Assembly (NCBI GenBank): GCA_958295515.1
Contig: CATQGW010000001.1
Span: 580,923-644,922, forward strand
Length of the DNA stretch: 64,000 nucleotides
Direction: 5' to 3'
Origin: an uncultured Dehalococcoidia bacterium
GTDB taxonomy: Bacteria > Chloroflexota > Dehalococcoidia > Bin125
Shown here: positions 1 to 64,000 of the stretch, in pieces
Numbering within the stretch: the stretch's first letter is position 1
Layout: the number at the start of each line of letters is the position of its first letter
Notes under the pieces: generated by a model
Told to the model about the DNA's origin: nothing
The model's input: only the letters and a program-made list of their open reading frames with translations
Databases searched by the model: none
Translations under genes and position numbers: made by a program

Positions 1-29
1 GCGCTGACCGCGCGCGCTACCATCCCCGC

Positions 30-407
30 ATGGTCACCTACGACAGACTCCCGATGCGCGATGTGCTCGTCAACCGTCTGGGCTGGACGGAGGAAGACGC
101 CTACGCATTCCTCGAAGCGCTCGCAGCCCCCACGGAGCACTTGGCCACGAAAGACGACATCGCCGCGCTCCGAGCAGAGATCGCTGTCGTGCGCGTCGAG
201 CTCAGGGAAGAATTGGGAACGGCGGTTGAGCAGCTCAAGGAGTACATCAACGAACGCCTGGCTGCTCTCGAACAGCTCCAGAATGAGCGCGATCACGGCA
301 TGCGCATGGAATTCCGAGCGGCGCTCCGCAGCCTCGAGCTGCGGATGGTCCTGTTTACCGCCGGCGTGGGCGGCGCGATCATCGGCGTGATCATCGCCCG
401 CACCTGA
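30..407 (+). CDS. hypothetical protein, coiled-coil with C-terminal hydrophobic anchor
   Basis: 125-aa ORF. Heptad-like charged helical region (AALRAEIAVVRVELREEL...). C-terminal TM-like segment VLFTAGVGGAIIGVIIA. No recognisable catalytic motif. Confidence 0.4.
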   Translation: MVTYDRLPMRDVLVNRLGWTEEDAYAFLEALAAPTEHLATKDDIAALRAEIAVVRVELREELGTAVEQLKEYINERLAALEQLQNERDHGMRMEFRAALRSLELRMVLFTAGVGGAIIGVIIART

Positions 408-418
408 GGACGCTCCCG

Positions 419-3400
419 CTAGTTCGTCAGCCGCAGCTCCCGGTTCAGCTCCAGGTTCAGATACCACCGCCAGGTCGCCAGCACCCCCAGCAACAGCACC
501 GCGATCAGCGCCCCGAAGGCGACCCCCAGAATCTGCCAATCGGTCTCGATCACGAACGGCGGCAGCACCTCCCGACCCGCCTCGTCGAACTCCAGATAGG
601 CCAGCAGCAACTGCGAGATGCGGTTGCCCAGCAGCACCCCCAGCGCCAGACCGCTGCCCACGATCAGCACGTACTCCAGCAGCACCTGCACCAGAATCGA
701 TAGGTTGCCCACCCCCACCGTGCGCAGCAGCGCCATCTCCAGCCGGCGTTGCCGCGCCGACACCGCCATCGAGACCAGGAAGGCCAGCGCCAGCAGCACG
801 CTGATCGCGATAAACGCCACCAGCAGAATCCCGCTGCCGCCCGCCGTCGTCAGCGGATCGCGCCCCTGCTCGTAGAGCCGCTCCTCCAAATCGCTCCAGT
901 CGCGCAGCGAATAGCGCGGCCGCTGCAGCTCCGCCATCGTCGCCGCCAGCTGCTCCGGATCGTCCGTCAGATCCAGCCAGACCTCCGTCGGTCCCACGCT
1001 GGGCCGCAGCGCCGTCACCGCGCTCAGATGGAACAGCGCGTCGTAATCGGCCACGATGAACGAATTCTCGTCCGGGCGCAGTGTCGGGAATAGCGCCACA
1101 ATCGCCGCCACCCGCCCGCGCACGATCATCGCGTCCATCCGCACCGTGAAACGATCCCCCACCTCCAGCAGCTGCCGCTCGGCAAAGTCCGCGCTGATGA
1201 TCATCGGCACCGTGCAGCGCTGGCCCGAGCAGATCGAGGGATCCGCGAAGTGCGCCGCGCGCAGCCCCGGACTCTGCCCGATGCCCGGCGTGAACTCCAT
1301 CACGTAAGCGCCGCTGACCGCGTCCTCCGCCTCGCTGAACACCAGCTGGTCGTCCGCCTCCCGCCGCTGCCGGAAGCGCGCCCAGCTGGCATCCTCGAAA
1401 TCCTCCACGATCAACTCGCGCCCGTCCGCCTGAATCGCCGTCACCGCGTCGAAGCGCACCACCGACGGCTCCGAGACGAACACCCCGAACGGCTCGCTCA
1501 TCACAATCGAATGCAGCGTGTAGGGCGCCACCGCGCCCGCCCCGACCACCTGCCGGCTGAACTCCACATCGATCGGCGTCCAGCCCAGCTCCGGCTCAGG
1601 CACCTCAATCTGCCCCGCCGTGAAATAGCGCCCGTTGCCGTCTCGGATCCGCACCCAGATCGTCTGATCACTCTCCCCCTCGGTCAGATCCACCCAGATG
1701 CGCAGCGTCTCCGTGTTGTCCGGAATGCCCACCCCCCGACCGGTCGGCGGCACATCGATCAGCCGGATCAGATCGTCGAAGGCCAACTCCGAGAGGTCGT
1801 CGCGGAACCAGAGCATCTCCCGCGCGTCGCGCGGCTCCACCGCCAGCAGGTTCACCGCCGAGGCTGTGCCCACGCTGCGCCCCGCCGCCACGCCCGAACG
1901 GTGCGTCACGCTGAGATGCTCAACCCCTTCAATCTCCCCCAGCCGACGATGCACCCCGCTCGGCGTGCTGTAGGCCCCGTCGCCCAGCTGCACGCGGTGC
2001 TCCACGCCGGAGTCGTACTGAATCCGTTCAGTCAGCGAGCGATCCACCGTATCCGCATAGGACGCCGCAAACGTGCCCAGCGCCGCGCCCAACATCAGCA
2101 AAATCGTCAGCCGCGCCGCCGGCCCCACCGTCCGCGAGACGTAGCGCAGCGTCGCCGCAATCGAGAGCGGGAAGCGGTCATACGTGACCCAGGCCACGAA
2201 GCGGTAGAGCCACGGCAAAATACGCAAAATCACCAGCGCCGCCGCCAGCGCGAACAGAATCGGCGTGCTCAGCAGCAGCGGATCCGCCGAGAGCCCGCCC
2301 ACGCTGTTGCGCTCGAACACCGTGCCCCGCAAATCCGCCTCAAAAATCAAACCCACCGCGACCAGCACCAGCGCCACATCGAGGTAGTAGCGCTGTAGCG
2401 CGTTCTGCGTGACCGGCCGCGTCAGCCCCCGCAGCCGCTCCGAGAGCACCCGCGTGCGGCTCGCCATAACCAACGGCACCAGCATGAAGACCACCGCCAC
2501 GATCGCCCCCGCCGCAGCCAGCAGGAAGGCGTCATCGGTCAGCGTCACGTTGATCGGCTTGCCGCCGGTCAGCGGCTCGAAGATGCCCGTGTAGCCCAGC
2601 AAGCTGATCACCCCCGCCGCGATCAGCGGTCCGATGATCGCCGAAACAATCGCCAGCACCAGCCCCTCGATCGCCGTCAGCCCCAGCACCTGCCCAAGCG
2701 ACGCCCCGCGGCTGCGCATCGAGAACAACTCCTCGCGCCGCTGCGCCACCAGCACCCCCGAGACCACCACGATGTAGAACAGCGCGATCCCCACAATCTG
2801 CGCCAGCAGCAGCAAAATCGGCGCGCGCGCAAACGAAAGATCGCGCGTGAACTCGTCCAGCCGCGGCTCGATCGGGCTCAGCACCGTGCCGCCCATCGTG
2901 CGCAGATCGGCGCGCAGCAGGTCGAACATCGCCTGCGTGTCCGCCAGCACCGCCACATTCAGCTGATCCGTATCGATCTCGCTGATCCAGGCAGTGCTGG
3001 CCGGATATTGCCCAATCAGGTCGACCAGATATTGATCGAAGGTGGTTGTCGAGACCAGCAGCGGAATCACCTGCGCGCGCGGTGTGCCGGTGTAGATCGG
3101 TCCGCTGATGCGGCGCGGCACCCGCGACCAGAAGGGACTCTCGTAATCATCGGGGCGCACGATCGCCGTGACCACGACCGGCATCACCCGCTCAACCTGC
3201 AGCGTCGGCTGGCAGGGTGGGCGCGGCGGCGGCGGCGGTCCGCCCGGCGGCGGATCCGGCTCGCGGTCGCATTCATCGAACCCGTCGCGGATGTTGAAGC
3301 GCTGCCCCGGTTCGATCCCGTAGGCCCGTGCCACCACCGCCGGCACCGCCACCTGTAGCGGCTCGCGCAGCTGCGCACCCCGCAGCCCCTCATTCTGCTC

Positions 3401-3853
3401 CAGCTGCGGCGGGAAGGGCAGCCGGCCCGCGATCACCTCCACCTGATCAAACGCTCCCTCCAGCGCGGCGAACATCCCGAACGGCTGCTCCTGCGTACCC
3501 GACCGCGGCGCCTGATCCGTCCCCATCGGAATCGTCGCGATATAGCGCCGCCGCCCCGACTCCAACTCGCCGAAGCGCTCCGAGACGCTCTGCTCGACGT
3601 ACTCCCGCGCCGCGAAATTCGCCCCGCCGCTCAGCGGCGTGTTGTTCAGAACCGCGAACGACTGGCGGCGATCCTCCAGCTGGTTGCGCAGCGTCACCGT
3701 CAACGACAGGTCCGACACCGCCCGCGTGTAAATCGAGGTCGCCGCCATCAGAATCGCGGCCACCAGAATGCCCGCCGCGATCACCAGCTGGAAACGCCAA
3801 CTGTCGCGCATCCGGCGATAGACGAACGCAAGCACCACCGCGGGGGTTTCCAC
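419..3853 (-). CDS. large FtsX-family ABC transporter permease (two FtsX 4-TM modules, MacB-like)
   Basis: 1144-aa ORF. N-terminal TM helix after an R-rich start. Two separated clusters of 3-4 TM helices typical of FtsX/MacB permeases, with large extracytoplasmic domains. Pro-rich segment PDPPPGGPPPPPRPP. Paralogous to the divergent downstream gene. Confidence 0.8.
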   Translation of the reverse strand: METPAVVLAFVYRRMRDSWRFQLVIAAGILVAAILMAATSIYTRAVSDLSLTVTLRNQLEDRRQSFAVLNNTPLSGGANFAAREYVEQSVSERFGELESGRRRYIATIPMGTDQAPRSGTQEQPFGMFAALEGAFDQVEVIAGRLPFPPQLEQNEGLRGAQLREPLQVAVPAVVARAYGIEPGQRFNIRDGFDECDREPDPPPGGPPPPPRPPCQPTLQVERVMPVVVTAIVRPDDYESPFWSRVPRRISGPIYTGTPRAQVIPLLVSTTTFDQYLVDLIGQYPASTAWISEIDTDQLNVAVLADTQAMFDLLRADLRTMGGTVLSPIEPRLDEFTRDLSFARAPILLLLAQIVGIALFYIVVVSGVLVAQRREELFSMRSRGASLGQVLGLTAIEGLVLAIVSAIIGPLIAAGVISLLGYTGIFEPLTGGKPINVTLTDDAFLLAAAGAIVAVVFMLVPLVMASRTRVLSERLRGLTRPVTQNALQRYYLDVALVLVAVGLIFEADLRGTVFERNSVGGLSADPLLLSTPILFALAAALVILRILPWLYRFVAWVTYDRFPLSIAATLRYVSRTVGPAARLTILLMLGAALGTFAASYADTVDRSLTERIQYDSGVEHRVQLGDGAYSTPSGVHRRLGEIEGVEHLSVTHRSGVAAGRSVGTASAVNLLAVEPRDAREMLWFRDDLSELAFDDLIRLIDVPPTGRGVGIPDNTETLRIWVDLTEGESDQTIWVRIRDGNGRYFTAGQIEVPEPELGWTPIDVEFSRQVVGAGAVAPYTLHSIVMSEPFGVFVSEPSVVRFDAVTAIQADGRELIVEDFEDASWARFRQRREADDQLVFSEAEDAVSGAYVMEFTPGIGQSPGLRAAHFADPSICSGQRCTVPMIISADFAERQLLEVGDRFTVRMDAMIVRGRVAAIVALFPTLRPDENSFIVADYDALFHLSAVTALRPSVGPTEVWLDLTDDPEQLAATMAELQRPRYSLRDWSDLEERLYEQGRDPLTTAGGSGILLVAFIAISVLLALAFLVSMAVSARQRRLEMALLRTVGVGNLSILVQVLLEYVLIVGSGLALGVLLGNRISQLLLAYLEFDEAGREVLPPFVIETDWQILGVAFGALIAVLLLGVLATWRWYLNLELNRELRLTN

Positions 3854-3983
3854 CTGGCTACGCTCCGCCCGCCGCCCCGTTGGTTCGGCTCATATTTCGG
3901 TGGGGCTTGTAGTCTACGTACAGCCTGCCCGACGATCATCGCTGCCGCCTCTGCGGCTGCGCTGTGTCTGTGAAACGCCGCCC

Positions 3984-6900
3984 ATGCTGAGTGCCTTCCC
4001 CACGGCGCTGCGGATCGCCATTCGCCGCCTCAACGGCAACCGCAGGCTCATGGCCGCCGTCGCCATCGGCGTCATCCTCGCCGTCGCCCTCATGGCCAGC
4101 ACCGTCATCTACCGCGGCGCGTTGCGCCAACTCGGCCTCCAGACCGACCTCAGCCGCGTGCCCGACGCCGAACTCGATGTGCGCATCCTCAACTCCGCCC
4201 ACGGCCTCGCCCGCGGGCTGGCCGACGAATCGTTCGACACCATCGACCGCCGCATGCGCCTCCCCCGCGAATACATCGGCGAAACCGTCCACTCGCTCAC
4301 CTCCGCCACCTTCTTCATGACCGAGGTGGGCCAAATTCCGCCCGAGCAGGACCCCCGCGACCGCGGGCGCGTCCTCTACTTCGAAGGCGTGCAGGACAAG
4401 ATCGAGCTGGTCGCCGGACGCTGGCCCAACTTCGGCGGCGCAGCCACCCCAGACGCGCCGCCCACGGTCGAGGTCGCGATCGGCCAACGCGCCGCCGAGT
4501 CCGGCGGCTTCGAGTTGGGCACCCGACGCGCCATCCACCCCTCCTGGCAGGACGACACCGAGCCAATCACGATCGAAGTGGTCGGCATCGTTACCCCCAT
4601 CGACTACACCGAACGCTATTGGGGCGTGCGCCGCGATCACTTCCATGTACCGACCGAGACGACCGACGCCTTCGCCTTCTTCGCCCCCCGCGAGACGCTG
4701 ATCGACACGATGGCCGGCTACCTGCCAACCCTGCGCGCACGCCTCGAAGTGCTCGCCATGGTCGACCGCCAGGCCTTCACCTCCGACATGGCCGGCGACG
4801 CCGCCCTGCGCTTCCGCGGCGCCTTCGAGGCGATCACCAAGGAAATCGACCGCACCCGCGTCGAAACCGAAATCGTCAAAACCCTGGACGCCTACGAAAC
4901 CAAAGAGTTCTTCTCCTCAATCCCCCTGCTGGTGCTCACCTTGCAGATCGTCGGCATCGTGCTCTTCTACCTCGTGCTTGTCTCAACGATGGTGGTCGAG
5001 CGCCAGTCGGCCGAGGTGGCGCTGCTCAAGAGCCGCGGCGCCGGCCTCTGGCACATCATGACCATCTCCGCCCTCGAAGGGCTGCTGCTCGTCGCGCTCG
5101 GACTCGGGCTGGGTCCACTGGTCGCCCAGGAGGCGATCGCCCTGCTCGGCTTCGCGCCCGCCTTCGACGGCCTCACCGGCGGCGCGCGCCTCAGCGTCGA
5201 ACTGACCGGCGAGACCTACATCTGGGCCGGCGGCGGCGCGCTGCTCTCCTTCATCGCCCTGCTCTGGCCCGCCTGGCGCTCCAACCGCGCCACCGTCGTC
5301 CACTACGTCCGCTCCACCTCCCGCCCACAGGACAAACCCGCCTTCCAGCGCTACTACCTCGACCTCGTCGTGGTCGGCGTCGGCGCGCTGCTCTTCTTCC
5401 AGCTGCAAGACTCCGGCTCGCTCGTCACCGAAGACCTCTTCGGCGGCCTCGACCAGGACCCGCTCCTCCTCATCGCTCCCGCCGTCTTCGTCGTCACCAT
5501 CGCCGTCCTCTTCCTCCGACTCTTCCCCATCATGCTCTCCGCCTTCGCCTGGATCGCCCGCCAGATCGGCGGCGCTTCAATGCAGATGGTGCTCTGGCAC
5601 CTGACCCGCGCCCCCGTACAACCCGGACGCCTCGCCCTCCTGCTGATCATGGCCACCAGCCTGGGCATGTTCGGCGGCACCTTCGGCGCAACCCTCGACC
5701 GCTCCTTTGACGACCGCGCCGCCTACGAGTCCGGCGCCGCCCTGCGCCTCGCCGACATCCGCTCCGGCGGCGCCTCCGCCCAGATGCTCGAAGCCGACCT
5801 CGCCGACGCCCCAGGCATCGCCGCCATGACACCCGTCGTCCGCGCCAACGGCAGCTACACCCGCGGCGTGCTCGATGTCACCGACGCCACCGTCCTTGCC
5901 GTCGACCCCGAATCGTTCGGCGATGTGCTCTGGTACCGCGACGACTTCGCCCTCGACGGGATCGACGATCTGCTCGCCAAGCTCGAAGCGCCGCAGGTCG
6001 AAATCCCCGAGTTGCTCGTCCCCGCCGACGCCCGCTACGTCGGCCTCTGGATGTGGCTGCCCGACTCGCGCGGCGCGCTCTCCCCCACCATCCGGATCAA
6101 GAACGCCGAAGGCCGCTACCGCGACCTCAACCTGGAGGGACTGCCGCGCGGGCGCGGCTTCGGCGGCGGACCGATTGAGCAGGGCTGGCGCTTCCTCGCC
6201 GGCGATCTGCAGAGCAGCCCCGGCGGCAGCGGTACGGGCCCCTGGCAGGTGCTCGCGATCGGCGTGCGCGCCTCCGGCTTCAGCGCCTTCTCCGGCAACA
6301 TCGTCTACGACGAACTGCAATACAGCGCCGCCACGGCGCTGCCCGAAGACTGGAGCGAAAACGGCTTCAGCGACGGCGTCGTAATCGAAGGCTTCGAGAC
6401 CCAGGGGCGCTGGACCGTCTTCTCCGACATCATCCGCGAGGACTGGCCAGACGACGCGCGGCTCGACGACTCCAACGTCTACGGCGGCGAAACGGCGATG
6501 CGCTACCGCTGGAGCCAGGACATTCGCGCCGGCATCCCGCGCGGTGTGCGCCTCGCCGGTCCCGAAATCCCCCTGCCCGTCGTCGTCAGCCTCGACTTCC
6601 TCGAAGAGGCGGCCCTGGAAGTCGGCTCGATCGTCAAGATCGGCGTCGCCAACATCTTCGTCCCCATCCAAATCGTCGGCTCCTTCGACCTCTTCCCCAC
6701 TTGGGACCCGGCCGGCGGACGTTCACTGCTCCTGGCCGACCGCGAGTATCTCGATTACCGCGTCAACCGCAACCCCACCAGCGGCGGCGCGCTCGCCCCC
6801 AGCGAAATCTGGGTCCGCCCCACCGACGACGACGGCCTCCAGGAGCTGCGCAGCTACCTCGAACTCTCCCCACCCTGGCTCCACACCCCCTGGGACGTCC

Positions 6901-7370
6901 AGGCAATCCGCAGCCTGCAGGACGAAGACCCGCTCGTCGCCGCCGGCTGGGAAGGCCTGCTCTTCATCACCTTCATCGCCATCGTCCTGCTCAGCGCCCT
7001 CGGCTTCCTCGTCGCCTCAGTACTCGTCGCCCAACAGCAGCAGGGCGAGTTCGCCGTCCTCCGCACCATGGGCTTCTCCACCCGCCAGGTCCTGATCGTC
7101 GTCGGCCTCGAAAAGCTCCTCATCATCTTCGTCTCCATGGCCATCGGCACCCTGCTCGGCCTCCAGCTGGGCGTGATGATGCTCGAATTCGTCGGCTTCG
7201 TCGAAACCGGCGAAGCCCTCCTCCCGCCCTTCGTCACCGTCACCGACTGGGCCACCATCGGCGGCGCCTACGGCGTGCTCGGGCTCGTCTTCCTCGGCGC
7301 AATCGCAATCATCGTCGGCATCTACATGCGCATGGCCATCGGCCAAATCCTCCGCATCGGCACCGAGTAA
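3984..7370 (+). CDS. large FtsX-family ABC transporter permease (paralog of 419-3853)
   Basis: ATG at 3984 (MLSAFPTALRIAIRRLNGNRR...) parallels the N-terminus of the divergent paralog. Two FtsX-like TM bundles (…LQIVGIVLFYLVLVSTMVVERQSAEVALLKSRGA… and C-terminal …FAVLRTMGFSTRQV…). Divergent arrangement, 130-bp shared upstream region. Confidence 0.8.
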   Translation: MLSAFPTALRIAIRRLNGNRRLMAAVAIGVILAVALMASTVIYRGALRQLGLQTDLSRVPDAELDVRILNSAHGLARGLADESFDTIDRRMRLPREYIGETVHSLTSATFFMTEVGQIPPEQDPRDRGRVLYFEGVQDKIELVAGRWPNFGGAATPDAPPTVEVAIGQRAAESGGFELGTRRAIHPSWQDDTEPITIEVVGIVTPIDYTERYWGVRRDHFHVPTETTDAFAFFAPRETLIDTMAGYLPTLRARLEVLAMVDRQAFTSDMAGDAALRFRGAFEAITKEIDRTRVETEIVKTLDAYETKEFFSSIPLLVLTLQIVGIVLFYLVLVSTMVVERQSAEVALLKSRGAGLWHIMTISALEGLLLVALGLGLGPLVAQEAIALLGFAPAFDGLTGGARLSVELTGETYIWAGGGALLSFIALLWPAWRSNRATVVHYVRSTSRPQDKPAFQRYYLDLVVVGVGALLFFQLQDSGSLVTEDLFGGLDQDPLLLIAPAVFVVTIAVLFLRLFPIMLSAFAWIARQIGGASMQMVLWHLTRAPVQPGRLALLLIMATSLGMFGGTFGATLDRSFDDRAAYESGAALRLADIRSGGASAQMLEADLADAPGIAAMTPVVRANGSYTRGVLDVTDATVLAVDPESFGDVLWYRDDFALDGIDDLLAKLEAPQVEIPELLVPADARYVGLWMWLPDSRGALSPTIRIKNAEGRYRDLNLEGLPRGRGFGGGPIEQGWRFLAGDLQSSPGGSGTGPWQVLAIGVRASGFSAFSGNIVYDELQYSAATALPEDWSENGFSDGVVIEGFETQGRWTVFSDIIREDWPDDARLDDSNVYGGETAMRYRWSQDIRAGIPRGVRLAGPEIPLPVVVSLDFLEEAALEVGSIVKIGVANIFVPIQIVGSFDLFPTWDPAGGRSLLLADREYLDYRVNRNPTSGGALAPSEIWVRPTDDDGLQELRSYLELSPPWLHTPWDVQAIRSLQDEDPLVAAGWEGLLFITFIAIVLLSALGFLVASVLVAQQQQGEFAVLRTMGFSTRQVLIVVGLEKLLIIFVSMAIGTLLGLQLGVMMLEFVGFVETGEALLPPFVTVTDWATIGGAYGVLGLVFLGAIAIIVGIYMRMAIGQILRIGTE

Positions 7371-7410
7371 GCGTCAGTCGCCGCTCATCCGACGCGGCTG
7401 AGGCGGCCGT

Positions 7411-8700
7411 TTACCTCGTCGCAACCAGCTCGCCGGCCTCTTCCATGGCCCCGCCCTCGCGGAAGACGGAGCGCAGCCGCGGCATCGCGCCCGCCCAGAG
7501 CAGCAGCGCAACCACGAAAATCACCCCCGGCACGGTGATCAGGACGCGCACCCCAATGAAGTCGGAGGCGAGGCCGTTGGCCAAAATCATCACCGCCATG
7601 ATCCCCCCGGCGACCATCGCGTAGATCGCAATGATCCGCCCACGAATCGCGTCCGGCACCACGGCCTGAATCATCACCGTCGTCAGCGCCATGAACATCG
7701 CCTGGCTGGCTCCGGCCAGCGCTGCGCCGGCGATCGCCACCCCCAGCGAGGGCGCCAGCCCCAAAATCGGCAGCACCGCCCCCGAGAGCAGCCCCGTGAT
7801 CAGCAACAGCCGCCCCCGAATCGGACCATCCGGCACCATCGACAGCGCCACCGTCGCCACCAGCGCCCCTCCGCCCACGCCCATCAGCAGAAAGCCGTAC
7901 TCCGATGAACCGCCGCCCAACTCAACCTTCGCGAACACCACCAGCATCGCATCGAAAGCCATCGTCAGCATGCACTGCAACGCCGCCAGGCCGATCAGCA
8001 GCAGCACCGAACGCGCCTGGCCGAGATACTGCAAACCCTCCCGCAGGTTCCTCACCGCGTCGGAGAGCACGCTCGCGTTGGTCCCCACGATGCCGCCAGT
8101 CGAGCGGGTCTTGATCCGACTCATCTGGACGATCGACAGCACGAGGAAGACGGCGGCGATCACGAACACCCACTTGGCCCCGTATTCGGCGAGGATCGGT
8201 CCCGCCACGGGGCCAATCACGCGCGAGCCGAACTGCATCATCGAGGCCAGCGTGATCGCGCTGAGCAGCGCCGCCGCCTTGATCGTGTTGGGCAGCAGCG
8301 CCGCCTGCGCCGGCATCTCCGCCGAGCGCACGATGCCGGAGCAGGCCGTGATCAGCACCAGGTTCCACAGCGTGATCGTCTCCGTGAAGGCCAGCGCGGC
8401 CAGCGCCAGCGCGCAGACCGCCGCCCCGCCGCGCGAGATCATCACCACCCGCGCCCGGTCGTAGCGATCCGCCAGCGCGCCGCCGATCGGGGCCAACACC
8501 CAGGGGCCAATCGCGGCGAAATAGACCAGCCCCACTGCCCAGCCGCTGTTCGTGAGCTCCCCGGCCAGCCAGCCGCGCGCTGTAATTAGTGCCCACAGCG
8601 AAACCGCCGACAACCCCGCCGCCCAGAACAGACGGCGATAATCACGCGACTCCATCGCCGGGAACAGGCGGCGCAGCGTGGTGGTTGAGCGTTCGGCCAT
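7411..8700 (-). CDS. MFS transporter
   Basis: 429 aa with ~12 predicted TM helices. MFS motif [11 protein letters not shown] after TM2. Paralog of the adjacent upstream gene. Confidence 0.8.
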   Translation of the reverse strand: MAERSTTTLRRLFPAMESRDYRRLFWAAGLSAVSLWALITARGWLAGELTNSGWAVGLVYFAAIGPWVLAPIGGALADRYDRARVVMISRGGAAVCALALAALAFTETITLWNLVLITACSGIVRSAEMPAQAALLPNTIKAAALLSAITLASMMQFGSRVIGPVAGPILAEYGAKWVFVIAAVFLVLSIVQMSRIKTRSTGGIVGTNASVLSDAVRNLREGLQYLGQARSVLLLIGLAALQCMLTMAFDAMLVVFAKVELGGGSSEYGFLLMGVGGGALVATVALSMVPDGPIRGRLLLITGLLSGAVLPILGLAPSLGVAIAGAALAGASQAMFMALTTVMIQAVVPDAIRGRIIAIYAMVAGGIMAVMILANGLASDFIGVRVLITVPGVIFVVALLLWAGAMPRLRSVFREGGAMEEAGELVATR

Positions 8701-8727
8701 TGCCCGCAGGCTAGCGCGTTCGCGCCC

Positions 8728-10032
8728 TCAGTCTCCGCCCCCGGCCGGAGCGGCCGCAGGCACGACCTCTGTGATCTCCCCATGGCGCACGATCGAGCGA
8801 ATCCGCGGCAGCCCGATCAGGAACAGGATCATCACACCGACGAAGATGACCCCCGGCACAACCGCGAACAGCCGCAGGTCCACATAGTCCGCCGCCAGAC
8901 TGCTCACCAATGCGCTCACCGACATGACCCCGCCGGCGAACATCGCATAGAGGCTCATCACCCGCCCGCGGATCGAATCGGGCACAACAGCCTGCACCAT
9001 CACGCTGGAGAGCGCCATGAACATCGCTGTGCTCGCCCCGGTGATCGCGCCCGTGGCGATCGCCAGCGGGAGCGTGCTGGTCAAGCCGAAGAGCGTGAGC
9101 GCCACACCCGACGTGAGCCCCACCACGAGCAGGATCCGTCCCCGAATCGCCCCACGGGGCACGGCCGAAAGCAAGACCGTCGCCACCAGCGCCCCGCCTC
9201 CGAAGCCCATCAGCAAGTATCCGAACTCGGTCGAGCCGCCGCCCAGCACCCGATCCGCGTAGGCCGGCAGCAGCGTCAGGTCGAACGCCATCGTCAGCAT
9301 GCAGTGCAGCGCCACCAGCCCAATCGTCAGCCGCACCATCGGCGCGCGCCCCAGGTACTGCAACCCGTCTCGAATGTTGTCCGCCGTCTCGCGCCAGATA
9401 CTCACGCCCGGGCGAGCTTCAATCCCTCCCGTCGATCGCACCGTCATCCGCATCATCTGCACGACCGAGAGCACGAGGATGATCGCCGCCCCAACGAAGA
9501 CCCAGCCCGCGCCGAGCTCGCTCAGCACCGGGCCCGCGACCGGCCCGATCACCTTCGAGCCGAACTGCATCATCGAGGCCAGCGTGATCGCGCTGAGCAG
9601 CGCTGCCCCCTTCACCGTGTTGGGCAGCAACGCGGCCTGCGCCGGCATCTCGCCGGAGCGGATGATGCCCGAAAGCACCGTGATCAGCACGAGATTCCAG
9701 AGCGCAATCGCCCCCGTGAACGCGAGAATCCCGAGTGCCAGTGCGGTGCAGGCCGCGCCGAGCCGGCAGATCATCACCACCCGCGCGCGGTCGTAGCGGT
9801 CCGCCAGCGCCCCGCCTAACGGCGCAAGCACCCACGGGCCGATCGCCGCGAACGTCACCACCCCGCTTGCCGATGCGCTGCCCGTCAGGTCGTAGGCGAT
9901 CCAGCCCCGCGCCGTGATCAGCGCCCACAGCGAAATCGCCGACAGCCCCGCCGCGTAGAACAGCTTGCGGTACTCCGACGACTCCATCGCCGGAAACAGC
10001 CGCCGCATCGTGCCGTCCCTTGTGCTGGCCAT
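8728..10032 (-). CDS. MFS transporter (tandem paralog)
   Basis: 434 aa. N-terminus RRLFPAMES(S/R)(E/D)YR(K/R)LF and [16 protein letters not shown] are nearly identical to the 7411-8700 product. Same strand, 27-bp spacing. Confidence 0.8.
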
Positions 10033-10124
10033 TGCGGCAGCCTACGGCTTTTCGCTGCCCAACGTTTGCGCGCGATACCCTGCGGGCGGTGGACAGCGCC
10101 GATCACACTCCGAGGAGGGACGCC

Positions 10125-11801
10125 ATGGCAAGCGATCTGCGGCAACGAAGTTCTGTGCTGGTCGACGGGCCCAACCGCGCCGCGGCCCGCTCCCAACTGC
10201 ACTCCGTCGGCTTTATGCCCGAAGACCTGCGCCGCCCCCTGGTGATGGTCGCCCACTCCTGGATCGGCACGATGCCCTGCAACTTCTCACACCGCGAACT
10301 CGCGCAGGACGTGATGCAGGGCGTCCGCGAGGCCGGCGGCACCCCCATGGAAGTCAACACCGTCTCCATCTCCGACGGCATCACGATGGGCACCGAGGGC
10401 ATGAAAGCCTCGCTGATCTCGCGCGAGCTGATCACCGACTCGATCGAGCTCTGCGGCGTCGGCTACGCCTTCGACGCCGCCGTCGTGATCTGCGGCTGCG
10501 ACAAAACCATCCCCGCCGCCGCCATGGCCATGGCCCGGCTCAACATCCCCGCCGTCGCCCTCTACAGCGGCTCGATCGCCCCCGGACGCCACCACGACGG
10601 ACGCGACCTCACCATTCAGGACGTGTTCGAAGCCGTCGGCCAGCACGCCGCGGGCGCCATCGACGACGACGAGCTGGCCGCGATTGAGATGAACGCCTGC
10701 CCCGGCGCGGGCGCCTGCGGCGCGCAGTACACCGCCAACACCATGGCCACCGTGCTCGAATTCCTCGGCCTCTCCCCGATGGGCAGCGCCACCGTCGGCG
10801 CGACCGATTCCCGCAAAGGCGAGGTTGGGCGCGCCGCCGGCCGACTGGTCATGGATGTGCTCGAGCGCGGCGTCCGCCCGCGCGACCTGCTCACCAAAGA
10901 AGCCTTCGAAAACGGCATCGCCTGCGCCGCCTCCACTGGCGGCTCCACCAACGTCGTGCTCCACCTGCTCGCGCTCGCCCGCGAAGCCGGCATCGACCTC
11001 AGCATCGACGATTTCGACCGCGTCTCCGAAGCCACCCCGCTGATCGGCGACCTGCGCCCCGGCGGGCGCTACGTCGCGCTCGATATGGACCGCGCCGGCG
11101 GCACCCCCCTGCTCGCCAGCCGCCTGCTCGAACACGGCAAGCTGCACGGCGACCAAATGACCGTGACCGGCAAAACCATCGCCGAAGCCTGCGCCGACGC
11201 CGAAGAAACACCCGGCCAGGAGGTCATCCTCCCCGTGGAGCGAGCGCTCAAGGACACCGGCGGCCTCGTCATCCTCAAAGGTTCGCTCGCGCCCAACGGC
11301 TGCGTCGTCAAAGTCGCCGGCTACGAGCGCCAGCTACAGAGCGGCCCCGCCCGCGTCTTCGAGCGCGAGGAGGACGCCATGGCCGCCGTCACCGCCGGCC
11401 AGATCGTCGCCGGCGACATCGTCGTGATCCGCTACGAAGGCCCCCGAGGCGGCCCCGGCATGCGCGAAATGCTCGGCGTCACCGCTGCCCTCGTCGGCGC
11501 CGGACTCGGCGAAAGCGTCGCCCTGCTCACCGACGGACGCTTCTCCGGCGCCACCCGCGGCCTGATGGCTGGCCACGTCGCCCCCGAGGCCTACATCGGC
11601 GGCCCCATCGCCCTCGTCCAAGAGGGCGACCAAATCACCCTCGACATCAACAGCCGCCGCCTCGACCTCAACGTCGAAGAAGCCGAACTCGCCCAACGCC
11701 GCGCCGCCTGGAGCCCCCCCTCCCCCAACTACGACCACGGCGTCTTCGCCAAATACGCCCAACTGGTCACTGGCGCCGAACGCGGCGCCGTCACCAGCTG
11801 A
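10125..11801 (+). CDS. ilvD: dihydroxy-acid dehydratase (IlvD/Edd family)
   Basis: ATG at 10125 preceded by GAGGAGGGA RBS. Motifs [17 protein letters not shown] and [11 protein letters not shown], and the C-terminal domain, are typical of IlvD. Confidence 0.9.
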
Positions 11802-11835
11802 CGGCGATAGACTGGCCTCGCACGGGAGTCCCGCC

Positions 11836-13197
11836 ATGATGGACAGCATCACCCTCGAAAATTTCCGCTGCTTCCGCGAACGCCAAACCGCCAGGCTCGC
11901 CCCCCTGACCCTGCTAGTCGGCGAAAACAGCACCGGCAAAACCTCGTTCCTGGCGCTTATCCGAGCACTGGCAGCATTCGCATACACGCAACGCCCCCCC
12001 AACTTCAAGGAGCCGCCGTACGATTTGGGAAGCTTCGACGAAATCGCGCACTATCGCGGCGGCCGAGGTGGACGCGCTGAATCGTTCGAGGCGGCGTTCA
12101 CTGCGCGACAGCTTCGCCGCCGTCGGTCGCAATCGAAAGATTTCTACGAATTCGCCGTCACGTTCGCCGAACGCGGTACCGCGCCTGCTCCGGTCCGCCG
12201 GCGCATAGCTGTAGGCGACGCTTGGGTCGAGGACGCACTGGATGCCGTAAGCGGTTACTCAGTTCGGTTTGGGACCAAAAGAGGCGCATGGGTGGCGACC
12301 GACTCCAATGATCTGCGAACGCCGATCGATCTCGGTGAGCAGATGTACATGTACCTTGCTCTCGATCGGGCGTTGGACCTGGTACCTCTCGACTCACATA
12401 ACCAAGACAGCATCGAGATCAAGCCTGTCGACGGATCGCCAGCGATGAATAGCGACGATCTGACACTACTAGAGCCGATCAGATCATACATTATCCGGTT
12501 GGTTGGTCCCCGACCGTTCGCGAGCGCACCTGTGCGTTCCAAACCGGAACGTACTTATAACCCTGCGCGTCTTGACCGTGACCCTGATGGTGACTATGTG
12601 CCGATGTACCTCGCGGACCTCCGGTGGCAACAGAAAGAAGCATGGGACACGCTGAAGAGCCGCATTGACGAGTTCGGCCGTACAGCTGGCCTCTTCGACG
12701 AACTCTCTATACGCCCGCTGGGAACCAAAGCAAGCGAGCCTTTCCAGGTCCAAGTACGGAAGGGCGACGGAAGCTTGAAAGGCCCTCGTCGCAATCTGCT
12801 GGACGTTGGCTATGGTGTGAGTCAGGTACTGCCTATAGTGACAGAGCTGCTTCGGCCGGACGCCGCAGATCAACACCTGCTCCAACAACCAGAGGTCCAC
12901 CTCCACCCCAGCGCTCAAGCCGCCTTGGGCACGTTGTTCTGCCAAGTCGCCGCCTCCGGTCGGCAACTCATCGTCGAAACGCACAGCGATCACCTGATCG
13001 ACCGCGTGCGGATGGACGTGCGGGACAGAACCACCAGCCTCAAACCCGAAGATGTCTCGCTGCTCTACTTCGAGCGAACCGGCTTGGACGTCTGCATCCA
13101 CTCCCTCCGCTTCGACAAACTGGGCAACGTCCTCAACGCCCCGCCGGGCTATCGCCAGTTCTTCCTCAAAGAGGTCAACAGATCATTGGGCCTCTGA
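11836..13197 (+). CDS. ABC/OLD-type AAA ATPase (AAA_21-like with DUF3696-like C-terminal tail)
   Basis: Walker A GENSTGKTS near the N-terminus. C-terminal ABC-ATPase D-loop/H-loop QLIVETHSDHLIDR. ~60-aa C-terminal extension. Lower GC than flanking genes. Confidence 0.75.
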   Translation: MMDSITLENFRCFRERQTARLAPLTLLVGENSTGKTSFLALIRALAAFAYTQRPPNFKEPPYDLGSFDEIAHYRGGRGGRAESFEAAFTARQLRRRRSQSKDFYEFAVTFAERGTAPAPVRRRIAVGDAWVEDALDAVSGYSVRFGTKRGAWVATDSNDLRTPIDLGEQMYMYLALDRALDLVPLDSHNQDSIEIKPVDGSPAMNSDDLTLLEPIRSYIIRLVGPRPFASAPVRSKPERTYNPARLDRDPDGDYVPMYLADLRWQQKEAWDTLKSRIDEFGRTAGLFDELSIRPLGTKASEPFQVQVRKGDGSLKGPRRNLLDVGYGVSQVLPIVTELLRPDAADQHLLQQPEVHLHPSAQAALGTLFCQVAASGRQLIVETHSDHLIDRVRMDVRDRTTSLKPEDVSLLYFERTGLDVCIHSLRFDKLGNVLNAPPGYRQFFLKEVNRSLGL

Positions 13198-13200
13198 CGA

Positions 13201-13686
13201 ATGTGCGCCATCGTAGACGCCGATAGTTCGGGAGAGATTGCCGCTGTGAACCCGTCAGCTGGCGCTCAAGCGTTCAAAGAGTGGATTGCAGGTGGTCAGT
13301 GTTGCTTGGTCATCGGCGGCAGCCGCCTGCGAAAAGAGCTTGGACGCGGCTTCACCGATCCCGAGCGTGCGAAGCAGACGACCGTCACGGAATGGATTTC
13401 GGGAGTTGCGCTCGCCGGGAAGCTGATCAGCGAAGATGACGCCGAGGTCGACGCCCGCGCTGATCAGATCGAGCAATCGGGATTGTGCGCGTCGAACGAC
13501 TTTCACATCATCGCGCTCGCTCAGGTCGCCGGCGCGCGGATGCTGTATTCCAGAGATGCAGAGTTGCATCAGGACTTCACGAATACCGCGCTTCTGTCCC
13601 AACCTTCCGGCAAGGTGTATCCACGAAACTTGAGCCTGTCGGCGAGCAAGCAGTGGCTCGCCCGCAATCGCAGGTTCTACAGCTGA
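13201..13686 (+). CDS. PIN-like domain protein (putative nuclease partner of the ATPase)
   Basis: 161 aa starting 4 bp after the ATPase stop. N-terminal AIVDADS (β1 with acidic residue). C-terminal SNDFHIIALAQVAGARMLYSRDAELHQDF resembles the PIN/VapC D-x-iaA-A-…-T-D-DF signature. Confidence 0.5.
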   Translation: MCAIVDADSSGEIAAVNPSAGAQAFKEWIAGGQCCLVIGGSRLRKELGRGFTDPERAKQTTVTEWISGVALAGKLISEDDAEVDARADQIEQSGLCASNDFHIIALAQVAGARMLYSRDAELHQDFTNTALLSQPSGKVYPRNLSLSASKQWLARNRRFYS

Positions 13687-15080
13687 CCGTCGCCGCCTAA
13701 CACCTCCGGACGCATCCGGCACCAATCCGTCGACTGCTCATACGCATGCGCCACCCGACACACCGTCGCCTCGTCGAAATGCCGACCACCGATCATCAAC
13801 CCAATCGGCAGACCATTCCGATCAAACCCGCACGGAATCGAAATCGCCGGAATCCCCGTCACATCATACGGAGCCGTCAGACGCGCCAACTCCGCGTCAT
13901 CGTCCCCCTCCTCGATCGTCGGCGCAGTGCGCGATGTCGTCGGCGACACCAACACATCCACCGTTTGCAGCACCTCCACCGTCTCATCGATGAACAGCCG
14001 ACGCAGCCGCTGATCATTGATGTAGTCCACCGCCGTCACCGCCAGCCCCGCCTCCACGCGCGGCAGAATATCGCCGTACTCCTCGCGCCGCTCACGCAGC
14101 CACTTCGCGTGATACGCCGCCGCCTCCGCGATAATCGTCATCCCCCGCCCGCGATCCGTCTGCAGCGGCAGCTCCACCTCCACGATCTCCGCACCCAGCC
14201 GCCGCAAATGATCCAGCGCCTCCTCGCAGTGCGACAGCACATCCTCCTCGCAGTTCTTCCACAGCATCTTGCGCGGAACCCCAACCCGCACGCCCTCAAC
14301 GCCTTCGCCCAGCATCCCCGTCGTATCGTCCACCGCCCGGTCCGCCGAGCCCGGATCGTGCGGATCGTAACCCGCGATCGTGTCCAGAAACAGCGCCGCA
14401 TCCTCCACCGTCCGCGCCAGCGGCCCCACGTGATCCAGCGTCCATGACAGCGGCAGCACCCCCGCCCGCGACACCCGCCCGTACGTTCCCATCAACCCCA
14501 CCACACCGCACAGCGACGCGGGAATCCGAATACTCCCGCCCGTATCGCTGCCAATCGCCCCCAGCGCCGAACCCACCGCCACCGCCGCCCCGCTGCCCCC
14601 GCTCGAACCGCCCGGCGAGCGCTCCGTATCCCACGGATTGCATACTGCCCCATAGTGCGGATTACGGCTCGTCGTGCCGAACGCAAACTCATGCAAGTTC
14701 AGCTTGCCCGGCAGCACCGCGCCCGCCTCTTGCAACTTCGTCCACACCGTCGCATCCCGCTCCGGCACCCGCTCGCGCAGAAATCCCGAACCCCCCGTCG
14801 TCGCGATCCCCGCCGTATCCACCAAGTCCTTCAGCCCAATCGGAATCCCGTGCAGCGGCCCTCGCTCGCGTCCATCGCGCAGCTCCTCATCCAGCCGCGC
14901 CGCCTGCTCCCGCGCCAACTCCGCCGTCACCGTGATGTAGGCGTTGAGCAGCGGCTCCGTCTCCTCCAGACGCTCCAGCACCGACTCCGTCAGCGCCGCG
15001 CAGGTCAGTGCGCCGCCCCGCAGCGCCGCACCCGCCTCCGCAATCGTCAGATCGTGCGGATGCCGTTCAAGCTCAGTCAT
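13677..15080 (-). CDS. amidase (amidase-signature family, GatA-like)
   Basis: GGSSGGSGAAVA amidase signature and a Ser-cisSer-Lys context. Start chosen at MTELERH (cat at 15078-15080). Confidence 0.85.
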   Translation of the reverse strand: MTELERHPHDLTIAEAGAALRGGALTCAALTESVLERLEETEPLLNAYITVTAELAREQAARLDEELRDGRERGPLHGIPIGLKDLVDTAGIATTGGSGFLRERVPERDATVWTKLQEAGAVLPGKLNLHEFAFGTTSRNPHYGAVCNPWDTERSPGGSSGGSGAAVAVGSALGAIGSDTGGSIRIPASLCGVVGLMGTYGRVSRAGVLPLSWTLDHVGPLARTVEDAALFLDTIAGYDPHDPGSADRAVDDTTGMLGEGVEGVRVGVPRKMLWKNCEEDVLSHCEEALDHLRRLGAEIVEVELPLQTDRGRGMTIIAEAAAYHAKWLRERREEYGDILPRVEAGLAVTAVDYINDQRLRRLFIDETVEVLQTVDVLVSPTTSRTAPTIEEGDDDAELARLTAPYDVTGIPAISIPCGFDRNGLPIGLMIGGRHFDEATVCRVAHAYEQSTDWCRMRPEVLGGDGQL

Positions 15081-15324
15081 CTGCGCCCCGCTCTCCGCGC
15101 GCCTCGCCCACATCGAAGCGCAGCCCGAACGCCGGCTCCGTCTCCCCCAAGTCGGGCAGCTCCGGGCGGTTCATCTCACTCCGCAGCGCCGCCGCCACGA
15201 CCGTCGCCGTTCGCTCCAGCTGCGCATATTTCGGCGACACCCCCAGCGCGTCCGCCGCCGCGCGCAGCGCATCCCGCAACGTATCCGTCTGAGCCATTGC
15301 CCCACTCCTCTCGCCGCGCGCCAA
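15073..15324 (-). CDS. small GatC/AtzG-like protein (DUF4089-like), translationally coupled to the amidase
   Basis: ~75-83 aa ORF whose TGA overlaps the amidase ATG (ATGA). Small soluble protein immediately upstream of an AS-family amidase, as for AtzG/GatC partners. Start ambiguous (15324 or 15297). Confidence 0.4.
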   Translation of the reverse strand: MARGERSGAMAQTDTLRDALRAAADALGVSPKYAQLERTATVVAAALRSEMNRPELPDLGETEPAFGLRFDVGEARGERGADD

Positions 15325-15432
15325 TTCTAGAGAGTGCCGAGCAGCCGCACACGCGGGCTATCCTGCCATCAGACAGTTCCACCAGACAGTCCCGGCGGGC
15401 ATGCCCGCCGAGACAGCCCGAAAGGCGAAACC

Positions 15433-16218
15433 ATGGCCGACGAAGTCCTCTTTGACGTCAACGAGCGGGTGGCCACCATCACCCTCAACCGCCCCGACAA
15501 ACTCAACGCCATTGACGCCGCGCTCGGCTCGCAGCTGATCGAGTCGCTCGTCGAAGTCCGCAACAACGACGACATCCGCGCCGCCGTGATCACCGGCGCC
15601 GGCCGCGCCTTCTGCGCTGGCGCCGACCTCACCCAGGGCGACGGCCCCGCCGCCTCCGCCGGACCCGCCGGACACTTCGAAACCTCGCAGCGCATCCGCT
15701 TCGACGAGTTCGACGCCAAAAAGCCCCTGATCGCCGCGATCAACGGACACGCCCTCGGCGGCGGCTTCGAAATCGCCCTGATCTGCGACCTGCGGATCGG
15801 CGCCGACAACGCCCGCGCGCGCCTCGGCCTGCCCGAAATCACCCTCGGCTTCTTCCCCCTCGCCGGCGGCCCCATGCGCCTCCCCCGCGCCATCCCCCAG
15901 GCCTACGCCAACGAAATGCTCTTCCTCGGACGCCGCCTCGACATGCAGACCGCCCTCCAGTGGGGCCTAATCTCCCGCCTCGTCCCGCCCGACGAGCTGC
16001 TCCCCACCGCCCAGGAAATGGCCGCCCAAATCGCCGGCTACGCCCCCATCGCCGTCCGCGCGCTCAAAGAACTCACCTACGCCCAGACCGACATGACGCT
16101 CGACCAGGCCAACCGCTTCGGCGCCTCCCTGCGCTGGATCGTCGGCCAAACCGCCGACTCCAAAGAAGGCCCCCGCGCCTTCGCCGAAGGTCGCCAACCC
16201 GAATTCAAAGGCGAGTAG
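15433..16218 (+). CDS. enoyl-CoA hydratase/isomerase (crotonase family)
   Basis: MADEVLFDVNERVATITLNRPDKLNA… with oxyanion-hole GAGRAFCAGADL. ATG at 15433. Confidence 0.85.
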   Translation: MADEVLFDVNERVATITLNRPDKLNAIDAALGSQLIESLVEVRNNDDIRAAVITGAGRAFCAGADLTQGDGPAASAGPAGHFETSQRIRFDEFDAKKPLIAAINGHALGGGFEIALICDLRIGADNARARLGLPEITLGFFPLAGGPMRLPRAIPQAYANEMLFLGRRLDMQTALQWGLISRLVPPDELLPTAQEMAAQIAGYAPIAVRALKELTYAQTDMTLDQANRFGASLRWIVGQTADSKEGPRAFAEGRQPEFKGE

Positions 16219-16222
16219 CGCA

Positions 16223-17413
16223 GTGCCCGCCGGCCTCCCCCTCAACGGCCTCTTCGTCCTCGACCTCACCCGCGCACGCGCCGGGCCCACCGCTACCCGC
16301 CAACTCGGCGACTGGGGCGCCGACGTGCTCAAAGTCGAAGCGCCCGCACCGCCCGGCTCCCCCGAAGGCGTCACCGGCGGACGCGAGTCCAGCGACTTCC
16401 TCAACCTGCACCGCAACAAACGCTCCCTCTCGCTCAACCTCAAAGAACCCGAAGCGCGCGACATCTTCCTCCGCCTCGCCGCCGACGCCGATGTCATCGT
16501 CGAAAACTACCGCCCCGACGTCAAATATCGGCTCGGCGTCGATTACGAAACCGTACGCGCAATCAACCCCCGCATCATCTACGGCAGCATCTCCGGCTTC
16601 GGGCAGGACGGACCATACGCAAAGCGCCCCGGCGTCGACCAGATCGCCCAGGGCTTGGGCGGCATCATGTCCGTCAACGGACTGCCCGGCGACGGCCCCG
16701 TGCGCGTCGGCATCCCCATCGCCGACCTCACCGCCGGCGGCTTCCTCGCCCAGGCCATCCTGCTCGCGCTCTACGAACGCGAACAGTCCGGCGAAGGCCA
16801 GTGGGTATACACCTCCCTGCTCGAAGCGCAGCTCGCCATGCTCGATCTACAGGCCACCCGCTGGCTGATCGACGGCGAAACACCCCCCCAGGCCGGCAAC
16901 GACCACCCCACCCTGATGCCCACCGGCGTCTACCAAACCGCCGACGGACACATCAACATCGCCGCCTCCGGCGGAGACATCTACGCCCGCCTCTGCCGCG
17001 CGCTCGACGCCCCCGAACTGATCGACCACCCCGACTACGCAACCTCCGCCCTGCGCTCCCGCAACCGCGCCGCGCTCAACGAAGAAATCGCCCGCCGCAC
17101 CCGCCGACGCTCCAGCGCCGAATGGATCGCCGCCCTCAACGACGCCGGCGTGCCCTGCGGACCGATCTACGACATCCCCGCCGCCTTCGCCGACCAACAG
17201 GTGCAACACCTCGCCATCGACCGCCCCGTCGCGCACCGCGAGCGCGGCGAAATCCGCGTCGTCGGCCAGCCCATCCACCTCCGGCGCACCCCGCAGCCCG
17301 AGCGCATGCGCCTGCCCACCCCACAACTCGGAGAACATACCGACGAAGTGCTCGCACAACTCGGTTACGACAACGACGCCATCGCCGACCTGCGCAAGCG
17401 CGGCGTAATCTGA
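16223..17413 (+). CDS. CoA transferase, family III (CaiB/BaiF)
   Basis: LNGLFVLDLTRARAGP…LGDWGADVLKVE N-terminal signature, ~396 aa. Confidence 0.85.
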   Translation: MPAGLPLNGLFVLDLTRARAGPTATRQLGDWGADVLKVEAPAPPGSPEGVTGGRESSDFLNLHRNKRSLSLNLKEPEARDIFLRLAADADVIVENYRPDVKYRLGVDYETVRAINPRIIYGSISGFGQDGPYAKRPGVDQIAQGLGGIMSVNGLPGDGPVRVGIPIADLTAGGFLAQAILLALYEREQSGEGQWVYTSLLEAQLAMLDLQATRWLIDGETPPQAGNDHPTLMPTGVYQTADGHINIAASGGDIYARLCRALDAPELIDHPDYATSALRSRNRAALNEEIARRTRRRSSAEWIAALNDAGVPCGPIYDIPAAFADQQVQHLAIDRPVAHRERGEIRVVGQPIHLRRTPQPERMRLPTPQLGEHTDEVLAQLGYDNDAIADLRKRGVI

Positions 17414-17423
17414 GGAGCATCGA

Positions 17424-18227
17424 ATGAACACCATCGAACTCGAAACCGAAAAAATGCTCGCCTGGAGCGAAGACGGCATCGGCTGGATGGTCTTCAACAA
17501 CCCCGAACGCCTCAACGCCATGGGCGTCGAAATGAACGCCGCCATCCCCACCATCCTGCACACCTTCCGCGACGACCCCGATGTGCGCGTCGTCGTCATG
17601 AAAGGCGCCGGCGAACGCGCCTTCGTCTCCGGCGCCGACATCTCCGAATTCGAATCGCGCCGCTCCGACCCTGAAACCATCAAACAGTACGACGAAATCG
17701 GCGCCGCCGCCGGTCGCGCCTACGGCGAACTCGACAAACCCCTGATCGCCATGATCCGCGGCTACTGCATGGGCGGCGGACTGCTCACCGCACTCCGCGC
17801 CGACCTCCGCATCGCCTCCGACAACTCCCAATTCGGCGTCCCCGCCGCACGCCTCGGCCTCGGCTACGGCTACGGCGGCGTCAAAACCCTCACCGACCTC
17901 GTCGGGCGCGCCGCCGCCCAGGAAATACTCATCACCGGCAAGCGCTTCCCCGCCGCCGACGCCATGCGCTGGGGCCTCGTCAACCGCGTCACCACCGTCG
18001 AAAACCTCGAAGCCGCCGTGCTCGAGCTCGCCGCCACCATCGCCGCCAACGCCCCCCTCACCATCCGCGCCATCCGCTACGCCATCGACCAGCTCGCCAA
18101 AGACCCCAATTCCCGCAACCTCCCCCACCTAGAAACTCTGGTCAACGCCTGCTTCAACAGCCAGGACTACAAAGAAGGCCGCACCGCCTTCATGCAAAAA
18201 CGCCCCCCCAACTTCACCGGCCGCTAG
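17424..18227 (+). CDS. enoyl-CoA hydratase/isomerase (crotonase family)
   Basis: …MVFNNPERLNAM… and GAGERAFVSGADI, 267 aa. Confidence 0.85.
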   Translation: MNTIELETEKMLAWSEDGIGWMVFNNPERLNAMGVEMNAAIPTILHTFRDDPDVRVVVMKGAGERAFVSGADISEFESRRSDPETIKQYDEIGAAAGRAYGELDKPLIAMIRGYCMGGGLLTALRADLRIASDNSQFGVPAARLGLGYGYGGVKTLTDLVGRAAAQEILITGKRFPAADAMRWGLVNRVTTVENLEAAVLELAATIAANAPLTIRAIRYAIDQLAKDPNSRNLPHLETLVNACFNSQDYKEGRTAFMQKRPPNFTGR

Positions 18228-18238
18228 AGGACGATCTG

Positions 18239-20236
18239 ATGACTCACCCTCCGCAATGGCGATTCCGTAAAATGTCACCCGCCGAGATCAACCAGGATCC
18301 GGTGCAGGGAGAGTTCTTCACCTCCACGTCTGATCTCGCTGAGCGCCTTGTCCGAGAGTCGATACAAAACTCGCTCGACGCTGCTCTCGGCGATGGTCCG
18401 GTCCGAGTTCGGTTCGCCTTCAGCGGTGCGGAACAGGCTTTGCCCGCTGAGCAAGCCGCACGCTACCTCGATGGCTTGAAGGCGCATCTCGAGGCAGTCG
18501 CGTTGTCGGATGCCGACAAGCCGTCAGTAGATGTCGATCACGAAGACGCTGCGGTTTATGACGCCTACGACTTGGTCGACCAACGGGTGCCAATGACCTA
18601 TTTGGTCGTCGAAGACTTGGGAACAAAGGGACTGACCGGCGACATCAGGAGCAACACCGAGTTCGAGAAAGGAAACCGCTTTTGGGGGTTCTTCCGCAGT
18701 GTCGGCATCTCACCCAACGTCGGCGGGACAGGCGGCTCGTGGGGCCTCGGCAAGTGGGTCTTCCCCGATGTCTCGCAGATCAATGCCTATCTCGGCATCA
18801 CCCGCCGTTCGGATGAGCAACGTGACCTGCTCATGGGCATGGCGATCCTCAAGACGCACCAAATCGACAACAAGAAGTACCCTCCCTACGGTCAGTTCGC
18901 GATTCGCTCTGATGAACAGGACGCCCGCTGGCTTCCATTGCCGATCGACTCCGACGAGGATCCTGACAACATCCTCGACACTGCGATCGACGATTTCCGC
19001 CTCCAGCGGCGCGACAGCTCTGGACTCTCAGTGGTCATCCCTTGGCCAAAAGAAGAACTGAACGCCAACGCGACCGTTCGCGCTGTATTGACGCAGTACT
19101 TCCTGCCGATTGTGTACGGCGATCTTGAAGTCGAGGTCGTCGCCGACGGCGAGACACAGCGAGTTAATCGTGAGTCAATCGTCGATGCGGCGCTCTGTAT
19201 CGACATATCGGAGCGCGACGACGAGTCTGCTCAGTCTTTGGTCAAAGCGATCGACCTTGCGTGCTGGGCAAGAGGTGAGGACGAGGAATCGCTGATTGAC
19301 GTCAAAGCCACGACGAGCCGCGACATTCTGGCAGGACAGGACATCGAATCACTGAGAGAACGCTTCGATCGCGGCGACCGTCTCGGTTTTCGCTTGTCGA
19401 CGAACGTGACTGACCGGAAGACAGGCGAGCCCGTAGTCAACACTTTCCGCGTCTATGTCGAGCAGGACGAGGATTTGACCCACGGCCACGACTATTTCGT
19501 GCGCGGCTACCTCCGCATACCTCACATGGATCACATCGGCTCGTTCCGCGCGCGAGCACTCGTGCTGGTTGATCGAGAGTCGAAGCTGGGCGATCTGCTG
19601 CGGGATGCCGAAGGTCCGGCTCACGTCTCGTGGGATCCTCACGCCGAGCGTCTCAAGAAGCGTTGGATCGGTGGATACGAACGTGTCCAGCAAGTTCGTC
19701 GCGCTGCTCTGCTGTTGCTCGGACCGCTCGCCGAAGTGCCGCGTGAGCGCCTCAAAAACCTACTCGCCGACCTCTTTCCCGCACCGTTGGGCGGAGGCGG
19801 CAATGGCCCACACCCGCCACCACCGCCGCCACCACCGCCACCACCGCCACCTGTAGTCAATCCCATCTCCATCAGTGAACTGAAGGATGGGTTTCGTATA
19901 CGCTCTGATTCGTCGAACCCTGCATCGCAGGCACTCGCTGGCACGAGTTGGCGTGTCGCGTTCGCGTACGATGTAGCGCGCGGCGGGCAGCGTGCCGCTT
20001 TCAACAGCTTTCGACAGGGCGTGAAGCAGGGCTCGCCCGACTTCAGCCTTTTCCGAGGCGCGCTCAGTATCACGTGTGAGGGATGCCTATACAAGATCAG
20101 GTCGGAGAACGAAATTGAGATCACAGTCACGAGGAACGACTTCCATCTCGGCGTACGCGGTCTTGATGCACGGGACGTGATCGTTGACCTACACCAACGA
20201 TCCGACGACGACGACACAGAGGATGATGAAGAATGA
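18239..20236 (+). CDS. GHKL (Bergerat-fold, HATPase_c/MORC-like) ATPase with C-terminal domain and poly-proline linker
   Basis: N-box ESIQNSLDAA, G1 box VEDLGTKGLTGD, G2-like GGTGGSWGLGKW. 665 aa. 13-Pro run. Acidic C-terminus. Lower GC than neighbours. First gene of a 3-gene overlapping operon. Confidence 0.7.
   Translation: MTHPPQWRFRKMSPAEINQDPVQGEFFTSTSDLAERLVRESIQNSLDAALGDGPVRVRFAFSGAEQALPAEQAARYLDGLKAHLEAVALSDADKPSVDVDHEDAAVYDAYDLVDQRVPMTYLVVEDLGTKGLTGDIRSNTEFEKGNRFWGFFRSVGISPNVGGTGGSWGLGKWVFPDVSQINAYLGITRRSDEQRDLLMGMAILKTHQIDNKKYPPYGQFAIRSDEQDARWLPLPIDSDEDPDNILDTAIDDFRLQRRDSSGLSVVIPWPKEELNANATVRAVLTQYFLPIVYGDLEVEVVADGETQRVNRESIVDAALCIDISERDDESAQSLVKAIDLACWARGEDEESLIDVKATTSRDILAGQDIESLRERFDRGDRLGFRLSTNVTDRKTGEPVVNTFRVYVEQDEDLTHGHDYFVRGYLRIPHMDHIGSFRARALVLVDRESKLGDLLRDAEGPAHVSWDPHAERLKKRWIGGYERVQQVRRAALLLLGPLAEVPRERLKNLLADLFPAPLGGGGNGPHPPPPPPPPPPPPPVVNPISISELKDGFRIRSDSSNPASQALAGTSWRVAFAYDVARGGQRAAFNSFRQGVKQGSPDFSLFRGALSITCEGCLYKIRSENEIEITVTRNDFHLGVRGLDARDVIVDLHQRSDDDDTEDDEE
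19814..19852 (+). repeat. CCR trinucleotide (poly-proline-encoding) tract inside GHKL ATPase gene
   Basis: 13 consecutive Pro codons (ccg/cca alternating, final cct), encoding HPPPPPPPPPPPPP between the two halves of the GHKL protein. Confidence 0.8.
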
Positions 20237-21033
20237 TCCGTCGATTTAACCGCACGGGCCGTAGGACGATTGCGCGTCAGCATGCTCAGGTCACACTGCG
20301 CAAACTGAACCCCGAGCAGACTTACTTTGAAATCGCGCTTGATTTGAATTCCTATGGTTTTCCGAAGGACGCGAAGGTTCGCGTCGAAGCTTGGCGTTCG
20401 AATGCCGTACAGCGCTGGGAATTCGGGATCGTTGACGACATCAACCCGCCGACGCGAGGCAATCGCGTCCTGCGCGACGTGCCTGAGACCGCCGCATTCC
20501 GCGTTGCCATTGTGGCGCCAGACGATTCGGGTTTGCTGTTCGGCTTGAGTGGCGACCTTCGTCCACGGCGAGAACTGACCAACGACGGCTCAGAGCCGAT
20601 AGCCGAATCGCTGCTTCACGTCGAGATCGCTAGCGATCTCGGGCAAGAGGTGTGGCGTCTCGATTTCGGAGACGACGAGCTGCCGGTGCTCCAGCTCAAT
20701 GGCTCAATCTCGGGCATCGCGCAGATTGTGGAGCACGACCCGACGTTTCGGTCCCTCGTCATTCCGGAGATTTTCAGAAGCATCTTGCAGCGAGCAATTC
20801 TCGTTACCCGGATCGACCCAGATGATCCTGACTCGAACGCTTGGACCGACTGGCTTGCTTTGGCTAAGAAGCAAGCCCCAAAGGCAGATGTGCCCACACT
20901 GACAGATTTGGCGGACACCGGCGAGCGAGACGCGGCCTTTTCATGGATCGAGATGGTGGTTGGCCGATTCGCGGCTCAAAGGGGCTTTGATGCTGCCACG
21001 ACGTACAGTAAGGCTATGGAGGCAGGGCGATGA
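20233..21033 (+). CDS. hypothetical protein (operon partner 2 of GHKL ATPase)
   Basis: 266-aa ORF. ATG overlaps the upstream stop (ATGA). No motif recognised by eye. Confidence 0.6.
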   Translation: MIRRFNRTGRRTIARQHAQVTLRKLNPEQTYFEIALDLNSYGFPKDAKVRVEAWRSNAVQRWEFGIVDDINPPTRGNRVLRDVPETAAFRVAIVAPDDSGLLFGLSGDLRPRRELTNDGSEPIAESLLHVEIASDLGQEVWRLDFGDDELPVLQLNGSISGIAQIVEHDPTFRSLVIPEIFRSILQRAILVTRIDPDDPDSNAWTDWLALAKKQAPKADVPTLTDLADTGERDAAFSWIEMVVGRFAAQRGFDAATTYSKAMEAGR

Positions 21034-21746
21034 CATACGCCAGAGCACTTACGACAGACGGCATTCGACGAGCTCAGGAGTTCGTCAGGGCGTTGGGCAG
21101 TGACCCGGCCATGCCGCTCACCCCGCCGGATGACATTCTGTTCGATGCTCGATACTCGCGGGAGATCGAGCGAGCACCGAGAGTCGAACATCGCAGTTTC
21201 ACCACACGACGCGAAGCTGCCGAATACTTGGTTTCTCTTTCGCCCCCTCTCGATCAGCGCTCCGTAGATGACTGGCCATTTTGGTCGTGGTTGGGCCTGT
21301 GGCACCTGCCGGACATATTGCACACCGATGAGCGGCGCACTCGCATGTCGAGCGAAGAAGAGACGTTCGTTGTCGACCGAATGGACGGCCGGTCGCGACA
21401 AAGCAGGTACCGGAACTACCTGTGGACATCGTGGCGTCTTTACCAAGCGTTCGGCGAAGAGGCAGCATATCTCCTCGATCTCGACATCATGGAGATCGGA
21501 CAAATCACGCGACGAATCATTAACTCGCCGCGAATCTTCAACTCCGTTGGTGTCGTTCAACTAATTCTACGGCTCTATACGCGGGAGAAAAGGGCGAAGC
21601 GCGGCCGCAGAAACCGCCCTGGTGGGCTGGATCACCTCTTTCGCGTCCTCCCACAGCTCGAACTGACGCACGATGTCTATGGCATGTCGCCCGACGCGCT
21701 GCTGCGCATCTTGCCACCAGAGATCCAAAAGTGGGATGAGCGCTGA
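21030..21746 (+). CDS. hypothetical protein (operon partner 3 of GHKL ATPase)
   Basis: 238-aa ORF. ATG overlaps the upstream stop (ATGA). Basic C-terminal region (REKRAKRGRRNRPGG). Confidence 0.6.
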   Translation: MTYARALTTDGIRRAQEFVRALGSDPAMPLTPPDDILFDARYSREIERAPRVEHRSFTTRREAAEYLVSLSPPLDQRSVDDWPFWSWLGLWHLPDILHTDERRTRMSSEEETFVVDRMDGRSRQSRYRNYLWTSWRLYQAFGEEAAYLLDLDIMEIGQITRRIINSPRIFNSVGVVQLILRLYTREKRAKRGRRNRPGGLDHLFRVLPQLELTHDVYGMSPDALLRILPPEIQKWDER

Positions 21747-21798
21747 CCCGCAGTCGCCTGAGACTGGCTACCATACCCACACACACAAGGAGGCACCC

Positions 21799-22905
21799 AT
21801 GCCCGTCGAATTCATCGGCATGATCGGCGTCAAGCCGTCCGAAGACAACGCCGCCGTCCACATCATCGGTGGCGGCATCTCCCGCGACTACCTCTGCGAC
21901 TTCACCCGCGCCCACGAGCAGGCCGGCTTCGACCAGGTGCTCGTCGGCTATACCTCCGCCGCCGCCGACGGCCTGCACGTCGCTCAGGCCGCCGCCGCCT
22001 GCACCGAGCGCATCAAATTCCTCATCGCCCACCGCCCCGGCTTCGTCCAGCCCACCCTCGCCGCACGCAAATTCGCCACCCTCGACTACTTCACCGGCGG
22101 GCGCGTCTCCGTCCACGTCATCTCCGGCGGACACGACACCGAGCAGCGCCGCGACGGCGACTGGGCCGACCACGACGCCCGCTACCGCCGCACCGACGAA
22201 TACCTCACCGTCATGCGCCGCACCCTCGCCGGCGGCGAACCATTCGACTTCCACGGCGAGTTCTACAACGTCGAAGGCGCCAACGCCGACGTCTGGCCCG
22301 TCCAGCACGGCGGCATCCCCATCTACTTCGGCGGCGCCTCCGACATCGCCTTCGAAACCGGCGTCAAGCACTGCGACGTCTACATGATGTGGGGCGAGCC
22401 CCGCGCCTCCATCGCCCGCACCATCGAGCGCGTCCGCGAAATGGCCGCCCGCCACAACCGCAGCCCCCGCCTCAGCGTCTCCTTCCGCCCCATCCTCGCC
22501 GCCACCGAAGAAGCCGCCTGGGAAAAAGCCGAGCGCTACCTCGCCAAAGTCAGCACCCTGTCCAAGCAGCCGCTCGACTTCCGCCCCCAGTCGCGCGGCT
22601 CCCAGCGCCTGCTCGAATGGGCCGCGCAGGGCGACATCCACGACGAGCGGCTCTGGATGCCCATCGCCGCCGCCACCGGCGCCGCAGGCAACACCTCCGC
22701 CCTCGTCGGCACCCCCGACCAGGTCGCCGAAGCCCTGCTCGCCTACTACGACCTCGGCGTCAGCACCATCCTCATCCGCGGCTTCGAGCCCCTGCCCGAC
22801 GCCGCCGACTACGGACGCGAACTCATCCCCACCGTCAAAGCCGAAGTCGCCAAACGCGACGCCGCCGCCGAGCAGCCCGCCCGCCAGACCGCGGCAGCCC
22901 GATGA
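21799..22905 (+). CDS. LLM-class flavin-dependent oxidoreductase (luciferase-like monooxygenase)
   Basis: ATG at 21799 after AAGGAGG. TIM-barrel LLM signatures: …DQVLVGYTSAAADG…, …FLIAHRPGF…, YFGGAS. GC-rich native codon usage. Confidence 0.8.
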   Translation: MPVEFIGMIGVKPSEDNAAVHIIGGGISRDYLCDFTRAHEQAGFDQVLVGYTSAAADGLHVAQAAAACTERIKFLIAHRPGFVQPTLAARKFATLDYFTGGRVSVHVISGGHDTEQRRDGDWADHDARYRRTDEYLTVMRRTLAGGEPFDFHGEFYNVEGANADVWPVQHGGIPIYFGGASDIAFETGVKHCDVYMMWGEPRASIARTIERVREMAARHNRSPRLSVSFRPILAATEEAAWEKAERYLAKVSTLSKQPLDFRPQSRGSQRLLEWAAQGDIHDERLWMPIAAATGAAGNTSALVGTPDQVAEALLAYYDLGVSTILIRGFEPLPDAADYGRELIPTVKAEVAKRDAAAEQPARQTAAAR

Positions 22906-24050
22906 GCGCCGCCGCCGACGCCGAGCGCCGCATCCGCGCCTTCGAGGAGATGGGCTGGCATCGCACCGGCTGGGAAGCCGACAACCAGGCAGCCGACTGG
23001 CTAATCGCCGAGCTCCAGACCGCCGGCATCGAAGCCCGCGCGCAACCCTTCCGCGCCCCCCGCTGGCACTGGAACAAGGCGGAAGTGCGGGTCGCGGGTC
23101 ACAGGATCATCGGTGAACCCATGAGCGACGGAGGTCCCGCGCCTGGAATGGGCGTAGTGGCCCCGCTTCTCCGCGAACCTCGCCACAACACCATGTCCAT
23201 CATCGTGTGGCAGCCCACGATCGACGATCCGCGTCGTCTCGGTCCTGAAATCTATGACCACCTTGACCATCTGGAGGCGCAGGGTGCGCAAGGCGTAGTG
23301 CTTTTGATGGACGACGAGGACGGATACGGCATCCTGCGCAACGCCGAACGGCCGTGGGATCCCATTCGCCTGCCGGTGCTCCAAATCGCACCGAAAGAGG
23401 CAGGCCCGCTCCTGGACAATGAGGGGGAAACCGCCGGGCTTGTGATCACAGGCCGCCGCGAAGAAGTCCAGGCGCTCAACGTCCTCGCCGAAATCCCCGG
23501 CGCCGACCTCAACGCCGCGCCCGTCACCCTCATGACGCCCAAATCCGGCTGGTTCACCTGCGCCGCCGAGCGCGGCGGCGGCATCGCCGTCTGGCTCGCC
23601 GTCGCCGAACGGATCGCCGCCCAGCGCCCCCGCCGCACTCTCCAACTCGTCGCCAGCAGCGGCCACGAACTGCACCACCTCGGCCTCGATGCCTACCTCG
23701 AATCGCTCGGCGACGCCGCCTCCAAAGTCTCCGCCTGGATCCACCTCGGCGCCGCAATCGGCGCAAAACGCGGCACCCCCAGCCTCGCCGCCTCCGACGA
23801 CGAACTGATGACCATTGCCCAATCCGCCCTCTCCGCCTCCGGCATCGAGCGCGACCCATTCCCCGTCGGACGCTCCGGCTACGGCGAAGCCCGCAACATC
23901 GCCGAAATCGGCGGCCGCTACATCTCCCTACTAGGCGGCCACCCCTACTTCCACAGCCCCCAGGACACCTTCGACAACGCCGTAGACCTCAACCTACTCA
24001 CCCGCCACATCAACGCCGTAGAAACAATGACGCGAGAACTGCTGGCCTGA
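22902..24050 (+). CDS. hypothetical protein, possible M28-like peptidase/hydrolase
   Basis: ATG overlaps the LLM stop (ATGA). Weak resemblance to the M28 metal-binding region (…AERGGGIAVWLAVAERIA…SSGHELHHLG). Function uncertain. Confidence 0.45.
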   Translation: MSAAADAERRIRAFEEMGWHRTGWEADNQAADWLIAELQTAGIEARAQPFRAPRWHWNKAEVRVAGHRIIGEPMSDGGPAPGMGVVAPLLREPRHNTMSIIVWQPTIDDPRRLGPEIYDHLDHLEAQGAQGVVLLMDDEDGYGILRNAERPWDPIRLPVLQIAPKEAGPLLDNEGETAGLVITGRREEVQALNVLAEIPGADLNAAPVTLMTPKSGWFTCAAERGGGIAVWLAVAERIAAQRPRRTLQLVASSGHELHHLGLDAYLESLGDAASKVSAWIHLGAAIGAKRGTPSLAASDDELMTIAQSALSASGIERDPFPVGRSGYGEARNIAEIGGRYISLLGGHPYFHSPQDTFDNAVDLNLLTRHINAVETMTRELLA

Positions 24051-24111
24051 TGCCGCCGGCAGGAGTGACCGAATAGACTGCAAGCGCACCAACGCGAAAG
24101 GCTGCCTCGAA

Positions 24112-26397
24112 GTGAAGAACGCGCCAAAGCCCGAAAATCTGTCGCTGCAGAGCCTGCTCTCGCGCCTCAGCGAGGGACGCTTCGTGATCCCCGACTTCCA
24201 GCGGGAATTCGAGTGGGAGCCCAAAGACATCCTCGAGCTGATGCGCTCCCTCTTCCTCGATTACTACATCGGAAGCTTGCTCCTCTGGCGCGGGCGCAAC
24301 GAGACGTTCGCGGCGCTGGCGTGTAAGCCGCTCGCGGTCTTCGCCGGCGACAACGGAGGCAGTCCGGAGCACATCGTGCTTGACGGGCAGCAGCGCCTCT
24401 CGGCGATGTACTACGCATTCATGGCGCCGTCGGTCCCCGCACCAAACCGGAAGGTCCGGTACTTGTACTTCATCCGCATCGATAAATGGGCGGACGACGA
24501 ACCTGACGAGGCTTTCGTCTACGACTGGACGCGCCGTGGCACAAACCTACTCGACGATCGCGAAGAGCAATTTGCCCGTCAGATGCTCCCACTCGCAACG
24601 ATCGGCAATGCCGGTCGGCGTGGGGTTTGGGACTGGTTCCGCGATTACGAGACATTCTGGGAGGAGAAGCGTGGCGCTGCCGATTCGACAGGTCGCACAG
24701 CAGAGCGCGGTCAAGCTCAGCGGTGCATCGAGCAAGGTAGCGAGTTTGCCGATCACCTTGATGAGATGCTGCGCGAATACCAAATCTCCTACATTGAGCT
24801 TGATCAAGAGCTCGAGATCGATAAGGTCTGCGACACCTTCACACGGATCAACAGCCGCGGCATCCGACTCGACATATTCGACCTGATGAACGCTCTCCTG
24901 CGACCGAAAGACCTCCGACTCAAGGACATGTGGCGAGAGGTTGCGCCTGATCTGGAGTTCATCAGCTCAAGTCGGTCCGATGTCTACGTACTGCAGGTGA
25001 TGTCGATCCTCGCGCAGAACTACTGCTCACCGAAGTACCTGTACCATCTCCTCCCCGGCGAGAAGCGCCGCATTCGCAAGCCGGATGGATCCAGCGCCGA
25101 TCAAGTGCTGGTGCCCGATGCCGAAGACTTTGAGCGCCGTTGGTTGGAAGCCGTGGCGATCATCAAGAGCGGCGTCGCGCGGCTGAGCCATCCTCAAGAC
25201 TTCGGAGCGATCTCCTCAGCCCTCCTCCCGTACGCCTCGATCCTCCCAGCGTTTTGCTCGGTGCTGCACATCGCAAATTCTGCGCCCGACGCTGAGCGAC
25301 TCACGGCTGCACGCAAGGTTCGCGATTGGTACTGGGCGAGCGTGTTCACGAATCGATACTCCGGGGCGGTTGAGTCCACGGCGGCGCGCGATGTCCTTGA
25401 CGTAAGGCAATGGATCAACAACGACGATGCCGTACCAGATGTGATCGCTGCACTTCCCGAACGCATGCGGACACTGGACCTACGAAGCGAAACGCGCCCT
25501 GCGGCATCGGTGTATAAAGGAGTGCTCAACCTGATCATTATGAACGGCGCCCGCGATTGGGCGTCCGACGCGCCACCGCAGCCGGACGACATCGATTCCT
25601 ATCACATCATTCCCAAGTCGTGGGGAAGAGCGAATCGTCTCGGCAAACGGATCGACACCGTTCTGAACCGCGTTCCCCTGTCCTCGGAAACCAATCGGGA
25701 CATCATCGGCAAGCAGCTCCCAAATCAGTACCTACGCGAGTGGATCGACAGAACAGGAGAAGCGTCCGTCCGCGAGACGCTGCGAACTCATCTGATCTCG
25801 GACACGGCATTCGACATTCTGTGCCGCGACCCGTTCGAGAAAGACGACTTCGAAGCATTTCTGTCGGAACGTCAACGAACCATCCAACAGGCGATTGAAG
25901 TGCTGTTGATCAAGGGGCGGCTCGATCTGACTCCGGACCTGAGGGAAATGGATAGGCGCGTTGAGGTCGTTGAGCTCGAACTGCGAAAGCTTGTTGTGGC
26001 TACTCTCAACAGCGACTCACAAAGAGTGCCTCAGAGCGTGCGCGTGAAATGGCAGCCGCGAATCGAAACGATCAAGCGCAAGCAGCCAGGACTCGCAGCC
26101 GACGCATTCGACACCCTGCGAGTGCAGCTGGAGTACGCCGACCTGAGCGAGCTTGGCGAGATCATTCTCAACAAGGCGCTGTGGCTAGACTTCCAACCGG
26201 TGTTCAACGCGAAGCCGCTCGTGCAGAGCCGCTTCGCACAGCTCGGCGAGCTGCGCAATGCGATCCGCCACACCCGCACCGTGACGCCCGTCGTCCAAAA
26301 AGACGGCGAAGCGGCACTGCTGTGGTTCGACCAGGCGCTGGGCATGGCGGGGCTTCGGAGGTCGGACGGAGAGATTCCCGCTCGGGGGCGGGAATGA
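24112..26397 (+). CDS. DUF262 (ParB-like NTPase) + DUF1524 (HNH-like) protein, GmrSD/SspE-like type IV restriction-type enzyme
   Basis: N-terminal IPDFQREFEWE and DGQQRLSAMY (DUF262 hallmark). C-terminal …DDIDSYHIIPKSW… (His-Me/DUF1524-like). 761 aa. Reduced GC. GTG start. Confidence 0.8.
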   Translation: MKNAPKPENLSLQSLLSRLSEGRFVIPDFQREFEWEPKDILELMRSLFLDYYIGSLLLWRGRNETFAALACKPLAVFAGDNGGSPEHIVLDGQQRLSAMYYAFMAPSVPAPNRKVRYLYFIRIDKWADDEPDEAFVYDWTRRGTNLLDDREEQFARQMLPLATIGNAGRRGVWDWFRDYETFWEEKRGAADSTGRTAERGQAQRCIEQGSEFADHLDEMLREYQISYIELDQELEIDKVCDTFTRINSRGIRLDIFDLMNALLRPKDLRLKDMWREVAPDLEFISSSRSDVYVLQVMSILAQNYCSPKYLYHLLPGEKRRIRKPDGSSADQVLVPDAEDFERRWLEAVAIIKSGVARLSHPQDFGAISSALLPYASILPAFCSVLHIANSAPDAERLTAARKVRDWYWASVFTNRYSGAVESTAARDVLDVRQWINNDDAVPDVIAALPERMRTLDLRSETRPAASVYKGVLNLIIMNGARDWASDAPPQPDDIDSYHIIPKSWGRANRLGKRIDTVLNRVPLSSETNRDIIGKQLPNQYLREWIDRTGEASVRETLRTHLISDTAFDILCRDPFEKDDFEAFLSERQRTIQQAIEVLLIKGRLDLTPDLREMDRRVEVVELELRKLVVATLNSDSQRVPQSVRVKWQPRIETIKRKQPGLAADAFDTLRVQLEYADLSELGEIILNKALWLDFQPVFNAKPLVQSRFAQLGELRNAIRHTRTVTPVVQKDGEAALLWFDQALGMAGLRRSDGEIPARGRE

Positions 26398-26440
26398 CGA
26401 GGAAGACCGCCCTTTCCAGCAGGCGCGATACGCTCCCCCT

Positions 26441-27388
26441 GTGCCGCCTCAGCTGATCGCCGCCATCAACATTCGGATCAACCCCGTCCTGATCGACGCG
26501 GGCGGCTTTGAGATCACCTGGCACGGATTGTTCACCGCCCTCGGCATCGCCGCCGGAGTCTGGCTCGCCATTCGGCTCGCGCGGCAGGCGCGGCTCAACG
26601 AGGACGACTCGATGAGCATCGCCGTCGTCTCCGTCGTCTCCGGCATCATCGGCGCTCGCGTCCTCTGGATCCTCGAACACACCGACCAGATTCAGAACGT
26701 CGGCGACCTCTTCGCCCTGACCGACGGCGGCATCTCGATCTACGGCGCAATGATCGGCGGCGTGCTCGGCGGCTTCATCTACGTCTCCCTCTTCAAACCC
26801 AAATTCCCCAAGTGGGTCGCGCTCGATGTCGCCGCCCCCGGCATGATCCTCGGCCAGGCCATCGGCCGCTTCGGCGACTTCGCCAACGGCGAACATTTCG
26901 CCTCCCAGACCAACCTGCCCTGGGCCTTCCGTTACACCCACCCCCAGACCGACGGGCCCTGGGCGATCTGGGAGAACGGCGAAACCGTCGGTGGCTGGTT
27001 CCGCGGCGCGCTCGACCGCGCCGGCGAAGCGCCGGTGCCCGTGCATCCCGTCGCCGGCGGCTACGAGCCGATCCTTGACTTCATCATCCTCGGCATTCTG
27101 CTCTGGATGCGGCGCTTCCCAATCGGCGACGGCTGGCGCTTCGTCGTCTACGTCCTCGCCTACGCCCTGGTGCGCGGCACACTCTCGATCATGCGCACCG
27201 ACGAAGCGCTGGCCATCGGCGCGCTCTCCGTACCCCAGATCACCGCAATCGTCACCGGCGCGGCCGCCCTGCTGATCGCCGCCTGGCTGCTCTACCGCTC
27301 CCGCGCCGGCGATCGCGGCTCCGGCGGCGGACGCGGCCCCGCCCCGCCCCGCGGCCGCCTGCGCCGCGGCGGTCTCGCCCGAGGCTGA
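26441..27388 (+). CDS. lgt: prolipoprotein diacylglyceryl transferase
   Basis: …FEITWHGLFTALGIAAGVWLA… and GRFGDFANGEHF (Lgt signature-like), multi-TM. GTG start. Confidence 0.75.
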   Translation: MPPQLIAAINIRINPVLIDAGGFEITWHGLFTALGIAAGVWLAIRLARQARLNEDDSMSIAVVSVVSGIIGARVLWILEHTDQIQNVGDLFALTDGGISIYGAMIGGVLGGFIYVSLFKPKFPKWVALDVAAPGMILGQAIGRFGDFANGEHFASQTNLPWAFRYTHPQTDGPWAIWENGETVGGWFRGALDRAGEAPVPVHPVAGGYEPILDFIILGILLWMRRFPIGDGWRFVVYVLAYALVRGTLSIMRTDEALAIGALSVPQITAIVTGAAALLIAAWLLYRSRAGDRGSGGGRGPAPPRGRLRRGGLARG

Positions 27389-27393
27389 CCCCG

Positions 27394-27675
27394 ATGAACC
27401 CCGAGCCGCGCATCCTGCTCTACCGTCGCGCCGAGTGCCACGCCTGCGACCGCGCCGCCGAGGCCATCCGCTCGATCGCCGCCGCCCTCAACCTGCCCTG
27501 GCAAACGCGCTGCATCGATGGCGACGAAGACCTCGAGGCGCGTCACGGCCGCCGCATCCCCGTCGTCTCCCTACAACGCGGCGACCAAGAACTCGAGCTG
27601 GCCGCCGAGCAGGTCAACGCCGCCGCGCTGGCCCGCCGCCTGCGCGCGGCCCTGACTACGCCTCGCCCAGATTGA
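27394..27675 (+). CDS. glutaredoxin-like (thioredoxin-fold) protein
   Basis: 93 aa with CHAC (CxxC) after a β1 strand ([15 protein letters not shown]). Confidence 0.6.
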
Positions 27676-28384
27676 TCGCGTGCAGCCCGCACTCCTTCTG
27701 CGTCGCCTCTTCCCACCACCAGCGCCCTGCCCGCTCGTGCTCGCCCGGATGCGTCGCCCGCGTACACGGCTCGCAGCCGATCGACTTAAATCCGCGGTCG
27801 TGCAGCGGGTTGTAGGGCACGCCGTAGGTCTGGATGTAATCCCAAACCTGCTGCGAGCGAAAGTTGGCCAAAGGGTTGAACTTCACCCGCATCCCGTCGT
27901 GCTGCACGACCGGCAGCTCCGCGCGCGTGCCCGGGCTCTGATCCTTGCGCTGCCCCGTCGCGAACGCCGCCACGCCCTCCAGCGCGCGCGCCAGCGGCTC
28001 AACCTTGCGAATGCCGCAGCACTCCCCGTGCCCGTCGCGCCGGAAGGAGAACAGCCCCTTCTCGCGCACCAGCGCCTCCACCGCCTCCGCCTGCGGGCTG
28101 AACGCCTCGATCGTGATCCCGTAGCGCTCGCGCACCGTCTCGATGTACGCCAACGTCTCGCCGTGCAAGCGCCCCGTGTCGAGCGAGAACACGCGGAATC
28201 CGTCGGGACCGACCGCGCGCTGCGCCATATCGATCAGCACCGCATCCTCCGCCCCGCTGAACGAGATGCTCAGTCCGGGAAAGCGATCCAGCGCCTCCGC
28301 GACGATGTCCGCGGGATGCGCGCGATCCAGCCGCACAGCGGCCTCCGCGATGTCGTATCCGCTGATCAACAGTTGGTGTGACAT
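27656..28384 (-). CDS. cysH: phosphoadenosine phosphosulfate/adenylylsulfate reductase
   Basis: …[15 protein letters not shown]…, the ECG(I/L)H motif ([11 protein letters not shown]… KECGLH), and a C-terminal CEPC. Start at MSHQLL (28384). Confidence 0.85.
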
Positions 28385-28490
28385 GCGACACTCACAAAGT
28401 CTGGGCGAAATCGGACCATTTCGGTTAGGATTGTCAGCATCGTAGCGCCGAGCCCCGCCTGGGGGCAGAGGAGCGGCTGGTGCAGCCCGC

Positions 28491-28925
28491 ATGATGAAGC
28501 TGTCGAGCAAGAGCGACTACGGCATCCGCGCGCTGGTCGACCTCGCCCAGCACGCCGGCGCCGGGCCGATCCCCAGCAGCGAGATCGCGCTGCGCCAGGC
28601 GATCCCCGCCTCGCTCGTCGGCCAGGTGCTCGGACGCCTGCGCACCGCCGGCTTCATCCGCTCCACGCGCGGCGCGCAGGGCGGACACCAACTCGCCGTC
28701 CCCGCCGACGCCATCCGCCTCGATGTCGTCGTCCAGTCCCTCGAAGGCCCCATCTCACCCGGCGCCTGCCTCGACGAAGCGCCGATCGAGCGCTGTACCG
28801 GGGCCGCCGCACAAGTCCGCCTCTGGGCGGATGTGCAGGCGGCCATCCTGGAGGTGCTCAACGGACGCACCGTCGAGGACCTCGCCCAACAACAGGCCGC
28901 GGCCGGCAGCCGCTACCAAATCTGA
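28491..28925 (+). CDS. Rrf2-family transcriptional regulator (IscR/CymR-like)
   Basis: [18 protein letters not shown]… is the canonical Rrf2 wHTH N-terminus. Confidence 0.8.
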
Positions 28926-28960
28926 CCGATGACCCGAGCAACGAAATCCCCGAGACGCCC

Positions 28961-29893
28961 GTGACCCTCCAGCGACCGCCCGTCGCCGACACCGTGCTCG
29001 ACCTGATCGGCGCGACCCCGATGCTGCGCCTGCGCCGCATCGCCCCGCCCGACGCCGCCGAAATCGTCGCCAAGCTCGAATCGCTCAATCCCGGCGGCTC
29101 GGTCAAAGACCGCATCGCGCGCGCGATGATCGAAGACGCCGAGTGCAGCGGCGCACTCAAACCCGGCGACACCATCGTCGAGCCCACCTCCGGCAACACC
29201 GGCGTCGGCCTCGCGCTCGTCGCCGCCGTCAAGGGCTACCGCCTGGTCCTAACCATGCCCGAAGACATGAGCCGCGAACGCCGCCGCCTGCTCGAACGCT
29301 TCGGCGCGGAAGTCCTGCTCACCCCCGCCATCGAGGGCATGACCGGCGCAGTCTTCGCCGCCGAGGAACTCTCCCGCGAACCCAACCACTTCATGCCCCA
29401 GCAGTTCCTCAACCTCTCCAACCCCGAAATCCACCGCCGCACCACCGCGCCCGAAATCTGGGCCGCGCTCGACGGCAAACTCGACGCCTTCGTGACCGGC
29501 GTGGGTACGGGCGGTACGATCACGGGCGTCGGCGAATGGCTGCGCGAGCGCATCCCCGACCTGCGAATCGTCGCCGTCGAACCCCTGCGCTCGCCCGTCC
29601 TCCAGGGCGGACGCTTCGCCGTTCATCAAATCCAGGGCATCGGCGCATCCTTCGTGCCCGGTGTGCTGAACCGCGAGGTCTACGACGAGGTGATCGGCGT
29701 GAGCGACGAAGACGCGATCGCAATGACCGCGCGTCTCACCCGCGAGGAAGGCGTGCTCGCTGGCATCTCCTCCGGCGCCAACGTCCACGCCGCCGTCGAA
29801 ATCGCTCGCCGACTCGGCCCCGGCCGGCGCGTCGTGACCACCATCTGCGACACCGGCGAGCGCTATCTGAGCATGCCCTTCGAGGGCGAATGA
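28961..29893 (+). CDS. cysK: cysteine synthase (O-acetylserine sulfhydrylase, PLP-dependent)
   Basis: PLP-lysine motif NPGGSVKDRIA, then TSGNTGVGLA and GTGGTITGVG. Confidence 0.85.
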   Translation: MTLQRPPVADTVLDLIGATPMLRLRRIAPPDAAEIVAKLESLNPGGSVKDRIARAMIEDAECSGALKPGDTIVEPTSGNTGVGLALVAAVKGYRLVLTMPEDMSRERRRLLERFGAEVLLTPAIEGMTGAVFAAEELSREPNHFMPQQFLNLSNPEIHRRTTAPEIWAALDGKLDAFVTGVGTGGTITGVGEWLRERIPDLRIVAVEPLRSPVLQGGRFAVHQIQGIGASFVPGVLNREVYDEVIGVSDEDAIAMTARLTREEGVLAGISSGANVHAAVEIARRLGPGRRVVTTICDTGERYLSMPFEGE

Positions 29894-29904
29894 GGGAACT
29901 ACCC

Positions 29905-31008
29905 ATGAGCGTCCGCGTCTACATCCCCACCCCCTTCCGCAAGATCACCGGCGACCGCACCTTCGTCGAGGCCGACGGCAGCGACGTCAACGGCGTCCTG
30001 CGCGATCTCGAACAGCGCTTCCCCGGCTTCGGCGAAATGGTCTTCAACGGCGAACAAGAGCTGCTGGAGCACGTCAACGTCTACCTCAACAGCCAGGAAA
30101 TTCGGGCGCTGCAGGGCGCGAGCACGTTGGTCAGCGACGGCGACGAGGTGGCCGTGATCCCCGCCCTCGCCGGCGGCGCGGCCATGACCCCCGAGATGGT
30201 CGAGCGCTACTCCCGCCACCTGATCATGGACCAGGTCGGGCCGGTCGGACAGCGCAAGCTGATCGACGGCAAAGTGCTCGCCGTCGGCGCGGGCGGCCTC
30301 GGCTCGCCTGTGCTCGTCTACCTCGCCGCCGCCGGCGTCGGCACCATCGGCATCGTCGATTTCGATGTCGTCGACCGCTCCAACCTCCAGCGCCAGATCA
30401 TCCACGGCAGCAGCGACCTCGGCCGCCCCAAGGTCGAGTCGGCGCGAGACCGCATCGCCGACATGAACCCCAATGTCGTCGTGCAAACCCACACCCAGCC
30501 GCTGACCTCCGAAAATGCGATGGAGATCATCCCCCAATACGACGTGATCATCAACGGCGCCGACAACTTCGCCACCCGCTACCTGGTCAACGACGCCGCC
30601 TTCCTCTCCGAAAAAATCCTCGTCGATGGCAGCATCTTCCTCTTCGAAGGGCAGGTCACGACATTCTTCCCCGGCCAGGGCTGCTACCGCTGCCTCTACC
30701 CCAGCCCGCCGCCGCCCGGCATGGTGCCCTCCTGCGCCGAGGCCGGCGTGCTCGGCGTGCTGCCCGGCACGATCGGCGCGATCCAGGCGACCGAAGCGAT
30801 CAAGGTGCTGCTCGAACAGGGCGATCCGCTCAAAAACCGCCTGCTGCTCTACGACGCCCTGGCGATGGACTTCCGCACGGTCAAAATCCGCCGCGATCCG
30901 GCCTGCCCGCTCTGCGGCGACGCCCCCAGCGTGACCGAGCTGATCGACTACGAAGAGTTCTGCGGCTCCCCCTTCCACGAGGGACCCGTCGCCGCCGCCG
31001 GCGGCTAA
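29905..31008 (+). CDS. MoaD/ThiS-like ubiquitin-fold domain fused to MoeB/ThiF-type E1 adenylyltransferase
   Basis: N-terminal ~90 aa end in …VAVIPALAGG, then run directly into the E1 Rossmann LAVGAGGLGSPV…D.D.V..SNL. C-terminal CxxC…CPLC zinc motif. Confidence 0.75.
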   Translation: MSVRVYIPTPFRKITGDRTFVEADGSDVNGVLRDLEQRFPGFGEMVFNGEQELLEHVNVYLNSQEIRALQGASTLVSDGDEVAVIPALAGGAAMTPEMVERYSRHLIMDQVGPVGQRKLIDGKVLAVGAGGLGSPVLVYLAAAGVGTIGIVDFDVVDRSNLQRQIIHGSSDLGRPKVESARDRIADMNPNVVVQTHTQPLTSENAMEIIPQYDVIINGADNFATRYLVNDAAFLSEKILVDGSIFLFEGQVTTFFPGQGCYRCLYPSPPPPGMVPSCAEAGVLGVLPGTIGAIQATEAIKVLLEQGDPLKNRLLLYDALAMDFRTVKIRRDPACPLCGDAPSVTELIDYEEFCGSPFHEGPVAAAGG

Positions 31009-31032
31009 CAGCACAGCAGGAGGAAGCGCCGC

Positions 31033-31311
31033 ATGTCCGTTGAAGTCCGCGTCCCCTCGATGCTCCAGAAGTTCACCGACGGCCAAAAGTTGGTGCAGCT
31101 GGAATCGCACAATGTCGGCCAACTGCTCGACTCGCTCGAACGCTCCTACCCCGGCATCGGCGATCAGCTGATGGAGCAGGGCGAACTGCGGCGCTTCGTC
31201 AACATCTTCCTCAACGACGAAGACATTCGCTTCCTCGACGGGCTGGACACCGCGCTCAACGACGGCGATGTGCTGGCGATCCTGCCGGCCCTGGCGGGCG
31301 GCGATCGATGA
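31033..31311 (+). CDS. MoaD/ThiS/CysO-type sulfur carrier protein with GG-DR C-terminal extension
   Basis: 92-aa β-grasp pattern ending …AILPALAGGDR. Stop overlaps the cysM start. Confidence 0.7.
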   Translation: MSVEVRVPSMLQKFTDGQKLVQLESHNVGQLLDSLERSYPGIGDQLMEQGELRRFVNIFLNDEDIRFLDGLDTALNDGDVLAILPALAGGDR

Positions 31312-32273
31312 CCACCGCCATCGCCGCTCCCGTCCGCTACCACTCGCTGCTCGAGACCATCGGCGACACCCCGCTGGTGCGCCTCAACCGACTCTCGCCC
31401 AATCCCGATGTGACCATCTGGGTCAAGCTCGAAGGCCAAAACCCGACCGGCTCGGTCAAGGACCGCATCGCCCGCTCGATGCTCGACGCCGCCCACGCCG
31501 ACGGCTCCCTCCAGCCCGGCCAGACGATCCTCGAGCCGACCAGCGGCAACACCGGCCTCGCGATCGCGATGATCGGACGGCTCAGCGGCCACCCCGTGCG
31601 CTGCGTGATGCCCGAAAGCGTCAGCGTCGAACGGCGCGACCTGCTCACCTTCTTCGGCGCAGAGGTGATCCTCTCGCCCGGCGAACAGGGCAGCAACGGC
31701 GCAGTGCGGATGGCCAAGCAGCTCTACGCGGAAGACCCCAGCGTCTTCATGCCGATGCAGTACGAAAACGCCGCCAACCCCAACGCCCACTACGAGACCA
31801 CCGGCCCCGAAATCCTGCGCGACTGCCCCGAAATCACCCACTTCGTCGCCGGCCTGGGCACCGGCGGCACCCTGACCGGCGTCGGGCGCTACCTCAAAGA
31901 ACAGCGCCCCGAGGTCAAAATCGTCGCCGCCGCGCCCCACCCCGGCGACCTCGTGCAGGGGCTGCGCAGCCTCGACGAGGGCTACATCCCGCCCGTGCTC
32001 GACGAGTCCGTGCTCGACGGCCGCATCGTGATCGACAGCCGCACCTCCTTCGCCGTCACCAAATCCCTGCTCGAAGAAGAAGGCGTCTTCGCCGGCATCT
32101 CCTGCGGCGCAGCCGTGCGCGCCGCCCAGCGCATCGCCGAACGCGCCGAGCGCGGCCACGTCGTCGTGCTGCTCGCCGACGGCGGCTGGAAATACCTCTC
32201 CACCGGCCTCTGGGCGCGCGACTACGAAGACATCGCCGGCGACGAAACAATCGAAGGCAAAATCTGGTGGTAA
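31308..32273 (+). CDS. cysM: cysteine synthase, CysM-like (sulfur-carrier-dependent)
   Basis: NPTGSVKDRIA PLP motif, then TSGNTGLAIA and GTGGTLTGVG. Translationally coupled to the CysO-like gene. Confidence 0.8.
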   Translation: MTTAIAAPVRYHSLLETIGDTPLVRLNRLSPNPDVTIWVKLEGQNPTGSVKDRIARSMLDAAHADGSLQPGQTILEPTSGNTGLAIAMIGRLSGHPVRCVMPESVSVERRDLLTFFGAEVILSPGEQGSNGAVRMAKQLYAEDPSVFMPMQYENAANPNAHYETTGPEILRDCPEITHFVAGLGTGGTLTGVGRYLKEQRPEVKIVAAAPHPGDLVQGLRSLDEGYIPPVLDESVLDGRIVIDSRTSFAVTKSLLEEEGVFAGISCGAAVRAAQRIAERAERGHVVVLLADGGWKYLSTGLWARDYEDIAGDETIEGKIWW

Positions 32274-32315
32274 CCCCCGCCAAACCACGCACACAGTCCG
32301 CGAAAGGACGAAACA

Positions 32316-33161
32316 ATGGCCGAATACGCACAGCCCGACAAGCTGGTCAGCACCGATTGGGTCGCCGAACACCTCGATGATCCCAACGTCTGCCTCATCG
32401 AGGTGGATGTCGACACCGGCGCCTACGACGAAGGCCACCCGCCCGGCGCGACCGCCTGGAACTGGACCAGCCAGCTGCAGGACCAGGTGCAGCGCGATGT
32501 CGCCAGCCGCGAGACGATCGAAGCGCTGCTGCGCAGCGCTGGCGCGAACGACGACTCGCGCATCATCCTCTTCGGCGACAACAACAACTGGTTCGCCGCC
32601 TACGCGCTCTGGATGCTCGAGATGTACGGCGTCTCCAACACCGCGCTGATGAACGGCGGGCGCGTCAAGTGGCTCGCCGAAGAGCGCCCCACCACCACCG
32701 AGGTCCCGGAACCGCGCAGCGGTTCGATCAGCGTCGCCGAGCGCGACGAGTCGATCCGCGCCAAGCTGCCCGAGGTGCTCGCGCACGTTGAGGCCGGCGG
32801 CCAGCTGGTCGACGTGCGCTCGCCCGACGAGTTCAACGGCGTGATCATGGCCCCGCCCGGTCTGCCCGAGACCGCGCAGCGCAAAGGCCACGTGCCCGGC
32901 GCGTCCAACATCCCCTGGGGCACCGCCGTGGCCGCGGACGGCACCTACAAGTCCGCCGACGAGCTGCGCGAGCTCTACAGCGGCCAGGGCATCAGCGGCG
33001 ACCAGCCGGTGATCGCCTACTGCCGCATCGGCGAGCGCTCCTCGCACAGCTGGTTCGCCCTGCGCTACTTGCTGGGCATCGAAGAGGTCGCCAACTACGA
33101 CGGCTCCTGGACCGAATACGGCAGCGTCGTCGGCGTCCCGATCGCCAACCCCTCCGCCTGA
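32316..33161 (+). CDS. thiosulfate/3-mercaptopyruvate sulfurtransferase (tandem rhodanese domains)
   Basis: Two rhodanese-like halves. Active-site Cys loop CRIGERSS in the second domain. Confidence 0.8.
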   Translation: MAEYAQPDKLVSTDWVAEHLDDPNVCLIEVDVDTGAYDEGHPPGATAWNWTSQLQDQVQRDVASRETIEALLRSAGANDDSRIILFGDNNNWFAAYALWMLEMYGVSNTALMNGGRVKWLAEERPTTTEVPEPRSGSISVAERDESIRAKLPEVLAHVEAGGQLVDVRSPDEFNGVIMAPPGLPETAQRKGHVPGASNIPWGTAVAADGTYKSADELRELYSGQGISGDQPVIAYCRIGERSSHSWFALRYLLGIEEVANYDGSWTEYGSVVGVPIANPSA

Positions 33162-33164
33162 GCA

Positions 33165-33551
33165 ATGCCCGCCGACCCGGCCTGGCGTCGCACCGTCGCG
33201 CGCGCCGTCGCCGGCGGCGACGCCGCCGCGCTGCCGCTGCGCTTCAGCGCCGCGGTGCTGGCGCGCTACCTCCAGCGCTCCGACAACCGGATCTTGCGCA
33301 GCGACACCATCGGGCGGCTGATCCAGCCCGGCAAGCCCGTGATCGACTTCGGCATCGTCGCCGACGACCGCGAAATCCACCTCCGCTTCGCCGACCTCCT
33401 GCAGCTCGTCCCCGAAGCGGAGCGCGATCACTGGCTCGACCACCTGATCGCCCCCGACCTCAGCCGCACCCTGCTCAAAATGCAGCTCACGCCCGGCGCC
33501 TGCCACGACGACGGCGAGCTGCGCGACTGGCGTCCGGAGCCGACATGCTGA
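33165..33551 (+). CDS. hypothetical protein
   Basis: 128-aa ORF. Stop overlaps the start of the downstream MT-A70 gene (ATGCTGA). Confidence 0.35.
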   Translation: MPADPAWRRTVARAVAGGDAAALPLRFSAAVLARYLQRSDNRILRSDTIGRLIQPGKPVIDFGIVADDREIHLRFADLLQLVPEAERDHWLDHLIAPDLSRTLLKMQLTPGACHDDGELRDWRPEPTC

Positions 33552-34150
33552 CGGAGTTTTCCTCGCTCCCGCAGCGCCGCTACGCGGTGATCTACGCCGA
33601 TCCGCCCTGGGACTACAAAGGGCAGCTGCAGCACGCCGGCCCCGGCAGCGGCGACAGCGGCGGCGCGGCGCGGCATTTTCCCACCGTGACCAGCCGCGAC
33701 CTCGCCCAACTGCCCGTACAGGAGATCGCCGCCGAAGACAGCCTGCTCTTCCTCTGGGCCACCTCCCCGCACCTCGATCAGGCCATCGAGCTCGGCAAAG
33801 CCTGGGGCTTCGCCTGGGCCACCGTCGCCTTCGTCTGGGACAAACAGCGCGTCAACCCCGGCCACTACACGCTCTCCCAATGCGAGCTCTGCCTCGTCTT
33901 CAAGCGCGGACGCATCCCCCAGCCGCGCGGACGGCGCGATGTCCGCCAGCTGCTCAGCGCCCCGCGCGGCCGCCACTCGGAAAAGCCCGAAGAAGTGCGC
34001 AACCGGATCGCGGCGATGTTCCCCGACCAGCCCAAAATCGAACTCTTCGCCCGTTCCCAAACCCCCGGCTGGGACAGCTGGGGCGAGGAAGTGCCCCACG
34101 GCGAAGCGCGCACATTCTGGTCGCGCAAAGAAACGGTGGCAGCCCAATGA
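33545..34150 (+). CDS. MT-A70 family N6-adenine methyltransferase
   Basis: RYAVIYADPPWDY (DPPW motif IV) and downstream …LFLWAT…, 201 aa. Translationally coupled to neighbours on both sides. Confidence 0.7.
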   Translation: MLTEFSSLPQRRYAVIYADPPWDYKGQLQHAGPGSGDSGGAARHFPTVTSRDLAQLPVQEIAAEDSLLFLWATSPHLDQAIELGKAWGFAWATVAFVWDKQRVNPGHYTLSQCELCLVFKRGRIPQPRGRRDVRQLLSAPRGRHSEKPEEVRNRIAAMFPDQPKIELFARSQTPGWDSWGEEVPHGEARTFWSRKETVAAQ

Positions 34151-34665
34151 CGCTCACACTGCCGCGAGAACTGGTGGATGAGATGGTCGCGCACGCCCGC
34201 GACGACCTGCCCAACGAGTGCTGCGGCGTCATCGCGCGCGCCCAGGATGGCGCGCTGACGCTGTACCGCACGACCAACGGCGCAGCCTCCCCCTACCGCT
34301 TCGACATTCCCGCCCAGGAGCTGCTCCACCTCTTCCGCAGCATCGAAGACGGCGGCGGCGACTTCCTCGTCATCTACCACTCCCACGTGGCCAGCCCGGC
34401 CCGGCCGTCCCCGACGGATCTCCGCATGGCCGTGCTGCATCGCGGACCCAACCCCTGGCCCTATTGGGTGCTGGTCTCGCTCCAGCACGACGCGCCGTCC
34501 GTCCGCGCCTGGCGGATCGACGACGGCGATGAGATCGAGGGCGTCGCGCCGACCGAAATCGAGCTGACGATCAGCGACGAGTCGGCCCGGCGGGTGCAGC
34601 TGGAAACAGTCGAGCTGGAGATTGACGGACGGGTGCGCCCGCGCGTCCGCGAGCGCGAGCTCTGA
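34147..34665 (+). CDS. JAMM/MPN+ metalloprotease (Mec+-like, CysO/MoaD C-terminal processing)
   Basis: E…HSHVASPARPSPTD is the JAMM H-x-H-x7-S-x2-D motif, with upstream E (NECCG). 172 aa. Confidence 0.75.
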   Translation: MTLTLPRELVDEMVAHARDDLPNECCGVIARAQDGALTLYRTTNGAASPYRFDIPAQELLHLFRSIEDGGGDFLVIYHSHVASPARPSPTDLRMAVLHRGPNPWPYWVLVSLQHDAPSVRAWRIDDGDEIEGVAPTEIELTISDESARRVQLETVELEIDGRVRPRVREREL

Positions 34666-34667
34666 GC

Positions 34668-35492
34668 GTGCCCGAACCCCTGACCATCGGCGGGCGCGAG
34701 TTTGTCTGGCGCGTGCGCACCTACATCGTCGGCATCCTCAACCTCTCGCCCGACTCCTTCGCCGGCGACGGCCTGAGCGATGTCGACGACGCCGTCGAGC
34801 GCGCCCTCGCCATGTGCCGCGCCGGCGCCGACCTGATCGATGTCGGCGGCGAATCCACCCGCCCCGGCTTTGAGCCGATCCCACTCGAAGTCGAGCTCGC
34901 CCGCGTCTGCCCCGTCATCGAAGCGCTGCTCGCCAACCGCGTCGCCGCCCCGCTGAGCATCGACACCACCAAGCCCGAAGTCGCCGAGGCCGCCCTCGCC
35001 GCCGGCGCGGCGGCGCTCAACGACATCCACGGGCTGCGCGGCGATCCCCGCCTCGCCGAGGTCGCCGCCCGCTACGGCGCGACCGTGATCGCCATGCACA
35101 ACCAGCGCGGACGCCCGCCCGCCGCCGATCCGGTCGCCGCCTTGCTCGACGGCTTCGCCGCCTCGCTCAACTGCGCCCGCGCCGCCGGCATCCCCGACCA
35201 GCGCCTCATCCTCGACCCCGGCTTCGGCTTTGGCTGGCCGCTGGAACAGAACTACGAAATCCTGCGCCGCCTGCCCGAATTGCGCGCCGCCGGCCGACCA
35301 TTGCAGGTCGGCCTCTCCCGCAAGCGCATGACTGGCCGACAGTTCGGCTGGTCCGCCCAGGAGCGTCTGGAAGGCACCGCCGCTGCAATCGCCATCGCCG
35401 CGGCCAACGGCGCGGACCTGGTCCGCGTCCACGATGTCTCCGAAATGAGCCGCGTCGTCAAACTCAGCGACGCCGTAACCCGCAATGCCTGA
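34668..35492 (+). CDS. folP: dihydropteroate synthase
   Basis: …GILNLSPDSFAGDG… and DIGGESTRPG. GTG start. Confidence 0.85.
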   Translation: MPEPLTIGGREFVWRVRTYIVGILNLSPDSFAGDGLSDVDDAVERALAMCRAGADLIDVGGESTRPGFEPIPLEVELARVCPVIEALLANRVAAPLSIDTTKPEVAEAALAAGAAALNDIHGLRGDPRLAEVAARYGATVIAMHNQRGRPPAADPVAALLDGFAASLNCARAAGIPDQRLILDPGFGFGWPLEQNYEILRRLPELRAAGRPLQVGLSRKRMTGRQFGWSAQERLEGTAAAIAIAAANGADLVRVHDVSEMSRVVKLSDAVTRNA

Positions 35493-35982
35493 TGTCTTTC
35501 TCGGCCTCGGCGCAAACCTCGGCGACCGCCGCGCAACCCTGCGCGCCGCCGTCGCCGAACTGCGCAGCCTGCTGAGCAACGTCCGCGTGTCCGCCCTCTA
35601 CGAAACCGCCCCCTGGGGCGACCAAGACCAACCCGCCTTCCTCAACGCCGCCCTGCGCGGAACCACCGAACTCCCTCCGCTCGACCTGCTCGACGCAACG
35701 CAAGACATCGAGCGCCGCCTCGGCCGCGTGCGCAGCGCGCGCCGTTGGGGACCCCGCGCCATCGACATCGACATCCTGCTCTACGGAACAGAAATCGTCT
35801 CCCACCCCCGCCTGACCATCCCCCACCGCCACCTCCGCGACCGCGGCTTCGTCCTCCGCCCCCTCGTCGACCTCGCCCCCGCCCGCACCATCCCGCCCGA
35901 CCACGCCCAAATCGCCGAGCTACTCACCATCATCAACGCCGACGACATCAAACAAATCGAACCCCCCACCTGGGCCGACTAA
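35485..35982 (+). CDS. folK: 2-amino-4-hydroxy-6-hydroxymethyldihydropteridine pyrophosphokinase
   Basis: …VFLGLGANLGDR… and RWGPRAIDIDILLYG (HPPK signatures). Overlaps the folP end. Confidence 0.85.
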   Translation: MPDVFLGLGANLGDRRATLRAAVAELRSLLSNVRVSALYETAPWGDQDQPAFLNAALRGTTELPPLDLLDATQDIERRLGRVRSARRWGPRAIDIDILLYGTEIVSHPRLTIPHRHLRDRGFVLRPLVDLAPARTIPPDHAQIAELLTIINADDIKQIEPPTWAD

Positions 35983-35998
35983 ATCCTCTCGCACACTC

Positions 35999-36240
35999 CT
36001 ACACGTCGTCGATCGGCTCCACCGCGAACTCCAGACCGTCCAGCTCGTCCTGCGCCTCCAGCAGCGTCCAGCCGACCCAGAAGGCGAGGGCGGAGATCAC
36101 GATCACCAGCAGCGCCGCCGGGATCGCCACCGCCGCGTAGCTGCCGCGCGACAGGCCGCGCAGAAACAGCAGCAGCTCCAGCACCGCCGCGCCCATCAAC
36201 ACCGCGCCGGTCAGCCGCGTGCGATCCATGCCCGCGAGCA
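35999..36240 (-). CDS. small membrane protein (two TM helices)
   Basis: Hydrophobic segments …AVLMGAAVLELLLFL… and …IPAALLVIVISALAFWVGW…. Start uncertain. Confidence 0.3.
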
Positions 36241-36276
36241 TATCCGCCCCTGCTCCGCGCTGATACGCTCCGCCAA

Positions 36277-36924
36277 GTGAGCGATGTTCTCCAACCTCAG
36301 CAGGCGCAGCCGGCGAGCCGCGAAACCCCCGCGGACCCGCTCGCACCGCGCACCCTCTACCTGCACCGTCGCGTGGTCGTGATTGCGCCTGAGCGGATCG
36401 AAATCCGGCCGCCGCGCTCCGCCGTGATCATGCCGGCGATCGGCGTCGCCGTCACCGCCGGACTGCTCGCGCTGGTCGGCACCTCGGTAGACAGCCTGCC
36501 GTTCTGGACCCTGCCCGTGATTCTGCTCGTCTCCGTGCTGCTACTGCCGCTTTCGGGCATGTCGCTGGTCTACGCGCTGCTGGGCGCGAGCATTGTCGCC
36601 AGCGGACCGGGCTCGAACGTCTCGCTGAAGCAGCGCTTTCTGGGACTCGGCATCGGCTCCAACGAGCTGATCCCTTTTTGGAAAATCCGCGAGCTGCGGA
36701 TTGAGGACGAAGGCCGCCCCGTTAGCCGCCCCGATGCAGAGCTTCCCTCTCAAGAGGTCGCCCAATGGGAGCTGATCCTCGTCAAAAAGAGCGGTACCCG
36801 CCACACCCTCGGCGGCCTCACCGTGCCCCGCGAGCGCGAAGAGGAAGGACTGGAGATCATCATGGAGGTCGCCGAAGCTTTTGCAGCGCTCAGCGCTGCT
36901 CCGATCCGAGGACCCATCTGGTGA
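36277..36924 (+). CDS. hypothetical membrane protein
   Basis: 215-aa ORF with two central TM helices. GTG start. Overlaps the next gene start by 4 bp. Confidence 0.4.
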   Translation: MSDVLQPQQAQPASRETPADPLAPRTLYLHRRVVVIAPERIEIRPPRSAVIMPAIGVAVTAGLLALVGTSVDSLPFWTLPVILLVSVLLLPLSGMSLVYALLGASIVASGPGSNVSLKQRFLGLGIGSNELIPFWKIRELRIEDEGRPVSRPDAELPSQEVAQWELILVKKSGTRHTLGGLTVPREREEEGLEIIMEVAEAFAALSAAPIRGPIW

Positions 36925-37376
36925 GCACCCCCGACAACCCACACAACGACCAGATCTGGCAGGCCGAAATCGAGCGCGCCGTCGCCGCGGCCCTGCCGCG
37001 CATGCGCAACATCGCCGTGATCGGCCTCTCCCCGCGCCCCGAGCGCGACAGCCACCACGTTTCCGCCTACATCCAGCAGGCCGGCTGCCGCGTCTTCCCC
37101 GTCAACCCGCCCCATGCCGACGCCCGCATCCTCGGTGAGCGCGTCTACGCGCAGCTTGCGGACATCCCCGAACCGATCGACACCGTGGTCGTCTTCCGCC
37201 GCTCCGAGCAGACCGACGAGCCGATCGACGCCGCGATCGCCGCCGGCGCGGAGACCGTCTGGCTCCAGCTGGGCATCGTCAACCCCGACGGCCTGCGCCG
37301 CGCCCGCGCCGCCGGACTGCGCGCCGTCGAAGATCGCTGCCTGATGGTCGAGCACCGACGGCGCGCCGGGTCATAA
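36921..37376 (+). CDS. CoA-binding domain protein (YccU-like)
   Basis: …IAVIGLSPRPERDSHHVSAYIQQAGCRVFPVNP… is the NAD(P)/CoA-binding Rossmann typical of CoA_binding_2. GTG at 36921. Confidence 0.65.
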   Translation: MSTPDNPHNDQIWQAEIERAVAAALPRMRNIAVIGLSPRPERDSHHVSAYIQQAGCRVFPVNPPHADARILGERVYAQLADIPEPIDTVVVFRRSEQTDEPIDAAIAAGAETVWLQLGIVNPDGLRRARAAGLRAVEDRCLMVEHRRRAGS

Positions 37377-37410
37377 TGCAGATGGCTGACGTCGGTCTGG
37401 AGTAGGCTAG

Positions 37411-38898
37411 ATGCCCCAGCCGACGGACCACGGAGCGCTGGTGACGCCGATGCCTCCGTTCGCCGACTCCCCGCGCGAAGCCTGTGGTGTCTTCGGCGTC
37501 TGGTCCCCCGCCGTTGATGTCGCGCGTCTCACCTTCTACGGCATCTACGCGCTCCAGCACCGCGGCCAGGAGAGCGCCGGCATCTGCGCCACCGACGGCC
37601 AAACCCTCCAGCTCCGAGCCGACATGGGGCTGGTCTCCCAAGTCTTCACCGAAGACCAGCTTGAACCGCTCGACGGCATCGCCGCGATTGGCCACACCCG
37701 CTACTCGACCACCGGCTCCAGCCGCTTCCGCAACTCCCAGCCGATCCTGCTCAAGGACCCCGCCGACGGCCAACCCGTCGGCATCGCGCACAACGGCAAC
37801 GTGGTCAACGCCGCCGCCGTGCGCGCCCAGCTGACCGAAAGCGGGCACAGCTTCGCCACCTCGACCGACACCGAAATCCTCGGCCTCTACCTGCTCGATC
37901 AGGACGGCGGCTGGGAGTCGCGCTTCACCGCTCTGATGCACCGCATTGAGGCGGCCTACTCGATCGTCCTGCTCACCCCCGACCGTCTGATGGCCGCGCG
38001 CGACCCGCTCGGCGTCCGCCCGCTCTGCATCGGCTCGATCGACGGCGGCTACGTGATCGCCTCCGAAACCTGCGCGCTCGACCACATCGGCGCCGAGTAC
38101 GTCCGCGACGTACGGCCTGGCGAACTGGTCACGATCGACCAGCATGGCCTGCGCAGCTGCCAGGTCGTCGAGCCGCGCGACCCCGCCGGCTGCATCTTCG
38201 AGCACATCTACTTCGCGCGCCCCGACTCCTTCCTCGATGGACACCTCGCCTGGCAGTCGCGCGTGCGCATGGGCCAGCAGCTCGCCCGCGAGCATCCCGC
38301 CGACGCCGACCTCGTGATCGGCGTGCCCGACTCGGCCACCGCCCACGCCGTCGGCTACGCCAACGAATCGGGCATCCCCTACTCCGAGGGACTCGTCAAA
38401 AATCGCTACGTCGGCCGCACCTTCATCGAGCCCGACCAGCGCATCCGCGACCTCGGCGCGCATCTCAAATACAACCCGCTCAAATCCGTCCTCGCCGGAC
38501 GCCGCATTGTCGTCGTCGACGACACCATCGTGCGCGGCACCACCACCCCGCGGATCGTCAAGCTGCTGCGCCAGGCTGGCGCCGCCGAAGTGCATATGCG
38601 CATCTCCGCGCCGCCGATCCGACATGCCTGCTTCTTCGGCGTCGATATGGCCACCCGCGCCGAACTGATCGCCGCCCGCCACAGCGTCGAGGAGATTCGC
38701 CAACACATCGGCGCAGACTCGCTCGGCTACCTCAGCATCGATGGCCTGATCGAGGCCGCCGACCTCGGCAAACCCTCCTGCATGGCCTGCTTCACCGGCG
38801 ATTACCCCGTGCCCGTCCAGCTGGGGATGGACAAGCTCGCGCTCGAACGCAACGGCGCGGCCGATGTCCAGCCGATCCAGCTGGCCGCCCCGCGCTGA
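37411..38898 (+). CDS. purF: amidophosphoribosyltransferase
   Basis: Propeptide followed by the Ntn Cys in CGVFGVW. C-terminal PRTase motif VVVDDTIVRGTT. Confidence 0.9.
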   Translation: MPQPTDHGALVTPMPPFADSPREACGVFGVWSPAVDVARLTFYGIYALQHRGQESAGICATDGQTLQLRADMGLVSQVFTEDQLEPLDGIAAIGHTRYSTTGSSRFRNSQPILLKDPADGQPVGIAHNGNVVNAAAVRAQLTESGHSFATSTDTEILGLYLLDQDGGWESRFTALMHRIEAAYSIVLLTPDRLMAARDPLGVRPLCIGSIDGGYVIASETCALDHIGAEYVRDVRPGELVTIDQHGLRSCQVVEPRDPAGCIFEHIYFARPDSFLDGHLAWQSRVRMGQQLAREHPADADLVIGVPDSATAHAVGYANESGIPYSEGLVKNRYVGRTFIEPDQRIRDLGAHLKYNPLKSVLAGRRIVVVDDTIVRGTTTPRIVKLLRQAGAAEVHMRISAPPIRHACFFGVDMATRAELIAARHSVEEIRQHIGADSLGYLSIDGLIEAADLGKPSCMACFTGDYPVPVQLGMDKLALERNGAADVQPIQLAAPR

Positions 38899-38900
38899 CG

Positions 38901-39968
38901 ATGAGCAACGCAGAAACCGCGCCCTCCAGCGCCCCCCGCTACAGCGCCACCGGCGTCGACGTCGACGCCAACGACCGCCTAATCGCCAGCTACCGCGAAC
39001 TGGCCGAGCGCGCCCGCCGCCCCGAACAGGTCGGCGCAGTCGGCGCGTTTAGCGGGCTCTTCGACCTCAGCGCTCATCCCAACCCCACACTCGTCGCCTC
39101 GACCGACGGCGTGGGCACCAAAGTGCTGATCGCCGGCCTCGCCGAGCGCTTCGACAGTGTCGGGCGCGACCTCGTCAACCACTGCGTCAACGACATCCTC
39201 ACCGCCGGCGCAAAGCCGCTCTTCTTCCTCGACTATCTGGCCGGCAACGGCCTCAGCGAGCAGCGCAAGATCCGGATCGTCTCAGGCGTCGCCGAGGCCT
39301 GCCGCGACGCCGGCGTCGCACTGCTCGGCGGTGAAACCGCCGACATGCCCGATGTTTACCAGTCCGGCGAATTCGACCTGGCCGGCACGATCGTCGGCGT
39401 CGTCGACCGCGAGCAGGCGATCAGCGGCGCAACGATCGCCGCCGGCGACCGCCTGCTCGCCCTGCCCGCCAACGGGCTGCACACCAACGGCTACTCGCTC
39501 GCGCGCCAGGCGCTGCGCCTGCGCCCCGCCGATGGCGAGCTTGCCGAGCGCCGCGCCCGTCTGACGGCTCACCTCCCCGAGCTCGGCGAATCGCTCGCCG
39601 ACGCCCTGCTTCGCCCCCACCCCGAATACCTCACCGACCTGCGTCCCGTCCTCGACTGCGTCAAGGGACTGGCGCACATCACCGGCGGCGGCGTCGCCGG
39701 CAACCTTGAGCGCATCCTGCCCGATGGTCTCGGTGCAGCGCTGGATCGCAGCGCCTGGAGCGAGCCGCCGATCTTCGACCTGATCCGGCGGCGCGGCGCG
39801 ATCGGCGACGCCGAAATGTTCCGCGTCTTCAACATGGGCGTGGGGATGATCATCGCCGTCGCACCGGAGGACGAACCGGCGCTGCTGGCTGAGCTCGACG
39901 GAGCGTCCGGCATCGGCGAGGTGCGCGCGCTGCAGAGCGGCGTCCGTGTGGAAATCAGCGGAGCATAA
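38901..39968 (+). CDS. purM: phosphoribosylformylglycinamidine cyclo-ligase (AIR synthetase)
   Basis: …YSATGVDVDANDRLI… and …VGAVGAFSGLFDL…, PurM family. Confidence 0.9.
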   Translation: MSNAETAPSSAPRYSATGVDVDANDRLIASYRELAERARRPEQVGAVGAFSGLFDLSAHPNPTLVASTDGVGTKVLIAGLAERFDSVGRDLVNHCVNDILTAGAKPLFFLDYLAGNGLSEQRKIRIVSGVAEACRDAGVALLGGETADMPDVYQSGEFDLAGTIVGVVDREQAISGATIAAGDRLLALPANGLHTNGYSLARQALRLRPADGELAERRARLTAHLPELGESLADALLRPHPEYLTDLRPVLDCVKGLAHITGGGVAGNLERILPDGLGAALDRSAWSEPPIFDLIRRRGAIGDAEMFRVFNMGVGMIIAVAPEDEPALLAELDGASGIGEVRALQSGVRVEISGA

Positions 39969-40265
39969 TCAGCGGCGCTTATTGACCGACCGCAGAGGCG
40001 CTCCTACATTCCGCTTGCGTCGCATTCGCTGGGGGACTGGGTGAGCGGGCGCTTGCCCGATGCCCGTGTGAGTGCGACGATACGCACGCTGCGCGCGGAA
40101 CGCGGAGCGCGATGCGAAAGGCCGATCGTGGACCTGCTGGAGTTCGCCCTCGTCACGATCCCGTTCCGGTCGGAGATCATGGAGCTGCCCCTCGTGGCGC
40201 TCACCATGCTCTTCTGCTTTGGCGCGCTCGTCGTCCTCGGGCGCTGGTGGGAGCGGTAGCCTCCC

Positions 40266-41021
40266 ATGGCCGAAATCGAACGCGCTCCCCGCAAGTCGCT
40301 CAACGAGCAGCTCTACGACCTGCTCTTCAAGAACTACGTCTGGCAGTCCATCTTCCGCACCGGCTACCCCAACACCCCGCGCAACCAGATGCTCGCGGTG
40401 GCCACCAACGTCTTCCTCCACCTCCACCCCACCCGCATCCACCGCACCCACGTCAAAATCACCCACACCTACTGCCTCGGCGGTCTCTCCTTCTTCATGT
40501 TCCTCGGCCTCACCGTCACCGGCGTGCTGCTGATGTTCTACTACGTGCCCTCCATCGAGCGCGCCTACCAGGACATCCAGGAGCTCGAAACCAATGTCCG
40601 CTTCGGGCAGCTGCTACGCAACATGCACCGCTGGATGGCGCACGCCATGATCATCCTCGTGCTCCTGCATATGATGCGCGTCTTCTACACCGGCGCCTAC
40701 AAGCCGCCCCGCGAGTTCAACTGGGTCGTCGGCGTCGTGCTGTTCATTCTCACCCTGCTGCTCTCCTTCACCGGCTACCTGCTCCCCTGGGACCAGCTCG
40801 CTTTCTGGGCAATCACGGTGGGCACAACAATGGTCGGCTCTGCGCCGGTGCTGGGCGACGAGAGCAAGTTCCTGCTGCTCGGCGGCTTCTCCGTCGGTCC
40901 CAACGCCCTGATCCGCTTCTACACCCTCCATGTGATCGGCTTGCCCTTGGTGATCTCGATCTTCATGGCGGTGCATTTCTGGCGAGTCCGCCGCGACGGC
41001 GGACTTGCGCGGCCGCTGTAG
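40266..41021 (+). CDS. cytochrome b (b6-like N-terminal subunit) of cytochrome bc complex
   Basis: Heme-ligand histidines in [28 protein letters not shown] and …[10 protein letters not shown]…, split b6-type. Confidence 0.85.
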
Positions 41022-41039
41022 CGGCGGGGGGAGCGACTC

Positions 41040-41939
41040 ATGGTCAGCCGCGCCGCCGCTGCGATCCGCACCCGCCCGCGCCGCGAACGCGAGTCGGAAG
41101 TACTCGTCTGGCCGGACCTCGTCTTCATCGAGTTCATCTCCGCCGTCCTCTTCTCGATCGCGCTGCTCGTCCTTTCCGCGATGGTCAACGCGCCGCTGCT
41201 CAACCGCGCCGACCCCGACACCACGCCCAACCCCTCCAAGGCGCCCTGGTACTTCCTCAACCTCCAGGAGCTGCTGCTGCACATGGAACCCGCCTGGGCC
41301 GGCGTGATCGTGCCCACCATCGCGCTCGTGCTGATCGCGGCGATCCCCTACTGGGACCGCGATACCGACGGCCAGGGCGTCTGGTTCGGCACCAAATTCG
41401 CCGGCCGGCTCGCCGTCTTCGGCTTCACCGCCTCCGTCATGGTCACCAGCCTGCTGATCATCTACGACGGCTCGCTGCACGTGATCTGGACCGAAAACAT
41501 CATCCGTGGCACCGGCCTCAACAGCGATTTCCAGTGGCCCGGCGGACTGGACTGGTTCCGCAACCTGCGCGGACTCGACACCGGCATCCCCTGGGAGTCG
41601 ATCGGTTTCACGATCGGCGGCTTTACGATGTTCGAGGACTGGCGCGCGATCCCGCTCGGCATACCCGGCACCACTACCGATCCATGGTTACTCAACCTCA
41701 ATTTCCCCTCATTCCTCTCCCAGCAGCTGGTGCCCGTCGCCACGATGGTCGGCCTGCCCGTGCTCTTCGTGCTCTTCTGCAAGATGCTCGGCTGGGTCCA
41801 CACCCGCCGCGACATCGCGCTGCTGATCTTCAGCGCCTTCATCGGCGTCTATCTCACAACCACCATCGTCGGCACCGCGTTCCGCGGCCAGGGCCAGGAC
41901 CTCAAGCCGCCCTGGGACATTGTGGTGCTGGAGGAGTAA
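41040..41939 (+). CDS. cytochrome bc complex subunit IV-like (cytochrome b C-terminal domain)
   Basis: …VWPDLVFIEF…PDTTPNPSKAPWYFLNLQELLLHM (PetD/cyt b C-terminal PEWY-region pattern), with extra C-terminal TM helices. Confidence 0.75.
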   Translation: MVSRAAAAIRTRPRRERESEVLVWPDLVFIEFISAVLFSIALLVLSAMVNAPLLNRADPDTTPNPSKAPWYFLNLQELLLHMEPAWAGVIVPTIALVLIAAIPYWDRDTDGQGVWFGTKFAGRLAVFGFTASVMVTSLLIIYDGSLHVIWTENIIRGTGLNSDFQWPGGLDWFRNLRGLDTGIPWESIGFTIGGFTMFEDWRAIPLGIPGTTTDPWLLNLNFPSFLSQQLVPVATMVGLPVLFVLFCKMLGWVHTRRDIALLIFSAFIGVYLTTTIVGTAFRGQGQDLKPPWDIVVLEE

Positions 41940-41945
41940 CGCGCC

Positions 41946-42671
41946 ATGAGTGAGCGTCGCCCCGGCACTGGTGAAGGCGGACCGCAGCGCCGCCTGCCCG
42001 CAGCCGCCGAACCCTCCGGCAGCTCGCGCCCCGCGCGCGCGCCGCACCTCGCGACCGGTGCGCGCGCCGGCGTCGTCCCCGACCAGCAGGGCGAGCGCGC
42101 GATCGTCACCCGCGCCCAGCGCCGCCGCGCCCGGGCCGGACAGATCACCCGCCGCCAGCTGCTCCGTGTCAGCTTCTGGGGCTTCTTCACCTTCAGCCTC
42201 ACCGGCGCGCTCGGCGCGTTCCTCTCCAACTTCTGGCCTCGCAACGTCACCGGCTTCGGCGGCAAAATCTCCGTCGCCGCCGCCGTCGTTCCCGAAGCCG
42301 GCGCCGACCCCTCCGCCGTGCCGATCGGCAAGTTCTACCTCTCCCACCTCAACGCCGGCGAGGGCACCCACGCCGGCTTTGGCGAAGAGGGCGACCAGGG
42401 CCTCCTCGCGCTCTGGTGGAAATGCCCGCACCTCGGCTGCACTATCCCCTGGCGCGCCGACTTCCCCTTCGAGGGCTCCTCCGGCTGGTTCCGTTGCCCC
42501 TGCCACGGCTCCACCTACACCAACGGCGGCATCCGTGTCTTCGGACCCGCCCCGCGGCCCATGGACACCATGGAAATCACCGTCAACCCCGACGGTTCTT
42601 TGACCGTTGACAGCGGTCGCATCACCAAGGGCGGGCAAGACAACCCTCGCCGCACAGTGCCCTACGCATAG
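41946..42671 (+). CDS. Rieske [2Fe-2S] iron-sulfur protein
   Basis: CPHLGC…(17)…CPCHGS Rieske boxes. Arg-rich N-terminus consistent with a Tat signal, then a TM helix. Confidence 0.85.
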   Translation: MSERRPGTGEGGPQRRLPAAAEPSGSSRPARAPHLATGARAGVVPDQQGERAIVTRAQRRRARAGQITRRQLLRVSFWGFFTFSLTGALGAFLSNFWPRNVTGFGGKISVAAAVVPEAGADPSAVPIGKFYLSHLNAGEGTHAGFGEEGDQGLLALWWKCPHLGCTIPWRADFPFEGSSGWFRCPCHGSTYTNGGIRVFGPAPRPMDTMEITVNPDGSLTVDSGRITKGGQDNPRRTVPYA

Positions 42672-42689
42672 CGCAGCGGACGGACGAGC

Positions 42690-43805
42690 ATGACTGGTCA
42701 GAACACCGAGAAGCAGATCCTTGCGATGGTCGTGCTGTTGGTGATCTCGGTCGCCGCACTGGGCGCCTACACCTGGTTCGACAACGGCCGCCGCACCGAG
42801 GCGGCCAGCGAAGTCTTCGAGCGCGACTCCGAGCGCGGCGCGCACATCTTCGCCCGCAACTGCCGCGTCTGCCACGGCAACGACGGCGCCGGGCGCGAGA
42901 GCAACTCCACGCTGGTCGGCCCCGCCCTCAACACCCCCTCCAACACCTTCGCCTGGCGCACCGAAAACGCCGGCCAACTCGAATCGCTGCAAAACCGCTA
43001 CCGCTTCACCATCGCCTGCGGGCGCAACGGCACCCCCATGCCACCCTGGGCGCTCACGCAGGGCGGCTCGCTCGATGACTTCAAGATCGACAACCTCGTC
43101 ACCCTGATCACGACCAACGCCGGCAACGCCTGGGAGATCGCCGTCGAAGCCGCCATCCACGAGGATGAACTGGCCATCGGAAACCTCGAAATCGCCCTGC
43201 ACGGCGCGGAGCGACTCCTCGAAGCCGGAGGCTGGAGCGCCGATCTTGAGGCCGCCCAGGCCGCCGTCAACGCCGCCGAAGCCGACGACGCACAACTCGC
43301 CCTCCTGCGTCGCGCCCTCGCCGACGCCTTGGCCGAAGCCGACGCGCTCGCTGAAGCGGGCGCGAGCGACGAGGAAATCGCCGACGCCGAAAGCGCCGTC
43401 GAAAATGCCGGCACCGCCCTCGACAACTACGAGCGCTCCTACACGCGGCTCGTGCTCGACGCGATCGAGGTCGCCACCGGAGACCCGGAGCAAGACAAAG
43501 AGCAGATCGCCGAAGCGCGCAGCCGGCTGAACGAAGCCGGCGGCGTGCTGCGCACAGTCGCGGAGCAACGCGCCTGGCTCAAAGTCGCAACCGACCTCGC
43601 CACCGCCCACTCCAACCTCGATGAGGCCGAAGAACGCTTCGCCATCGGCCTGCCGATTATGCTCCCGCCCGCTCAGGTCACCGCCAGCACCTGCGGCCAG
43701 CTGCAGCAGTACCACCAGTTCGGAACCGCCGAAACGCTGACCGCCGCGACCGAAGGCGACCAACTCGGCGGCTGGCTCGACTCGCTGGACACCGACGACA
43801 GCTAA
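42690..43805 (+). CDS. monoheme c-type cytochrome with long Ala/Glu-rich C-terminal extension
   Basis: N-terminal TM anchor. CRVCHG heme-binding site. ~250-aa low-complexity A/E-rich tail. Confidence 0.7.
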   Translation: MTGQNTEKQILAMVVLLVISVAALGAYTWFDNGRRTEAASEVFERDSERGAHIFARNCRVCHGNDGAGRESNSTLVGPALNTPSNTFAWRTENAGQLESLQNRYRFTIACGRNGTPMPPWALTQGGSLDDFKIDNLVTLITTNAGNAWEIAVEAAIHEDELAIGNLEIALHGAERLLEAGGWSADLEAAQAAVNAAEADDAQLALLRRALADALAEADALAEAGASDEEIADAESAVENAGTALDNYERSYTRLVLDAIEVATGDPEQDKEQIAEARSRLNEAGGVLRTVAEQRAWLKVATDLATAHSNLDEAEERFAIGLPIMLPPAQVTASTCGQLQQYHQFGTAETLTAATEGDQLGGWLDSLDTDDS

Positions 43806-43851
43806 CGCGCTAACCTGAAATTCCGCACCGTGCGGATCGAGGAGGAATGCA

Positions 43852-43974
43852 ATGGCAGCAGCCCAGACCGGCAAGCGCTACGTCTGCCCCAGCTGCGGCG
43901 CGGAGTTCATCGTCACCCGTGGCGGCGAGGCCGAGCTGAAGTGCGGCGGCAACGTGCTCGAAGAGAAAAAGTAG
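43852..43974 (+). CDS. small Cys-containing protein (40 aa)
   Basis: ATG 7 nt after GAGGAGGA. Product MAAAQTGKRYVCPSCGAEFIVTRGGEAELKCGGNVLEEKK (CPSC…KCGG). Below the ORF-track length cutoff. Confidence 0.35.
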   Translation: MAAAQTGKRYVCPSCGAEFIVTRGGEAELKCGGNVLEEKK

Positions 43975-44009
43975 CGAACGACGCTCAGCACTCCCAGGAG
44001 GCAAACCCG

Positions 44010-44150
44010 TGGCAGTCCAACTCGGCAAGCGCTACAAGGACGAACAGACCGGCATTGAGGTGCTCTGCATCAAGCCCGGCGATTGCGATCTCAAGGCCGA
44101 TGACCGCGAGATGGAACTGATGCAGCCCAAGGTGCTGCCTTCGGCGGACT
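44010..44150 (+). CDS. small protein (46 aa), paralog of preceding small ORF
   Basis: GTG 8 nt after AGGAGG. Product (M)AVQLGKRYKDEQTGIEVLCIKPGDCDL…. Shares the MAxQxGKRY N-terminus with the 43852 ORF. Confidence 0.3.
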
Positions 44151-44172
44151 GACCCCGCCCGCGGCAGCGCCA

Positions 44173-44634
44173 ATGCCCAGCCTGCGCGAACGCCTGCGCG
44201 ACGATCTCAAGGACGCCATGCGCGCCCGCGATGCCGTTCGCCGCGACACCATCCGCCTCGTCGAAGCCGCGATCAAGAACGCCGAAATCGAAAAACGCGG
44301 CGCCCAACTCTCCGATCAGGATGTGCAGGCCATCCTGCAACGCCAGGTCAAACAGCGCCACGACAGCATTGAGCAGTACGAACAGGTCAATCGCTCCGAC
44401 CTGGCCGACGCCGAGCGCGCCGAACTCGCCGTAATCGAGGCCTACCTTCCGCAGCAGATGTCGCGCGAAGAGATCGAAACCACCGCCCGCGCCGCCATCG
44501 AACAGCTCGGCGCATCCGGCCCCGGCGACCGCGGCAAAGTCATGGGCAAGCTCATGCCCCAACTCCGCGGCCAGGCCGACGGCGCAACCGTCAACGCCGT
44601 CGTCTCCGACCTCCTCTCCCCGCCCGACGCCTGA
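44173..44634 (+). CDS. GatB/YqeY domain-containing protein
   Basis: …LRERLRDDLKDAMRARDAVRRDTIRLVEAAIKNAEIE… is the typical YqeY family pattern. Confidence 0.8.
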   Translation: MPSLRERLRDDLKDAMRARDAVRRDTIRLVEAAIKNAEIEKRGAQLSDQDVQAILQRQVKQRHDSIEQYEQVNRSDLADAERAELAVIEAYLPQQMSREEIETTARAAIEQLGASGPGDRGKVMGKLMPQLRGQADGATVNAVVSDLLSPPDA

Positions 44635-44752
44635 CGCCTTTCCCTCTCCCCCTGCTGAAGGGGCAGTAGAAGAAATCCCCAACCGCCTGAACGCCCTCAC
44701 CCCGCCTGTATGATCACTCCCATCCCCTGAGCGTGGCGGCCGATGGCACCCG

Positions 44753-46954
44753 ATGCCCCGACAGCACTATTTCACTCCTCTCCGAGTCGGCGTCTTCAGC
44801 ATCGCCGTAGCAATCGGCATCGTGCTCGCGCTGACTCCGCTGCGCGGCGCTGAGCAATTCCCCCAACTCGGCGATGTCGCCGACCGCAGCTGGACAACCG
44901 ACCTGGAGATCACGTTCGACAGCGCGCATCTGACCGAGCAGGCGCGCGAAGAAGCGCGCGCAAGGGTCGAACAGCGCTTCATGTACGACGCGGACATCGC
45001 CCCCGCTCAGCTGGCGGCGCTGCAGGTGTATCTGGACGACCTGGTCTCCGCCAGAGCAGCCCGCGCGGAAGCCACCGCAGCGCTCGAACAGGAGGAGGTG
45101 GATGAGAGCCCGGTGCGGATCATGAGCAGCCGGGTCGATCCGGCCACGCAGGATGCGCTGCTGGAGATCGCAGAGCCCCAGTTCCGCGCCGTGCAGCGGG
45201 AGGCGCGCAATGTGCTCAACGCGCTGCTCCAGCGGCGCATCAACGAAGACGATCTCGCGCTGATTCGCCTCGACATCGCCGATCTGCTCGATCCCGAGAC
45301 ATCGGTCTTCCGGGCTGCGCTCGTCGATGATCTCGTCGCCGCCTACCTGCGCGCCACCCTCGTGCCCGACCCCACCGCCACCGCCGCCGCCCGCGACCGC
45401 GCCGCCGTCGCCGTAGCGCCCGTCACCGTCGCCTACCCGCAGGACGCGCTGCTTATCGCCGGCGGCGAAACCGTCGACGAAGTAACCGCCGAAGCGCTGA
45501 ACCAGCTCACGCCCCGCAGCGCCCGCGTGCCGCTCGAACCGCTCGCCGCCATGCTGTTGCTCGGCGTCGGCGCTTCCGCCGCCTGCGGCCTCTACCTCTT
45601 CCTTGCCAAGCCCGACGCCGCCGCGAGCGACCGGCGCATGCTGCTGCTCGGCTTCCTGATCGTCCTCGCCGTCCTCGCCGCCCGCGCCTGGTTCGAGTTC
45701 GCCCTGCCCGACTGGCGCACCGAATCGGTTGATCTGATGGTGCCCATCGCCGCCGGACCATTGCTGATCGCCGCCCTGCTCAGCACCGAACTCGGCGTCA
45801 TGTCCAGCGTGCTGATCGCCATGCTGGTCGGCGTCGCTGCTGTCGTGCTGCCCGACTACGGCGACGCAGCGCCGATGGGAGCGCAGGCCGTCCGTCCGGT
45901 CGTGGTCTTCTTGCTCGTCTCGCTCGCCGCCGTGCTCGCCTCAACCCGCGCCCAGGTGCTCTCGCAGTTCGGACTGACCGGCCTCGTCGCCGGCTTCACC
46001 GCGTTTATCGCCGGTCTTGCCTTCTGGCTCTTCGACGGCTCGCGCGAGACGGTCCAGATCGGCTGGCTCGGCCTCGCCGGCGTCGCCGTCGCCGTGGGCA
46101 CCGCGGTGATCACCATCGGCGCCTTCTCCCTGCTCGGCGCAGTCTTCGGAATCACCACCCGCATGCAGCTGATCGAGCTCGCCCAGCTCCAACGCCCGCT
46201 GCTGCGCCGCCTACAGGAAGAAGCGCCCGGCACCTTCCATCATTCGCTGCTGGTCGCCACACTCGGCGAGCGCGCCGCAGCCCAGATCAACGCCAACGCG
46301 CTGCTCGTCCGCGTCGGCGCGTATTACCACGACATCGGCAAGCTGCACAGCCCGGGCATGTTCATCGAGAACCAGGCTGAGGGACCCAACCCGCACGAGC
46401 AGCTCAACCCGCGCGAGAGCGCGCGCGTGATCATCGAGCACGTCCATCACGGCGACGCGCTCGCACGCGCCGCTCGTCTGCCGCGGCGCATCCGCGCCTT
46501 CATCTCCGAACATCACGGCTCGCGCCGTGTGACCTACTTCTACCGCAAGGCGGCGATGGCCGACCCTCGCGCCGAACCCGCTGAGTTCACCTACGCCGGT
46601 CCCCCGCCGCAGACGCGCGAAACCGCGATTGTGATGCTCGCCGACTCCTGCGAAGCCGTGGTCCGCGCCAGCCCCGAGCACGACGACCAGACCATTGGGC
46701 TGCTGATCGACAGCGTGATCGAAGAGCGTGTGCGCGAGCGCCAGCTGCACGAGTGCGACATCACGATGCGCGAGCTGCAGACCGTCGGCGAGTCGTTCAA
46801 ATCCACCTTGCGCGGCGTCTACCACGCGCGGATCGAATACCCCGAGCCCTCCGCGGCGGAGCGCGCCGAGATCGGCGTCCACTCCGTCGGCGCGACTGTC
46901 GCCGTCAGTCCGCCGCCGAGTGCGTCGGGCGGGAACCGCGATGCGCCGTCATAA
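44753..46954 (+). CDS. 7TM receptor with intracellular HD hydrolase domain (7TMR-HD, PgpH-like)
   Basis: Extracellular N-domain and a 7-TM block. C-terminal HD domain: …HHSLLVATLGERAA…YYHDIGK…. Confidence 0.75.
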   Translation: MPRQHYFTPLRVGVFSIAVAIGIVLALTPLRGAEQFPQLGDVADRSWTTDLEITFDSAHLTEQAREEARARVEQRFMYDADIAPAQLAALQVYLDDLVSARAARAEATAALEQEEVDESPVRIMSSRVDPATQDALLEIAEPQFRAVQREARNVLNALLQRRINEDDLALIRLDIADLLDPETSVFRAALVDDLVAAYLRATLVPDPTATAAARDRAAVAVAPVTVAYPQDALLIAGGETVDEVTAEALNQLTPRSARVPLEPLAAMLLLGVGASAACGLYLFLAKPDAAASDRRMLLLGFLIVLAVLAARAWFEFALPDWRTESVDLMVPIAAGPLLIAALLSTELGVMSSVLIAMLVGVAAVVLPDYGDAAPMGAQAVRPVVVFLLVSLAAVLASTRAQVLSQFGLTGLVAGFTAFIAGLAFWLFDGSRETVQIGWLGLAGVAVAVGTAVITIGAFSLLGAVFGITTRMQLIELAQLQRPLLRRLQEEAPGTFHHSLLVATLGERAAAQINANALLVRVGAYYHDIGKLHSPGMFIENQAEGPNPHEQLNPRESARVIIEHVHHGDALARAARLPRRIRAFISEHHGSRRVTYFYRKAAMADPRAEPAEFTYAGPPPQTRETAIVMLADSCEAVVRASPEHDDQTIGLLIDSVIEERVRERQLHECDITMRELQTVGESFKSTLRGVYHARIEYPEPSAAERAEIGVHSVGATVAVSPPPSASGGNRDAPS

Positions 46955-47020
46955 CGTTGCCGCCCGCGCTCGCCGGTTGTCCCATCCGTCGCCGGCGATA
47001 GCATCGAGACGCATCTTCCA

Positions 47021-47719
47021 ATGGAGGCCGCCGTGCGGTTTGCGGTAGTCGCGTTTCCCGGCACCTGGAGCGATTGGGACTGCATCCACGCGCTGAGGGA
47101 CCTGGGGCAGCAAGCCGAGCGTGTGTGGCACCGCGAGTCCGACCTCGACGGCTACGACGGGGTCATTCTGCCCGGCGGCTTCTCCTACGGGGACCACCTC
47201 CGCTGTGGGGCAATCGCTCGCTTCTCACCGGTCATGCAGGCGGTCAGCCGCCTGGCGGAGCGCGGCCGGCCGGTCTTCGGCTCCTGCAACGGCTTTCAGA
47301 TTTTGTGCGAGGCCGGCCTGTTGCCCGGCGCGCTGCTGCGCAACCACTCGCTGCAATTCCGCTGCCAGCCGCAGTATGTCCGCGTCGAGCGCGCCGACAA
47401 CGGCTTCACCGCGGCCTGCGAGGGCGGCCAGGTGCTGCAACTGCCGATCTCCCACGGCGAAGGCGCGTATCACGCTGCCCCGGATGTGTTGCGCGAACTC
47501 GAGGAGACGGGCCGCATCCTGTTCCGCTATTGCGACGAAACGGGCGCGCTGAGCGACGATGCCAACCCCAACGGCTCGCTGCACGACATCGCGGGCGTGC
47601 TCAACGCGCAGGGCAACGTGCTGGGGATGATGCCGCACCCGGAGCGTGCCTCCGACCCGCTGCTCGGCGGCACTGACGGCAACCTGTTGTGGCGCTCGAT
47701 CATCGAGCGCTGGGGCTGA
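47021..47719 (+). CDS. purQ: phosphoribosylformylglycinamidine synthase subunit PurQ (glutaminase)
   Basis: …VILPGGFSYGD… and catalytic FGSCNGFQIL of the triad GATase. Confidence 0.85.
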   Translation: MEAAVRFAVVAFPGTWSDWDCIHALRDLGQQAERVWHRESDLDGYDGVILPGGFSYGDHLRCGAIARFSPVMQAVSRLAERGRPVFGSCNGFQILCEAGLLPGALLRNHSLQFRCQPQYVRVERADNGFTAACEGGQVLQLPISHGEGAYHAAPDVLRELEETGRILFRYCDETGALSDDANPNGSLHDIAGVLNAQGNVLGMMPHPERASDPLLGGTDGNLLWRSIIERWG

Positions 47720-47730
47720 TCGTGCCCGAT

Positions 47731-49965
47731 ATGACTGATGCGGACCGCTGGCCGCAGATCGACGACGAGACGCTGGCGCAGATCGCGCTTAGCCGCGATG
47801 AGTACATCCGCGCCTGCGAGCTGCTCGACCGCGCACCGACCGATGTCGAGCTGGGGATGATCGGCGCGCTCTGGAGCGAGCACTGCGGCTATAAACACAC
47901 GCGCCCGCTCTTCCACCACTTCCCGACCGAGGGCGAGCGCATCCTCACCGCGTTGGGCGATGAGAACGCGGGCGCGATCGACATCGGCGGCGGCTGGGTC
48001 GCGGTGATGAAGATCGAGTCGCACAATCACCCCAGCGCGATTGAGCCGTACGAGGGCGCGGCGACCGGCGTGGGCGGGATCGTGCGCGACATCTTCGCGA
48101 TGGGCGCGCAGCCCGTCGCGCTGCTGGATTCGCTGCGCTTCGGTCCGCTCGACGACGCGCGGAATCGACGGCTCTGCGTGGGCGTCGTCGCCGGCATCGG
48201 CGGCTATGGCAACTGCCTCGGCATCCCCACTGTCGGCGGCGAACTCGTCGTCGCCCCCGAATACGCCGGCAATCCGCTGGTCAACGCGATGTGCCTCGGC
48301 GTAGCGCGTCGCGAACAGCTGATATCAGCCACCGCCGGTCCCGCCGGCAGCAAGCTGATGCTGGTCGGCGCGGACACCGGGCGCGATGGTCTGCACGGCG
48401 CAACGTTCGCCAGCGTCGAACTGGACGAGTCCAGCGCCGAGCGGCGCCCCGCCGTGCAGGTCGGCAACCCCTTCCTCGAAAAGCTGCTGATGGACGCCTG
48501 CGTTGGCCTCGTCCGCGAGCACCGCGACTGGCTCGAGGGTCTACAGGACTGCGGCGCGGCCGGCCTGACCAGCTCGACCGTCGAGATGGCCGAGCGCGCC
48601 AGCGCGGGCATCATCATCCACACCGAGCGCGTCCCACGCCGCGAGCGCGGCATGACCCCCTACGAGGTGATGCTCTCCGAATCCCAGGAGCGCATGGTCG
48701 TCTCCGTCAAACCCGATCACGTGGAGGATGTCGCGGCCTGGTTCGCGCAATGGGAACTCGATGCAACCGTGATCGGCGAGGTCACGTCCGACGGGCTCGC
48801 CCGCGTAATGGATCACGATGTCAAAGTCGCTGCCGCGCCTGTTCGCATGCTGACTGACGCGCCAACCTACGAACCTGCATCGGCGCGCGACCCCGATGCC
48901 GCTGCGCGCGTGGCGTTCGATCCAGCAACCCTCCCCGACCTCGCGCCCGCCGCCGCGAACGCCGCGCTGCTGGAGCTGCTCGCCTCGCCCAACATCGCTT
49001 CCAAGCGCTGGGTTTGGCGGCAGTACGACCACCAGGTCGGCACAAACACCGTCGTGACGCCCGGCGCGGACGCGGCGGTGCTGCGCATCCGCGGCGTTGA
49101 GCAGGCGTTGGCTGTCTGCACCGACGGCCCTGGCCGCGCGGTCGAGTTGGACCCATGGGCCGGCGCTGTGCGCGCCGTCGCGGAGGCGGCGCGCAATGTC
49201 GGCTGCGTTGGTGCGCGACCAATCGCCGTCACCGACTGCCTCAACTTCGCCAACCCCGAGCGCCCCGCCATCTATCACCAGCTGCGCGAGTCCATTCGCG
49301 GCATGGCCGACGCCTGCCGCGCCTTTGACGCGCCCGTGGTCAGCGGCAACGCATCGCTGTACAACGAGTCCGACGACGGCCCCGTGCTGCCCACGCCCGT
49401 GGTGGGGATGCTCGGCCTGCTTGCGCGCCCCGAGCTGGCCGTCCGTTCCGCCTTCCGCAACGAGGGCGATGTAGTGCTGCTGCTCGGCGCAGGCCTGCCG
49501 CAGCCCGCGTCGTCGCTGGGCGCGAGCGAGTACCTCGCCGTTCAGCACGGGCTGAGCGCAGGGCCTGTTGACGTGGATCTGGAGGCCGAGCGGGCGATCG
49601 TGAATTGTCTCGTGGATGCGGTCGAAACCGAGCTGCTGCAGTCGGCGCACGATTGCAGCGACGGCGGCCTCGCCGTCGCGCTCGCCGAGTCCGCCATCGG
49701 CGGCGGGGTTGGCGTCCATGTTCGCGGCGACGTCGGCGAGCGTCTGGACGCCGCCCTCTTCGGCGAAGCCGGCGCGCGAGCAGTGGTCAGCGCGTCGCGC
49801 GATGTCGTCGCCGAACTCAGCGCTCTCGCCGAGAAACACGGCGTACCGTGTACCGAAATCGGGGTGGTCGGCAGCGACCGTCTGATCATCGCGGACGTGA
49901 TCAACGTCACCCTCGCCGAAGCATCCGACGCCTGGGAGAACACGCTCCCCAAGCTGCTCGATTGA
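47731..49965 (+). CDS. purL: phosphoribosylformylglycinamidine synthase subunit PurL
   Basis: …LWSEHCGYKHT… and …ESHNHPSAIEPYEGAATGVGGIVRD… (PurL signatures). ATG at 47731. Confidence 0.9.
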   Translation: MTDADRWPQIDDETLAQIALSRDEYIRACELLDRAPTDVELGMIGALWSEHCGYKHTRPLFHHFPTEGERILTALGDENAGAIDIGGGWVAVMKIESHNHPSAIEPYEGAATGVGGIVRDIFAMGAQPVALLDSLRFGPLDDARNRRLCVGVVAGIGGYGNCLGIPTVGGELVVAPEYAGNPLVNAMCLGVARREQLISATAGPAGSKLMLVGADTGRDGLHGATFASVELDESSAERRPAVQVGNPFLEKLLMDACVGLVREHRDWLEGLQDCGAAGLTSSTVEMAERASAGIIIHTERVPRRERGMTPYEVMLSESQERMVVSVKPDHVEDVAAWFAQWELDATVIGEVTSDGLARVMDHDVKVAAAPVRMLTDAPTYEPASARDPDAAARVAFDPATLPDLAPAAANAALLELLASPNIASKRWVWRQYDHQVGTNTVVTPGADAAVLRIRGVEQALAVCTDGPGRAVELDPWAGAVRAVAEAARNVGCVGARPIAVTDCLNFANPERPAIYHQLRESIRGMADACRAFDAPVVSGNASLYNESDDGPVLPTPVVGMLGLLARPELAVRSAFRNEGDVVLLLGAGLPQPASSLGASEYLAVQHGLSAGPVDVDLEAERAIVNCLVDAVETELLQSAHDCSDGGLAVALAESAIGGGVGVHVRGDVGERLDAALFGEAGARAVVSASRDVVAELSALAEKHGVPCTEIGVVGSDRLIIADVINVTLAEASDAWENTLPKLLD

Positions 49966-50023
49966 CATCTGCGCTTCGCCTGTCCCGCTACGATGACCTC
50001 AACCGAGCGCGAGAGGATCCGAG

Positions 50024-50425
50024 ATGGTCGCCGAAGATCAGATGACGCGCGAACAACTGCGCGAAATCGACCGCCAGCAGCGCATCGACAGGGCGCTCGC
50101 CGCCGGCAATCACAAGTTCGCCGAGTGGATCCGGACGATGGAGTACGACGACGATTCGACCCCCGAGGAGGACGCCGAAGACGCCCGCATCTCCGCCGAG
50201 CGAGTCGCCCAAGGTAAATTCACCACGCTCGAGGAGTTCGAGCGCCAGATGGACGAGGAGTTTCCCGAAGACGCCGAGTTCTTCCGCCGCTTGGACGAGG
50301 AGTTTGCCGGTTGGGAGCAGTACGTGTACAACACCTCGCCCGACTCACCGGATGGCGTTGCGTTTTTTCGCCGACTCCGGGCGGAGTTCCCCGACGCGCT
50401 CCACCTCTTCCCCTCGCACCGCTAA
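50024..50425 (+). CDS. acidic hypothetical protein, candidate antitoxin
   Basis: 133 aa, highly acidic, internal repeat (…EFPEDAEFFRRLDEEF… and …GVAFFRRLRAEFPD…). Stop 4 bp before the RelE/ParE-like ORF. Confidence 0.4.
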   Translation: MVAEDQMTREQLREIDRQQRIDRALAAGNHKFAEWIRTMEYDDDSTPEEDAEDARISAERVAQGKFTTLEEFERQMDEEFPEDAEFFRRLDEEFAGWEQYVYNTSPDSPDGVAFFRRLRAEFPDALHLFPSHR

Positions 50426-50429
50426 CCCC

Positions 50430-50723
50430 GTGCCCTTGCCCTATCGCGTCATCCTCACCGACGAGGCGAAAGAGGAGCGTCGGGCGCTGAGCCCGCGGCC
50501 CCGGCGCGACGTGAAGTTCGAGCTTCGTAAGCTGAGCGAGGGCACGGAGCGTCCGAATGTGGTGCCGCTCGAGGGCATCCCCGACACTTGGCGCGTCCGC
50601 GTTAACAGGCTTCGCATCATCTTCGAGCTGGAGGAAGCCGAGCGCATCATCCGCGTCACCCGCATCCGCCCACGCAAAACCGCCTACGAGGGAATCGAGC
50701 GCCCGCCGCGAGGCGGCCGATAG
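50430..50723 (+). CDS. RelE/ParE-family toxin-like protein
   Basis: GTG start. YRVILTDEAKEE…L…KL…G…WRVRVNRLRIIFELEEAERIIRVTRIRPRKTAY matches the RelE/ParE fold pattern (Y-v-…-yRi.y.v.…-v.ri.hRk..Y). Confidence 0.55.
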   Translation: MPLPYRVILTDEAKEERRALSPRPRRDVKFELRKLSEGTERPNVVPLEGIPDTWRVRVNRLRIIFELEEAERIIRVTRIRPRKTAYEGIERPPRGGR

Positions 50724-50728
50724 CTTCT

Positions 50729-51952
50729 CTAGTCCCCCGCGGCGGCGGAGTCTGCTCGCCTGACGGCTGTGACGCCGGCGTCGTGGAAGCGCTCGATGTC
50801 GCTCCAGTCGTAACCGAGATCGAGTAGCACTTGCTCCGTGTTTTGGCCCAGCTCGGGAGCGGCGGACTGCACTTTGGTCGCCGTTTCTGAGAATGAGACC
50901 GGTACGCCTACCACGCGGTGCTGATCGAAGTGGGCGTGCGGCACTTCCTGGAGGTACCCGTTGATCCAGAAGTGTTCGTCCGCAGCGACCTGCGCGTAGT
51001 CGTAGACAGGGCCGCAAGGGATGCGTCCGGCGACCAGCCGCTCCAGCCATTCGTCGCGCGTGCGCGTGCGGAAAATCTGCTCCAACTCGCTGCGCAGCCA
51101 CTCTTCGTTATCGCGCCGCGTGAACGGATCGACGGTACGTTCGTCGGCCATCAGGTCAGGGCGGCCGATGGCCTCGCAGAGCGCCGGCCAGGACTTGGGA
51201 TCGAGCAGACCCATCGTGAACCATTCGCCGTCGCCGGCCTGATACCAGGCGAACGTGGCGCTGAACGCGCGGCCCGGCTTGAGCACCGGCTGCACGTTGC
51301 TGTGCAGGAAGGCCTGTAGCGAGAGCACCTGCAGGGTCAGCATCGCGCCCAGCTGCGAGACATCGATCTTCTGTCCCACGCCGTGCTGCGCGCGGGCGAA
51401 CAGCGCGGTCATGATGCCGTAGGCGAAGACGATTGAGCCGGTTTGGTCCGCCAATCCCCAGGGCGCGGTGAAGGGCCGCTCGCCCGGGCCGCCGCCAAGC
51501 GCAACCATCGCGCCCGACATGCCCTGCGCGACGACATCGAACGATCCCCGCGTGGCCCAGTCGCCGTTGGGTCCGAAACCGGAGTTGGTCGCGTAGATCA
51601 GCTGCGGGTTGATCTTGCGCAGGTCCTCGTACCCCAGCCCGATCGAGTCGAGGTAGCCGGGGCGGAAGTTCTCGGCCAGCACATCGGCTTCTTCGACCAG
51701 CTTGTAGACCACCTCGAGCGCGCCCTCGGCGCGCAGATCGAGGGTCATGCTGCGCTTGCCGCGGTTGAGGCTCTCGAAGTAGGAGCAGAAGCCGTCGGCG
51801 CCGACGCCCAGCTGGCGGCCGGGATCGCCGTTGCCGGGCATCTCCACCTTCAGCACATCCGCGCCCATGTCGGCGAGCATCGCCGTGGCGTGCGGACCGT
51901 TCTGGTAGCGGGTGAAATCGACGACCTTGATTCCCTCAAGCGGCGCGGGCAT
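50729..51952 (-). CDS. CoA transferase, family III (CaiB/BaiF)
   Basis: MPAPLEGIKVVDFTRYQNGPHATAMLADMGADVLKVE… at the N-terminus. Confidence 0.85.
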   Translation of the reverse strand: MPAPLEGIKVVDFTRYQNGPHATAMLADMGADVLKVEMPGNGDPGRQLGVGADGFCSYFESLNRGKRSMTLDLRAEGALEVVYKLVEEADVLAENFRPGYLDSIGLGYEDLRKINPQLIYATNSGFGPNGDWATRGSFDVVAQGMSGAMVALGGGPGERPFTAPWGLADQTGSIVFAYGIMTALFARAQHGVGQKIDVSQLGAMLTLQVLSLQAFLHSNVQPVLKPGRAFSATFAWYQAGDGEWFTMGLLDPKSWPALCEAIGRPDLMADERTVDPFTRRDNEEWLRSELEQIFRTRTRDEWLERLVAGRIPCGPVYDYAQVAADEHFWINGYLQEVPHAHFDQHRVVGVPVSFSETATKVQSAAPELGQNTEQVLLDLGYDWSDIERFHDAGVTAVRRADSAAAGD

Positions 51953-52065
51953 AGCGGACCCTCTCTGCTGGCTGGCGTGCGTGTGCAACCTCAGGATATC
52001 CAATGCCGCGTCGGCTCTGTCGGCAGCGATGCGCTGTGCCTGTGATCGCCCGCTACGATCCGCGC

Positions 52066-52758
52066 ATGGTTGCGCAGGTCTTCGCGACGCCCGACGCGGC
52101 GGTGGCCGGGATTGGAGACGGCGCGACCGTGATGGTCGGCGGCTTCATCTCGGCCGGCTCGCCCTCGAACCTGATTCGCGCGCTGGTGCGCAGCGGCCCG
52201 ACCGGGCTCACCGCCGTCGCCAACAACATCGGGCTCGGCGACCTGCTCGACGAGCTCTGCGAGCATCGCCAGCTGGCGCGCGTGATCGCCACGTTCGCGA
52301 TTCGCGCCTCCGGCGGGCGCACGAGCCGCTTCGAGCAGCAGTACCGCGCCGGCGAAGTGGAGCTGGAGCTGGTTCCGCAAGGGACGCTGATCGAGCGCAT
52401 CCGCGCGGGCGGGGCGGGACTCGGCGGCGTGCTCACGCGCACCGGTCTCGGCACGATTGTCGCGGAGGACAAACGGATCATTGAGATCGACGGCGAACAG
52501 TGGCTGCTCGAACGCCCGCTGCGCGCGGATGTTGCGCTGCTCAAGGCGTCCCGCGCCGACACCCTGGGCAATCTCGAATATCGCCTCGCCGGGATCAATT
52601 TCAACCCGGTCATGGCCACCGCAGCGGACCTGGTGATTGCCGAAGTTGAGGAGATCGTCGAAGCGGGCGAGATCACGCCGGAGCGGGTGGGCACGCCGGC
52701 CGTGTTCGTGGACCGAATCGTGGCCTGCCCGCCGATTCCGGTGCGCTGGGAGGGTTGA
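52066..52758 (+). CDS. 3-oxoacid CoA-transferase subunit A
   Basis: …IGDGATVMVGGF…G.P (ScoA/AtoD N-terminal motif). ATG at 52066. Confidence 0.8.
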   Translation: MVAQVFATPDAAVAGIGDGATVMVGGFISAGSPSNLIRALVRSGPTGLTAVANNIGLGDLLDELCEHRQLARVIATFAIRASGGRTSRFEQQYRAGEVELELVPQGTLIERIRAGGAGLGGVLTRTGLGTIVAEDKRIIEIDGEQWLLERPLRADVALLKASRADTLGNLEYRLAGINFNPVMATAADLVIAEVEEIVEAGEITPERVGTPAVFVDRIVACPPIPVRWEG

Positions 52759-52759
52759 G

Positions 52760-53416
52760 ATGCCGGCACTGACCCGCGAACTGATCGCGCTCCGCGTCGC
52801 CCGCGAGCTCGAGCCGCGCACGGTGGTCAACCTGGGCATCGGGCTGCCCACGCTCGTCGCCGGCTTCGTCGATCCCGCCGACCAGATCCTCTTTCAGGCC
52901 GAAAACGGCATCCTCGGCTACGCGGGCGTGAGCGACGCCGACTACGACCCCGATCTGATCAACGCCGGCGGCCAGCCGGTCGATCTCGTGCCGGGTGCGA
53001 GCTTTTTCGACACCGCGACTTCGTTCGCCATGATTCGTGGCGGTCACGTTGATGTCGCGGTGCTCGGCGGCCTGCAGGTCTCGGCGCACGGCGATCTGGC
53101 GAACTGGTTCGTGCCTGAGCGGGGCGGCGGCAGCGTGGGCGGCGCGATGGACCTCGCGGTCGGCGCGCGCAAGTTGATCGTGGCGATGGCACACGTCACC
53201 CGCGACGGCGCGTCGCGCATCGTCGCCGAGTGCGATTACCCGCTCACTGCCGCGCGCTGCGTCGATGTGATCATCACCGACCTCGCCGTAATCGATGTCA
53301 GCGCCAACGGGCTGACGCTGCGCGAAACCGCGCCCGGCGTCAGCGCCGATGAGATCGTGGCAGCCACCGGCGCACCGCTCGCGGTCCCCGCCGATATCCC
53401 CGAAATGCGGCTGTGA
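52760..53416 (+). CDS. 3-oxoacid CoA-transferase subunit B
   Basis: …VVNLGIGLPTLVA… and catalytic Glu region …GAMDLAVGARK… (ScoB/AtoA). Confidence 0.8.
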   Translation: MPALTRELIALRVARELEPRTVVNLGIGLPTLVAGFVDPADQILFQAENGILGYAGVSDADYDPDLINAGGQPVDLVPGASFFDTATSFAMIRGGHVDVAVLGGLQVSAHGDLANWFVPERGGGSVGGAMDLAVGARKLIVAMAHVTRDGASRIVAECDYPLTAARCVDVIITDLAVIDVSANGLTLRETAPGVSADEIVAATGAPLAVPADIPEMRL

Positions 53417-53450
53417 GCTATCCTGTGATGCGCAACGGAAAGTCGGCGCG

Positions 53451-53993
53451 ATGCGCGGTGTGCTCAAAGTCATCAGTCGTGGTGCCCAGGTCGTCGCTCG
53501 CGGCCCGGTCACCGTCCACTACCCCTACGAGAAGAAGCAGCTGCCGAAGCGCGCGCGCACCTTCCCTTACCTGATCTGGCACCACGACCTCAACGAGCCC
53601 AACTGCACCGGCTGCGGCAAGTGCGCCGCCGCCTGCCCGGTCGACTGCATGAGCACCACGCTGACCAAGAACCCCGCCCACGCGGCCGGCACCAGCAACC
53701 ACAAGTCGGTGATCAAGGATTTCTACATCGACTTCGGGCGCTGCATGCGCTGCAACATCTGCGTGGAGGTTTGCCCGTTCGACGCGATCGCGATGCTGCC
53801 GCTCTGGGAGGGCCACGAGCAGACCAAGTACGACCGCCGCGAGCTGGTGATGGACCTCGACGACCTGCTCGCGCCCAGCCGCGCCGATGTCGAGCTGCCC
53901 TTCTGGATCCCCGAAACGATCCTCGAGAAGACCGAGAAGGAGCGCGTCAACCGCGCCGAGTTCGCGCGTCAGCTGGCCGGCGGCGGCGACTGA
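53451..53993 (+). CDS. NuoI-like 2x[4Fe-4S] ferredoxin-type protein
   Basis: …VTVHYPYEKK…R…CTGCGKCAAACPVDC…CMRCNICVEVCP…, two CxxCxxCxxxCP clusters with the NuoI-type N-terminus. No other nuo genes adjacent. Confidence 0.7.
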   Translation: MRGVLKVISRGAQVVARGPVTVHYPYEKKQLPKRARTFPYLIWHHDLNEPNCTGCGKCAAACPVDCMSTTLTKNPAHAAGTSNHKSVIKDFYIDFGRCMRCNICVEVCPFDAIAMLPLWEGHEQTKYDRRELVMDLDDLLAPSRADVELPFWIPETILEKTEKERVNRAEFARQLAGGGD

Positions 53994-54022
53994 GGCCGCA
54001 TCCCCTCCCGCCGCACGCGCGC

Positions 54023-54925
54023 CTAGACTTGCTCGCCCTGGGCGCGGCGGCTGACCAGATCCTCGAAATCGATCTCGATCGGGGTCTCGCGGGCGACGAT
54101 CTGTTCGACGCGGTTGCGCACCACATCGTCCCAGCCGGCGTGAGGGAGGATGTAGCAGCGTTCTTCGACGATCGAGTTGAAGACCAGCTCCGCCACATCG
54201 TCGGGATCCATCCCGCCGCCCAGAATCGCTGCGACCGCCTGCGTCTGCTCATCCGACATCTCGGTGAGCTTCTCGCCGAACTCGGCCGGGCGGTTGCGCT
54301 CGGCCTCCGCGATCTTGGTATTGACGAAGCCGGGGCAGAGCACCGACGCGCCGATCTTCGAGTTGAGCAGCTTGAGCTGGCCGTGCAGTCCCTCGGTCAG
54401 CGTGAGCACGCCGTGCTTGCTCACGCTGTAGGCGCTGCCGCCGGGGATCAGGCCGGCGACCGAGGCGGTATTGACGATGTGCCCCTCCTCACCGTGTCCG
54501 TGCATGTGCGGCATGAACACCTGTAGGCCGTAGAGCACGCCCCAGAAGTTGACGCCCATCACCCAGTCCCAGGTGCTGTCGGGCACCTCCCAGACGGTGC
54601 GCAGGCCGTTGCCTGCGCCCAGCCCCGCGTCTTCGCGGCTGGTCACGCCGGCGTTGTTGCAGAGGATGTGGATGTTGCCGAACTCGGCGATGGTGCGGTC
54701 GCGCAAGTCTTCCAGCGCTTCGCGGCGCATCGTGTTGACGGTCACGCCGAGCACGTTGCGCTCCTCCTGCTGAAGCTGCTGCACCTGCACATCAAGCGCG
54801 TCCTGCTCGATGTCGGCCAGCACGACATTCATGCCTTCGGCGGCGAAGCGGCGCGCGAAGGCCAAGCCCATGCCCGACGCCGCGCCCGTGACCACCGCCG
54901 TCTTACCCGAGAACTCACGCATCAT
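54023..54925 (-). CDS. SDR family oxidoreductase
   Basis: TGAASGMG Rossmann, NNAG, and the YSVSKHG catalytic Y-x3-K. Confidence 0.8.
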   Translation of the reverse strand: MMREFSGKTAVVTGAASGMGLAFARRFAAEGMNVVLADIEQDALDVQVQQLQQEERNVLGVTVNTMRREALEDLRDRTIAEFGNIHILCNNAGVTSREDAGLGAGNGLRTVWEVPDSTWDWVMGVNFWGVLYGLQVFMPHMHGHGEEGHIVNTASVAGLIPGGSAYSVSKHGVLTLTEGLHGQLKLLNSKIGASVLCPGFVNTKIAEAERNRPAEFGEKLTEMSDEQTQAVAAILGGGMDPDDVAELVFNSIVEERCYILPHAGWDDVVRNRVEQIVARETPIEIDFEDLVSRRAQGEQV

Positions 54926-55014
54926 TCTGCTCCTTCCAGCAGTTCTGGTCATCCTGATGATACGTTCCCGCCACGCCCGTTTGGCTCCCCCTGGCAGAAA
55001 CCTTTGCGTAAGTC

Positions 55015-55240
55015 CCGCTCGTCATTCCAGACTCGACTCCTCGTCATTCGCGGCGCGACCTCTCGTCATTCCTGGCTTGACCAGGAATCCCGCCGTGTCG
55101 CTGGCATCCTGTCCGGGCACGGCGAGATTCCCGCGTTCGCGGGAATGACGGAGTATTCGCGGGAATGACGGAGTATTCGTGGGAATGACGGAGCGTTCGT
55201 GGGAATGACGGAGCATTCGCGGGAATGACGGATTCGGGGG
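55015..55240. repeat. tandem/inverted short-repeat array with GGAATGACG core
   Basis: Five abutting 20-bp direct repeats (GCGGGAATGACGGAGTATTC and variants) at 55139-55238. Three inverted-orientation copies (CGTCATTCC…) at ~55021-55090 with 22-bp phasing. Embedded palindromes ATTCCTGG-N5-CCAGGAAT and TTCCCGCG-TT-CGCGGGAA. Confidence 0.85.
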
Positions 55241-55305
55241 GGTGCCAGGGTTACGCAACAGGCTCGTCAAGGGGCAGCAGGAAGGGTCTCCGGGGTCGGT
55301 CGCCC

Positions 55306-56210
55306 CTACACCAGCTCCCCGGCCGCCCGACGACGCATCATCTCCTCCAAATCCAGCTCGATCCGCAGCGGCGCGCCGCGCGCCAGCACCTGCTCCGTGC
55401 GGCCTCGCACGATCTCGTCCAGCCCCGTATGGGGCAGGACGTAGCAGCGTTGTTCGACAATCGCCTCCAGCACCAACTCCGCCACATCCTCCGGCGACAT
55501 CGCACCCGAGAACGCCGCCGACAGCATCGTCCGCTGCTCCTCGCCCAGCTCCAGCGCCGCGCCGAACTCATCGGGGCGGTTGCGCTCCGCCTCCATAATC
55601 TTGGTCTGCACCACGCCGGGACAGAGCGCCGAAGCGCTCAGCTTTGAGCCGCGCGCTTCCAGGTCCTGGTAAAGATTCTCGGTCAGTGCCAGAACTGCAT
55701 GCTTGGAAACGCCGTAAGCGCCGCCGCCCGGCATCAGCCCGGCCAGCGAGGCCGTGTTGACGATGTGCCCCTCCTCGCCGTGCGCCAGCATGTGCGGCAC
55801 GAACGCTTGCAGCCCATACAGGACGCCGCGAAAGTTCACGCCCATCACCCAGTCCCATGTGCTGTCGGGAATCTCCCAGACCCCGCGCTACCCGGCCGGC
55901 AGCCCCATCGTGTCTTCGAGGCTGGCCACCCCTGCGTTGTTGCAAAGGATGTGGATGTTGCCGAAGCGCTCGATCGTGCGCTCGCGCAGGTCTTCCAGCG
56001 TTTCGCGGCGCATCGTGTTCACGATCACCCCGAGCACGTTGCGCTCCTCCTGCTGGAGCTGCTGCACCTGCGCGTCGAGCGCCTCCTGCTCGATATCGGC
56101 CAGCACCACGTTCATCCCCTCCGCCGCAAAGCGGCGGGCGAAGGCCAATCCCATACCCGAAGCCGCCCCCGTCACCACCGCCGTCTTGCCTGAGAACTCG
56201 CGCATCATTC
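55306..56210 (-). pseudogene. SDR family oxidoreductase paralog interrupted by in-frame TAG
   Basis: N-terminal (MMREFSGKTAVVTGAASGMG…NNAGVASLEDTMGLPAG) and C-terminal (…WDWVMGVNFRGVLYGLQ…) parts are in the same frame, separated by an amber codon near 55880. Otherwise highly similar to 54023-54925. Confidence 0.5.
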
Positions 56211-56381
56211 CGCTCCCCTCATCTGTTCGACGCTGGGCCGAATGATAGAAACTCCCACGCGCCAGAGAATTCCCCTCTCCCCCCTCACAAAGGGGGGATG
56301 CAGAGGCAGCCTTGCCCCACGCACACGGGGAAGGGTTCGGCTGCCGTCGCGCGGGGATGGAGATCGTGCAGAGGACCCCGC

Positions 56382-57176
56382 TTACGCGTTGTCGAAGCGC
56401 GCCTCGAGGATGTTGAAGCCGGGCGGCAGCTCGTTGACCGTGATTCCGCCGTCGGCGTAGAAGGCCTGGCCGGAGACCCACTCACTGGCGTCACCGGCCA
56501 GGTAGAGCGCGAGCTGCGCGATGTCCTCCGGCTCGCCCAGCCGGCCTAGCGGCGTCGCGCCGATCATCGCTTCGTCGAAGCCCGGCACGTTCCGCGCCCG
56601 CGCCGTCAGCGGAGTCTTGGTGTGCCCCGGGCCGATCGCATTGACGCGGATGCCGTGCTGGCCCAACTCCAGCGCCGATACCTTCGTCAGCATCACCACC
56701 CCGGCCTTCGCCGCGCAGTATGCCGACAGCCCCGCCGTGGCCTGCGTGGCGTTGATGCTGGCGGTGTTGATCAGCGAGCCGCCCTCGCCTTGCGCGATCA
56801 GCTGCTTGGCTTCGTGCTTGAGGCAGAGGAACACGCCCAGCAGGCAGACATCGATCACCCGCCGGAAGGCGGCCAGCGGGTAGTCCTGAATTGCGGCGTT
56901 CCCGGCGATGCCGGCGTTGTTGAAGGCGATGTCGAGCCTGCCGAAGCGTTCAACGCAGGCGGCGACCACCGCCGCGACATCCTCCTCGTTGGTCACGTCC
57001 GCGGTGATCGAGAAGGCGTTGCCGCCGATCTCGCGCGCCGCCTCAGCCGCGCCGTCGGCGTCGCGGTCGACCACCGCGACTCGCGCGCCCTCCGCTGCGA
57101 ACAGCTGCGCCGAGGCCAGCCCGATTCCCGAGGCCGCGCCCGTCACCAGCGCCGCCTTGCCGTCCAGTGCTCCCAT
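56382..57176 (-). CDS. SDR family oxidoreductase (FabG-like)
   Basis: GKAALVTGAASGIG, NNAGI, Y-x3-K (YCAAKAG). Confidence 0.8.
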   Translation of the reverse strand: MGALDGKAALVTGAASGIGLASAQLFAAEGARVAVVDRDADGAAEAAREIGGNAFSITADVTNEEDVAAVVAACVERFGRLDIAFNNAGIAGNAAIQDYPLAAFRRVIDVCLLGVFLCLKHEAKQLIAQGEGGSLINTASINATQATAGLSAYCAAKAGVVMLTKVSALELGQHGIRVNAIGPGHTKTPLTARARNVPGFDEAMIGATPLGRLGEPEDIAQLALYLAGDASEWVSGQAFYADGGITVNELPPGFNILEARFDNA

Positions 57177-57286
57177 AATCCGCTCCTCTCAGCTGCGCCG
57201 CTATGTCGGCTGTTTCACGTCCGCTCACACTCCACGCTCCGCCGTTTCCTACAGTGTCGCTATTGACCGCAACGGAGGAGCGAACT

Positions 57287-58111
57287 GTGTCGCAGCTCGA
57301 ACGCTACATCCAGGATCCCGTTGGCGCGCTGCGCGGCCTTTGGGACGACATCGGCTGGCGCACCGTGCTCATCGCCGGCTTCCTGATCTTCTGGCTCGAA
57401 ACCTCCGTGGCGCTGGCCGGATCGTCAGTCATCAACGATTCGGTCGTCTGGTTGGGGATGGAACTCACGCTGGTGCTGATCGTCCGCATCGCTGTCGGGC
57501 GTTCCTACAGCGGCGACCTGCGCGACCCCGCCAACATGACCGTGCTGCTGGCGATCGTCACGCTCGCGATGGCCGAAGTCGCCGCCGCGTTGAGCGGCGG
57601 CGGCGACTGGCTGGCCGCCCAGACCATCTCCTGGCCCTACTCGCTGATCGCGATCTTCTGCCTCGTCGTCTCGCGGCTGCTGGCGCCGGTGATCAGCCAG
57701 CCGGCCAATGTCTTCACCATGCTCTTCATCTTCTTCACGTTCTGGCTGGAAACGGCCGACTGGCTGGCCGGCGCCTCGGTGCCGGCCTCGGCCGGCTACG
57801 TGCGCTGGGCGGTGGCGATGGTCGCGCTCGCGCTGATCGCGCGCGGCATCGTCGGGCGCGGCTTCAGCGGCTCGATCACCAGCCCGCTCAACCTCGCCGC
57901 GTTGTTCACCATCGTCGGCATCCTCTGGGTTGAGATCGGCATGTACTTCGCCGGCGGCGGCGGCGGGTTCGCCGCCAAAGCGCTGGCCTGGCCCTGGCAG
58001 CTGCTGTTCATCGGCACCGCGTTGATCGCTCGTGTCGCCGCCGGATACCTCTCCAGCTACATTGCTGCGCGCAGCCCCAGCGGGGAACCGCAGGATGCCG
58101 CCCGCGCCTGA
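57287..58111 (+). CDS. integral membrane protein with internal duplication
   Basis: GTG at 57287 after GGAGGAG. LWDDIGWRTVLIA… N-terminus. Repeated …(I/V)(A/V)GRG(Y/F)SG…P(A/L)N… segments between TM helix pairs. Confidence 0.55.
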   Translation: MSQLERYIQDPVGALRGLWDDIGWRTVLIAGFLIFWLETSVALAGSSVINDSVVWLGMELTLVLIVRIAVGRSYSGDLRDPANMTVLLAIVTLAMAEVAAALSGGGDWLAAQTISWPYSLIAIFCLVVSRLLAPVISQPANVFTMLFIFFTFWLETADWLAGASVPASAGYVRWAVAMVALALIARGIVGRGFSGSITSPLNLAALFTIVGILWVEIGMYFAGGGGGFAAKALAWPWQLLFIGTALIARVAAGYLSSYIAARSPSGEPQDAARA

Positions 58112-58124
58112 AAGGAGCCGCACG

Positions 58125-58880
58125 ATGACCGACCTCGCCCGCCAGCTGTGGGACGACACGGGCTGGCGCACGATCCTCATTGCCCTGGCGCCGGTGTTCC
58201 TACTCCAGACGGGGATGGAGCTCGGCGGCAATCCCGGCGGGACGGGTCTGCTCTGGACGGCGATGCTGATCACCCTGCTGCTGGTCTGCCGCGCGCTGAC
58301 CTTGCGCCGGCTCAGCGGCGGCCCCACCGACCCCGAAAACCTCTTCCTGTTTCTCTCAATCGGCGGGATCATCCTCACACAGGTGCTCTACGCCTTCACC
58401 AGCGTCGGTGCGACTTTGCTCGACCAGCCGATCTTCTGGCCGTTCACCCTGATCATCTACGGGATCCTGATCGGATCGCGGCTGGCCGCGCCGTACCTGA
58501 CCAACCCCCTCAACGTCTGGATTCTCGTCCTGCTCTTCCCGTACTACTGGATGCTGGTGGTGACCTGGCGGTTCAACGCGACCTTCCCTGAGCCGCCGTT
58601 CGTCTGGAGCGTCGCGCTGGTGGCGTTCGCGATCCTCGCCCGAGCCGTCGCCGGGCGCGGCTTGGGCGGACCGCTGATGAGTCCGCTCAACGTGCTGACC
58701 GGGCTCTTCATCGTGCTGATGCTGTGGGTGGAGTACGCCTTCCAGATCAGCGGCGTAGGCGCGGATCCGTTCGGCGAACAGGAGATGTACTGGCCGTGGT
58801 TCTTGATCATCGCCGGTCTGGCCGTGGGCTGCCGCATCGCAGCCCCGCGCCTCGCCGCGCTGTGCCCGCTCTCGAAGTAG
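58125..58880 (+). CDS. integral membrane protein (tandem paralog of 57287-58111)
   Basis: ATG after AAAGGAG. LWDDTGWRTILIA… N-terminus homologous to the upstream gene. Same internal repeat architecture. Confidence 0.6.
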   Translation: MTDLARQLWDDTGWRTILIALAPVFLLQTGMELGGNPGGTGLLWTAMLITLLLVCRALTLRRLSGGPTDPENLFLFLSIGGIILTQVLYAFTSVGATLLDQPIFWPFTLIIYGILIGSRLAAPYLTNPLNVWILVLLFPYYWMLVVTWRFNATFPEPPFVWSVALVAFAILARAVAGRGLGGPLMSPLNVLTGLFIVLMLWVEYAFQISGVGADPFGEQEMYWPWFLIIAGLAVGCRIAAPRLAALCPLSK

Positions 58881-58885
58881 AGCGG

Positions 58886-59671
58886 CTATTGCCCAACGCC
58901 GAAGAACTCGAACAGCGGCGGGTAGCGGTTGATGTTCGCGCCGCCGTCGATGAAGAGCGTCTGTCCCGTCATCAGCGACGAGGCGTCGCTGGCCAGGTAG
59001 AGCGCCAGCTGGGCGATGTCCTCCGGCTCGCCGATTCGCCCGATTGGGGCTTCGTTGACGAAGGCCTCTTCGAGGCCGGGTACATCGCGCAGGCCCTGCG
59101 TGAGCGGGGTGCTGATCAGACCTGGTCCGATGGCATTGACGCGGATGTCGTGGCGTCCGAGTTCGAGCGCGGCGACTTTGGTGAGCATGGCGACACCGGC
59201 TTTGGCGGAGCAGTAGGCGGAGAGTCCCTCGGTGGCCTGCATTGCGTTGAGGCTGGCGGTGTTGATCAGGCTGCCGCCGCCGCCCTGCGCGATTAACTGC
59301 TTCGCCTCGTGCTTAATGCAGAGGAACACTCCGGTCAGACAGACATCGAGCACGCGGCGGAATGCGTCCAGATCGTAATCCTGGATCGGCGCGAAGCCGC
59401 CGATGCCGGCGTTGTTGAAGGCGATGTCGAGCCGTCCGAAGTGCTGGACGCAGGCATTGACCATCGCCGCCGCGTCGTCCTCGTTGGTCACGTCGCCGCC
59501 GACCGCCGCAGCGCCGGGGCCGATCTCTCGCGCGGCTTCGGCGACGCCGTCGGCGTTGCGGTCGGCCAGGACCACGCTCGCGCCTGCTTCGGCGAAGATC
59601 TGCGCGGCGCGGAGGCCGATGCCCGACGCGCCGCCGGTGACCAGCGCGACTTTGCCGTCGAGAGCAGCCAT
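58886..59671 (-). CDS. SDR family oxidoreductase (paralog of 56382-57176)
   Basis: GKVALVTGGASGIG…NNAGIGG…YCSAKAG. Highly similar to the 56382 gene. Confidence 0.8.
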   Translation of the reverse strand: MAALDGKVALVTGGASGIGLRAAQIFAEAGASVVLADRNADGVAEAAREIGPGAAAVGGDVTNEDDAAAMVNACVQHFGRLDIAFNNAGIGGFAPIQDYDLDAFRRVLDVCLTGVFLCIKHEAKQLIAQGGGGSLINTASLNAMQATEGLSAYCSAKAGVAMLTKVAALELGRHDIRVNAIGPGLISTPLTQGLRDVPGLEEAFVNEAPIGRIGEPEDIAQLALYLASDASSLMTGQTLFIDGGANINRYPPLFEFFGVGQ

Positions 59672-59688
59672 GTGCGTTGCCTTCCCTA

Positions 59689-60678
59689 TCAGCCGCCGCG
59701 CGCGCCGGCGGCGACAGCGGCTCGATTCTCGTGCGTGGTATGCGGCGGGATCGAGCAGCCGCCGGTGACGAAGACGCGGCTCGGGCCGATCGCGGCCGCT
59801 TCGCGCGCCTGCGCGCCGACTTGCTCAGCGCCTAGTTCGCCGAGCCCGGTGCGGCTCACGCCGCCCATCACCGCCTTGTCGGTTTCGGCCCAGACATCGG
59901 CAAGGTTGGCGTTGGTTTCGTGGCGGTCGTCCCAGTTGATCGCGGCGACCGGGTAGTCGAGCAGGTCTGCCAGCATGTTGTTGCTGTGACAGACATGCAG
60001 CACGTTGAAGGGCGCGTCGGAGATCGCGTCCAGCACCTGCATGTCGTAGGGGCGGCCGAACTCGCGGTAGAAGTCGGGGGTGGCGTTGTCGTGGCTGGCC
60101 CACTGCAACGGCGCGTAGAAGACGCCGCTCGCGCCCACGTTCAGGTTTGCGCGGCTGTAGTTGATGATCGTCTCAGTGATCCGGCCGATCGCGCCGTGTA
60201 CCGCGGCCGGCGCTTCCGCCGCGGCCTGCTTGAGCGCGCGCGGGTGGCCGAACATCAAGCCCAGCACCGACATCGGCGAAAAGACGGTCTGGATCACGTC
60301 TACTTCTCCGCCGGTTCCCTCAACGACCAGCCGCGTGGACTCGACATGCTCGCCCAGCACGCCGCGCTCGGCATGCACCGAGGCCACATCGGCCAGCTGG
60401 TCGAGCGTCTCCAGCGCCGCCGTGACCAGCGTCTGGTTGGTCTGCTCCGTGGGCGGTTCGTAGACCGCGCCCCAGGCTTCGGGGAACATCGACCAGCGCG
60501 GGTTGATCTTGATGAAGTCCCAGTCGTAGCGCTCGTACTGCTCGAGCGTCTCGCCGACCAGCTCGTCGTTGCCCCACTCGCGCAGGAAGTTGTGGCCCCA
60601 GAGGGAGGCGGGCGCGCGGTCCACCGGCTCGCCGCTCGCCGCCGCGGCGACGCGCTCGCGCTTGCTCATCGTGGTCAT
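59689..60678 (-). CDS. uroporphyrinogen decarboxylase (URO-D) family protein
   Basis: URO-D/methyltransferase-MtaA-like TIM barrel pattern (…DFIKINPRW…, …VIQTVFSPMSVL…, …GGCSIPPHT…). Confidence 0.65.
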   Translation of the reverse strand: MTTMSKRERVAAAASGEPVDRAPASLWGHNFLREWGNDELVGETLEQYERYDWDFIKINPRWSMFPEAWGAVYEPPTEQTNQTLVTAALETLDQLADVASVHAERGVLGEHVESTRLVVEGTGGEVDVIQTVFSPMSVLGLMFGHPRALKQAAAEAPAAVHGAIGRITETIINYSRANLNVGASGVFYAPLQWASHDNATPDFYREFGRPYDMQVLDAISDAPFNVLHVCHSNNMLADLLDYPVAAINWDDRHETNANLADVWAETDKAVMGGVSRTGLGELGAEQVGAQAREAAAIGPSRVFVTGGCSIPPHTTHENRAAVAAGARGG

Positions 60679-60694
60679 CTCTACGTTCCTTCCG

Positions 60695-62074
60695 CTACTC
60701 GCTCAATTCGGTTGTGCTGCGCCAGTCGAGCGCAAACAGCCGCTGCGGCTCCTCGATGCCGCGCAGCCGATGTTCTCCCCGCTCCTGGAAACGATAACCC
60801 CGCCCCTGCACCAGTCCGCGCACCAGGTCCGAGACCAGGATGTCGTGGCCCTCGGCCTGGGCCATAATCCGCGCCGCGCGATTGACTGTCACGCCGTAGA
60901 GATCGTCGGCCTCCTCGATCGGCTCGCCGGCGTTGACGCCGATGCGCACGCGCACATCGCGGCTCTCCGCGGCGAACTCGCGCTCCACCGACTGCTCAAT
61001 CCGAATCGCCGCGTCGAGCGCGCTGGACGCCAGCCGGAACCAGGCCATGAAGCCGTCGCCCATCGTCTTCACCTCAACGCCGCCGTGGGCGCGCAGCGCC
61101 TCGCGCGTCAGCTGCTCCACGCGCCGCACAATTTCCCGCGCCGCCTGGTCGCCCAGTCGGTCCGCCAGGTCCGTCGAACCCTCGATATCCGTGAAGATCA
61201 CCGTGCGCGTGGCCTCGATTGTGCGCGTTCGCTCGCGCCGATCGCCCTGCACGAAGCGATCCACCGTGTCGGCCAGCTCGTCGATCGAGGGCGCGCCCGA
61301 GCGCAGCAGCGAGGCGCCGCTGCGCTGCACCGAGAGCTGCGCCTGCGGGATCGCCTGCGCCCACGCGCGCCCGCCTCCGTGCGCGCCCTCCTCCGGCGTC
61401 ACCGCGATCAGCGTCGGCGTCTGGATGCGCTGCAGGTCGCGCACGAATTCGAGTGAACGCATCTCCGGCATCAGCTGCAGCAGGCGCTCCACGCTCACGT
61501 AGTCGTGCATGCTCTCCGACAGATCGCGCAGCGTGTTCGTATCGAGGTCCGGCGCAATCAAGGTCAGCAGCGCGCGGCGGGCCGGCGCCCGATGGTGCCG
61601 CCAGCCCAGCCGCAGCAGATGGTCGACGACTTCATCCGACAGCTCGTGCTCCTCGCGGTGCTCTTGCGAGTCCGAGCGCGGGCCTGAAGGCGTGGGGCTG
61701 TGCAGGATCAGATGGCTGAAGCGCTCCGGGTCGTTGAGCACGCTGATCACTGCGGCCGGCGTGCCGATGTAGATGCCGAGCAGGGAGACCTGCGGCGCGC
61801 CCAGCGCATTGACCACCGCTTCGAGGTCGCGCGCTTCGTCGTGGAACGAGCCGTGGATGTTGCCGCGGTCCGAAAGCCCGCAGCCGCGCGGATCGAAGCG
61901 CACGACCTGGAAGTGCTCGGCCAGCCGCGACCAGAGCCCGCCCTCGCTCCAGCCCAAGCCGAGCGGCACCATCGGGCCGGTCGAGACGACCAGCGGCGGA
62001 CCGTCGCCCTGCGCGGTGTAGGCGATCGCCACGCCGTCGTCGGAGCGCGCATATCGGATCGGCGGCGCGAGCAT
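60695..62074 (-). CDS. alpha/beta-hydrolase domain fused to class III adenylate/guanylate cyclase domain
   Basis: N-terminal α/β-hydrolase fold. C-terminal …VIFTDIEGSTDLADRLGD…VKTMGDGFMAWF… cyclase catalytic core. Confidence 0.7.
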   Translation of the reverse strand: MLAPPIRYARSDDGVAIAYTAQGDGPPLVVSTGPMVPLGLGWSEGGLWSRLAEHFQVVRFDPRGCGLSDRGNIHGSFHDEARDLEAVVNALGAPQVSLLGIYIGTPAAVISVLNDPERFSHLILHSPTPSGPRSDSQEHREEHELSDEVVDHLLRLGWRHHRAPARRALLTLIAPDLDTNTLRDLSESMHDYVSVERLLQLMPEMRSLEFVRDLQRIQTPTLIAVTPEEGAHGGGRAWAQAIPQAQLSVQRSGASLLRSGAPSIDELADTVDRFVQGDRRERTRTIEATRTVIFTDIEGSTDLADRLGDQAAREIVRRVEQLTREALRAHGGVEVKTMGDGFMAWFRLASSALDAAIRIEQSVEREFAAESRDVRVRIGVNAGEPIEEADDLYGVTVNRAARIMAQAEGHDILVSDLVRGLVQGRGYRFQERGEHRLRGIEEPQRLFALDWRSTTELSE

Positions 62075-62111
62075 GGATGCAGTCTAGGCAAGCCGCCGCC
62101 GCGGCGACCGC

Positions 62112-62861
62112 TCAGAGGCCCTGGGTCATGCCGCCGTCGATGACGAACTCGGCGCCGTTGCAGTATTCGCTGTCGTCGGAGACGAGGAAGAGCGCCAGCT
62201 TGGCGACCTCGACCGCCTCTGCGACGCGGCCATAGGGGATCCGCCGCACGATCTGGCCGAGCTGGCCGGCCTCGACGCCGGGCAGTTGTTGCAGCATCGG
62301 CGTGTCGATCAGGCCGGGGTGGATCGAGTTGACGCGCACGCCGGAGGGTGCGAACTCGGACATCGCCACCTTGGTCATGCCGCGCACGGCCCACTTGCTG
62401 GCGCTGTAGGCGAGCGAACCGGCGCCGCCGCGCGTGCCGGCGATCGAGGAGATGTTGACGATCGCGCCCGAGCCGGCCGCGGCCATCACCGGTCCGACAT
62501 GCTTGAGGCCGAGGAAGACGCCGACCTGGTTGATGTCGATCACCAGCCGGTATTCCTCGAGCGTGGTCTGGGCGATGGGCGTCGAGCGGAAGATGCCGGC
62601 GTTGTTGATGAAGGCGTCGATTTTGCCGTGGTCTTCGAGCACTTCGGCGACGACCGACTGCCACTCGCCCTCCTGCGTCACGTCGTGGTGCAGGTAGGAG
62701 ACGCCGTCGGCGCTCTCGGCGAGGGACTGGCCGTCGTCGTCAAGCACATCGGTGATCACGACGCGCGCGCCCTCGGAAGCGAAGAGCAGCGCCTCGGCCG
62801 CCCCCTGCCCGCGCGCGCCGCCGGTGATCAGCGCCACTTTGCCGTCAAGTCGTCCAGCCAT
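62112..62861 (-). CDS. SDR family oxidoreductase
   Basis: GKVALITGGARGQG, NNAG, YSASKWA (Y-x3-K). Confidence 0.8.
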   Translation of the reverse strand: MAGRLDGKVALITGGARGQGAAEALLFASEGARVVITDVLDDDGQSLAESADGVSYLHHDVTQEGEWQSVVAEVLEDHGKIDAFINNAGIFRSTPIAQTTLEEYRLVIDINQVGVFLGLKHVGPVMAAAGSGAIVNISSIAGTRGGAGSLAYSASKWAVRGMTKVAMSEFAPSGVRVNSIHPGLIDTPMLQQLPGVEAGQLGQIVRRIPYGRVAEAVEVAKLALFLVSDDSEYCNGAEFVIDGGMTQGL

Positions 62862-62987
62862 TTTGCGCTCCGTTCTCAAGCTCAGGTTCAGTGCGCGCAG
62901 GCTAACGGCACGGCCATTTCATTGCGCCTCGCTGGGCGGGTAGGCGGTGTTCAGGTTGGTTGAGGATGATGGTTGGGGCAGCTTGGA

Positions 62988-63425
62988 TTAGCTGTTCGGC
63001 TCTGGGGGGAGCACGACGTAGGTGCCGTTGCCGTGGGCGATGTGGCGGTCTTGGGCGTCGTAGAGGTCGACGGAGCAGTGGCTGAGTGTGCGGCCGCGGC
63101 GGATGACCTGGGCGCGGGCGCGGATGGTGTCGCCTTCGAGACCGCGCAGCCAGCGGAACTCGGATTGGGCGGTGATCACCCGCTCACCCGCAGCCTGGAC
63201 GGTGCCGAGCGCGCCGCCCATCGCCGAGTCGGCGACGAGCAGCCAGACGCCGCCGTGGACGATGCCGTAGAGGTTGTGGGTGCGCTCGGTGGCGGTGAGG
63301 GTGATTTCGCACCAGCCGTCGCCAGCGTCCGTGAAGCGGTAGCCGAGGTCGCCGAAGAGGGCGACGGCCTGCATTTCGCGCTGGGCGGGGTAGCGCTCCA
63401 GGATGTCGTCGTTGGACACGGACAC
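62988..63425 (-). CDS. PaaI-family hotdog-fold thioesterase
   Basis: …NLYGIVHGGVWLLVADSAMG…, typical PaaI/4HBT core. GTG at 63425. Confidence 0.65.
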   Translation of the reverse strand: MSVSNDDILERYPAQREMQAVALFGDLGYRFTDAGDGWCEITLTATERTHNLYGIVHGGVWLLVADSAMGGALGTVQAAGERVITAQSEFRWLRGLEGDTIRARAQVIRRGRTLSHCSVDLYDAQDRHIAHGNGTYVVLPPEPNS

Positions 63426-63430
63426 GGGCG

Positions 63431-63916
63431 CTAGCGCTGCGAGCGCTGGATCGTGCCGCGGTGCTCCTCGAAGTGCTCGCGCATATAGCGGAACGAGTCC
63501 TCTACGGTGCGGTCTTCGCCCAGGTGCCGCGCGCCGTTGGTCCACTCGTCGTCGCCCACCTGCTCAAGCATCGCCAGCGCGGCCTTGTGGCCCTCGTCGT
63601 AGAGGTCGCGCACCGAATCGCGCGTCGCGCCGCGGCTGCGCACGCGTATGAACGTGGCCGCGGCCACATCCAGCACCGGCATCAGGAAGCCCGGCGGGTT
63701 CACGCCCTTGCCTTGCCGCAGCCGGCCGACGCTTTGCGTGATCAGCGTCATGCCCAGCGCCATGTGGTAGCAGAGCTGGCCGTTGCTCCAGGACTGGCCG
63801 CGCGACTTGCGCCGCCAGTCGGCGTCGCTCATGCCCGCGATCAGCTCGTGGTAGTCGCTGCGGGTGGTCTCCAGCAGCGCCTGAATTTCGCTCCGTTTGG
63901 TCGTCTCGGTGGTCAT
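63431..63916 (-). CDS. DinB-family (DinB_2/MDMPI-like) protein
   Basis: 161 aa, four-helix-bundle pattern with conserved His residues (…CYHMALG…, …HFEEH…). Confidence 0.6.
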   Translation of the reverse strand: MTTETTKRSEIQALLETTRSDYHELIAGMSDADWRRKSRGQSWSNGQLCYHMALGMTLITQSVGRLRQGKGVNPPGFLMPVLDVAAATFIRVRSRGATRDSVRDLYDEGHKAALAMLEQVGDDEWTNGARHLGEDRTVEDSFRYMREHFEEHRGTIQRSQR

Positions 63917-64000
63917 CTCGGTCGCCTCCGCGTTCCCCGGTCGGGCGGGTGGGTCGGCTCAGATCGCGGTGTACCAGTCGCGGATCGCCTGCCCGATTTC

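Follow-up and report, generated by a model that had tools for sequence, protein, structure and literature searches.

Two open reading frames that follow each other on the same strand are located in a low-GC segment of the window, i.e. of the whole stretch of 64,000 nucleotides that has been analysed: gene 1 (11836..13197, 453 aa) and gene 2 (13201..13686, 161 aa), both on the + strand, as are all of the features described below. The stop codon of gene 1 and the start codon of gene 2 are separated by a spacer of 3 nt (13198..13200; the junction reads TGA CGA ATG), and not by the 4 bp that had been counted in the original prediction; 3 nt is also the mode of this gap across related loci, and the two genes are probably translationally coupled through it. 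They are real genes and not chance reading frames, with the same pair recurring in 82 of the 83 loci that we have fetched.

The GC content over 11.8-13.8 kb is 0.56-0.61, against about 0.68-0.72 on either side; the pair itself has 59.6%, against 68.3% in its flanks, which bears out the low GC that had been noted earlier. The neighbours in the window are an ilvD-type dehydratase gene, located on the upstream side, and an amidase gene; this placement, too, has held, as the homologous flanks in four related loci (L001-L004) match the Pfam families ILVD_EDD and Amidase. The pair is a compositionally foreign, horizontally acquired two-gene operon. No Rfam match has been found in positions 11000-14500, the promoter and terminator scan gave counts no higher than those in shuffled sequence, and the search for flanking direct or inverted repeats returned short chance matches only, with no empty site found.

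Gene 1 encodes an ABC ATPase of the DUF3696 clade, as assigned by Pfam, PADLOC, an AF2 model and Foldseek. This clade comprises NsnB, which is part of the Menshen system NsnA-NsnB-NsnC (Millman 2022; Li et al. NAR 2025, PMC12065111), PDC-M55A and the ATPase of HEC-03, i.e. Hma-embedded candidate 3 (Payne et al. 2024, bioRxiv 10.1101/2024.01.29.577857). The Pfam matches are AAA_15 (3.7e-21) and AAA_21 (8.7e-16); in the PADLOC ranking, NsnB (1.2e-46, aa 1-439) is followed by PDC-M55A (1.3e-31) and by the HEC-03 ATPase model (1e-27), and there are weak profile matches to AriA, PtuA and GajA. The AF2 model (pLDDT 79.4, pTM 0.83) has its best Foldseek matches in the Rad50/SMC heads and in PtuA, and the protein shows the Walker A, the signature motif, the H-loop and the ABC fold by which AAA_15/AAA_21 members are recognised. 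The NCBIfam matches are short P-loop matches only (PtuA, MAD3, RecF), all far under the cut-offs, and the search in PHROGs returned one unnamed family, at the C-terminus only. The original prediction had called gene 1 an ABC/OLD-type ATPase with a DUF3696-like tail: the ABC assignment and the tail have stood, while the OLD label is loose, as gene 1 contains no Toprim domain and has none as a partner (the partner is a PIN protein), and its branch is that of NsnB, PDC-M55A and HEC-03.

The Walker A motif, or P-loop, GENSTGKTS (aa 29-37, 11920..11946) is invariant at G29, E30, N31, S32, G34, K35, T36 and S37 in 30 homologues. Further downstream, the conserved motif ASAPVRSKPxRTYxPxxxxxDPxGDYxPMY (aa 229-257, 12520..12606) places R234 at the ABC Q-loop position; A231, P232, R234, K236, P237, R239, T240, Y241, P243, D249, G252, Y254, P256 and M257 are invariant in 30 homologues, the confidence of the AF2 model is low at aa 237-253, and a matching motif, GPxRxxPxRxY, is present in the HEC-03, Rhodococcus and Bacillus DUF3696 ATPases. 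The equivalent of the ABC signature, GYGVSQ (12808..12825; G325, Y326, G327, S329 and Q330 invariant), is a GxG variant, as in NsnB, and falls on the signature region when aligned with OLD 6p74. The Walker B motif, LLQQPE (aa 348-353, 12877..12894; L348, L349, Q350, Q351, P352 and E353 invariant), is degenerate: in the HMMER alignments it stands opposite IIEEPE of OLD 6p74 and LIEEPE of GajA, with the acidic pair being invariably QQ. This QQ makes it probable that the ATPase acts as a switch that binds ATP, and not as a fast hydrolase; it could even be no active motor at all. The H-loop ETHSDH follows (aa 381-386, 12976..12993; E381, T382, H383, S384 and D385 invariant), so that both reading frames of the predicted islet, together with its Walker A and H-loop motifs, have been recovered. 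The C-terminal DUF3696-like tail (aa 402-453, 13039..13194) has a Pfam match to DUF3696 that lies under the cut-off (E 0.0016, aa 402-438), and several close homologues have a precomputed PF12476 match; by analogy, the tail may be the site where the PIN protein docks.

Between the Walker A motif and the motif of the Q-loop position, a hypervariable insert is located (aa 81-227, 12076..12516), which is predicted to be beta-rich, with AF2 strands at aa 83-156, and which we propose to be a sensor module. Over about 80 loci, the mean pairwise identity is 23% in the insert, against 73% in the N-terminal part and 69% in the C-terminal part of the ATPase. Between strains with PINs at least 90% identical, the insert identity is 18-28%, and the insert has been replaced even between strains that share 97.5% identity in the flanks and 97% in the PIN; in the comparison with strain L003, positions 12078-12514 of the window have no blastn match, while the adjoining sequence is 97.5-98.4% identical. 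Judging from these alignments, the allelic replacement of aa 81-227 in near-identical strains looks like receptor diversification.

Gene 2 (13201..13686) encodes a predicted free-standing VapC-like PIN-domain nuclease. The profile of the PIN family has no match in the PDB sequences, and the fold therefore had to come from structure prediction, which returns a confident VapC-like PIN alpha/beta fold, i.e. a nuclease domain and not the non-nuclease fold that would have spoken against the original prediction. The Pfam score of the window PIN is 20.8 bits, below the cut-off of 23.6 (PF01850, gathering threshold), and PIN matches at E<=0.01 are found for 51 of 71 relatives, with 2.8e-9 as the lowest E-value. 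The PIN signatures that had been read earlier are located at aa 4-8 (IVDAD) and at aa 99-126 (NDFHIIALAQ...LYSRD...DF). Residue conservation has been followed over 79 locus copies, plus 71 diverse PIN members: the catalytic residues D6, at the end of beta-1 (13216..13218; 77 of 77 non-gap copies), E46 (13336..13338; 79 of 79) and D100, in the motif SNDxHIIALA (13498..13500; 78 of 79), are all invariant in alignment A2, while the motif LYSxDxxLxxDF (13555..13575) carries the acidic residues D119 (78 of 79; nearly invariant in A2) and D125 (79 of 79; invariant in A2). The acidic site at the canonical D, E, D, D positions thus appears complete, as had been anticipated for a PIN with an acidic active site, and the protein is predicted to be catalytically competent.

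The length of the PIN proteins is uniform (150-165 aa), without an effector stub, and the family has a conserved Cys/His pattern; at position 160, the window PIN has a Tyr where nearly all relatives have a Cys, and this copy might be impaired. The window PIN has one weak NCBIfam match (PseF), far under the threshold, and none in PHROGs, and no member of the PIN family is matched by the PADLOC PIN models.

The PIN gene is located directly downstream of the ATPase gene in 79 of 80 genome loci, the sole exception being L005, where the PIN is cut after 17 codons; conversely, look-ups that started from distant PINs found the ATPase directly upstream in four of four cases. The ATPase-PIN pairing is obligate. 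The family is large: its PIN representatives number at least 1540, and its ATPase clusters more than 7800. About 15 phyla or classes are represented among the MAGs that carry the loci, many of which have the names of sponge symbionts, and the ATPases are 51-60% identical across them. In 78 of 78 loci, the pair has a lower GC content than its flanks, with a mean difference of 7.8 points. No third gene is conserved alongside the pair, with the all-against-all clustering of the neighbours yielding lineage-specific synteny only, and the search for a DUF262 (NsnA-like) ORF within ±6 kb (jackhmmer, DUF262 domain query) found none in 83 loci.

As for the genomic surroundings, 6 of 80 loci have the pair flanked by a DUF1156 gene and a DUF499 gene; the same placement is seen in L090 and L091, where an SNF2/NOV_C helicase is also present, and the pair adjoins an N6_Mtase/Eco57I gene in L094-L096; homologous pairs thus do occur in defence contexts, on which the original prediction depended. 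The loci with DUF1156, DUF499 and SNF2 genes may be Hma (helicase-methylase-ATPase) loci; the window copy is not located between DUF1156 and DUF499 genes. The immediate neighbours are mostly housekeeping genes, the genomic position differs by lineage, and the window locus (ilvD, pair, amidase) is syntenic, without mobility genes, in relatives with PINs 69-97% identical; because of these neighbours and of this synteny, the support from classical defence islands is modest. Carriage by mobile elements has been considered and rejected, the pair having turned up in none of the plasmid, phage and IMG/VR collections that we have searched: tblastn found no PIN match in plasmids or phages, the ATPase matches were at most 35% identical in plasmids and only partial and distant in phages, and neither the pattern scan of IMG/VR nor the fold search of BFVD (at E<=1e-3) returned anything.

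The window holds two further low-GC islets, one of which encodes a GmrSD-like DUF262 protein of the stand-alone enzyme type (761 aa), 11 kb downstream of the pair. A link between this PDC-M55C-like gene and the PDC-M55A-like ATPase has been rejected, as the association is not recurrent.

We consider it probable that the islet is a self-contained, horizontally acquired conflict or defence module, in which a DUF3696-type ABC ATPase is co-translated with a VapC-like PIN in the design of HEC-03; the ATPase-plus-nuclease defence logic that had been proposed at the outset is still the best reading. The defence role of the ATPase-PIN family is suggested by this design and by the genomic context. In the mechanism that we propose, the ATPase would oligomerise through its ABC heads, and the C-terminal DUF3696 tails would hold the PIN inactive, as is predicted for NsnB-NsnC and as has been seen in PtuA-PtuB and AriA-AriB; a phage-derived trigger would be recognised by the hypervariable insert (aa 81-227), its binding would alter the ATP-bound state, and the PIN, once released or unmasked, would cleave RNA (tRNA, rRNA or mRNA), leading to the arrest of the infected cell. 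A bolder version, which we offer tentatively and with some doubt, is that the pair would be a polymorphic-receptor immune module that is shared horizontally within a single host-associated community, apparently the marine-sponge microbiome, by bacteria that are unrelated to one another; a hydrolysis-dead, ATP-binding ABC ATPase with swappable cassettes (aa 81-227) would gate an active VapC-like RNase, and this would represent the "active PIN" state ancestral to the inactive PIN adaptors of Menshen NsnC.

The VapC-like PIN with its intact acidic site, the upstream gene that abuts the toxin gene, as in vapBC, and the occurrence of the pair alone among housekeeping genes at many sites, without mobility genes, would also be found in a selfish toxin-antitoxin or addiction cassette, where the PIN is a VapC-type toxin that the ATPase merely neutralises, loss is harmful and there is no dedicated antiphage role. 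The decayed copies L005, L014 and L055, which have lost the PIN and kept the ATPase, show the order of loss that would be safe for such a cassette, although this sample is biased by being anchored on the ATPase, and HEC-03 is toxic upon induction. We nevertheless regard this explanation as rather unlikely: to mask a toxin, far less would be needed than an ABC ATPase of 453 aa that carries a hypervariable insert, the replacement of insert alleles in near-identical strains resembles receptor diversification, the pair is repeatedly found within DUF1156/DUF499 systems and adjoining restriction-modification genes, and both genes of HEC-03 are needed for phage defence. The two readings are, moreover, compatible, many toxin-antitoxin systems being abortive-infection systems.

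Two other origins have very little probability. The pair could be what is left of a decayed Menshen system (NsnABC) after the loss of NsnA and of the effector domain at the C-terminus of NsnC, as the top PADLOC match of the ATPase is NsnB over the full length (1.2e-46), with the NsnB-type GxG signature and the Arg at the Q-loop position, as the N-terminus of NsnC is a PIN-like domain docking on the tails of NsnB, and as a DUF262 protein is encoded 11 kb downstream in the window. This explanation is largely refuted: none of the 83 loci has a DUF262 ORF within ±6 kb, so that the two-gene form is a stable state and not a remnant; the PIN has all of the catalytic residues, which all Menshen inPIN families are without; the PINs vary in length only between 150 and 165 aa and carry no effector stub; and the DUF262 protein of the window is a 761-aa, GmrSD-like, stand-alone enzyme. 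It is equally hard to believe in a housekeeping pair for RNA processing or DNA repair, composed of a Rad50/SMC-like ATPase and a PIN/FEN-like nuclease. The nearest folds of the ATPase are indeed the Rad50/SMC heads, its N- and C-terminal parts are very highly conserved, and the ilvD-amidase synteny is kept across relatives with PINs 69-97% identical; but the GC content is below that of the flanks in all 78 loci, the genomic position differs between lineages, truncated copies occur, the Walker B of the ATPase is degenerate and its sequence contains a hypervariable insert, there is no coiled coil and no Mre11-like partner, and every one of its nearest profile matches is a defence ATPase. In agreement with the original prediction, gene 1 does not encode a housekeeping ABC component.

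Under the reading as a defence module, a large family from many phyla would join the small set of ABC-ATPase-plus-PIN defence systems. As the current PADLOC PIN models miss the family, its ATPase-PIN pairs are undercounted when the defence systems of these bacteria, most of them uncultured, are inventoried. An insert of 23% identity in a scaffold of roughly 70%, together with the allele replacement, offers a clean natural experiment on the sensor specificity of ABC ATPases; the invariant QQ of the Walker B bears on the question, raised for the HEC systems, of whether ATP binding or hydrolysis matters; and an active PIN as the partner of a DUF3696 ATPase offers an evolutionary origin for the inactive PIN docking domain of Menshen.

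The PADLOC family closest to the window ATPase is Menshen NsnB (1.2e-46), where the Q motif is replaced by an Arg and the signature is a GxG variant (PMC12065111); the AAA_15 assignment, the DUF3696 tail, the GxG signature, the Arg at the Q-loop and the degenerate Walker B are common to both. In the AF3 models of Menshen, two NsnB tails sandwich the PIN-like domain of NsnC (Li et al., PMC12065111); this predicted, clamped domain is located at the NsnC N-terminus and has a PIN fold, as does the partner in the window. The two systems differ in that NsnA (ParB-DUF262 + ParBDB) is missing from 83 of 83 loci, the upstream gene in the window being ilvD, and in that the PIN of NsnC is inactive and is joined to an effector of the BECR, Toprim or PLD type, whereas the window partner is PIN-only, with D-E-D-D intact. 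PARIS (AriA-AriB), Septu (PtuA-PtuB) and Gabija (GajA-GajB) follow the same logic, where an infection-sensing ABC ATPase oligomer controls a nuclease, and PtuA is structurally similar to the window ATPase; their nucleases are, however, of the Toprim or HNH type, while the window pair combines a PIN nuclease with an ATPase that has a DUF3696 tail and no Toprim. In type II VapBC, a small DNA-binding VapB is located upstream, in place of the 453-aa ABC ATPase of the window pair.

The known system of the same design is HEC-03, a validated antiphage system, where defence requires both genes and induction is toxic (Payne et al., 10.1101/2024.01.29.577857); the free-standing PIN partner, for which the original prediction recognised no named system, therefore has a named and validated precedent in this combination of a DUF3696 ABC ATPase and a VapC-like PIN. 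In the prototype, from Pseudomonas cichorii ATCC 10857 (WP_025259138.1 + WP_025259137.1), a 461-aa DUF3696 ATPase is followed by a 157-aa VapC-like PIN, compared with 453 aa and 161 aa in the window, where the spacer is 3 nt. The homology of the two ATPases extends over 199 aa (30% identity, E 5e-20), and both have lost the catalytic Glu of the Walker B, which reads EQ in HEC-03 and its relatives and QQ in the window family; HEC-03 sits inside Hma loci, and relatives of the window pair are located between DUF1156 and DUF499 genes, next to a helicase, in what may be loci of this kind. The HEC-03 ATPase model (PADLOC PDLC04148) scores 1e-27 with the window ATPase, for which it ranks only third, after NsnB and PDC-M55A, against 5e-231 with the prototype and 4.5e-110 with a Rhodococcus plasmid relative; the HEC-03 PIN model (PADLOC PDLC04147) matches none of 71 window-family PINs at E<=1, against 9e-86 for the prototype and 1.9e-24 for the Rhodococcus relative, and hhalign of the HEC-03 PIN with the window PIN family aligns 38 columns with a probability of 19.7%. 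With this weak ATPase score and no PIN match, PADLOC 2.0 would not call the pair. Beyond what is seen in HEC-03, the window family has the QQ Walker B, the hypervariable insert and the Cys/His pattern of the PIN. On the strength of these sequence comparisons, the window pair is no member of HEC-03 at the sequence level, but a separate, previously unmodelled sequence family of the HEC-03 design.

The two genes are adjacent on the forward strand of the window: the ORF of gene 1, encoding an ABC ATPase of 453 aa, occupies positions 11836..13197, and the ORF of gene 2, encoding a PIN protein of 161 aa, occupies positions 13201..13686. The original prediction had placed both ORFs correctly, with a spacer of 4 nt, while the sequence TGA CGA ATG leaves 3 nt between the stop codon and the ATG. 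The ATPase-PIN islet that it described is a real feature, and its lower GC and its neighbours are as claimed: the GC drops across the pair from ~0.68-0.72 to 0.56-0.61 (59.6% for the pair, 68.3% for the flanks), with an ilvD-type dehydratase gene on one side and an amidase gene on the other, the latter being convergent with the PIN gene, which its 3' end overlaps by 10 nt. At the pair, Rfam gives no match, flanking repeats of note are absent, and promoter/terminator consensus matches are not above shuffled controls. Elsewhere in the window, two tandem MFS-type transporter paralogues (7411-8700 and 8728-10032, reverse strand; ~73% DNA identity, from cross-matches to the homologous locus L003) are also two in number in L003, with one each in the homologous loci L001 and L002.

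The product of gene 1 is matched by the Pfam families AAA_15 (3.7e-21) and AAA_21 (8.7e-16) and, below threshold, by DUF3696 at aa 402-438, a match that is recorded for several close homologues. The folds nearest to its AF2 model (pLDDT 79.4, pTM 0.83) are the Rad50/SMC heads and the Septu/retron ATPase PtuA, and thus, as modelled, it is an ABC ATPase that lacks a coiled coil. The Walker A motif GENSTGKTS, the signature variant GYGVSQ and the H-loop ETHSDH are invariant in 30 homologues, where the motif ASAPVRSKPxRTY is also strongly conserved; the stretch ASAPVRSKPxRTYxP...DPxGDYxPMY (aa 229-257, window 12520-12606), among the most conserved of the ATPase, includes residues with pLDDT <50 (aa 237-253), and may serve as a flexible loop for regulation or interaction. 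Every homologue has LLQQPE at the Walker B strand, which HMMER aligns with IIEEPE (class 2 OLD protein) and LIEEPE (GajA), so that both Walker B acidic residues are replaced.

The ATPase also carries a hypervariable insert. Between the window and the strain of L003, the flank DNA is 97.5-98.4% identical and the PINs 97%, but the ATPases only 61%, and positions 12078-12514 (aa ~81-227) have no blastn match whatever in L003. PINs at least 90% identical to that of the window occur in five genomes, in three of which (ATPase retrieved) aa 81-227 is only 18-26% identical to the window's. Across all loci, the mean pairwise identity is 73% for ATPase aa 2-80, 23% for aa 81-227, 69% for aa 228-452 and 47% for the PIN. 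The insert is predicted by AF2 to be beta-rich, with strands at aa 83-156, and its position matches Insert-1 of ABC ATPases; inserts of this kind have been proposed as specificity determinants of ABC-ATPase defences (Payne et al., bioRxiv 10.1101/2024.01.29.577857).

The window copy of gene 2 is matched weakly by Pfam PIN (E 6e-4, below the cut-off), and its product has no match in PADLOC or PHROG. When 1.84 billion representatives were searched with a profile, 1540 PIN relatives were returned (912 at E<=1e-10), nearly all of which stand alone and are 140-170 aa long. Across 71 diverse members, six residues (D6, E46, D100, H102, D125 and F126) never vary and D119 hardly does; the acidic residues are likewise kept in 79 full-length copies from the fetched loci (D6 77/77, E46 79/79, D100 78/79, D119 78/79, D125 79/79). 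Since 51 of the 71 members match Pfam PIN and some are named "PIN domain-containing protein" by NCBI, the conserved acidic residues identify the product, at the level of sequence, as a catalytically competent-looking VapC-like PIN, in agreement with the fold first proposed for it. A conserved Cys/His pattern (C2 76/77, C96 53/79, H150 61/79, plus a C-terminal Cys) might be a metal site; the window PIN has Tyr160 (codon at 13678-13680) in place of the Cys of nearly all relatives, the terminal Cys is retained by P0001, a 97% identical relative, and position 150 is Lys in the window PIN and its clade.

The ATPase-PIN operon is obligate. A scan with the ATPase alignment, one genome per species, has found at least 549 relatives, and in 79 of the best 80 loci, which were kept, a PIN-family ORF follows the ATPase on the same strand, most commonly after 3 nt; from the PIN side, a 439-465 aa ATPase lies directly upstream of 4/4 further relatives (28-44% identity). 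In the sole exception, L005, the PIN gene has a normal start (MCAIIDANVAHEVFG...), but a deletion truncates it after 17 codons, and what is left is fused to a MaoC-like ORF (7369-8013); in two other loci, the PIN ORF is shortened to 122 aa (L014 7466-7834) or 120 aa (L055 7345-7707), and in all three the ATPase gene is intact. There is no conserved third gene, as neighbour clustering gives lineage-specific synteny only, and the Pfam families of the nearest genes on either side are mainly metabolic.

The GC of the pair is below that of the flanks in 78/78 loci, by 7.8 points on average. The source MAGs are labelled Dehalococcoidia, Caldilineaceae, Latescibacterota, Entotheonella, Binatia, Dadabacteria, Gemmatimonadetes, Synechococcus, Spongiisociaceae, Porisulfidus, Nitrospirales, Vicinamibacterales, Opitutales, Rhodothermales, Spirochaetia, Alpha- and Gammaproteobacteria and Thermodesulfobacteriota, with ATPase identities of 51-60% across MAG-derived loci. 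Many of these labels are typical of sponge symbionts, and enrichment in the sponge habitat, judged from the MAG names of the 80 loci most similar to the query, is no more than a lead. The window synteny is common to a Dehalococcoidia MAG (L004), which makes a Dehalococcoidia genome the probable source of the window, and the ilvD-amidase site is kept in relatives with 69-97% identical PINs. Plasmid and phage records contain no close relatives of either protein, and none was returned when IMG/VR was scanned with an ATPase-based pattern.

In a minority of loci, the pair has a defence context. In 6/80, it is flanked by a DUF1156 gene and a DUF499 gene. A Bacteroidetes MAG has the order SNF2/NOV_C helicase, DUF1156, [ATPase, PIN], DUF8426, DUF499; this helicase-methylase-ATPase composition (SNF2/NOV_C, DUF1156, DUF499) is presumably that of Hma, a host system of embedded HEC candidates. 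In three further loci, the pair adjoins an N6_Mtase/Eco57I-type gene. Two more low-GC islets lie on the forward strand of the window. The second (18239-21746, GC ~0.58-0.61) is made up of three co-directional ORFs that overlap (665, 266 and 238 aa); Pfam matches none of them, and the first matches the PADLOC candidate PDC-M33A (7.4e-14); L001 and L002 have similar-sized genes at this site, the third carrying DUF6339. The product of the third islet (24112-26397) is a 761-aa protein of GmrSD_N/DUF262 type (Pfam 1e-29), which contains a DGQQR motif and whose C-terminal region is HNH-like. In PADLOC it is matched by PDC-M55C (1.1e-26), HEC-05 (4e-22) and NsnA (5.9e-9), and it is probably a GmrSD-type restriction enzyme that acts on its own; a conserved partnership with the pair is rejected, because a search within +-6 kb has found no DUF262 ORF in 83 loci. 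Separately, L003 has an extra 363-aa HSDR_N_2 gene (9072-10163, ~ window 16233) between ECH and CoA-transferase genes, which is absent from the window.

For the pair, then, the folds, motifs, obligate operon, foreign composition, polymorphic insert and partial defence context are observed, and we consider it fairly probable that it is a HEC-03-type module for conflict or defence. The main rival, a purely selfish toxin-antitoxin cassette, which we regard as unlikely, is compatible with abortive infection. For the HEC-03-type module, a mechanism may be drawn by analogy with the predicted NsnB4-NsnC2 and the solved Septu/PARIS complexes, each step being held with less confidence than the overall reading: the DUF3696 tails of the ATPase oligomer would hold the PIN, a phage factor would be detected by the insert (aa 81-227), the hydrolysis-poor (QQ) ATPase would then change its nucleotide state, and the PIN, freed or unmasked, would cleave RNA and the infected cell would be stopped.

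The free-standing PIN partner had been thought not to be a named one; however, HEC-03 already pairs an ABC ATPase with a VapC-like PIN, both genes being needed for defence and the system being toxic on induction (Payne et al., bioRxiv 10.1101/2024.01.29.577857). In the annotation of the HEC-03 prototype, from Pseudomonas cichorii, a 461-aa "DUF3696 domain-containing protein" precedes a protein of 157 aa; the former and the window ATPase share 30% identity over 199 aa. On the ATPase model PDLC04148, true HEC-03 ATPases score 5e-231 and 4.5e-110, whereas the window ATPase scores 1e-27; its best PADLOC match is the model of Menshen NsnB (1.2e-46, full length), with PDC-M55A (1.3e-31) second and PDLC04148 third. 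The PIN model PDLC04147 matches the prototype (9e-86) and a Rhodococcus plasmid relative (1.9e-24), but 0/71 members of the window family at E<=1; the alignment of the two PIN families is limited to the D..hhA.A...D motif (hhalign probability 19.7%). PADLOC-DB 2.0.0 names the PIN "HEC-03A" and the ATPase "HEC-03B", the reverse of the preprint text. The window locus probably works as HEC-03 does, yet it forms a separate sequence family in the DUF3696 ATPase clade, which also includes NsnB and PDC-M55A; it is this family that is new, the ABC ATPase-PIN kind of system being already known.

Three features reported for NsnB (PMC12065111) recur in the window ATPase: the GxG signature, an Arg in the place of the Q-loop, and a Walker B that is degenerate. 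Membership of Menshen fails on two defining features: NsnA is missing, and the partner is an active-type PIN with no fused effector, whereas the PIN domain of NsnC is inactive ("inPIN") and the window family keeps the acidic site. A Rhodococcus aetherivorans conjugative plasmid carries a true HEC-03 pair (L085 3194-5085, NZ_CP069307.1; ATPase 4.5e-110, PIN 1.9e-24 in PADLOC), and the Bacillus plasmids carry, beside AbiG, a DUF3696 ATPase with a 352-aa PDC-M55B-like protein (L084 3944-6405, Bacillus pacificus plasmid CP093425.1), their annotation showing no DUF262 gene within 4 kb; from these plasmid pairs, NsnA-less DUF3696 pairs appear to occur with different effectors. The points of note in the window family are the hypervariable insert, the QQ Walker B and the inter-phylum spread of the pair, and its active-PIN pairs suggest a link to the inactive PIN adaptors of Menshen.

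Follow-up and report, generated by a model that had tools for sequence, protein, structure and literature searches.

A three-gene operon headed by a GHKL ATPase in an uncultured Dehalococcoidia bacterium: a probable divergent subtype of the candidate defence system PDC-M33

The three-gene operon described here lies in a 64,000-nucleotide stretch of DNA from an uncultured Dehalococcoidia bacterium (the window) and, as judged from profile comparisons and gene order, is probably a divergent subtype of PDC-M33, a candidate anti-phage system catalogued by PADLOC. The first-pass annotation had taken its architecture to be undescribed; the homology of its first protein, the DUF6339 annotation of its third and the order of its genes instead match PDC-M33. 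With moderate confidence, we regard the trio as a horizontally mobile operon of the PDC-M33 type whose role is most probably defence against phages or other invading DNA.

Operon layout and kinship with PDC-M33

The three open reading frames lie on the + strand and encode component A (gene 1, 18239–20236, 665 aa), component B (gene 2, 20233–21033, 266 aa) and component C (gene 3, 21030–21746, 238 aa). Reading of the frames agrees with the earlier description of a coupled trio, with ATGA start/stop overlaps at both the A/B and B/C junctions. As also first described, gene 1 starts 11 bp past the stop of an enoyl-CoA hydratase (crotonase) gene on the same strand (TAG at 18225–18227); a Shine-Dalgarno-like GAGGA, read from the sequence (18227–18231, + strand), overlaps that stop and sits 7 nt 5′ of the gene 1 ATG, and no sigma-70-like promoter was found within 15000–23000 of the window. 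A CoA-transferase gene, the hydratase gene and a luciferase-like monooxygenase gene flank the trio. The true start of the monooxygenase gene is at 21799. The reported deficit in GC of about 10% relative to flanking genes holds, at 0.588 for the trio vs 0.67–0.72 in the immediately flanking genes, and the trio lies 7–10 points below its flanks overall (0.656 over the 6-kb flanks, a figure that takes in other low-GC islets). The trio genes are not chance reading frames, since gene 1 has >500 full-length homologues and the B family comprises 2007 clusters at 50% identity in a library of 1.84 billion proteins. Two defence-type islets had also been proposed nearby, and the ORF at 11836–13194 indeed matches ABC ATPases of the NsnB / HEC-03 / PDC-M55A type (E 1e-46) and the ORF at 24112–26394 is GmrSD-like (PDC-M55C 1e-26, HEC-05 4e-22), while domain searches gave no confirmation of the PIN assignment of a neighbouring 161-aa ORF.

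PDC-M33 is one of PADLOC's phage-defence candidates, which were defined by their embedding in BREX, DISARM or type I RM systems (Payne et al., bioRxiv 10.1101/2024.01.29.577857); our literature search found no paper naming PDC-M33 or DUF6339. Its gene order, with A, B and C co-directional and contiguous, is that of the trio. Gene 1 is matched by the PADLOC PDC-M33A model over residues 31–300 (E 7.4e-14), as are 47/47 family members (best 9.5e-22). The PDC-M33B and PDC-M33C models do not match window genes 2 and 3, so that the PADLOC check envisaged earlier succeeds for the first gene only, and because of this miss we place the trio in a divergent subtype. In hhalign, A aligns with an Arthrobacter member across residues 21–470 (99%, E 3e-18), and its homology to PDC-M33A spans ~450 residues. 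An Arthrobacter plasmid trio matches all three models (PDC-M33A 3.5e-82, B 6.4e-30, C 1e-31), with a C that is DUF6339 at 3.9e-34. Window B and C align in hhalign with those of a Rhizobium trio (B 96%, E 3.5e-9; C 98.6%, E 1e-15), and profile-profile comparison of the window clade with the canonical families gives colinear matches both for B (E 0.044, 86 columns; score 20.9 vs 13.1 ± 2.2 in 100 column shuffles, none equal) and for C (E 0.039, 167 columns, exceeding all 100 shuffles); B and C profiles compared with single Arthrobacter sequences found nothing.

The window trio and canonical PDC-M33 share three co-directional overlapping genes (~630–670, 260–295 and 240–275 aa), an A that is homologous across the ATPase, transducer and ExxxH middle domain, a C annotated as DUF6339, and a defence-type context. 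In contrast, window A is only ~19–23% identical to canonical A in a multiple alignment, carries a ~45-residue insertion in its middle domain and has a short polyproline linker where canonical A has a long low-complexity one. The ~75-aa conserved gene upstream of canonical loci, present in 5/6 loci compared for an upstream small ORF (the sixth, from Ligilactobacillus, has an unrelated one), is missing at the window. The window clade sits on chromosomes, mostly as stand-alone trios, in uncultured hosts, whereas canonical trios reside on Gram-positive plasmids.

Component A, a GHKL ATPase with an ExxxH domain

Component A has the Bergerat fold and intact ATP-binding motifs of a GHKL ATPase (N-box ExxxN, G1 DxGxG and G2 GxxGxG), and a ribosomal S5 domain-2-like transducer follows the ATPase directly, as in proteins of the MORC / MutL / GyrB type and not of the kinase type. 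All motifs quoted in the first-pass annotation are present, as are its 13-proline linker and acidic tail (features of gene 1 are on the + strand throughout). The N-box ESIQNSLD (residues 40–47, 18356–18379), part of ESIQNSLDAA at residues 40–49, holds the predicted catalytic Glu40 and the predicted Mg-binding Asn44, and no variation occurs at E40, Q43, N44 or D47 among 47 family members or in distant plasmid homologues. In the G1 box DLGTKGLTG (residues 126–134, 18614–18640), part of DLGTKGLTGD at residues 126–135, D126, T129, G131 and L132 are superfamily-invariant, as are G165, G166, G169 and G171 of the G2 box and ATP lid GGSWGLGKW (residues 165–173, 18731–18757), which belongs to the motif GGTGGSWGLGKW at residues 162–173. 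The lid loop 155–166 has low pLDDT in the predicted structure, as expected for a mobile lid.

The best-conserved part of A is the middle segment 413–512, with a pairwise column identity of 0.69 vs 0.62 for the ATPase. The ExxxH motif LLRDAEGPAHVSW (residues 454–465, 19598–19633) holds the E458/H462 pair; the same L454, E458 and H462 recur without exception in the window clade and in plasmid homologues of Firmicutes and Actinobacteria, and E458-G-P-A-H462 is invariant across the A superfamily in the multiple alignment. A run of exactly 13 prolines (residues 526–538, 19814–19852) then serves as a flexible linker, residues 517–527 having pLDDT <50 in the predicted structure, and a Pro-rich or low-complexity linker occupies the same position throughout the family. 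The variable C-terminal beta-sandwich domain (residues 541–655, 19859–20203) and the acidic tail DDDDTEDDEE complete the protein.

A Bergerat-fold ATPase would also be found in a sensor histidine kinase or in a paralogue of MutL or HtpG, identities that are exceedingly unlikely for gene 1. The Pfam matches foreseen for it (PF13589/PF02518) did not appear, with no HATPase_c or HATPase_c_3 match even at E ≤1. A histidine kinase was rejected on the lack of any HisKA or HATPase_c match, weak structural similarity and the lack of a regulator in the operon, and a MutL or HtpG paralogue on the lack of a Pfam, NCBIfam or PDB sequence match together with structure matches, Hsp90-family structures included, that cover only the N-terminal module. 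The MORC family sensu stricto was likewise rejected, as A has no HATPase_c_3 match at E ≤1, is 11–13% identical in sequence to eukaryotic MORC3/MORC2 and SMCHD1, lacks a CW, coiled-coil or SMC-hinge domain, and has unrelated middle and C-terminal domains.

GHKL ATPases have been proposed to control immune effectors in two validated defence proteins, the GHKL-Shedu protein VcSduA, of which variants were designed to knock out either ATP hydrolysis or the nuclease (PMC12137116), and SLFN-pAgo-GHKL (bioRxiv 10.64898/2026.05.29.728809). In both, the ATPase is joined in one polypeptide to its effector (a PD-(D/E)xK nuclease, or SLFN/Ago), whereas the trio has two separate partner proteins and no recognisable effector domain. 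The PADLOC Shedu models do not match gene 1, and the only defence proteins with a GHKL or MORC ATPase that our literature search brought up were GHKL-effector fusions.

Co-inheritance, mobility and genomic context

A, B and C are strictly co-inherited. Their order is kept in ~76/78 assessable loci, the exceptions being contig ends or truncated copies, and B follows gene 1 in essentially all loci, which answers the question raised in the first-pass annotation of whether the three genes co-occur. Moving as one block, the trio has reached at least seven phyla, its identity ranks cut across phyla, and its GC is below that of the flanks in 53/68 loci (in the extreme case, 0.417 vs 0.71). Most hosts are uncultured Chloroflexota, Gemmatimonadota and Acidobacteriota, and several of their record names point to sponge symbionts.

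Canonical trios are frequent on conjugative and mobilisable plasmids and have defence genes as neighbours: dcm, vsr, a type II REase and Shedu in Arthrobacter, AIPR in Enterococcus, AbiG and an AlwI REase in Lactococcus, and R-M genes in Planococcus, Priestia, Paenarthrobacter and Deinococcus. The Ligilactobacillus trio is bordered by genes for an S subunit and an N-6 methylase at one end and by those for a methyltransferase, a helicase and a GIY-YIG nuclease at the other. The validated systems of a lactococcal plasmidome study all differ from the trio. In the window clade, immediate neighbours are mostly housekeeping genes and in a minority defence genes.

The canonical neighbourhoods bear on a quite improbable alternative, in which the trio, inactive alone, is an accessory motor of R-M systems. 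Its GHKL and S5 domains would loop or remodel DNA on behalf of a nuclease whose gene lies elsewhere. This idea draws on the paraMORC proposal of Iyer, Abhiman and Aravind 2008 (PMC2292703), where paraMORC2, with the signature 'ExxxH', is described in Gram-positives beside DCM, Vsr and RE-fold genes. Compared by description only, A resembles paraMORC2 in its GHKL and S5/transducer module with a strongly conserved ExxxH C-terminal to it, and canonical relatives of the trio occur in Gram-positives beside DCM, Vsr and restriction endonuclease genes; PMC2292703 does not mention partner genes like B and C. The embedding by which PDC candidates were defined and the lack of a visible effector in the trio itself point the same way. 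However, in the window and at the majority of the clade's 53 non-syntenic loci, housekeeping genes surround a lone trio and R-M genes are not adjacent. The travel of the three genes as a unit across phyla also argues against a motor that depends on a partner system.

Plasmid carriage could alternatively reflect a selfish maintenance or addiction module, or a system directed against plasmids or other mobile elements and not against phages, which we consider unlikely. The patchy, horizontally transferred and low-GC character of the trio is consistent with such a role, and searches of phage records and IMG/VR contigs found no relatives. Yet the trio contains no toxin/antitoxin-like pair of small proteins, the window clade lies on chromosomes and lacks a consistently neighbouring recombinase or transposase, and the methyltransferase cassette in a relative's slot is more typical of defence hotspots.

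That slot was defined by comparison with the syntenic region in relatives, as the first-pass annotation had envisaged. The trio occupies the same position in 17 Dehalococcoidia loci, where flank proteins (hydratase, CoA-transferase and amidase only) are 71–92% identical vs 42–54% for A and the trio variants. Two further flank queries, 'orf553' and 'x302', are probably not genes, and a third, for the monooxygenase, lay one base out of frame; their matches mark homologous DNA only. In one relative (L093), whose hydratase is 81% identical, the slot is filled by a different cassette, made up of a DNA methyltransferase-HNH gene and one gene of no assigned kind. With diverged trios or a methyltransferase cassette between well-conserved flanks, the slot is therefore variable and probably a defence-type hotspot.

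The same comparison largely refutes a housekeeping or metabolic role, for example as an Hsp90-like chaperone module for the flanking CoA-transferase, hydratase and monooxygenase genes. The tight same-strand junction with the hydratase gene, where no promoter-like site was detected, the shared position in 17 related genomes, the acidity and acidic tail of A and the Hsp90-family structures among its matches would suit such a module. It is nonetheless very unlikely, given that the trio turns up in unrelated contexts at ~60 other loci, that another cassette can take its slot beside a closely similar hydratase, and that the trio is set off from its flanks both by protein divergence and by its deficit in GC.

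Components B and C and a proposed mechanism

Component C is predicted to be all-alpha and, by precomputed annotation, is a DUF6339-family protein: PF19866.5 is assigned to a protein identical to gene 3 and to its relatives, and the entry for one relative (P0168) is unmarked, corresponding to an E of 1e-5 or less. The local PF19866.4 model did not match gene 3, and a search of the predicted fold against PDB and viral structures found nothing. The gene for C is duplicated in 17/77 loci, with paralogues 36–79% identical, and the family has variable N-terminal extensions. C would therefore be a diversifying module, likeliest a recognition or specificity subunit, or possibly an effector of new fold. 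Component B carries an N-terminal RxxNxTGR motif but has no recognisable domain; sequence searches gave no Pfam, NCBIfam, PADLOC or PDB match, no Asp, Glu, His or Lys is invariant across 53 sequences, and comparison with A revealed no homology. B is probably an adaptor. All three predicted proteins are soluble, and A and B are strongly acidic (A has a net charge of -32), a composition that does not suggest avid DNA binding. Sequence searches of Pfam, NCBIfam and PDB yielded nothing usable for any of A, B and C, and neither these nor structure searches revealed an effector of the nuclease, NADase, protease, TIR or membrane kind.

Defence remains the reading we prefer, and we infer that ATP drives a clamp onto foreign DNA or a phage protein, with a division of labour among the subunits. 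ATP binding would bring two copies of A, a MORC/MutL-like GHKL ATPase, together at the N-terminal strap and ATP lid, and A would thereby act as a nucleotide-driven clamp or switch. Its ExxxH middle domain may be a catalytic site or a site for docking partners, and its variable beta-sandwich would sit on the flexible proline tether, while B would serve as adaptor and C for recognition or specificity, or possibly as the effector. A bolder extension, which we put forward only tentatively, is that the trio confers self-sufficient immunity with no classical enzymatic effector. The A clamp, targeted by C via B, would entrap or compact invading DNA and block its replication or expression, as a prokaryotic counterpart to, and perhaps a forerunner of, MORC/SMCHD1 silencing; the window clade would then be a new subtype with cross-phylum spread in marine, apparently sponge-associated, uncultured bacteria.

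Current PADLOC models miss the window clade, which is therefore under-counted when defence systems are inventoried in Chloroflexota, Gemmatimonadota and Acidobacteriota MAGs. In practical terms, the gain is better HMMs for B and C together with a clearly delimited candidate system, and the fixed slot with alternative cassettes offers a natural series of presence/absence and allelic replacement for the study of hotspot dynamics in uncultured symbionts. If the trio does act in defence, the immune module would be widespread, B alone forming ~2,000 clusters at 50% identity, yet have no effector that can be recognised. One of its subunits (DUF6339) lacks a solved structural relative, and its ATPase is of the family through which eukaryotes silence transposons and chromatin (MORC, SMCHD1).

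Layout and kinship of the operon

The three genes of the trio lie on the + strand of the window at 18239-20236 (gene 1, component A, 665 aa), 20233-21033 (gene 2, component B, 266 aa) and 21030-21746 (gene 3, component C, 238 aa). Reading of the sequence bears out the arrangement described in the first-pass annotation, with three co-directional ORFs, ATGA overlaps at both junctions, and a gap of 11 bp between the stop codon of the enoyl-CoA hydratase gene and the start of gene 1, ahead of which a GAGGA is read at 18227-18231. Also found are the motifs quoted for gene 1, its acidic tail and a proline run of exactly 13 residues (526-538). On the downstream side, the mechanical ORF of the luciferase-like monooxygenase (21673-22905) opens at 21673; its homologues begin with MPVEF, which corresponds to the ATG at 21799 and leaves a spacer of 52 bp behind gene 3; a ribosome-binding site, AAGGAG, is at 21787-21792. 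The trio is also lower in GC than its neighbours, as had been claimed (0.588, versus 0.656 for the 6-kb flanks and 0.67-0.72 for the genes next to it), and GC skew, about -0.25 in the flanks, rises to about 0 within it. Across window 8000-32000, the high-GC backbone has a + strand skew of -0.15 to -0.35 although its genes are mostly on the + strand, and each of the three low-GC islets has a skew of about 0. The near-zero skew of these islets thus provides a second compositional marker for foreign origin.

PADLOC returns a sole match for the trio, component A of the phage-defence candidate PDC-M33 (PDC-M33A). The window protein scores E 7.4e-14, and the match extends to 47 of 47 relatives; genes 2 and 3 are without a PADLOC match. 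The description of the system as undescribed was therefore wrong, since PDC-M33, listed from 2023-24 as an untested candidate, has the same architecture. Their source preprint (bioRxiv 10.1101/2024.01.29.577857) presents the 145 PDC systems as untested candidates, picked out for their embedding within BREX, DISARM and type I R-M loci ('guilt by embedding'). No mention of PDC-M33 or DUF6339 was found in the literature searched.

A tblastn search against plasmids reveals distant trios of the same architecture in Arthrobacter, Paenarthrobacter, Enterococcus, Lactococcus, Ligilactobacillus, Planococcus, Priestia, Deinococcus and Rhizobium, as well as a partial match to A alone on an archaeal Halorussus plasmid. 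A plasmid addiction or anti-plasmid module is a possible reading of the trio, and one that overlaps with defence. The Arthrobacter trio matches the PDC-M33 models in textbook fashion (A 3.5e-82, B 6.4e-30, C 1e-31), and its C is a DUF6339 protein (3.9e-34). The profile of the window A aligns with Arthrobacter A over residues 21-470, ExxxH motif included (hhalign 99%, E 3e-18). Profile-profile comparison of the window's clade, the relatives in uncultured Chloroflexota, Gemmatimonadota and Acidobacteriota, with the canonical Gram-positive plasmid members gives weak, colinear matches for B (E 0.044; 20.9 versus 13.1 +/- 2.2) and for C (E 0.039; 22.5 versus 13.8 +/- 2.2), each above all 100 column-shuffled controls. 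Taken together, the homology of A and the profile results for B and C indicate that the window operon is a divergent subtype of PDC-M33, and not one that PADLOC itself would call. The Rhizobium trio groups with the window's clade on profile comparison of its B (hhalign 96%, E 3.5e-9) and C (98.6%, E 1e-15).

The ATPase family paraMORC2 of Iyer, Abhiman and Aravind (2008) comprises GHKL+S5 proteins with a conserved ExxxH, reported mainly from Gram-positive bacteria and cyanobacteria, whose genes adjoin DCM, Vsr and restriction genes (PMC2292703). This description fits both component A and the contexts of the canonical trios, and going by it the trio ATPase is probably a paraMORC2.

A conserved small gene of ~62-77 aa lies directly upstream of A in the canonical loci of Arthrobacter, Paenarthrobacter, Deinococcus, Planococcus and Priestia (L085 5708-5935; L088 4870-5058; L089 4864-5094; L090 3877-4110; L091 3837-4067). 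Its copies are 38-60% identical and have the common motif LIGNLANRNNYDY; only A, B and C models appeared in PADLOC, with none seen for this gene. The gene, possibly a fourth component or a regulator, is not present in the window, the window's clade, or the Rhizobium, Enterococcus and Lactococcus loci.

Conserved and variable parts of the three proteins

Gene 1 has more than 500 full-length homologues (650-690 aa), with no Pfam domain on record for any of them. Component A was modelled with AlphaFold2 from 47 input sequences (mean pLDDT 86.8). The ATP-site residues E40, Q43, N44, D47, D126, T129, G131, L132, G165, G166, G169 and G171 are invariant in the A family and its distant plasmid homologues. 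Conservation is highest in segment 413-512, which contains LLRDAEGPAHxxW (column identity 0.69 versus 0.62 in the ATPase), and L454, E458 and H462 are invariant superfamily-wide; the variable parts are the beta-sandwich (column identity 0.42), the linker and the tail. That the ExxxH domain is conserved throughout the superfamily to the same degree as the ATP site is new here. A sensor kinase or a MutL or HtpG paralogue was also considered for A, and is contradicted by fold comparison and by the missing accessory domains.

The gene 2 family forms 2007 clusters at 50% identity (E <= 1e-3) in a library of 1.84 billion proteins, and searches of Pfam, NCBIfam, PADLOC and PDB give no match for B. 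Among 53 diverse B sequences the conserved polar residues are N6, T8 and R10 of an N-terminal RxxNxTGR motif together with R61, N156 and R182, with no invariant Asp, Glu, His or Lys, from which we infer a non-catalytic adaptor. Precomputed annotation assigns PF19866.5 (DUF6339) to the gene 3 product (P0121) and to several relatives; hmmscan with the older PF19866.4 gives no match to gene 3 even at E <= 1, and the family model was evidently broadened between versions.4 and.5. C is the variable member of the trio, being present in two or three copies in 17 of 77 loci (36-79% identical to one another), with N-terminal extensions of 100-300 aa in many copies. A paralogue sits upstream of A at L014 9216-9914 and at L037 3164-3847, and in the closest syntenic relative (L001 11568-12275) a '222-aa hypothetical' behind gene 3 is a second DUF6339 copy, 42% identical to the first. 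That DUF6339 lacks any solved structural relative and is often duplicated is also new here. The three proteins are all soluble, C being mildly basic and the other two acidic (A has a net charge of -32).

Neighbourhoods and transfer

A scan of one genome per species yielded 79 loci. As to whether genes 2 and 3 co-occur with gene 1, homologues of both follow it wherever this can be assessed, and the order A-B-C is kept in every assessable locus, the exceptions being contig ends (L045, L074) and truncated copies (L024, L079). Canonical trios adjoin defence genes. In Arthrobacter these are dcm/vsr/type II REase and Shedu; in Enterococcus, AIPR; in Lactococcus, AbiG together with an AlwI REase; and in Planococcus, Priestia, Paenarthrobacter and Deinococcus, R-M genes. 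The Ligilactobacillus trio has an S subunit and an N-6 methylase to one side, and to the other a methyltransferase, a helicase and a GIY-YIG nuclease. In contrast, the immediate neighbours at 53 non-syntenic loci of the window's clade are mostly housekeeping genes, with type I R-M, Gabija, Hhe, PDC-S11, PDC-S37, Schlafen-like genes or a DRT at a minority. An R-M accessory motor devoid of autonomous activity would fit the canonical contexts but disagrees with these stand-alone loci.

The most telling context evidence in the window's clade is a fixed slot: in 17 Dehalococcoidia loci one and the same pair of genes, for the hydratase and the luciferase-like monooxygenase, encloses the trio. The flanks are well conserved (hydratase 71-85%, CoA-transferase 76-89%, amidase 73-92% identity), whereas A is only 42-54% identical, and in a metagenomic relative (L093, JGI contig Ga0209544_1000059, hydratase 81% identical) the slot holds a different cassette at 7929-10881. 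This cassette encodes a 485-aa N4/N6 DNA methyltransferase that has an HNH motif at its C-terminus and, in convergent orientation, a 440-aa protein, for which no PDB relative was found and which is possibly a new restriction or effector partner. All this makes the slot a variable hotspot, and a chromosomal hotspot with allelic cassette replacement is new here. A role of the trio in the flanking CoA-ester pathway is contradicted by this replacement, by the roughly 60 unrelated contexts of the trio, and by its composition and divergence.

Two defence-type islets had been reported nearby, and both hold up apart from a PIN assignment. The low-GC islet at 11836-13686 (~0.59) encodes a 453-aa ABC ATPase (11836-13194) matching PADLOC NsnB (1e-46), PDC-M55A, HEC-03 and AriA, and behind it a 161-aa ORF whose PIN identity finds no support in PADLOC or PDB searches. 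The pair occupies the same place in related genomes (ATPase 52-73%, small ORF 33-76%, flanks 77-92% identical). The other low-GC islet encodes a 761-aa GmrSD-like, DUF262-type protein (24112-26397; PDC-M55C 1e-26, HEC-05 4e-22), likely a type IV restriction enzyme, and the matching position in a relative (L083) is taken by a GmrSD_N protein.

Hosts are almost all uncultured, mainly Dehalococcoidia, other Chloroflexota, Tepidiformaceae, Longimicrobiales / Ca. Palauibacter, Thermoanaerobaculia and other Acidobacteriota, with a few Gammaproteobacteria, Acidimicrobiales and Thermodesulfobacteriota. Some Palauibacterales are sponge-derived, and Ca. Palauibacter irciniicola and Ca. Hopanoidivorans cymbastelae are, from their record names, presumably sponge symbionts. 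Acidobacteriota and Gemmatimonadota copies of gene 1 are 43-48% identical to that of the window and many Dehalococcoidia copies only 33-37%, a ranking at odds with taxonomy that implies cross-phylum transfer. In 53 of 68 loci the trio has a GC below that of its surroundings (median -3 points). At L058 10001-13436 (Acidimicrobiales MAG CATQHS010000001.1) it falls 29 points, to 0.417 versus ~0.71 around it, which indicates a very recent transfer from a low-GC donor.

Proposed function

The trio has an intact ATPase module of the MORC/MutL type, its three proteins are obligatorily linked, and it is mobile, occupies a hotspot and has defence genes as neighbours. The candidate defence-type reading of the first-pass annotation is a reasonable one, and defence against phages or other mobile elements is the probable role; any specific mechanism is tentative at best. 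GHKL mechanics are established for GyrB, MutL, Hsp90 and MORC. By analogy with these, ATP binding would close the lid and dimerise the N-terminal domains of A, the conserved strap of residues 1-30 included, such that A would act as a nucleotide-gated clamp or switch. The ExxxH domain could be a catalytic centre of a new kind or a docking site for B or C, and the variable beta-sandwich on its flexible tether and the duplicated, extension-bearing C are plausible recognition elements. Since no classical effector is visible, there are two possible outcomes: an unmatched domain (B, C or the ExxxH domain) may be an unrecognised effector, or the complex may entrap or remodel invading DNA or a phage protein, driven by ATP. 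That A and B are acidic speaks against simple bulk binding of DNA. Also new here is a divergent subtype of the family, missed by the current B and C models, that is abundant in uncultured marine bacteria of several phyla, apparently ones associated with sponges.

Follow-up and report, generated by a model that had tools for sequence, protein, structure and literature searches.

To our knowledge, GmrSD, BrxU, and SspE serve as references for single-protein defence enzymes of a type IV-like kind, and all of them are described as two-domain proteins that target DNA; NTP-dependent cleavage of modified (hmC or glc-hmC) DNA characterises the GmrSD family, and the target of GmrSD is glc-hmC DNA. BrxU, a GmrSD-family type IV enzyme (PDB 7P9K/7P9M) that is associated with BREX, joins an N-terminal DUF262 domain with QR and DGQQR motifs, through a long linker of helices, to an xHIxP...N...N His-Me finger, and SspE couples a DUF262 NTPase to a His-Me nicking domain and relies on sspABCD phosphorothioation. 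GmrSD (Eco94GmrSD/EcoCTGmrSD) and HEC-06 are likewise single-polypeptide defence proteins made of DUF262 and a His-Me nuclease, and according to an excerpt of a preprint (bioRxiv 10.1101/2024.01.29.577857), defence by HEC-06 requires DGQQR and the acidic and His residues of the HNH motif. Fusions with a HEPN domain are also on record. The combination ParB(DUF262)+HNH+Swt1-like HEPN was already listed in 2013 in a purely computational census of HEPN proteins (Anantharaman et al., PMC3710099), which gives VNG7073 as an example and marks the HEPN domain as "active". PD-T4-2 (Vassallo et al. 2022, summarised in PMC10952713) is an experimentally active anti-phage system with DUF262 and HEPN (PF18735), and the excerpted summary reports no DUF1524 domain for it. 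We found no experimental study of the DUF262-HNH-HEPN subfamily in the literature.

Here we analysed a gene whose product probably has this three-domain combination, in a 64-kb stretch of Dehalococcoidia DNA (the window). Its product follows BrxU in the order of DUF262 domain, helical linker, and finger but differs from it in sequence (~15% identity), in leaving the Pfam DUF1524 profile unmatched, in the finger motif (HH in the family and YH in the window copy, against DH in BrxU), and in being encoded by a stand-alone gene. Furthermore, it ends in a ~150-aa HEPN-like module, for which the 587 aa of BrxU leave no room, and neither GmrSD, HEC-06, nor SspE is described with a HEPN domain. Our preferred reading, to which we give a probability of about 0.7, is a stand-alone nuclease of the GmrSD/BrxU lineage that acts against phages as a single polypeptide and has acquired a third (HEPN) module. 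The data themselves show its domains and motifs, a fold resembling that of BrxU, a setting in defence islands, and purifying selection. A preliminary description had placed the protein in a GmrSD/BrxU-like type IV class with DUF262 and DUF1524 domains. The assignment to a defence-type protein with DUF262 and a His-Me nuclease stands, while its DUF1524 part found no match, and a third, C-terminal module had been overlooked, which brings the count from two to three.

Gene, composition, and surroundings

The 761-aa reading frame on the forward strand had been placed exactly in the preliminary description (Table 1), and its GTG start is supported by homologues that begin with the identical MKNAPKP. 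The lower-GC islet between a peptidase-like gene and lgt, reported there as well, held up: the gene has a GC of 0.600 and a GC3 of 0.733, against 0.69 to 0.70 and ~0.90 in flanking genes (luciferase-like gene, 0.702 and 0.918; lgt, 0.694 and 0.902), and Pfam identified the neighbours as an M28-like peptidase gene (PF04389, E 1e-5) and lgt (PF01790, E 1e-48). The same slot holds the gene in four Dehalococcoidia genomes. The dN/dS against three syntenic orthologues was 0.17 to 0.20, and the gene is under purifying selection; among syntenic Dehalococcoidia orthologues, its synonymous divergence was ~8 times that of the adjacent luciferase-like core gene. The 64-kb window contained no tRNA genes, a search for signs of mobility found no meaningful direct or inverted repeats flanking the islet, and neither a sigma-70-like promoter nor a convincing terminator was found around it.

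Table 1. Positions of the gene and of the features of its product in the window
Feature	Position	Strand	Details
DUF262-HNH-HEPN three-module protein gene	24112..26397	+	Complete ORF, 761 aa, GTG start, TGA stop
DUF262 / GmrSD_N ParB-like NTPase domain, aa 13-263	24148..24900	+	Pfam PF03235, E 1e-29
QR motif IPDFQREFEW	24187-24216	+	Within DUF262 domain
DGQQR motif	24382-24396	+	Within DUF262 domain
Mostly alpha-helical linker, aa 264-494, as in BrxU/GmrSD	24901..25593	+	AF2 model pLDDT mostly 80-95; Foldseek alignment to BrxU 651-664 columns
HNH / His-Me finger motif, aa 495-532: D495-S-Y497-H498-I-I-P ... L-N519-R ... T-N528-R	25594..25707	+	Beta-beta-alpha element
Codon TAT = Y497	25600..25602	+	One C-to-T change from CAT
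All-helical C-terminal module, aa ~608-745, probable Swt1/Abi2-clade HEPN	25933..26346	+	RNxxxH, PADLOC PDC-M34B, HEPN matches in relatives
RNAIRH motif (R715, N716, H720)	26254-26271	+	RNxxxH near-invariant in family
16-residue C-terminal tail	26347..26394	+	Absent from homologues; predicted disordered, pLDDT <50 for aa 747-761

Homologues numbered 2759 at E<=1e-5, and the best 120 of these are mostly 740-750 aa long, nearly all covering 97-98% of the query. The family is ~55% identical across Chloroflexota, Actinomycetota, Alphaproteobacteria, and Parcubacteria, and the closest allele (P0001) is 90% identical to the window protein. The neighbourhoods of the homologues hold type I RM genes with Vsr/Dcm/NaeI, DarT/macro-domain (DarTG-like) genes with a PLD-SNF2 helicase, and an integrase. 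The homologues thus sit in defence islands, and no partner gene common to the lineages was found in the neighbourhoods examined; the gene is stand-alone, as had been proposed.

The preliminary description had set its defence reading against a ParB-like housekeeping (partition or nucleoid) role, and that identity is effectively refuted. Although DUF262 has the ParB/Srx fold, GmrSD_N is the sole Pfam match, with no ParBc or HTH, and HNH and predicted HEPN modules are fused to it. Moreover, the peptidase gene and lgt offer no parA/parS context and the setting elsewhere is that of defence islands, the base composition is foreign, the synonymous divergence far exceeds that of the adjacent core gene, and two-domain relatives are carried on plasmids.

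We also considered an SspE-like phosphorothioate sensor that relies on a distant sspABCD or dnd locus, an alternative raised at the outset together with the absence of such genes from the window. The absence was confirmed among the window genes checked; the alternative found no support and is very improbable. SspE has the same broad DUF262 and His-Me architecture according to the literature, and our view of the genome covered 64 kb only. The PADLOC SspE profile, however, matched just aa 19-99 at the N terminus, with E 0.0076 (12.6 bits), and no obvious ssp or dnd gene was present among the Pfam families annotated around homologues in five neighbourhoods from other lineages. Two downstream genes were considered as dnd/ssp candidates and rejected: a nearby PAPS-reductase-like gene, whose sole PADLOC match was to BrxP via a shared fold, and a ThiF/E1-like gene with a fold-level match to E1 only. 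Both lie in a cluster of high GC, together with an apparent cysteine synthase gene that was named from a reading of its sequence only.

DUF262 domain, linker, and HNH finger

The DUF262 motifs first noticed, IPDFQREFEWE and DGQQR, are present in the reading frame and invariant across the family (Q30, R31, and D91 to R95; the second motif reads VLDGQQR). PF03235, one of two profiles that the preliminary description had proposed as checks, matched with a score of 104.5 bits (cut-off, 33.2). The sequence also matched BrxU 7p9k (E 9e-7, aa 12-261). The PADLOC profiles HEC-05 and HEC-06 matched the N terminus (DUF262) only, and the PD-T4-2 profile was absent among the 15 PADLOC matches at E<=0.01. 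When the full model was searched with Foldseek, BrxU (7p9k_A) was the sole significant match (E 1.2e-10, probability 1.00, 664 columns); the TM between model and BrxU was low (0.30-0.40), perhaps because the model arranges the domains differently relative to one another. This sole structural match and the location of homologues in defence islands together support the defence class.

A His-Me/DUF1524-like region had been predicted at the C terminus. A His-Me/HNH motif is present, but it lies in the middle of the protein (aa 495-532), and PF07510 (DUF1524), the other profile proposed, matched neither the full protein nor sub-fragments even at E<=10. Elsewhere in the family, PF07510 appeared at E ~0.12 in 3 of 14 members and in the precomputed annotation of none of the 120 closest homologues (best 120 of 2759). 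The weak Pfam matches at the finger among the 14 members were AHH (8/14), GmrSD_C (3/14), and HNH (1/14), and in a 557-aa Thermus plasmid homologue HNH_4 matched at its gathering score where the finger aligns. In the AF2 model, strands 495-498 and 520-523 and helix 525-532 form a beta-beta-alpha element, and when the family profile was aligned to 6o56, the HNH domain of Cas9, the catalytic residues DH/N/N fell in register (E 0.03). Judged by these matches, "HNH/AHH-like finger" describes the putative nuclease better than DUF1524 does.

The finger motif reads YHIIP in the window copy and HHIVP in the family, and the equivalent motifs are DHIYP in BrxU and EHICP in HEC-06 (from the quoted part of bioRxiv 10.1101/2024.01.29.577857). 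Residue 497 is Asp in BrxU, according to the same quoted text, and also in the aligned Thermus homologue. It is His in 120/120 closest homologues, and Tyr is unique among the 121 sequences. Loss of the conserved nuclease His and Asn residues had been named at the start as evidence against a type IV enzyme; the catalytic His and both Asn are present, and the adjacent, otherwise invariant His is Tyr. We take position 497 to be the metal-ligand site beside the catalytic His in HNH enzymes. A change from His to Tyr just ahead of the catalytic His would perhaps weaken DNA cleavage in the window copy, and H497Y may even disable its DNase, with the NTPase and HEPN motifs intact.

These features raise the question of whether the allele is compromised or decaying, with its DNase inactivated by H497Y and the gene heading for loss. 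The singularity of Y497 would fit such a course, since all other sequences (100%) have His there and the position corresponds to a metal ligand in HNH enzymes. Yet the reading frame is of full length, the protein departs from only 4 of the 223 columns conserved at >=97% (other members, 0-9), the motif residues of DUF262 and HEPN are all intact, and dN/dS is ~0.17 on lineage pairs, all of which make decay distinctly unlikely.

The C-terminal module

The RNxxxH motif of the C-terminal module occurs in all but one of 120 family members, the exception being apparently frameshifted, and in nearly all of 56 module copies on other architectures. In alignment A4 of the module, N does not vary, and conservation of both R and H is >=90%. 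Furthermore, PADLOC PDC-M34B matches aa 619-725 (E 5.7e-7). The bridge to other architectures came from a search of a 50%-clustered protein library, in which the module recurs beside unrelated N-terminal domains: BrxL ATPase, Mrr_cat with a helicase, reverse transcriptase, kinase with Schlafen, and dynamin-like GTPase. Among 40 diverse module copies, the commonest Pfam matches were HEPN_Swt1 (10 copies, best 9.5e-5), HEPN_SAV2148 (8), HEPN_RiboL-PSP (7), and Abi_2 (5), all four of them HEPN families; LA2681 and Apea also matched, no rival family recurred, and every match was below the gathering score. These results suggest that the module is most likely a Swt1/Abi2-type HEPN RNase.

The C-terminal sequence of the window protein itself was matched by no HEPN profile, and Pfam and NCBIfam searches with the full protein and C-terminal fragments gave no DUF1524, HEPN, or NCBIfam match. 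A separate AF2 model of the domain was all-helical (pLDDT 88.8). A Foldseek search of this model against PDB and BFVD returned nothing significant (none at E<0.6), the best HEPN match being Csm6 (5yjc_B, E 3, TM 0.38). Searches of the PDB with profiles from C-terminal alignments A2 and A4 yielded chance coiled-coil matches only, and a homologue search with the C-terminal profile gave only truncated fragments from the same family and so led to no annotated HEPN family.

Relatives carried on plasmids, which share 22-32% identity, align to ~aa 1-600 only, and two that were examined (601 and 557 aa) stop about where the HEPN module begins, which supports the view that HEPN is an added module. The only relatives in the phage collection were distant and of two-domain or DUF262-only type. 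We weighed these data against a plain two-domain GmrSD/BrxU-type type IV enzyme, whose C-terminal helices would be a non-catalytic dimerisation or regulatory appendage. Such an enzyme would have the BrxU-like fold and the DUF262 and HNH motifs, and the HEPN call consists of sub-threshold profile matches that Foldseek did not confirm. However, R715, N716, and H720 are near-invariant both in the family and in the module on unrelated proteins, which is not expected of a purely structural helix bundle, and the two-domain relatives manage without the module. We consider the plain two-domain enzyme unlikely.

Proposed mode of action and significance

A mode of action can be proposed from what is known of BrxU, GmrSD, and SspE. 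The DUF262 (ParB/Srx-like) domain probably sets the oligomeric state or conformation of the three-module nuclease by binding and hydrolysing NTP, and this switch would license cleavage of foreign, probably base-modified, DNA by the HNH finger. The HEPN domain is probably an RNase and would give a second effector arm, acting at the RNA level or by abortive infection; the active site of HEPN domains is normally formed by a dimer. A bolder version, which we put forward tentatively and hold to be rather doubtful, is a self-contained dual effector in which DUF262 senses foreign (modified) DNA and fires both the HNH DNase and the HEPN RNase. The HEPN arm would then be an abortive-infection back-up, exchangeable among BrxL, Mrr, reverse transcriptase, kinase-Schlafen, and dynamin-like scaffolds, and the H497Y allele would be a separation-of-function form that works through the RNase arm alone.

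A very large subfamily, with thousands of sequences, thus adds a probable RNase module to the GmrSD/BrxU/SspE scaffold. If the HEPN arm is active, DNA restriction and RNA-level or abortive-infection defence would be joined in one chain. Since the HEPN cassette is found on at least six other defence scaffolds, its recognition could aid the annotation of effectors elsewhere. For the present family, the label "DUF262 domain-containing protein" masks two more predicted nuclease modules.

Gene, composition and neighbors

The reading frame that the preliminary description assigned to a DUF262 protein is real: its translation contains FVIPDFQREFEWEPKD and VLDGQQRLS, and its GTG start is sound, since aligned homologues begin at the same MKNAPKP. 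The lower-GC islet also held in a sliding window (0.57-0.62 over the gene versus 0.66-0.72 on both sides), with GC and GC3 values of 0.600 and 0.733 for the DUF262 gene, 0.702 and 0.918 for the upstream luciferase-like gene, and 0.694 and 0.902 for lgt. Pfam agreed with the proposed place between a peptidase-like gene (M28-like; PF04389, E 1e-5) and lgt (PF01790, E 1e-48). We searched around the gene and islet in the window for tRNAs, flanking repeats and promoter or terminator signals and found none. A hairpin overlapping the stop codon lies inside a 16-residue tail that homologues lack and is not followed by a T-run.

Features of the locus (window positions unless a locus is named)
Feature	Position	Strand	Details
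Second low-GC islet	18239-21746	+	GC 0.58-0.59; three co-directional genes, 665, 266 and 238 aa
M28-like peptidase gene	22902-24050	+	PF04389; ATG overlaps TGA of luciferase-like gene (ATGA)
DUF262 gene, 761 aa	24112-26397	+	GTG start, TGA stop
Codon of Tyr497	25600-25602		TAT
Hairpin	26374-26395		perfect, 8 bp, ATTCCCGC / GCGGGAAT, 6-nt loop
DUF262 gene to lgt	26398-26440		43 bp
PAPS-reductase-like cluster	27659-31005		high GC, downstream of lgt
Segment between DUF262 gene and lgt in Dehalococcoidia locus L010	12229-21814 (L010)		~9.6 kb

BrxU-like fold and DNase site

The sole Pfam match of the protein is GmrSD_N/DUF262 (PF03235, aa 13-263, E 1e-29), and an NCBIfam search of it gave no match. 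BrxU (PDB 7P9K), a GmrSD-family type IV restriction enzyme, was the only significant Foldseek match of the full AF2 model (pLDDT 82; E 1.2e-10, 651-664 aligned columns), with the sequence match to it limited to the DUF262 part. Of the GmrSD/SspE-like architecture proposed earlier, the GmrSD/BrxU side is thus borne out by the fold, while dependence on phosphorothioation, as in SspE, is unsupported: the PADLOC SspE profile reached only E 0.0076, at the N-terminus, and no ssp/dnd genes, already reported as not visible in the window, appeared in any of the six gene contexts inspected. A PAPS-reductase-like gene nearby matches BrxP in PADLOC only at the fold level and sits in a high-GC cluster resembling housekeeping sulfur metabolism. 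Named by reading of the sequence alone, this cluster comprises the PAPS-reductase-like gene (minus strand), a small gene, an apparent cysteine synthase, a small ORF and a ThiF/MoeB-like E1 gene; it matches the PADLOC BrxP and E1-E2 models, apparently via shared folds, and looks like housekeeping genes that could pass for dnd/ssp- or ubiquitin-like defense genes. A ParB housekeeping role for the DUF262 protein was ruled out by architecture, composition and context.

Aligning 28 family members revealed three blocks of conserved motifs, namely those of DUF262 and the stretches D-D/S-H-H-I-V/I-P-K-x-W ... I-L-N-R-x-P-L ... T-N-R (aa 495-529) and L-R-N-x-I-R-H-S-R (aa 714-722). In the AF2 model, two strands (aa 495-498 and 520-523) precede a helix (aa 525-532), and this element is predicted to be a beta-beta-alpha metal finger. 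A profile of aa 430-600 aligned with the Cas9 HNH domain (6o56, E 0.03), pairing the DH, N and N of Cas9 with H497/H498, N519 and N528. Individual members gave weak matches to AHH (8/14), GmrSD_C (3/14) and HNH (1/14). Plasmid-borne relatives (22-32% identity) are alignable only over about aa 1-600; the two examined come from Haladaptatus (601 aa) and Thermus (557 aa), and the latter reaches the HNH_4 gathering score exactly at the position aligned with the window's motif. PF07510 (DUF1524) matched neither the whole protein nor sub-fragments at E<=10 and is annotated in none of the best 120 of 2759 homologues (E<=1e-5). The C-terminal His-Me/DUF1524-like region proposed earlier is therefore a genuine His-Me finger that lies at aa 495-532 rather than C-terminally; it is of an HNH/AHH-like type unrecognized by the DUF1524 profile, and of the two profiles named for checking only PF03235 matched.

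The DNase site carries a unique substitution. The residue preceding the catalytic His is His in 120/120 of the closest of the 2759 homologues and Tyr in the window's copy; from HNH enzymes generally, we take this position to help hold the metal ion. The aligned Thermus homologue has Asp there, as does BrxU, whose motif at this position is DHIYP (HEC-06, EHICP) according to bioRxiv 10.1101/2024.01.29.577857. A decaying allele is suggested by H497Y alone; apart from this residue the protein is not degenerate, because its departures from columns at least 97% conserved (4/223) fall within the family range of 0-9.

A probable HEPN module at the C-terminus

Modeled alone, aa ~608-745 form a confident all-helical domain (pLDDT 88.8), which matches the PADLOC candidate PDC-M34B (E 5.7e-7); both two-domain relatives examined stop about where it starts. 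A profile of the module retrieved 1042 cluster representatives (E<=1e-3) from a 50%-clustered library, in which it lies C-terminal to unrelated scaffolds: a BrxL-type ATPase, helicase_C with Mrr_cat, a reverse transcriptase, a protein kinase with Schlafen AlbA_2, a dynamin-like GTPase, and Mrr_N with DUF262. As a cassette of ~135 aa with RNxxxH, the module is promiscuous (P0252, P0253, P0267, P0284, P0300, P0332), and most such fusion proteins lack a HEPN annotation in Pfam.

L-R-N-x-x-x-H is kept in nearly all 56 long copies; across 40 aligned sequences N716 never varies, and R715 and H720 each reach at least 90% conservation. The protein might instead be an ordinary type IV enzyme of two domains whose tail is structural, but this reading suits the conservation of RNxxxH poorly. 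The four commonest Pfam families among the 40 copies are all HEPN (HEPN_Swt1 in 10, best 9.5e-5; HEPN_SAV2148 in 8; HEPN_RiboL-PSP in 7; Abi_2 in 5), HEPN_LA2681 and HEPN_Apea occur once each, and none of these HEPN matches attains the gathering score. The C-terminal sequence of the window's protein itself matched no Pfam HEPN profile, and Foldseek of its model did not confirm a HEPN fold (best HEPN match Csm6, E 3). We consider the module a probable, not proven, HEPN domain (roughly 80%).

A 2013 HEPN census includes 'ParB (DUF262) with HNH' joined to a Swt1-like HEPN, with the rating 'active' (PMC3710099), and the experimentally active PD-T4-2 combines DUF262 and HEPN domains (PMC10952713). 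The combination of all three is known from a computational listing, and our literature search found no experimental study of it. One family member, P0092 (804 aa), leaves the alignment just before RNxxxH and continues in an unrelated tail; the HEPN motif was apparently removed by a frameshift in this allele or by an assembly error.

The protein is a GmrSD/BrxU-like stand-alone defense nuclease with an additional probable HEPN RNase module. The preliminary observation was largely right and its interpretation partly so. Across the protein's three modules the NTPase and HEPN motifs are intact and the HNH finger is unusual at one residue, and the gene combines a BrxU-like fold with a defense-island context and purifying selection. 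By analogy with BrxU, GmrSD and SspE (PMC10952713), the DUF262 NTPase cycle would control dimer state or conformation and thereby license HNH cleavage of recognized, probably modified, foreign DNA. The HEPN domains, as putative RNases, may pair within the dimer and cut RNA as a second effector arm.

Genomic context and allele divergence

In Acidimicrobiales the family gene adjoins a type I RM system with Vsr/Dcm/NaeI; in Roseiflexus, DarT and macro-domain genes (DarTG-like, to judge from Pfam matches) plus a PLD-SNF2/Eco57I-type system; and in another lineage, a giant helicase-nuclease and an integrase. Because these lineages share no partner gene, the DUF262 gene is a stand-alone defense gene, as had been proposed.

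The nearest genomes are Dehalococcoidia MAGs, and the luciferase-like, M28-like and DUF262 genes are syntenic in all four genomes, with variable segments on both sides. Upstream, the second low-GC islet is swapped for other genes in L010. Downstream, the window has 43 bp before lgt where L010 has ~9.6 kb (CoA-transferase, SDR, lactamase_B, ResB and an N6_N4 methyltransferase-Mrr fusion), and a second variable region therefore lies directly downstream of the DUF262 gene. At the protein level, the luciferase-like gene is 92-93% identical to its counterparts in those genomes and lgt 87%, but the DUF262 gene only 66-74%. Against L010 and L011, the luciferase-like gene has a dS of 0.15 and the DUF262 gene one of ~1.25; dN/dS of the DUF262 gene is 0.17-0.20. 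The islet is a conserved slot with highly divergent alleles under purifying selection, and for this reason allele replacement by recombination or HGT fits better than simple vertical descent.

The M28-like peptidase gene, always ahead of the DUF262 gene in the four genomes, evolves much faster than the luciferase-like gene (identity 62-66% versus 92-93%; dS ~0.55 versus 0.15; dN 0.23-0.29). The Roseiflexus homologue (L007, L008) has an unrelated M42/M28-type peptidase just upstream on the opposite strand. This pattern may reflect coincidence or a recombination gradient, or conceivably a functional link.

The second islet looks like a defense hot spot with an uncharacterized three-gene system. 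In its 665-aa gene product, a GHKL-like 'ESIQNSLDA' motif occurs together with a run of 13 prolines, and the protein matches PDC-M33A, a candidate in PADLOC (E 7e-14). All three genes occupy the same slot in one Dehalococcoidia MAG (L001/L009; 39-46% identity), with the third gene annotated DUF6339; in L002/L010 their place is taken by a methyltransferase, an HTH-M78 peptidase gene and two further genes.
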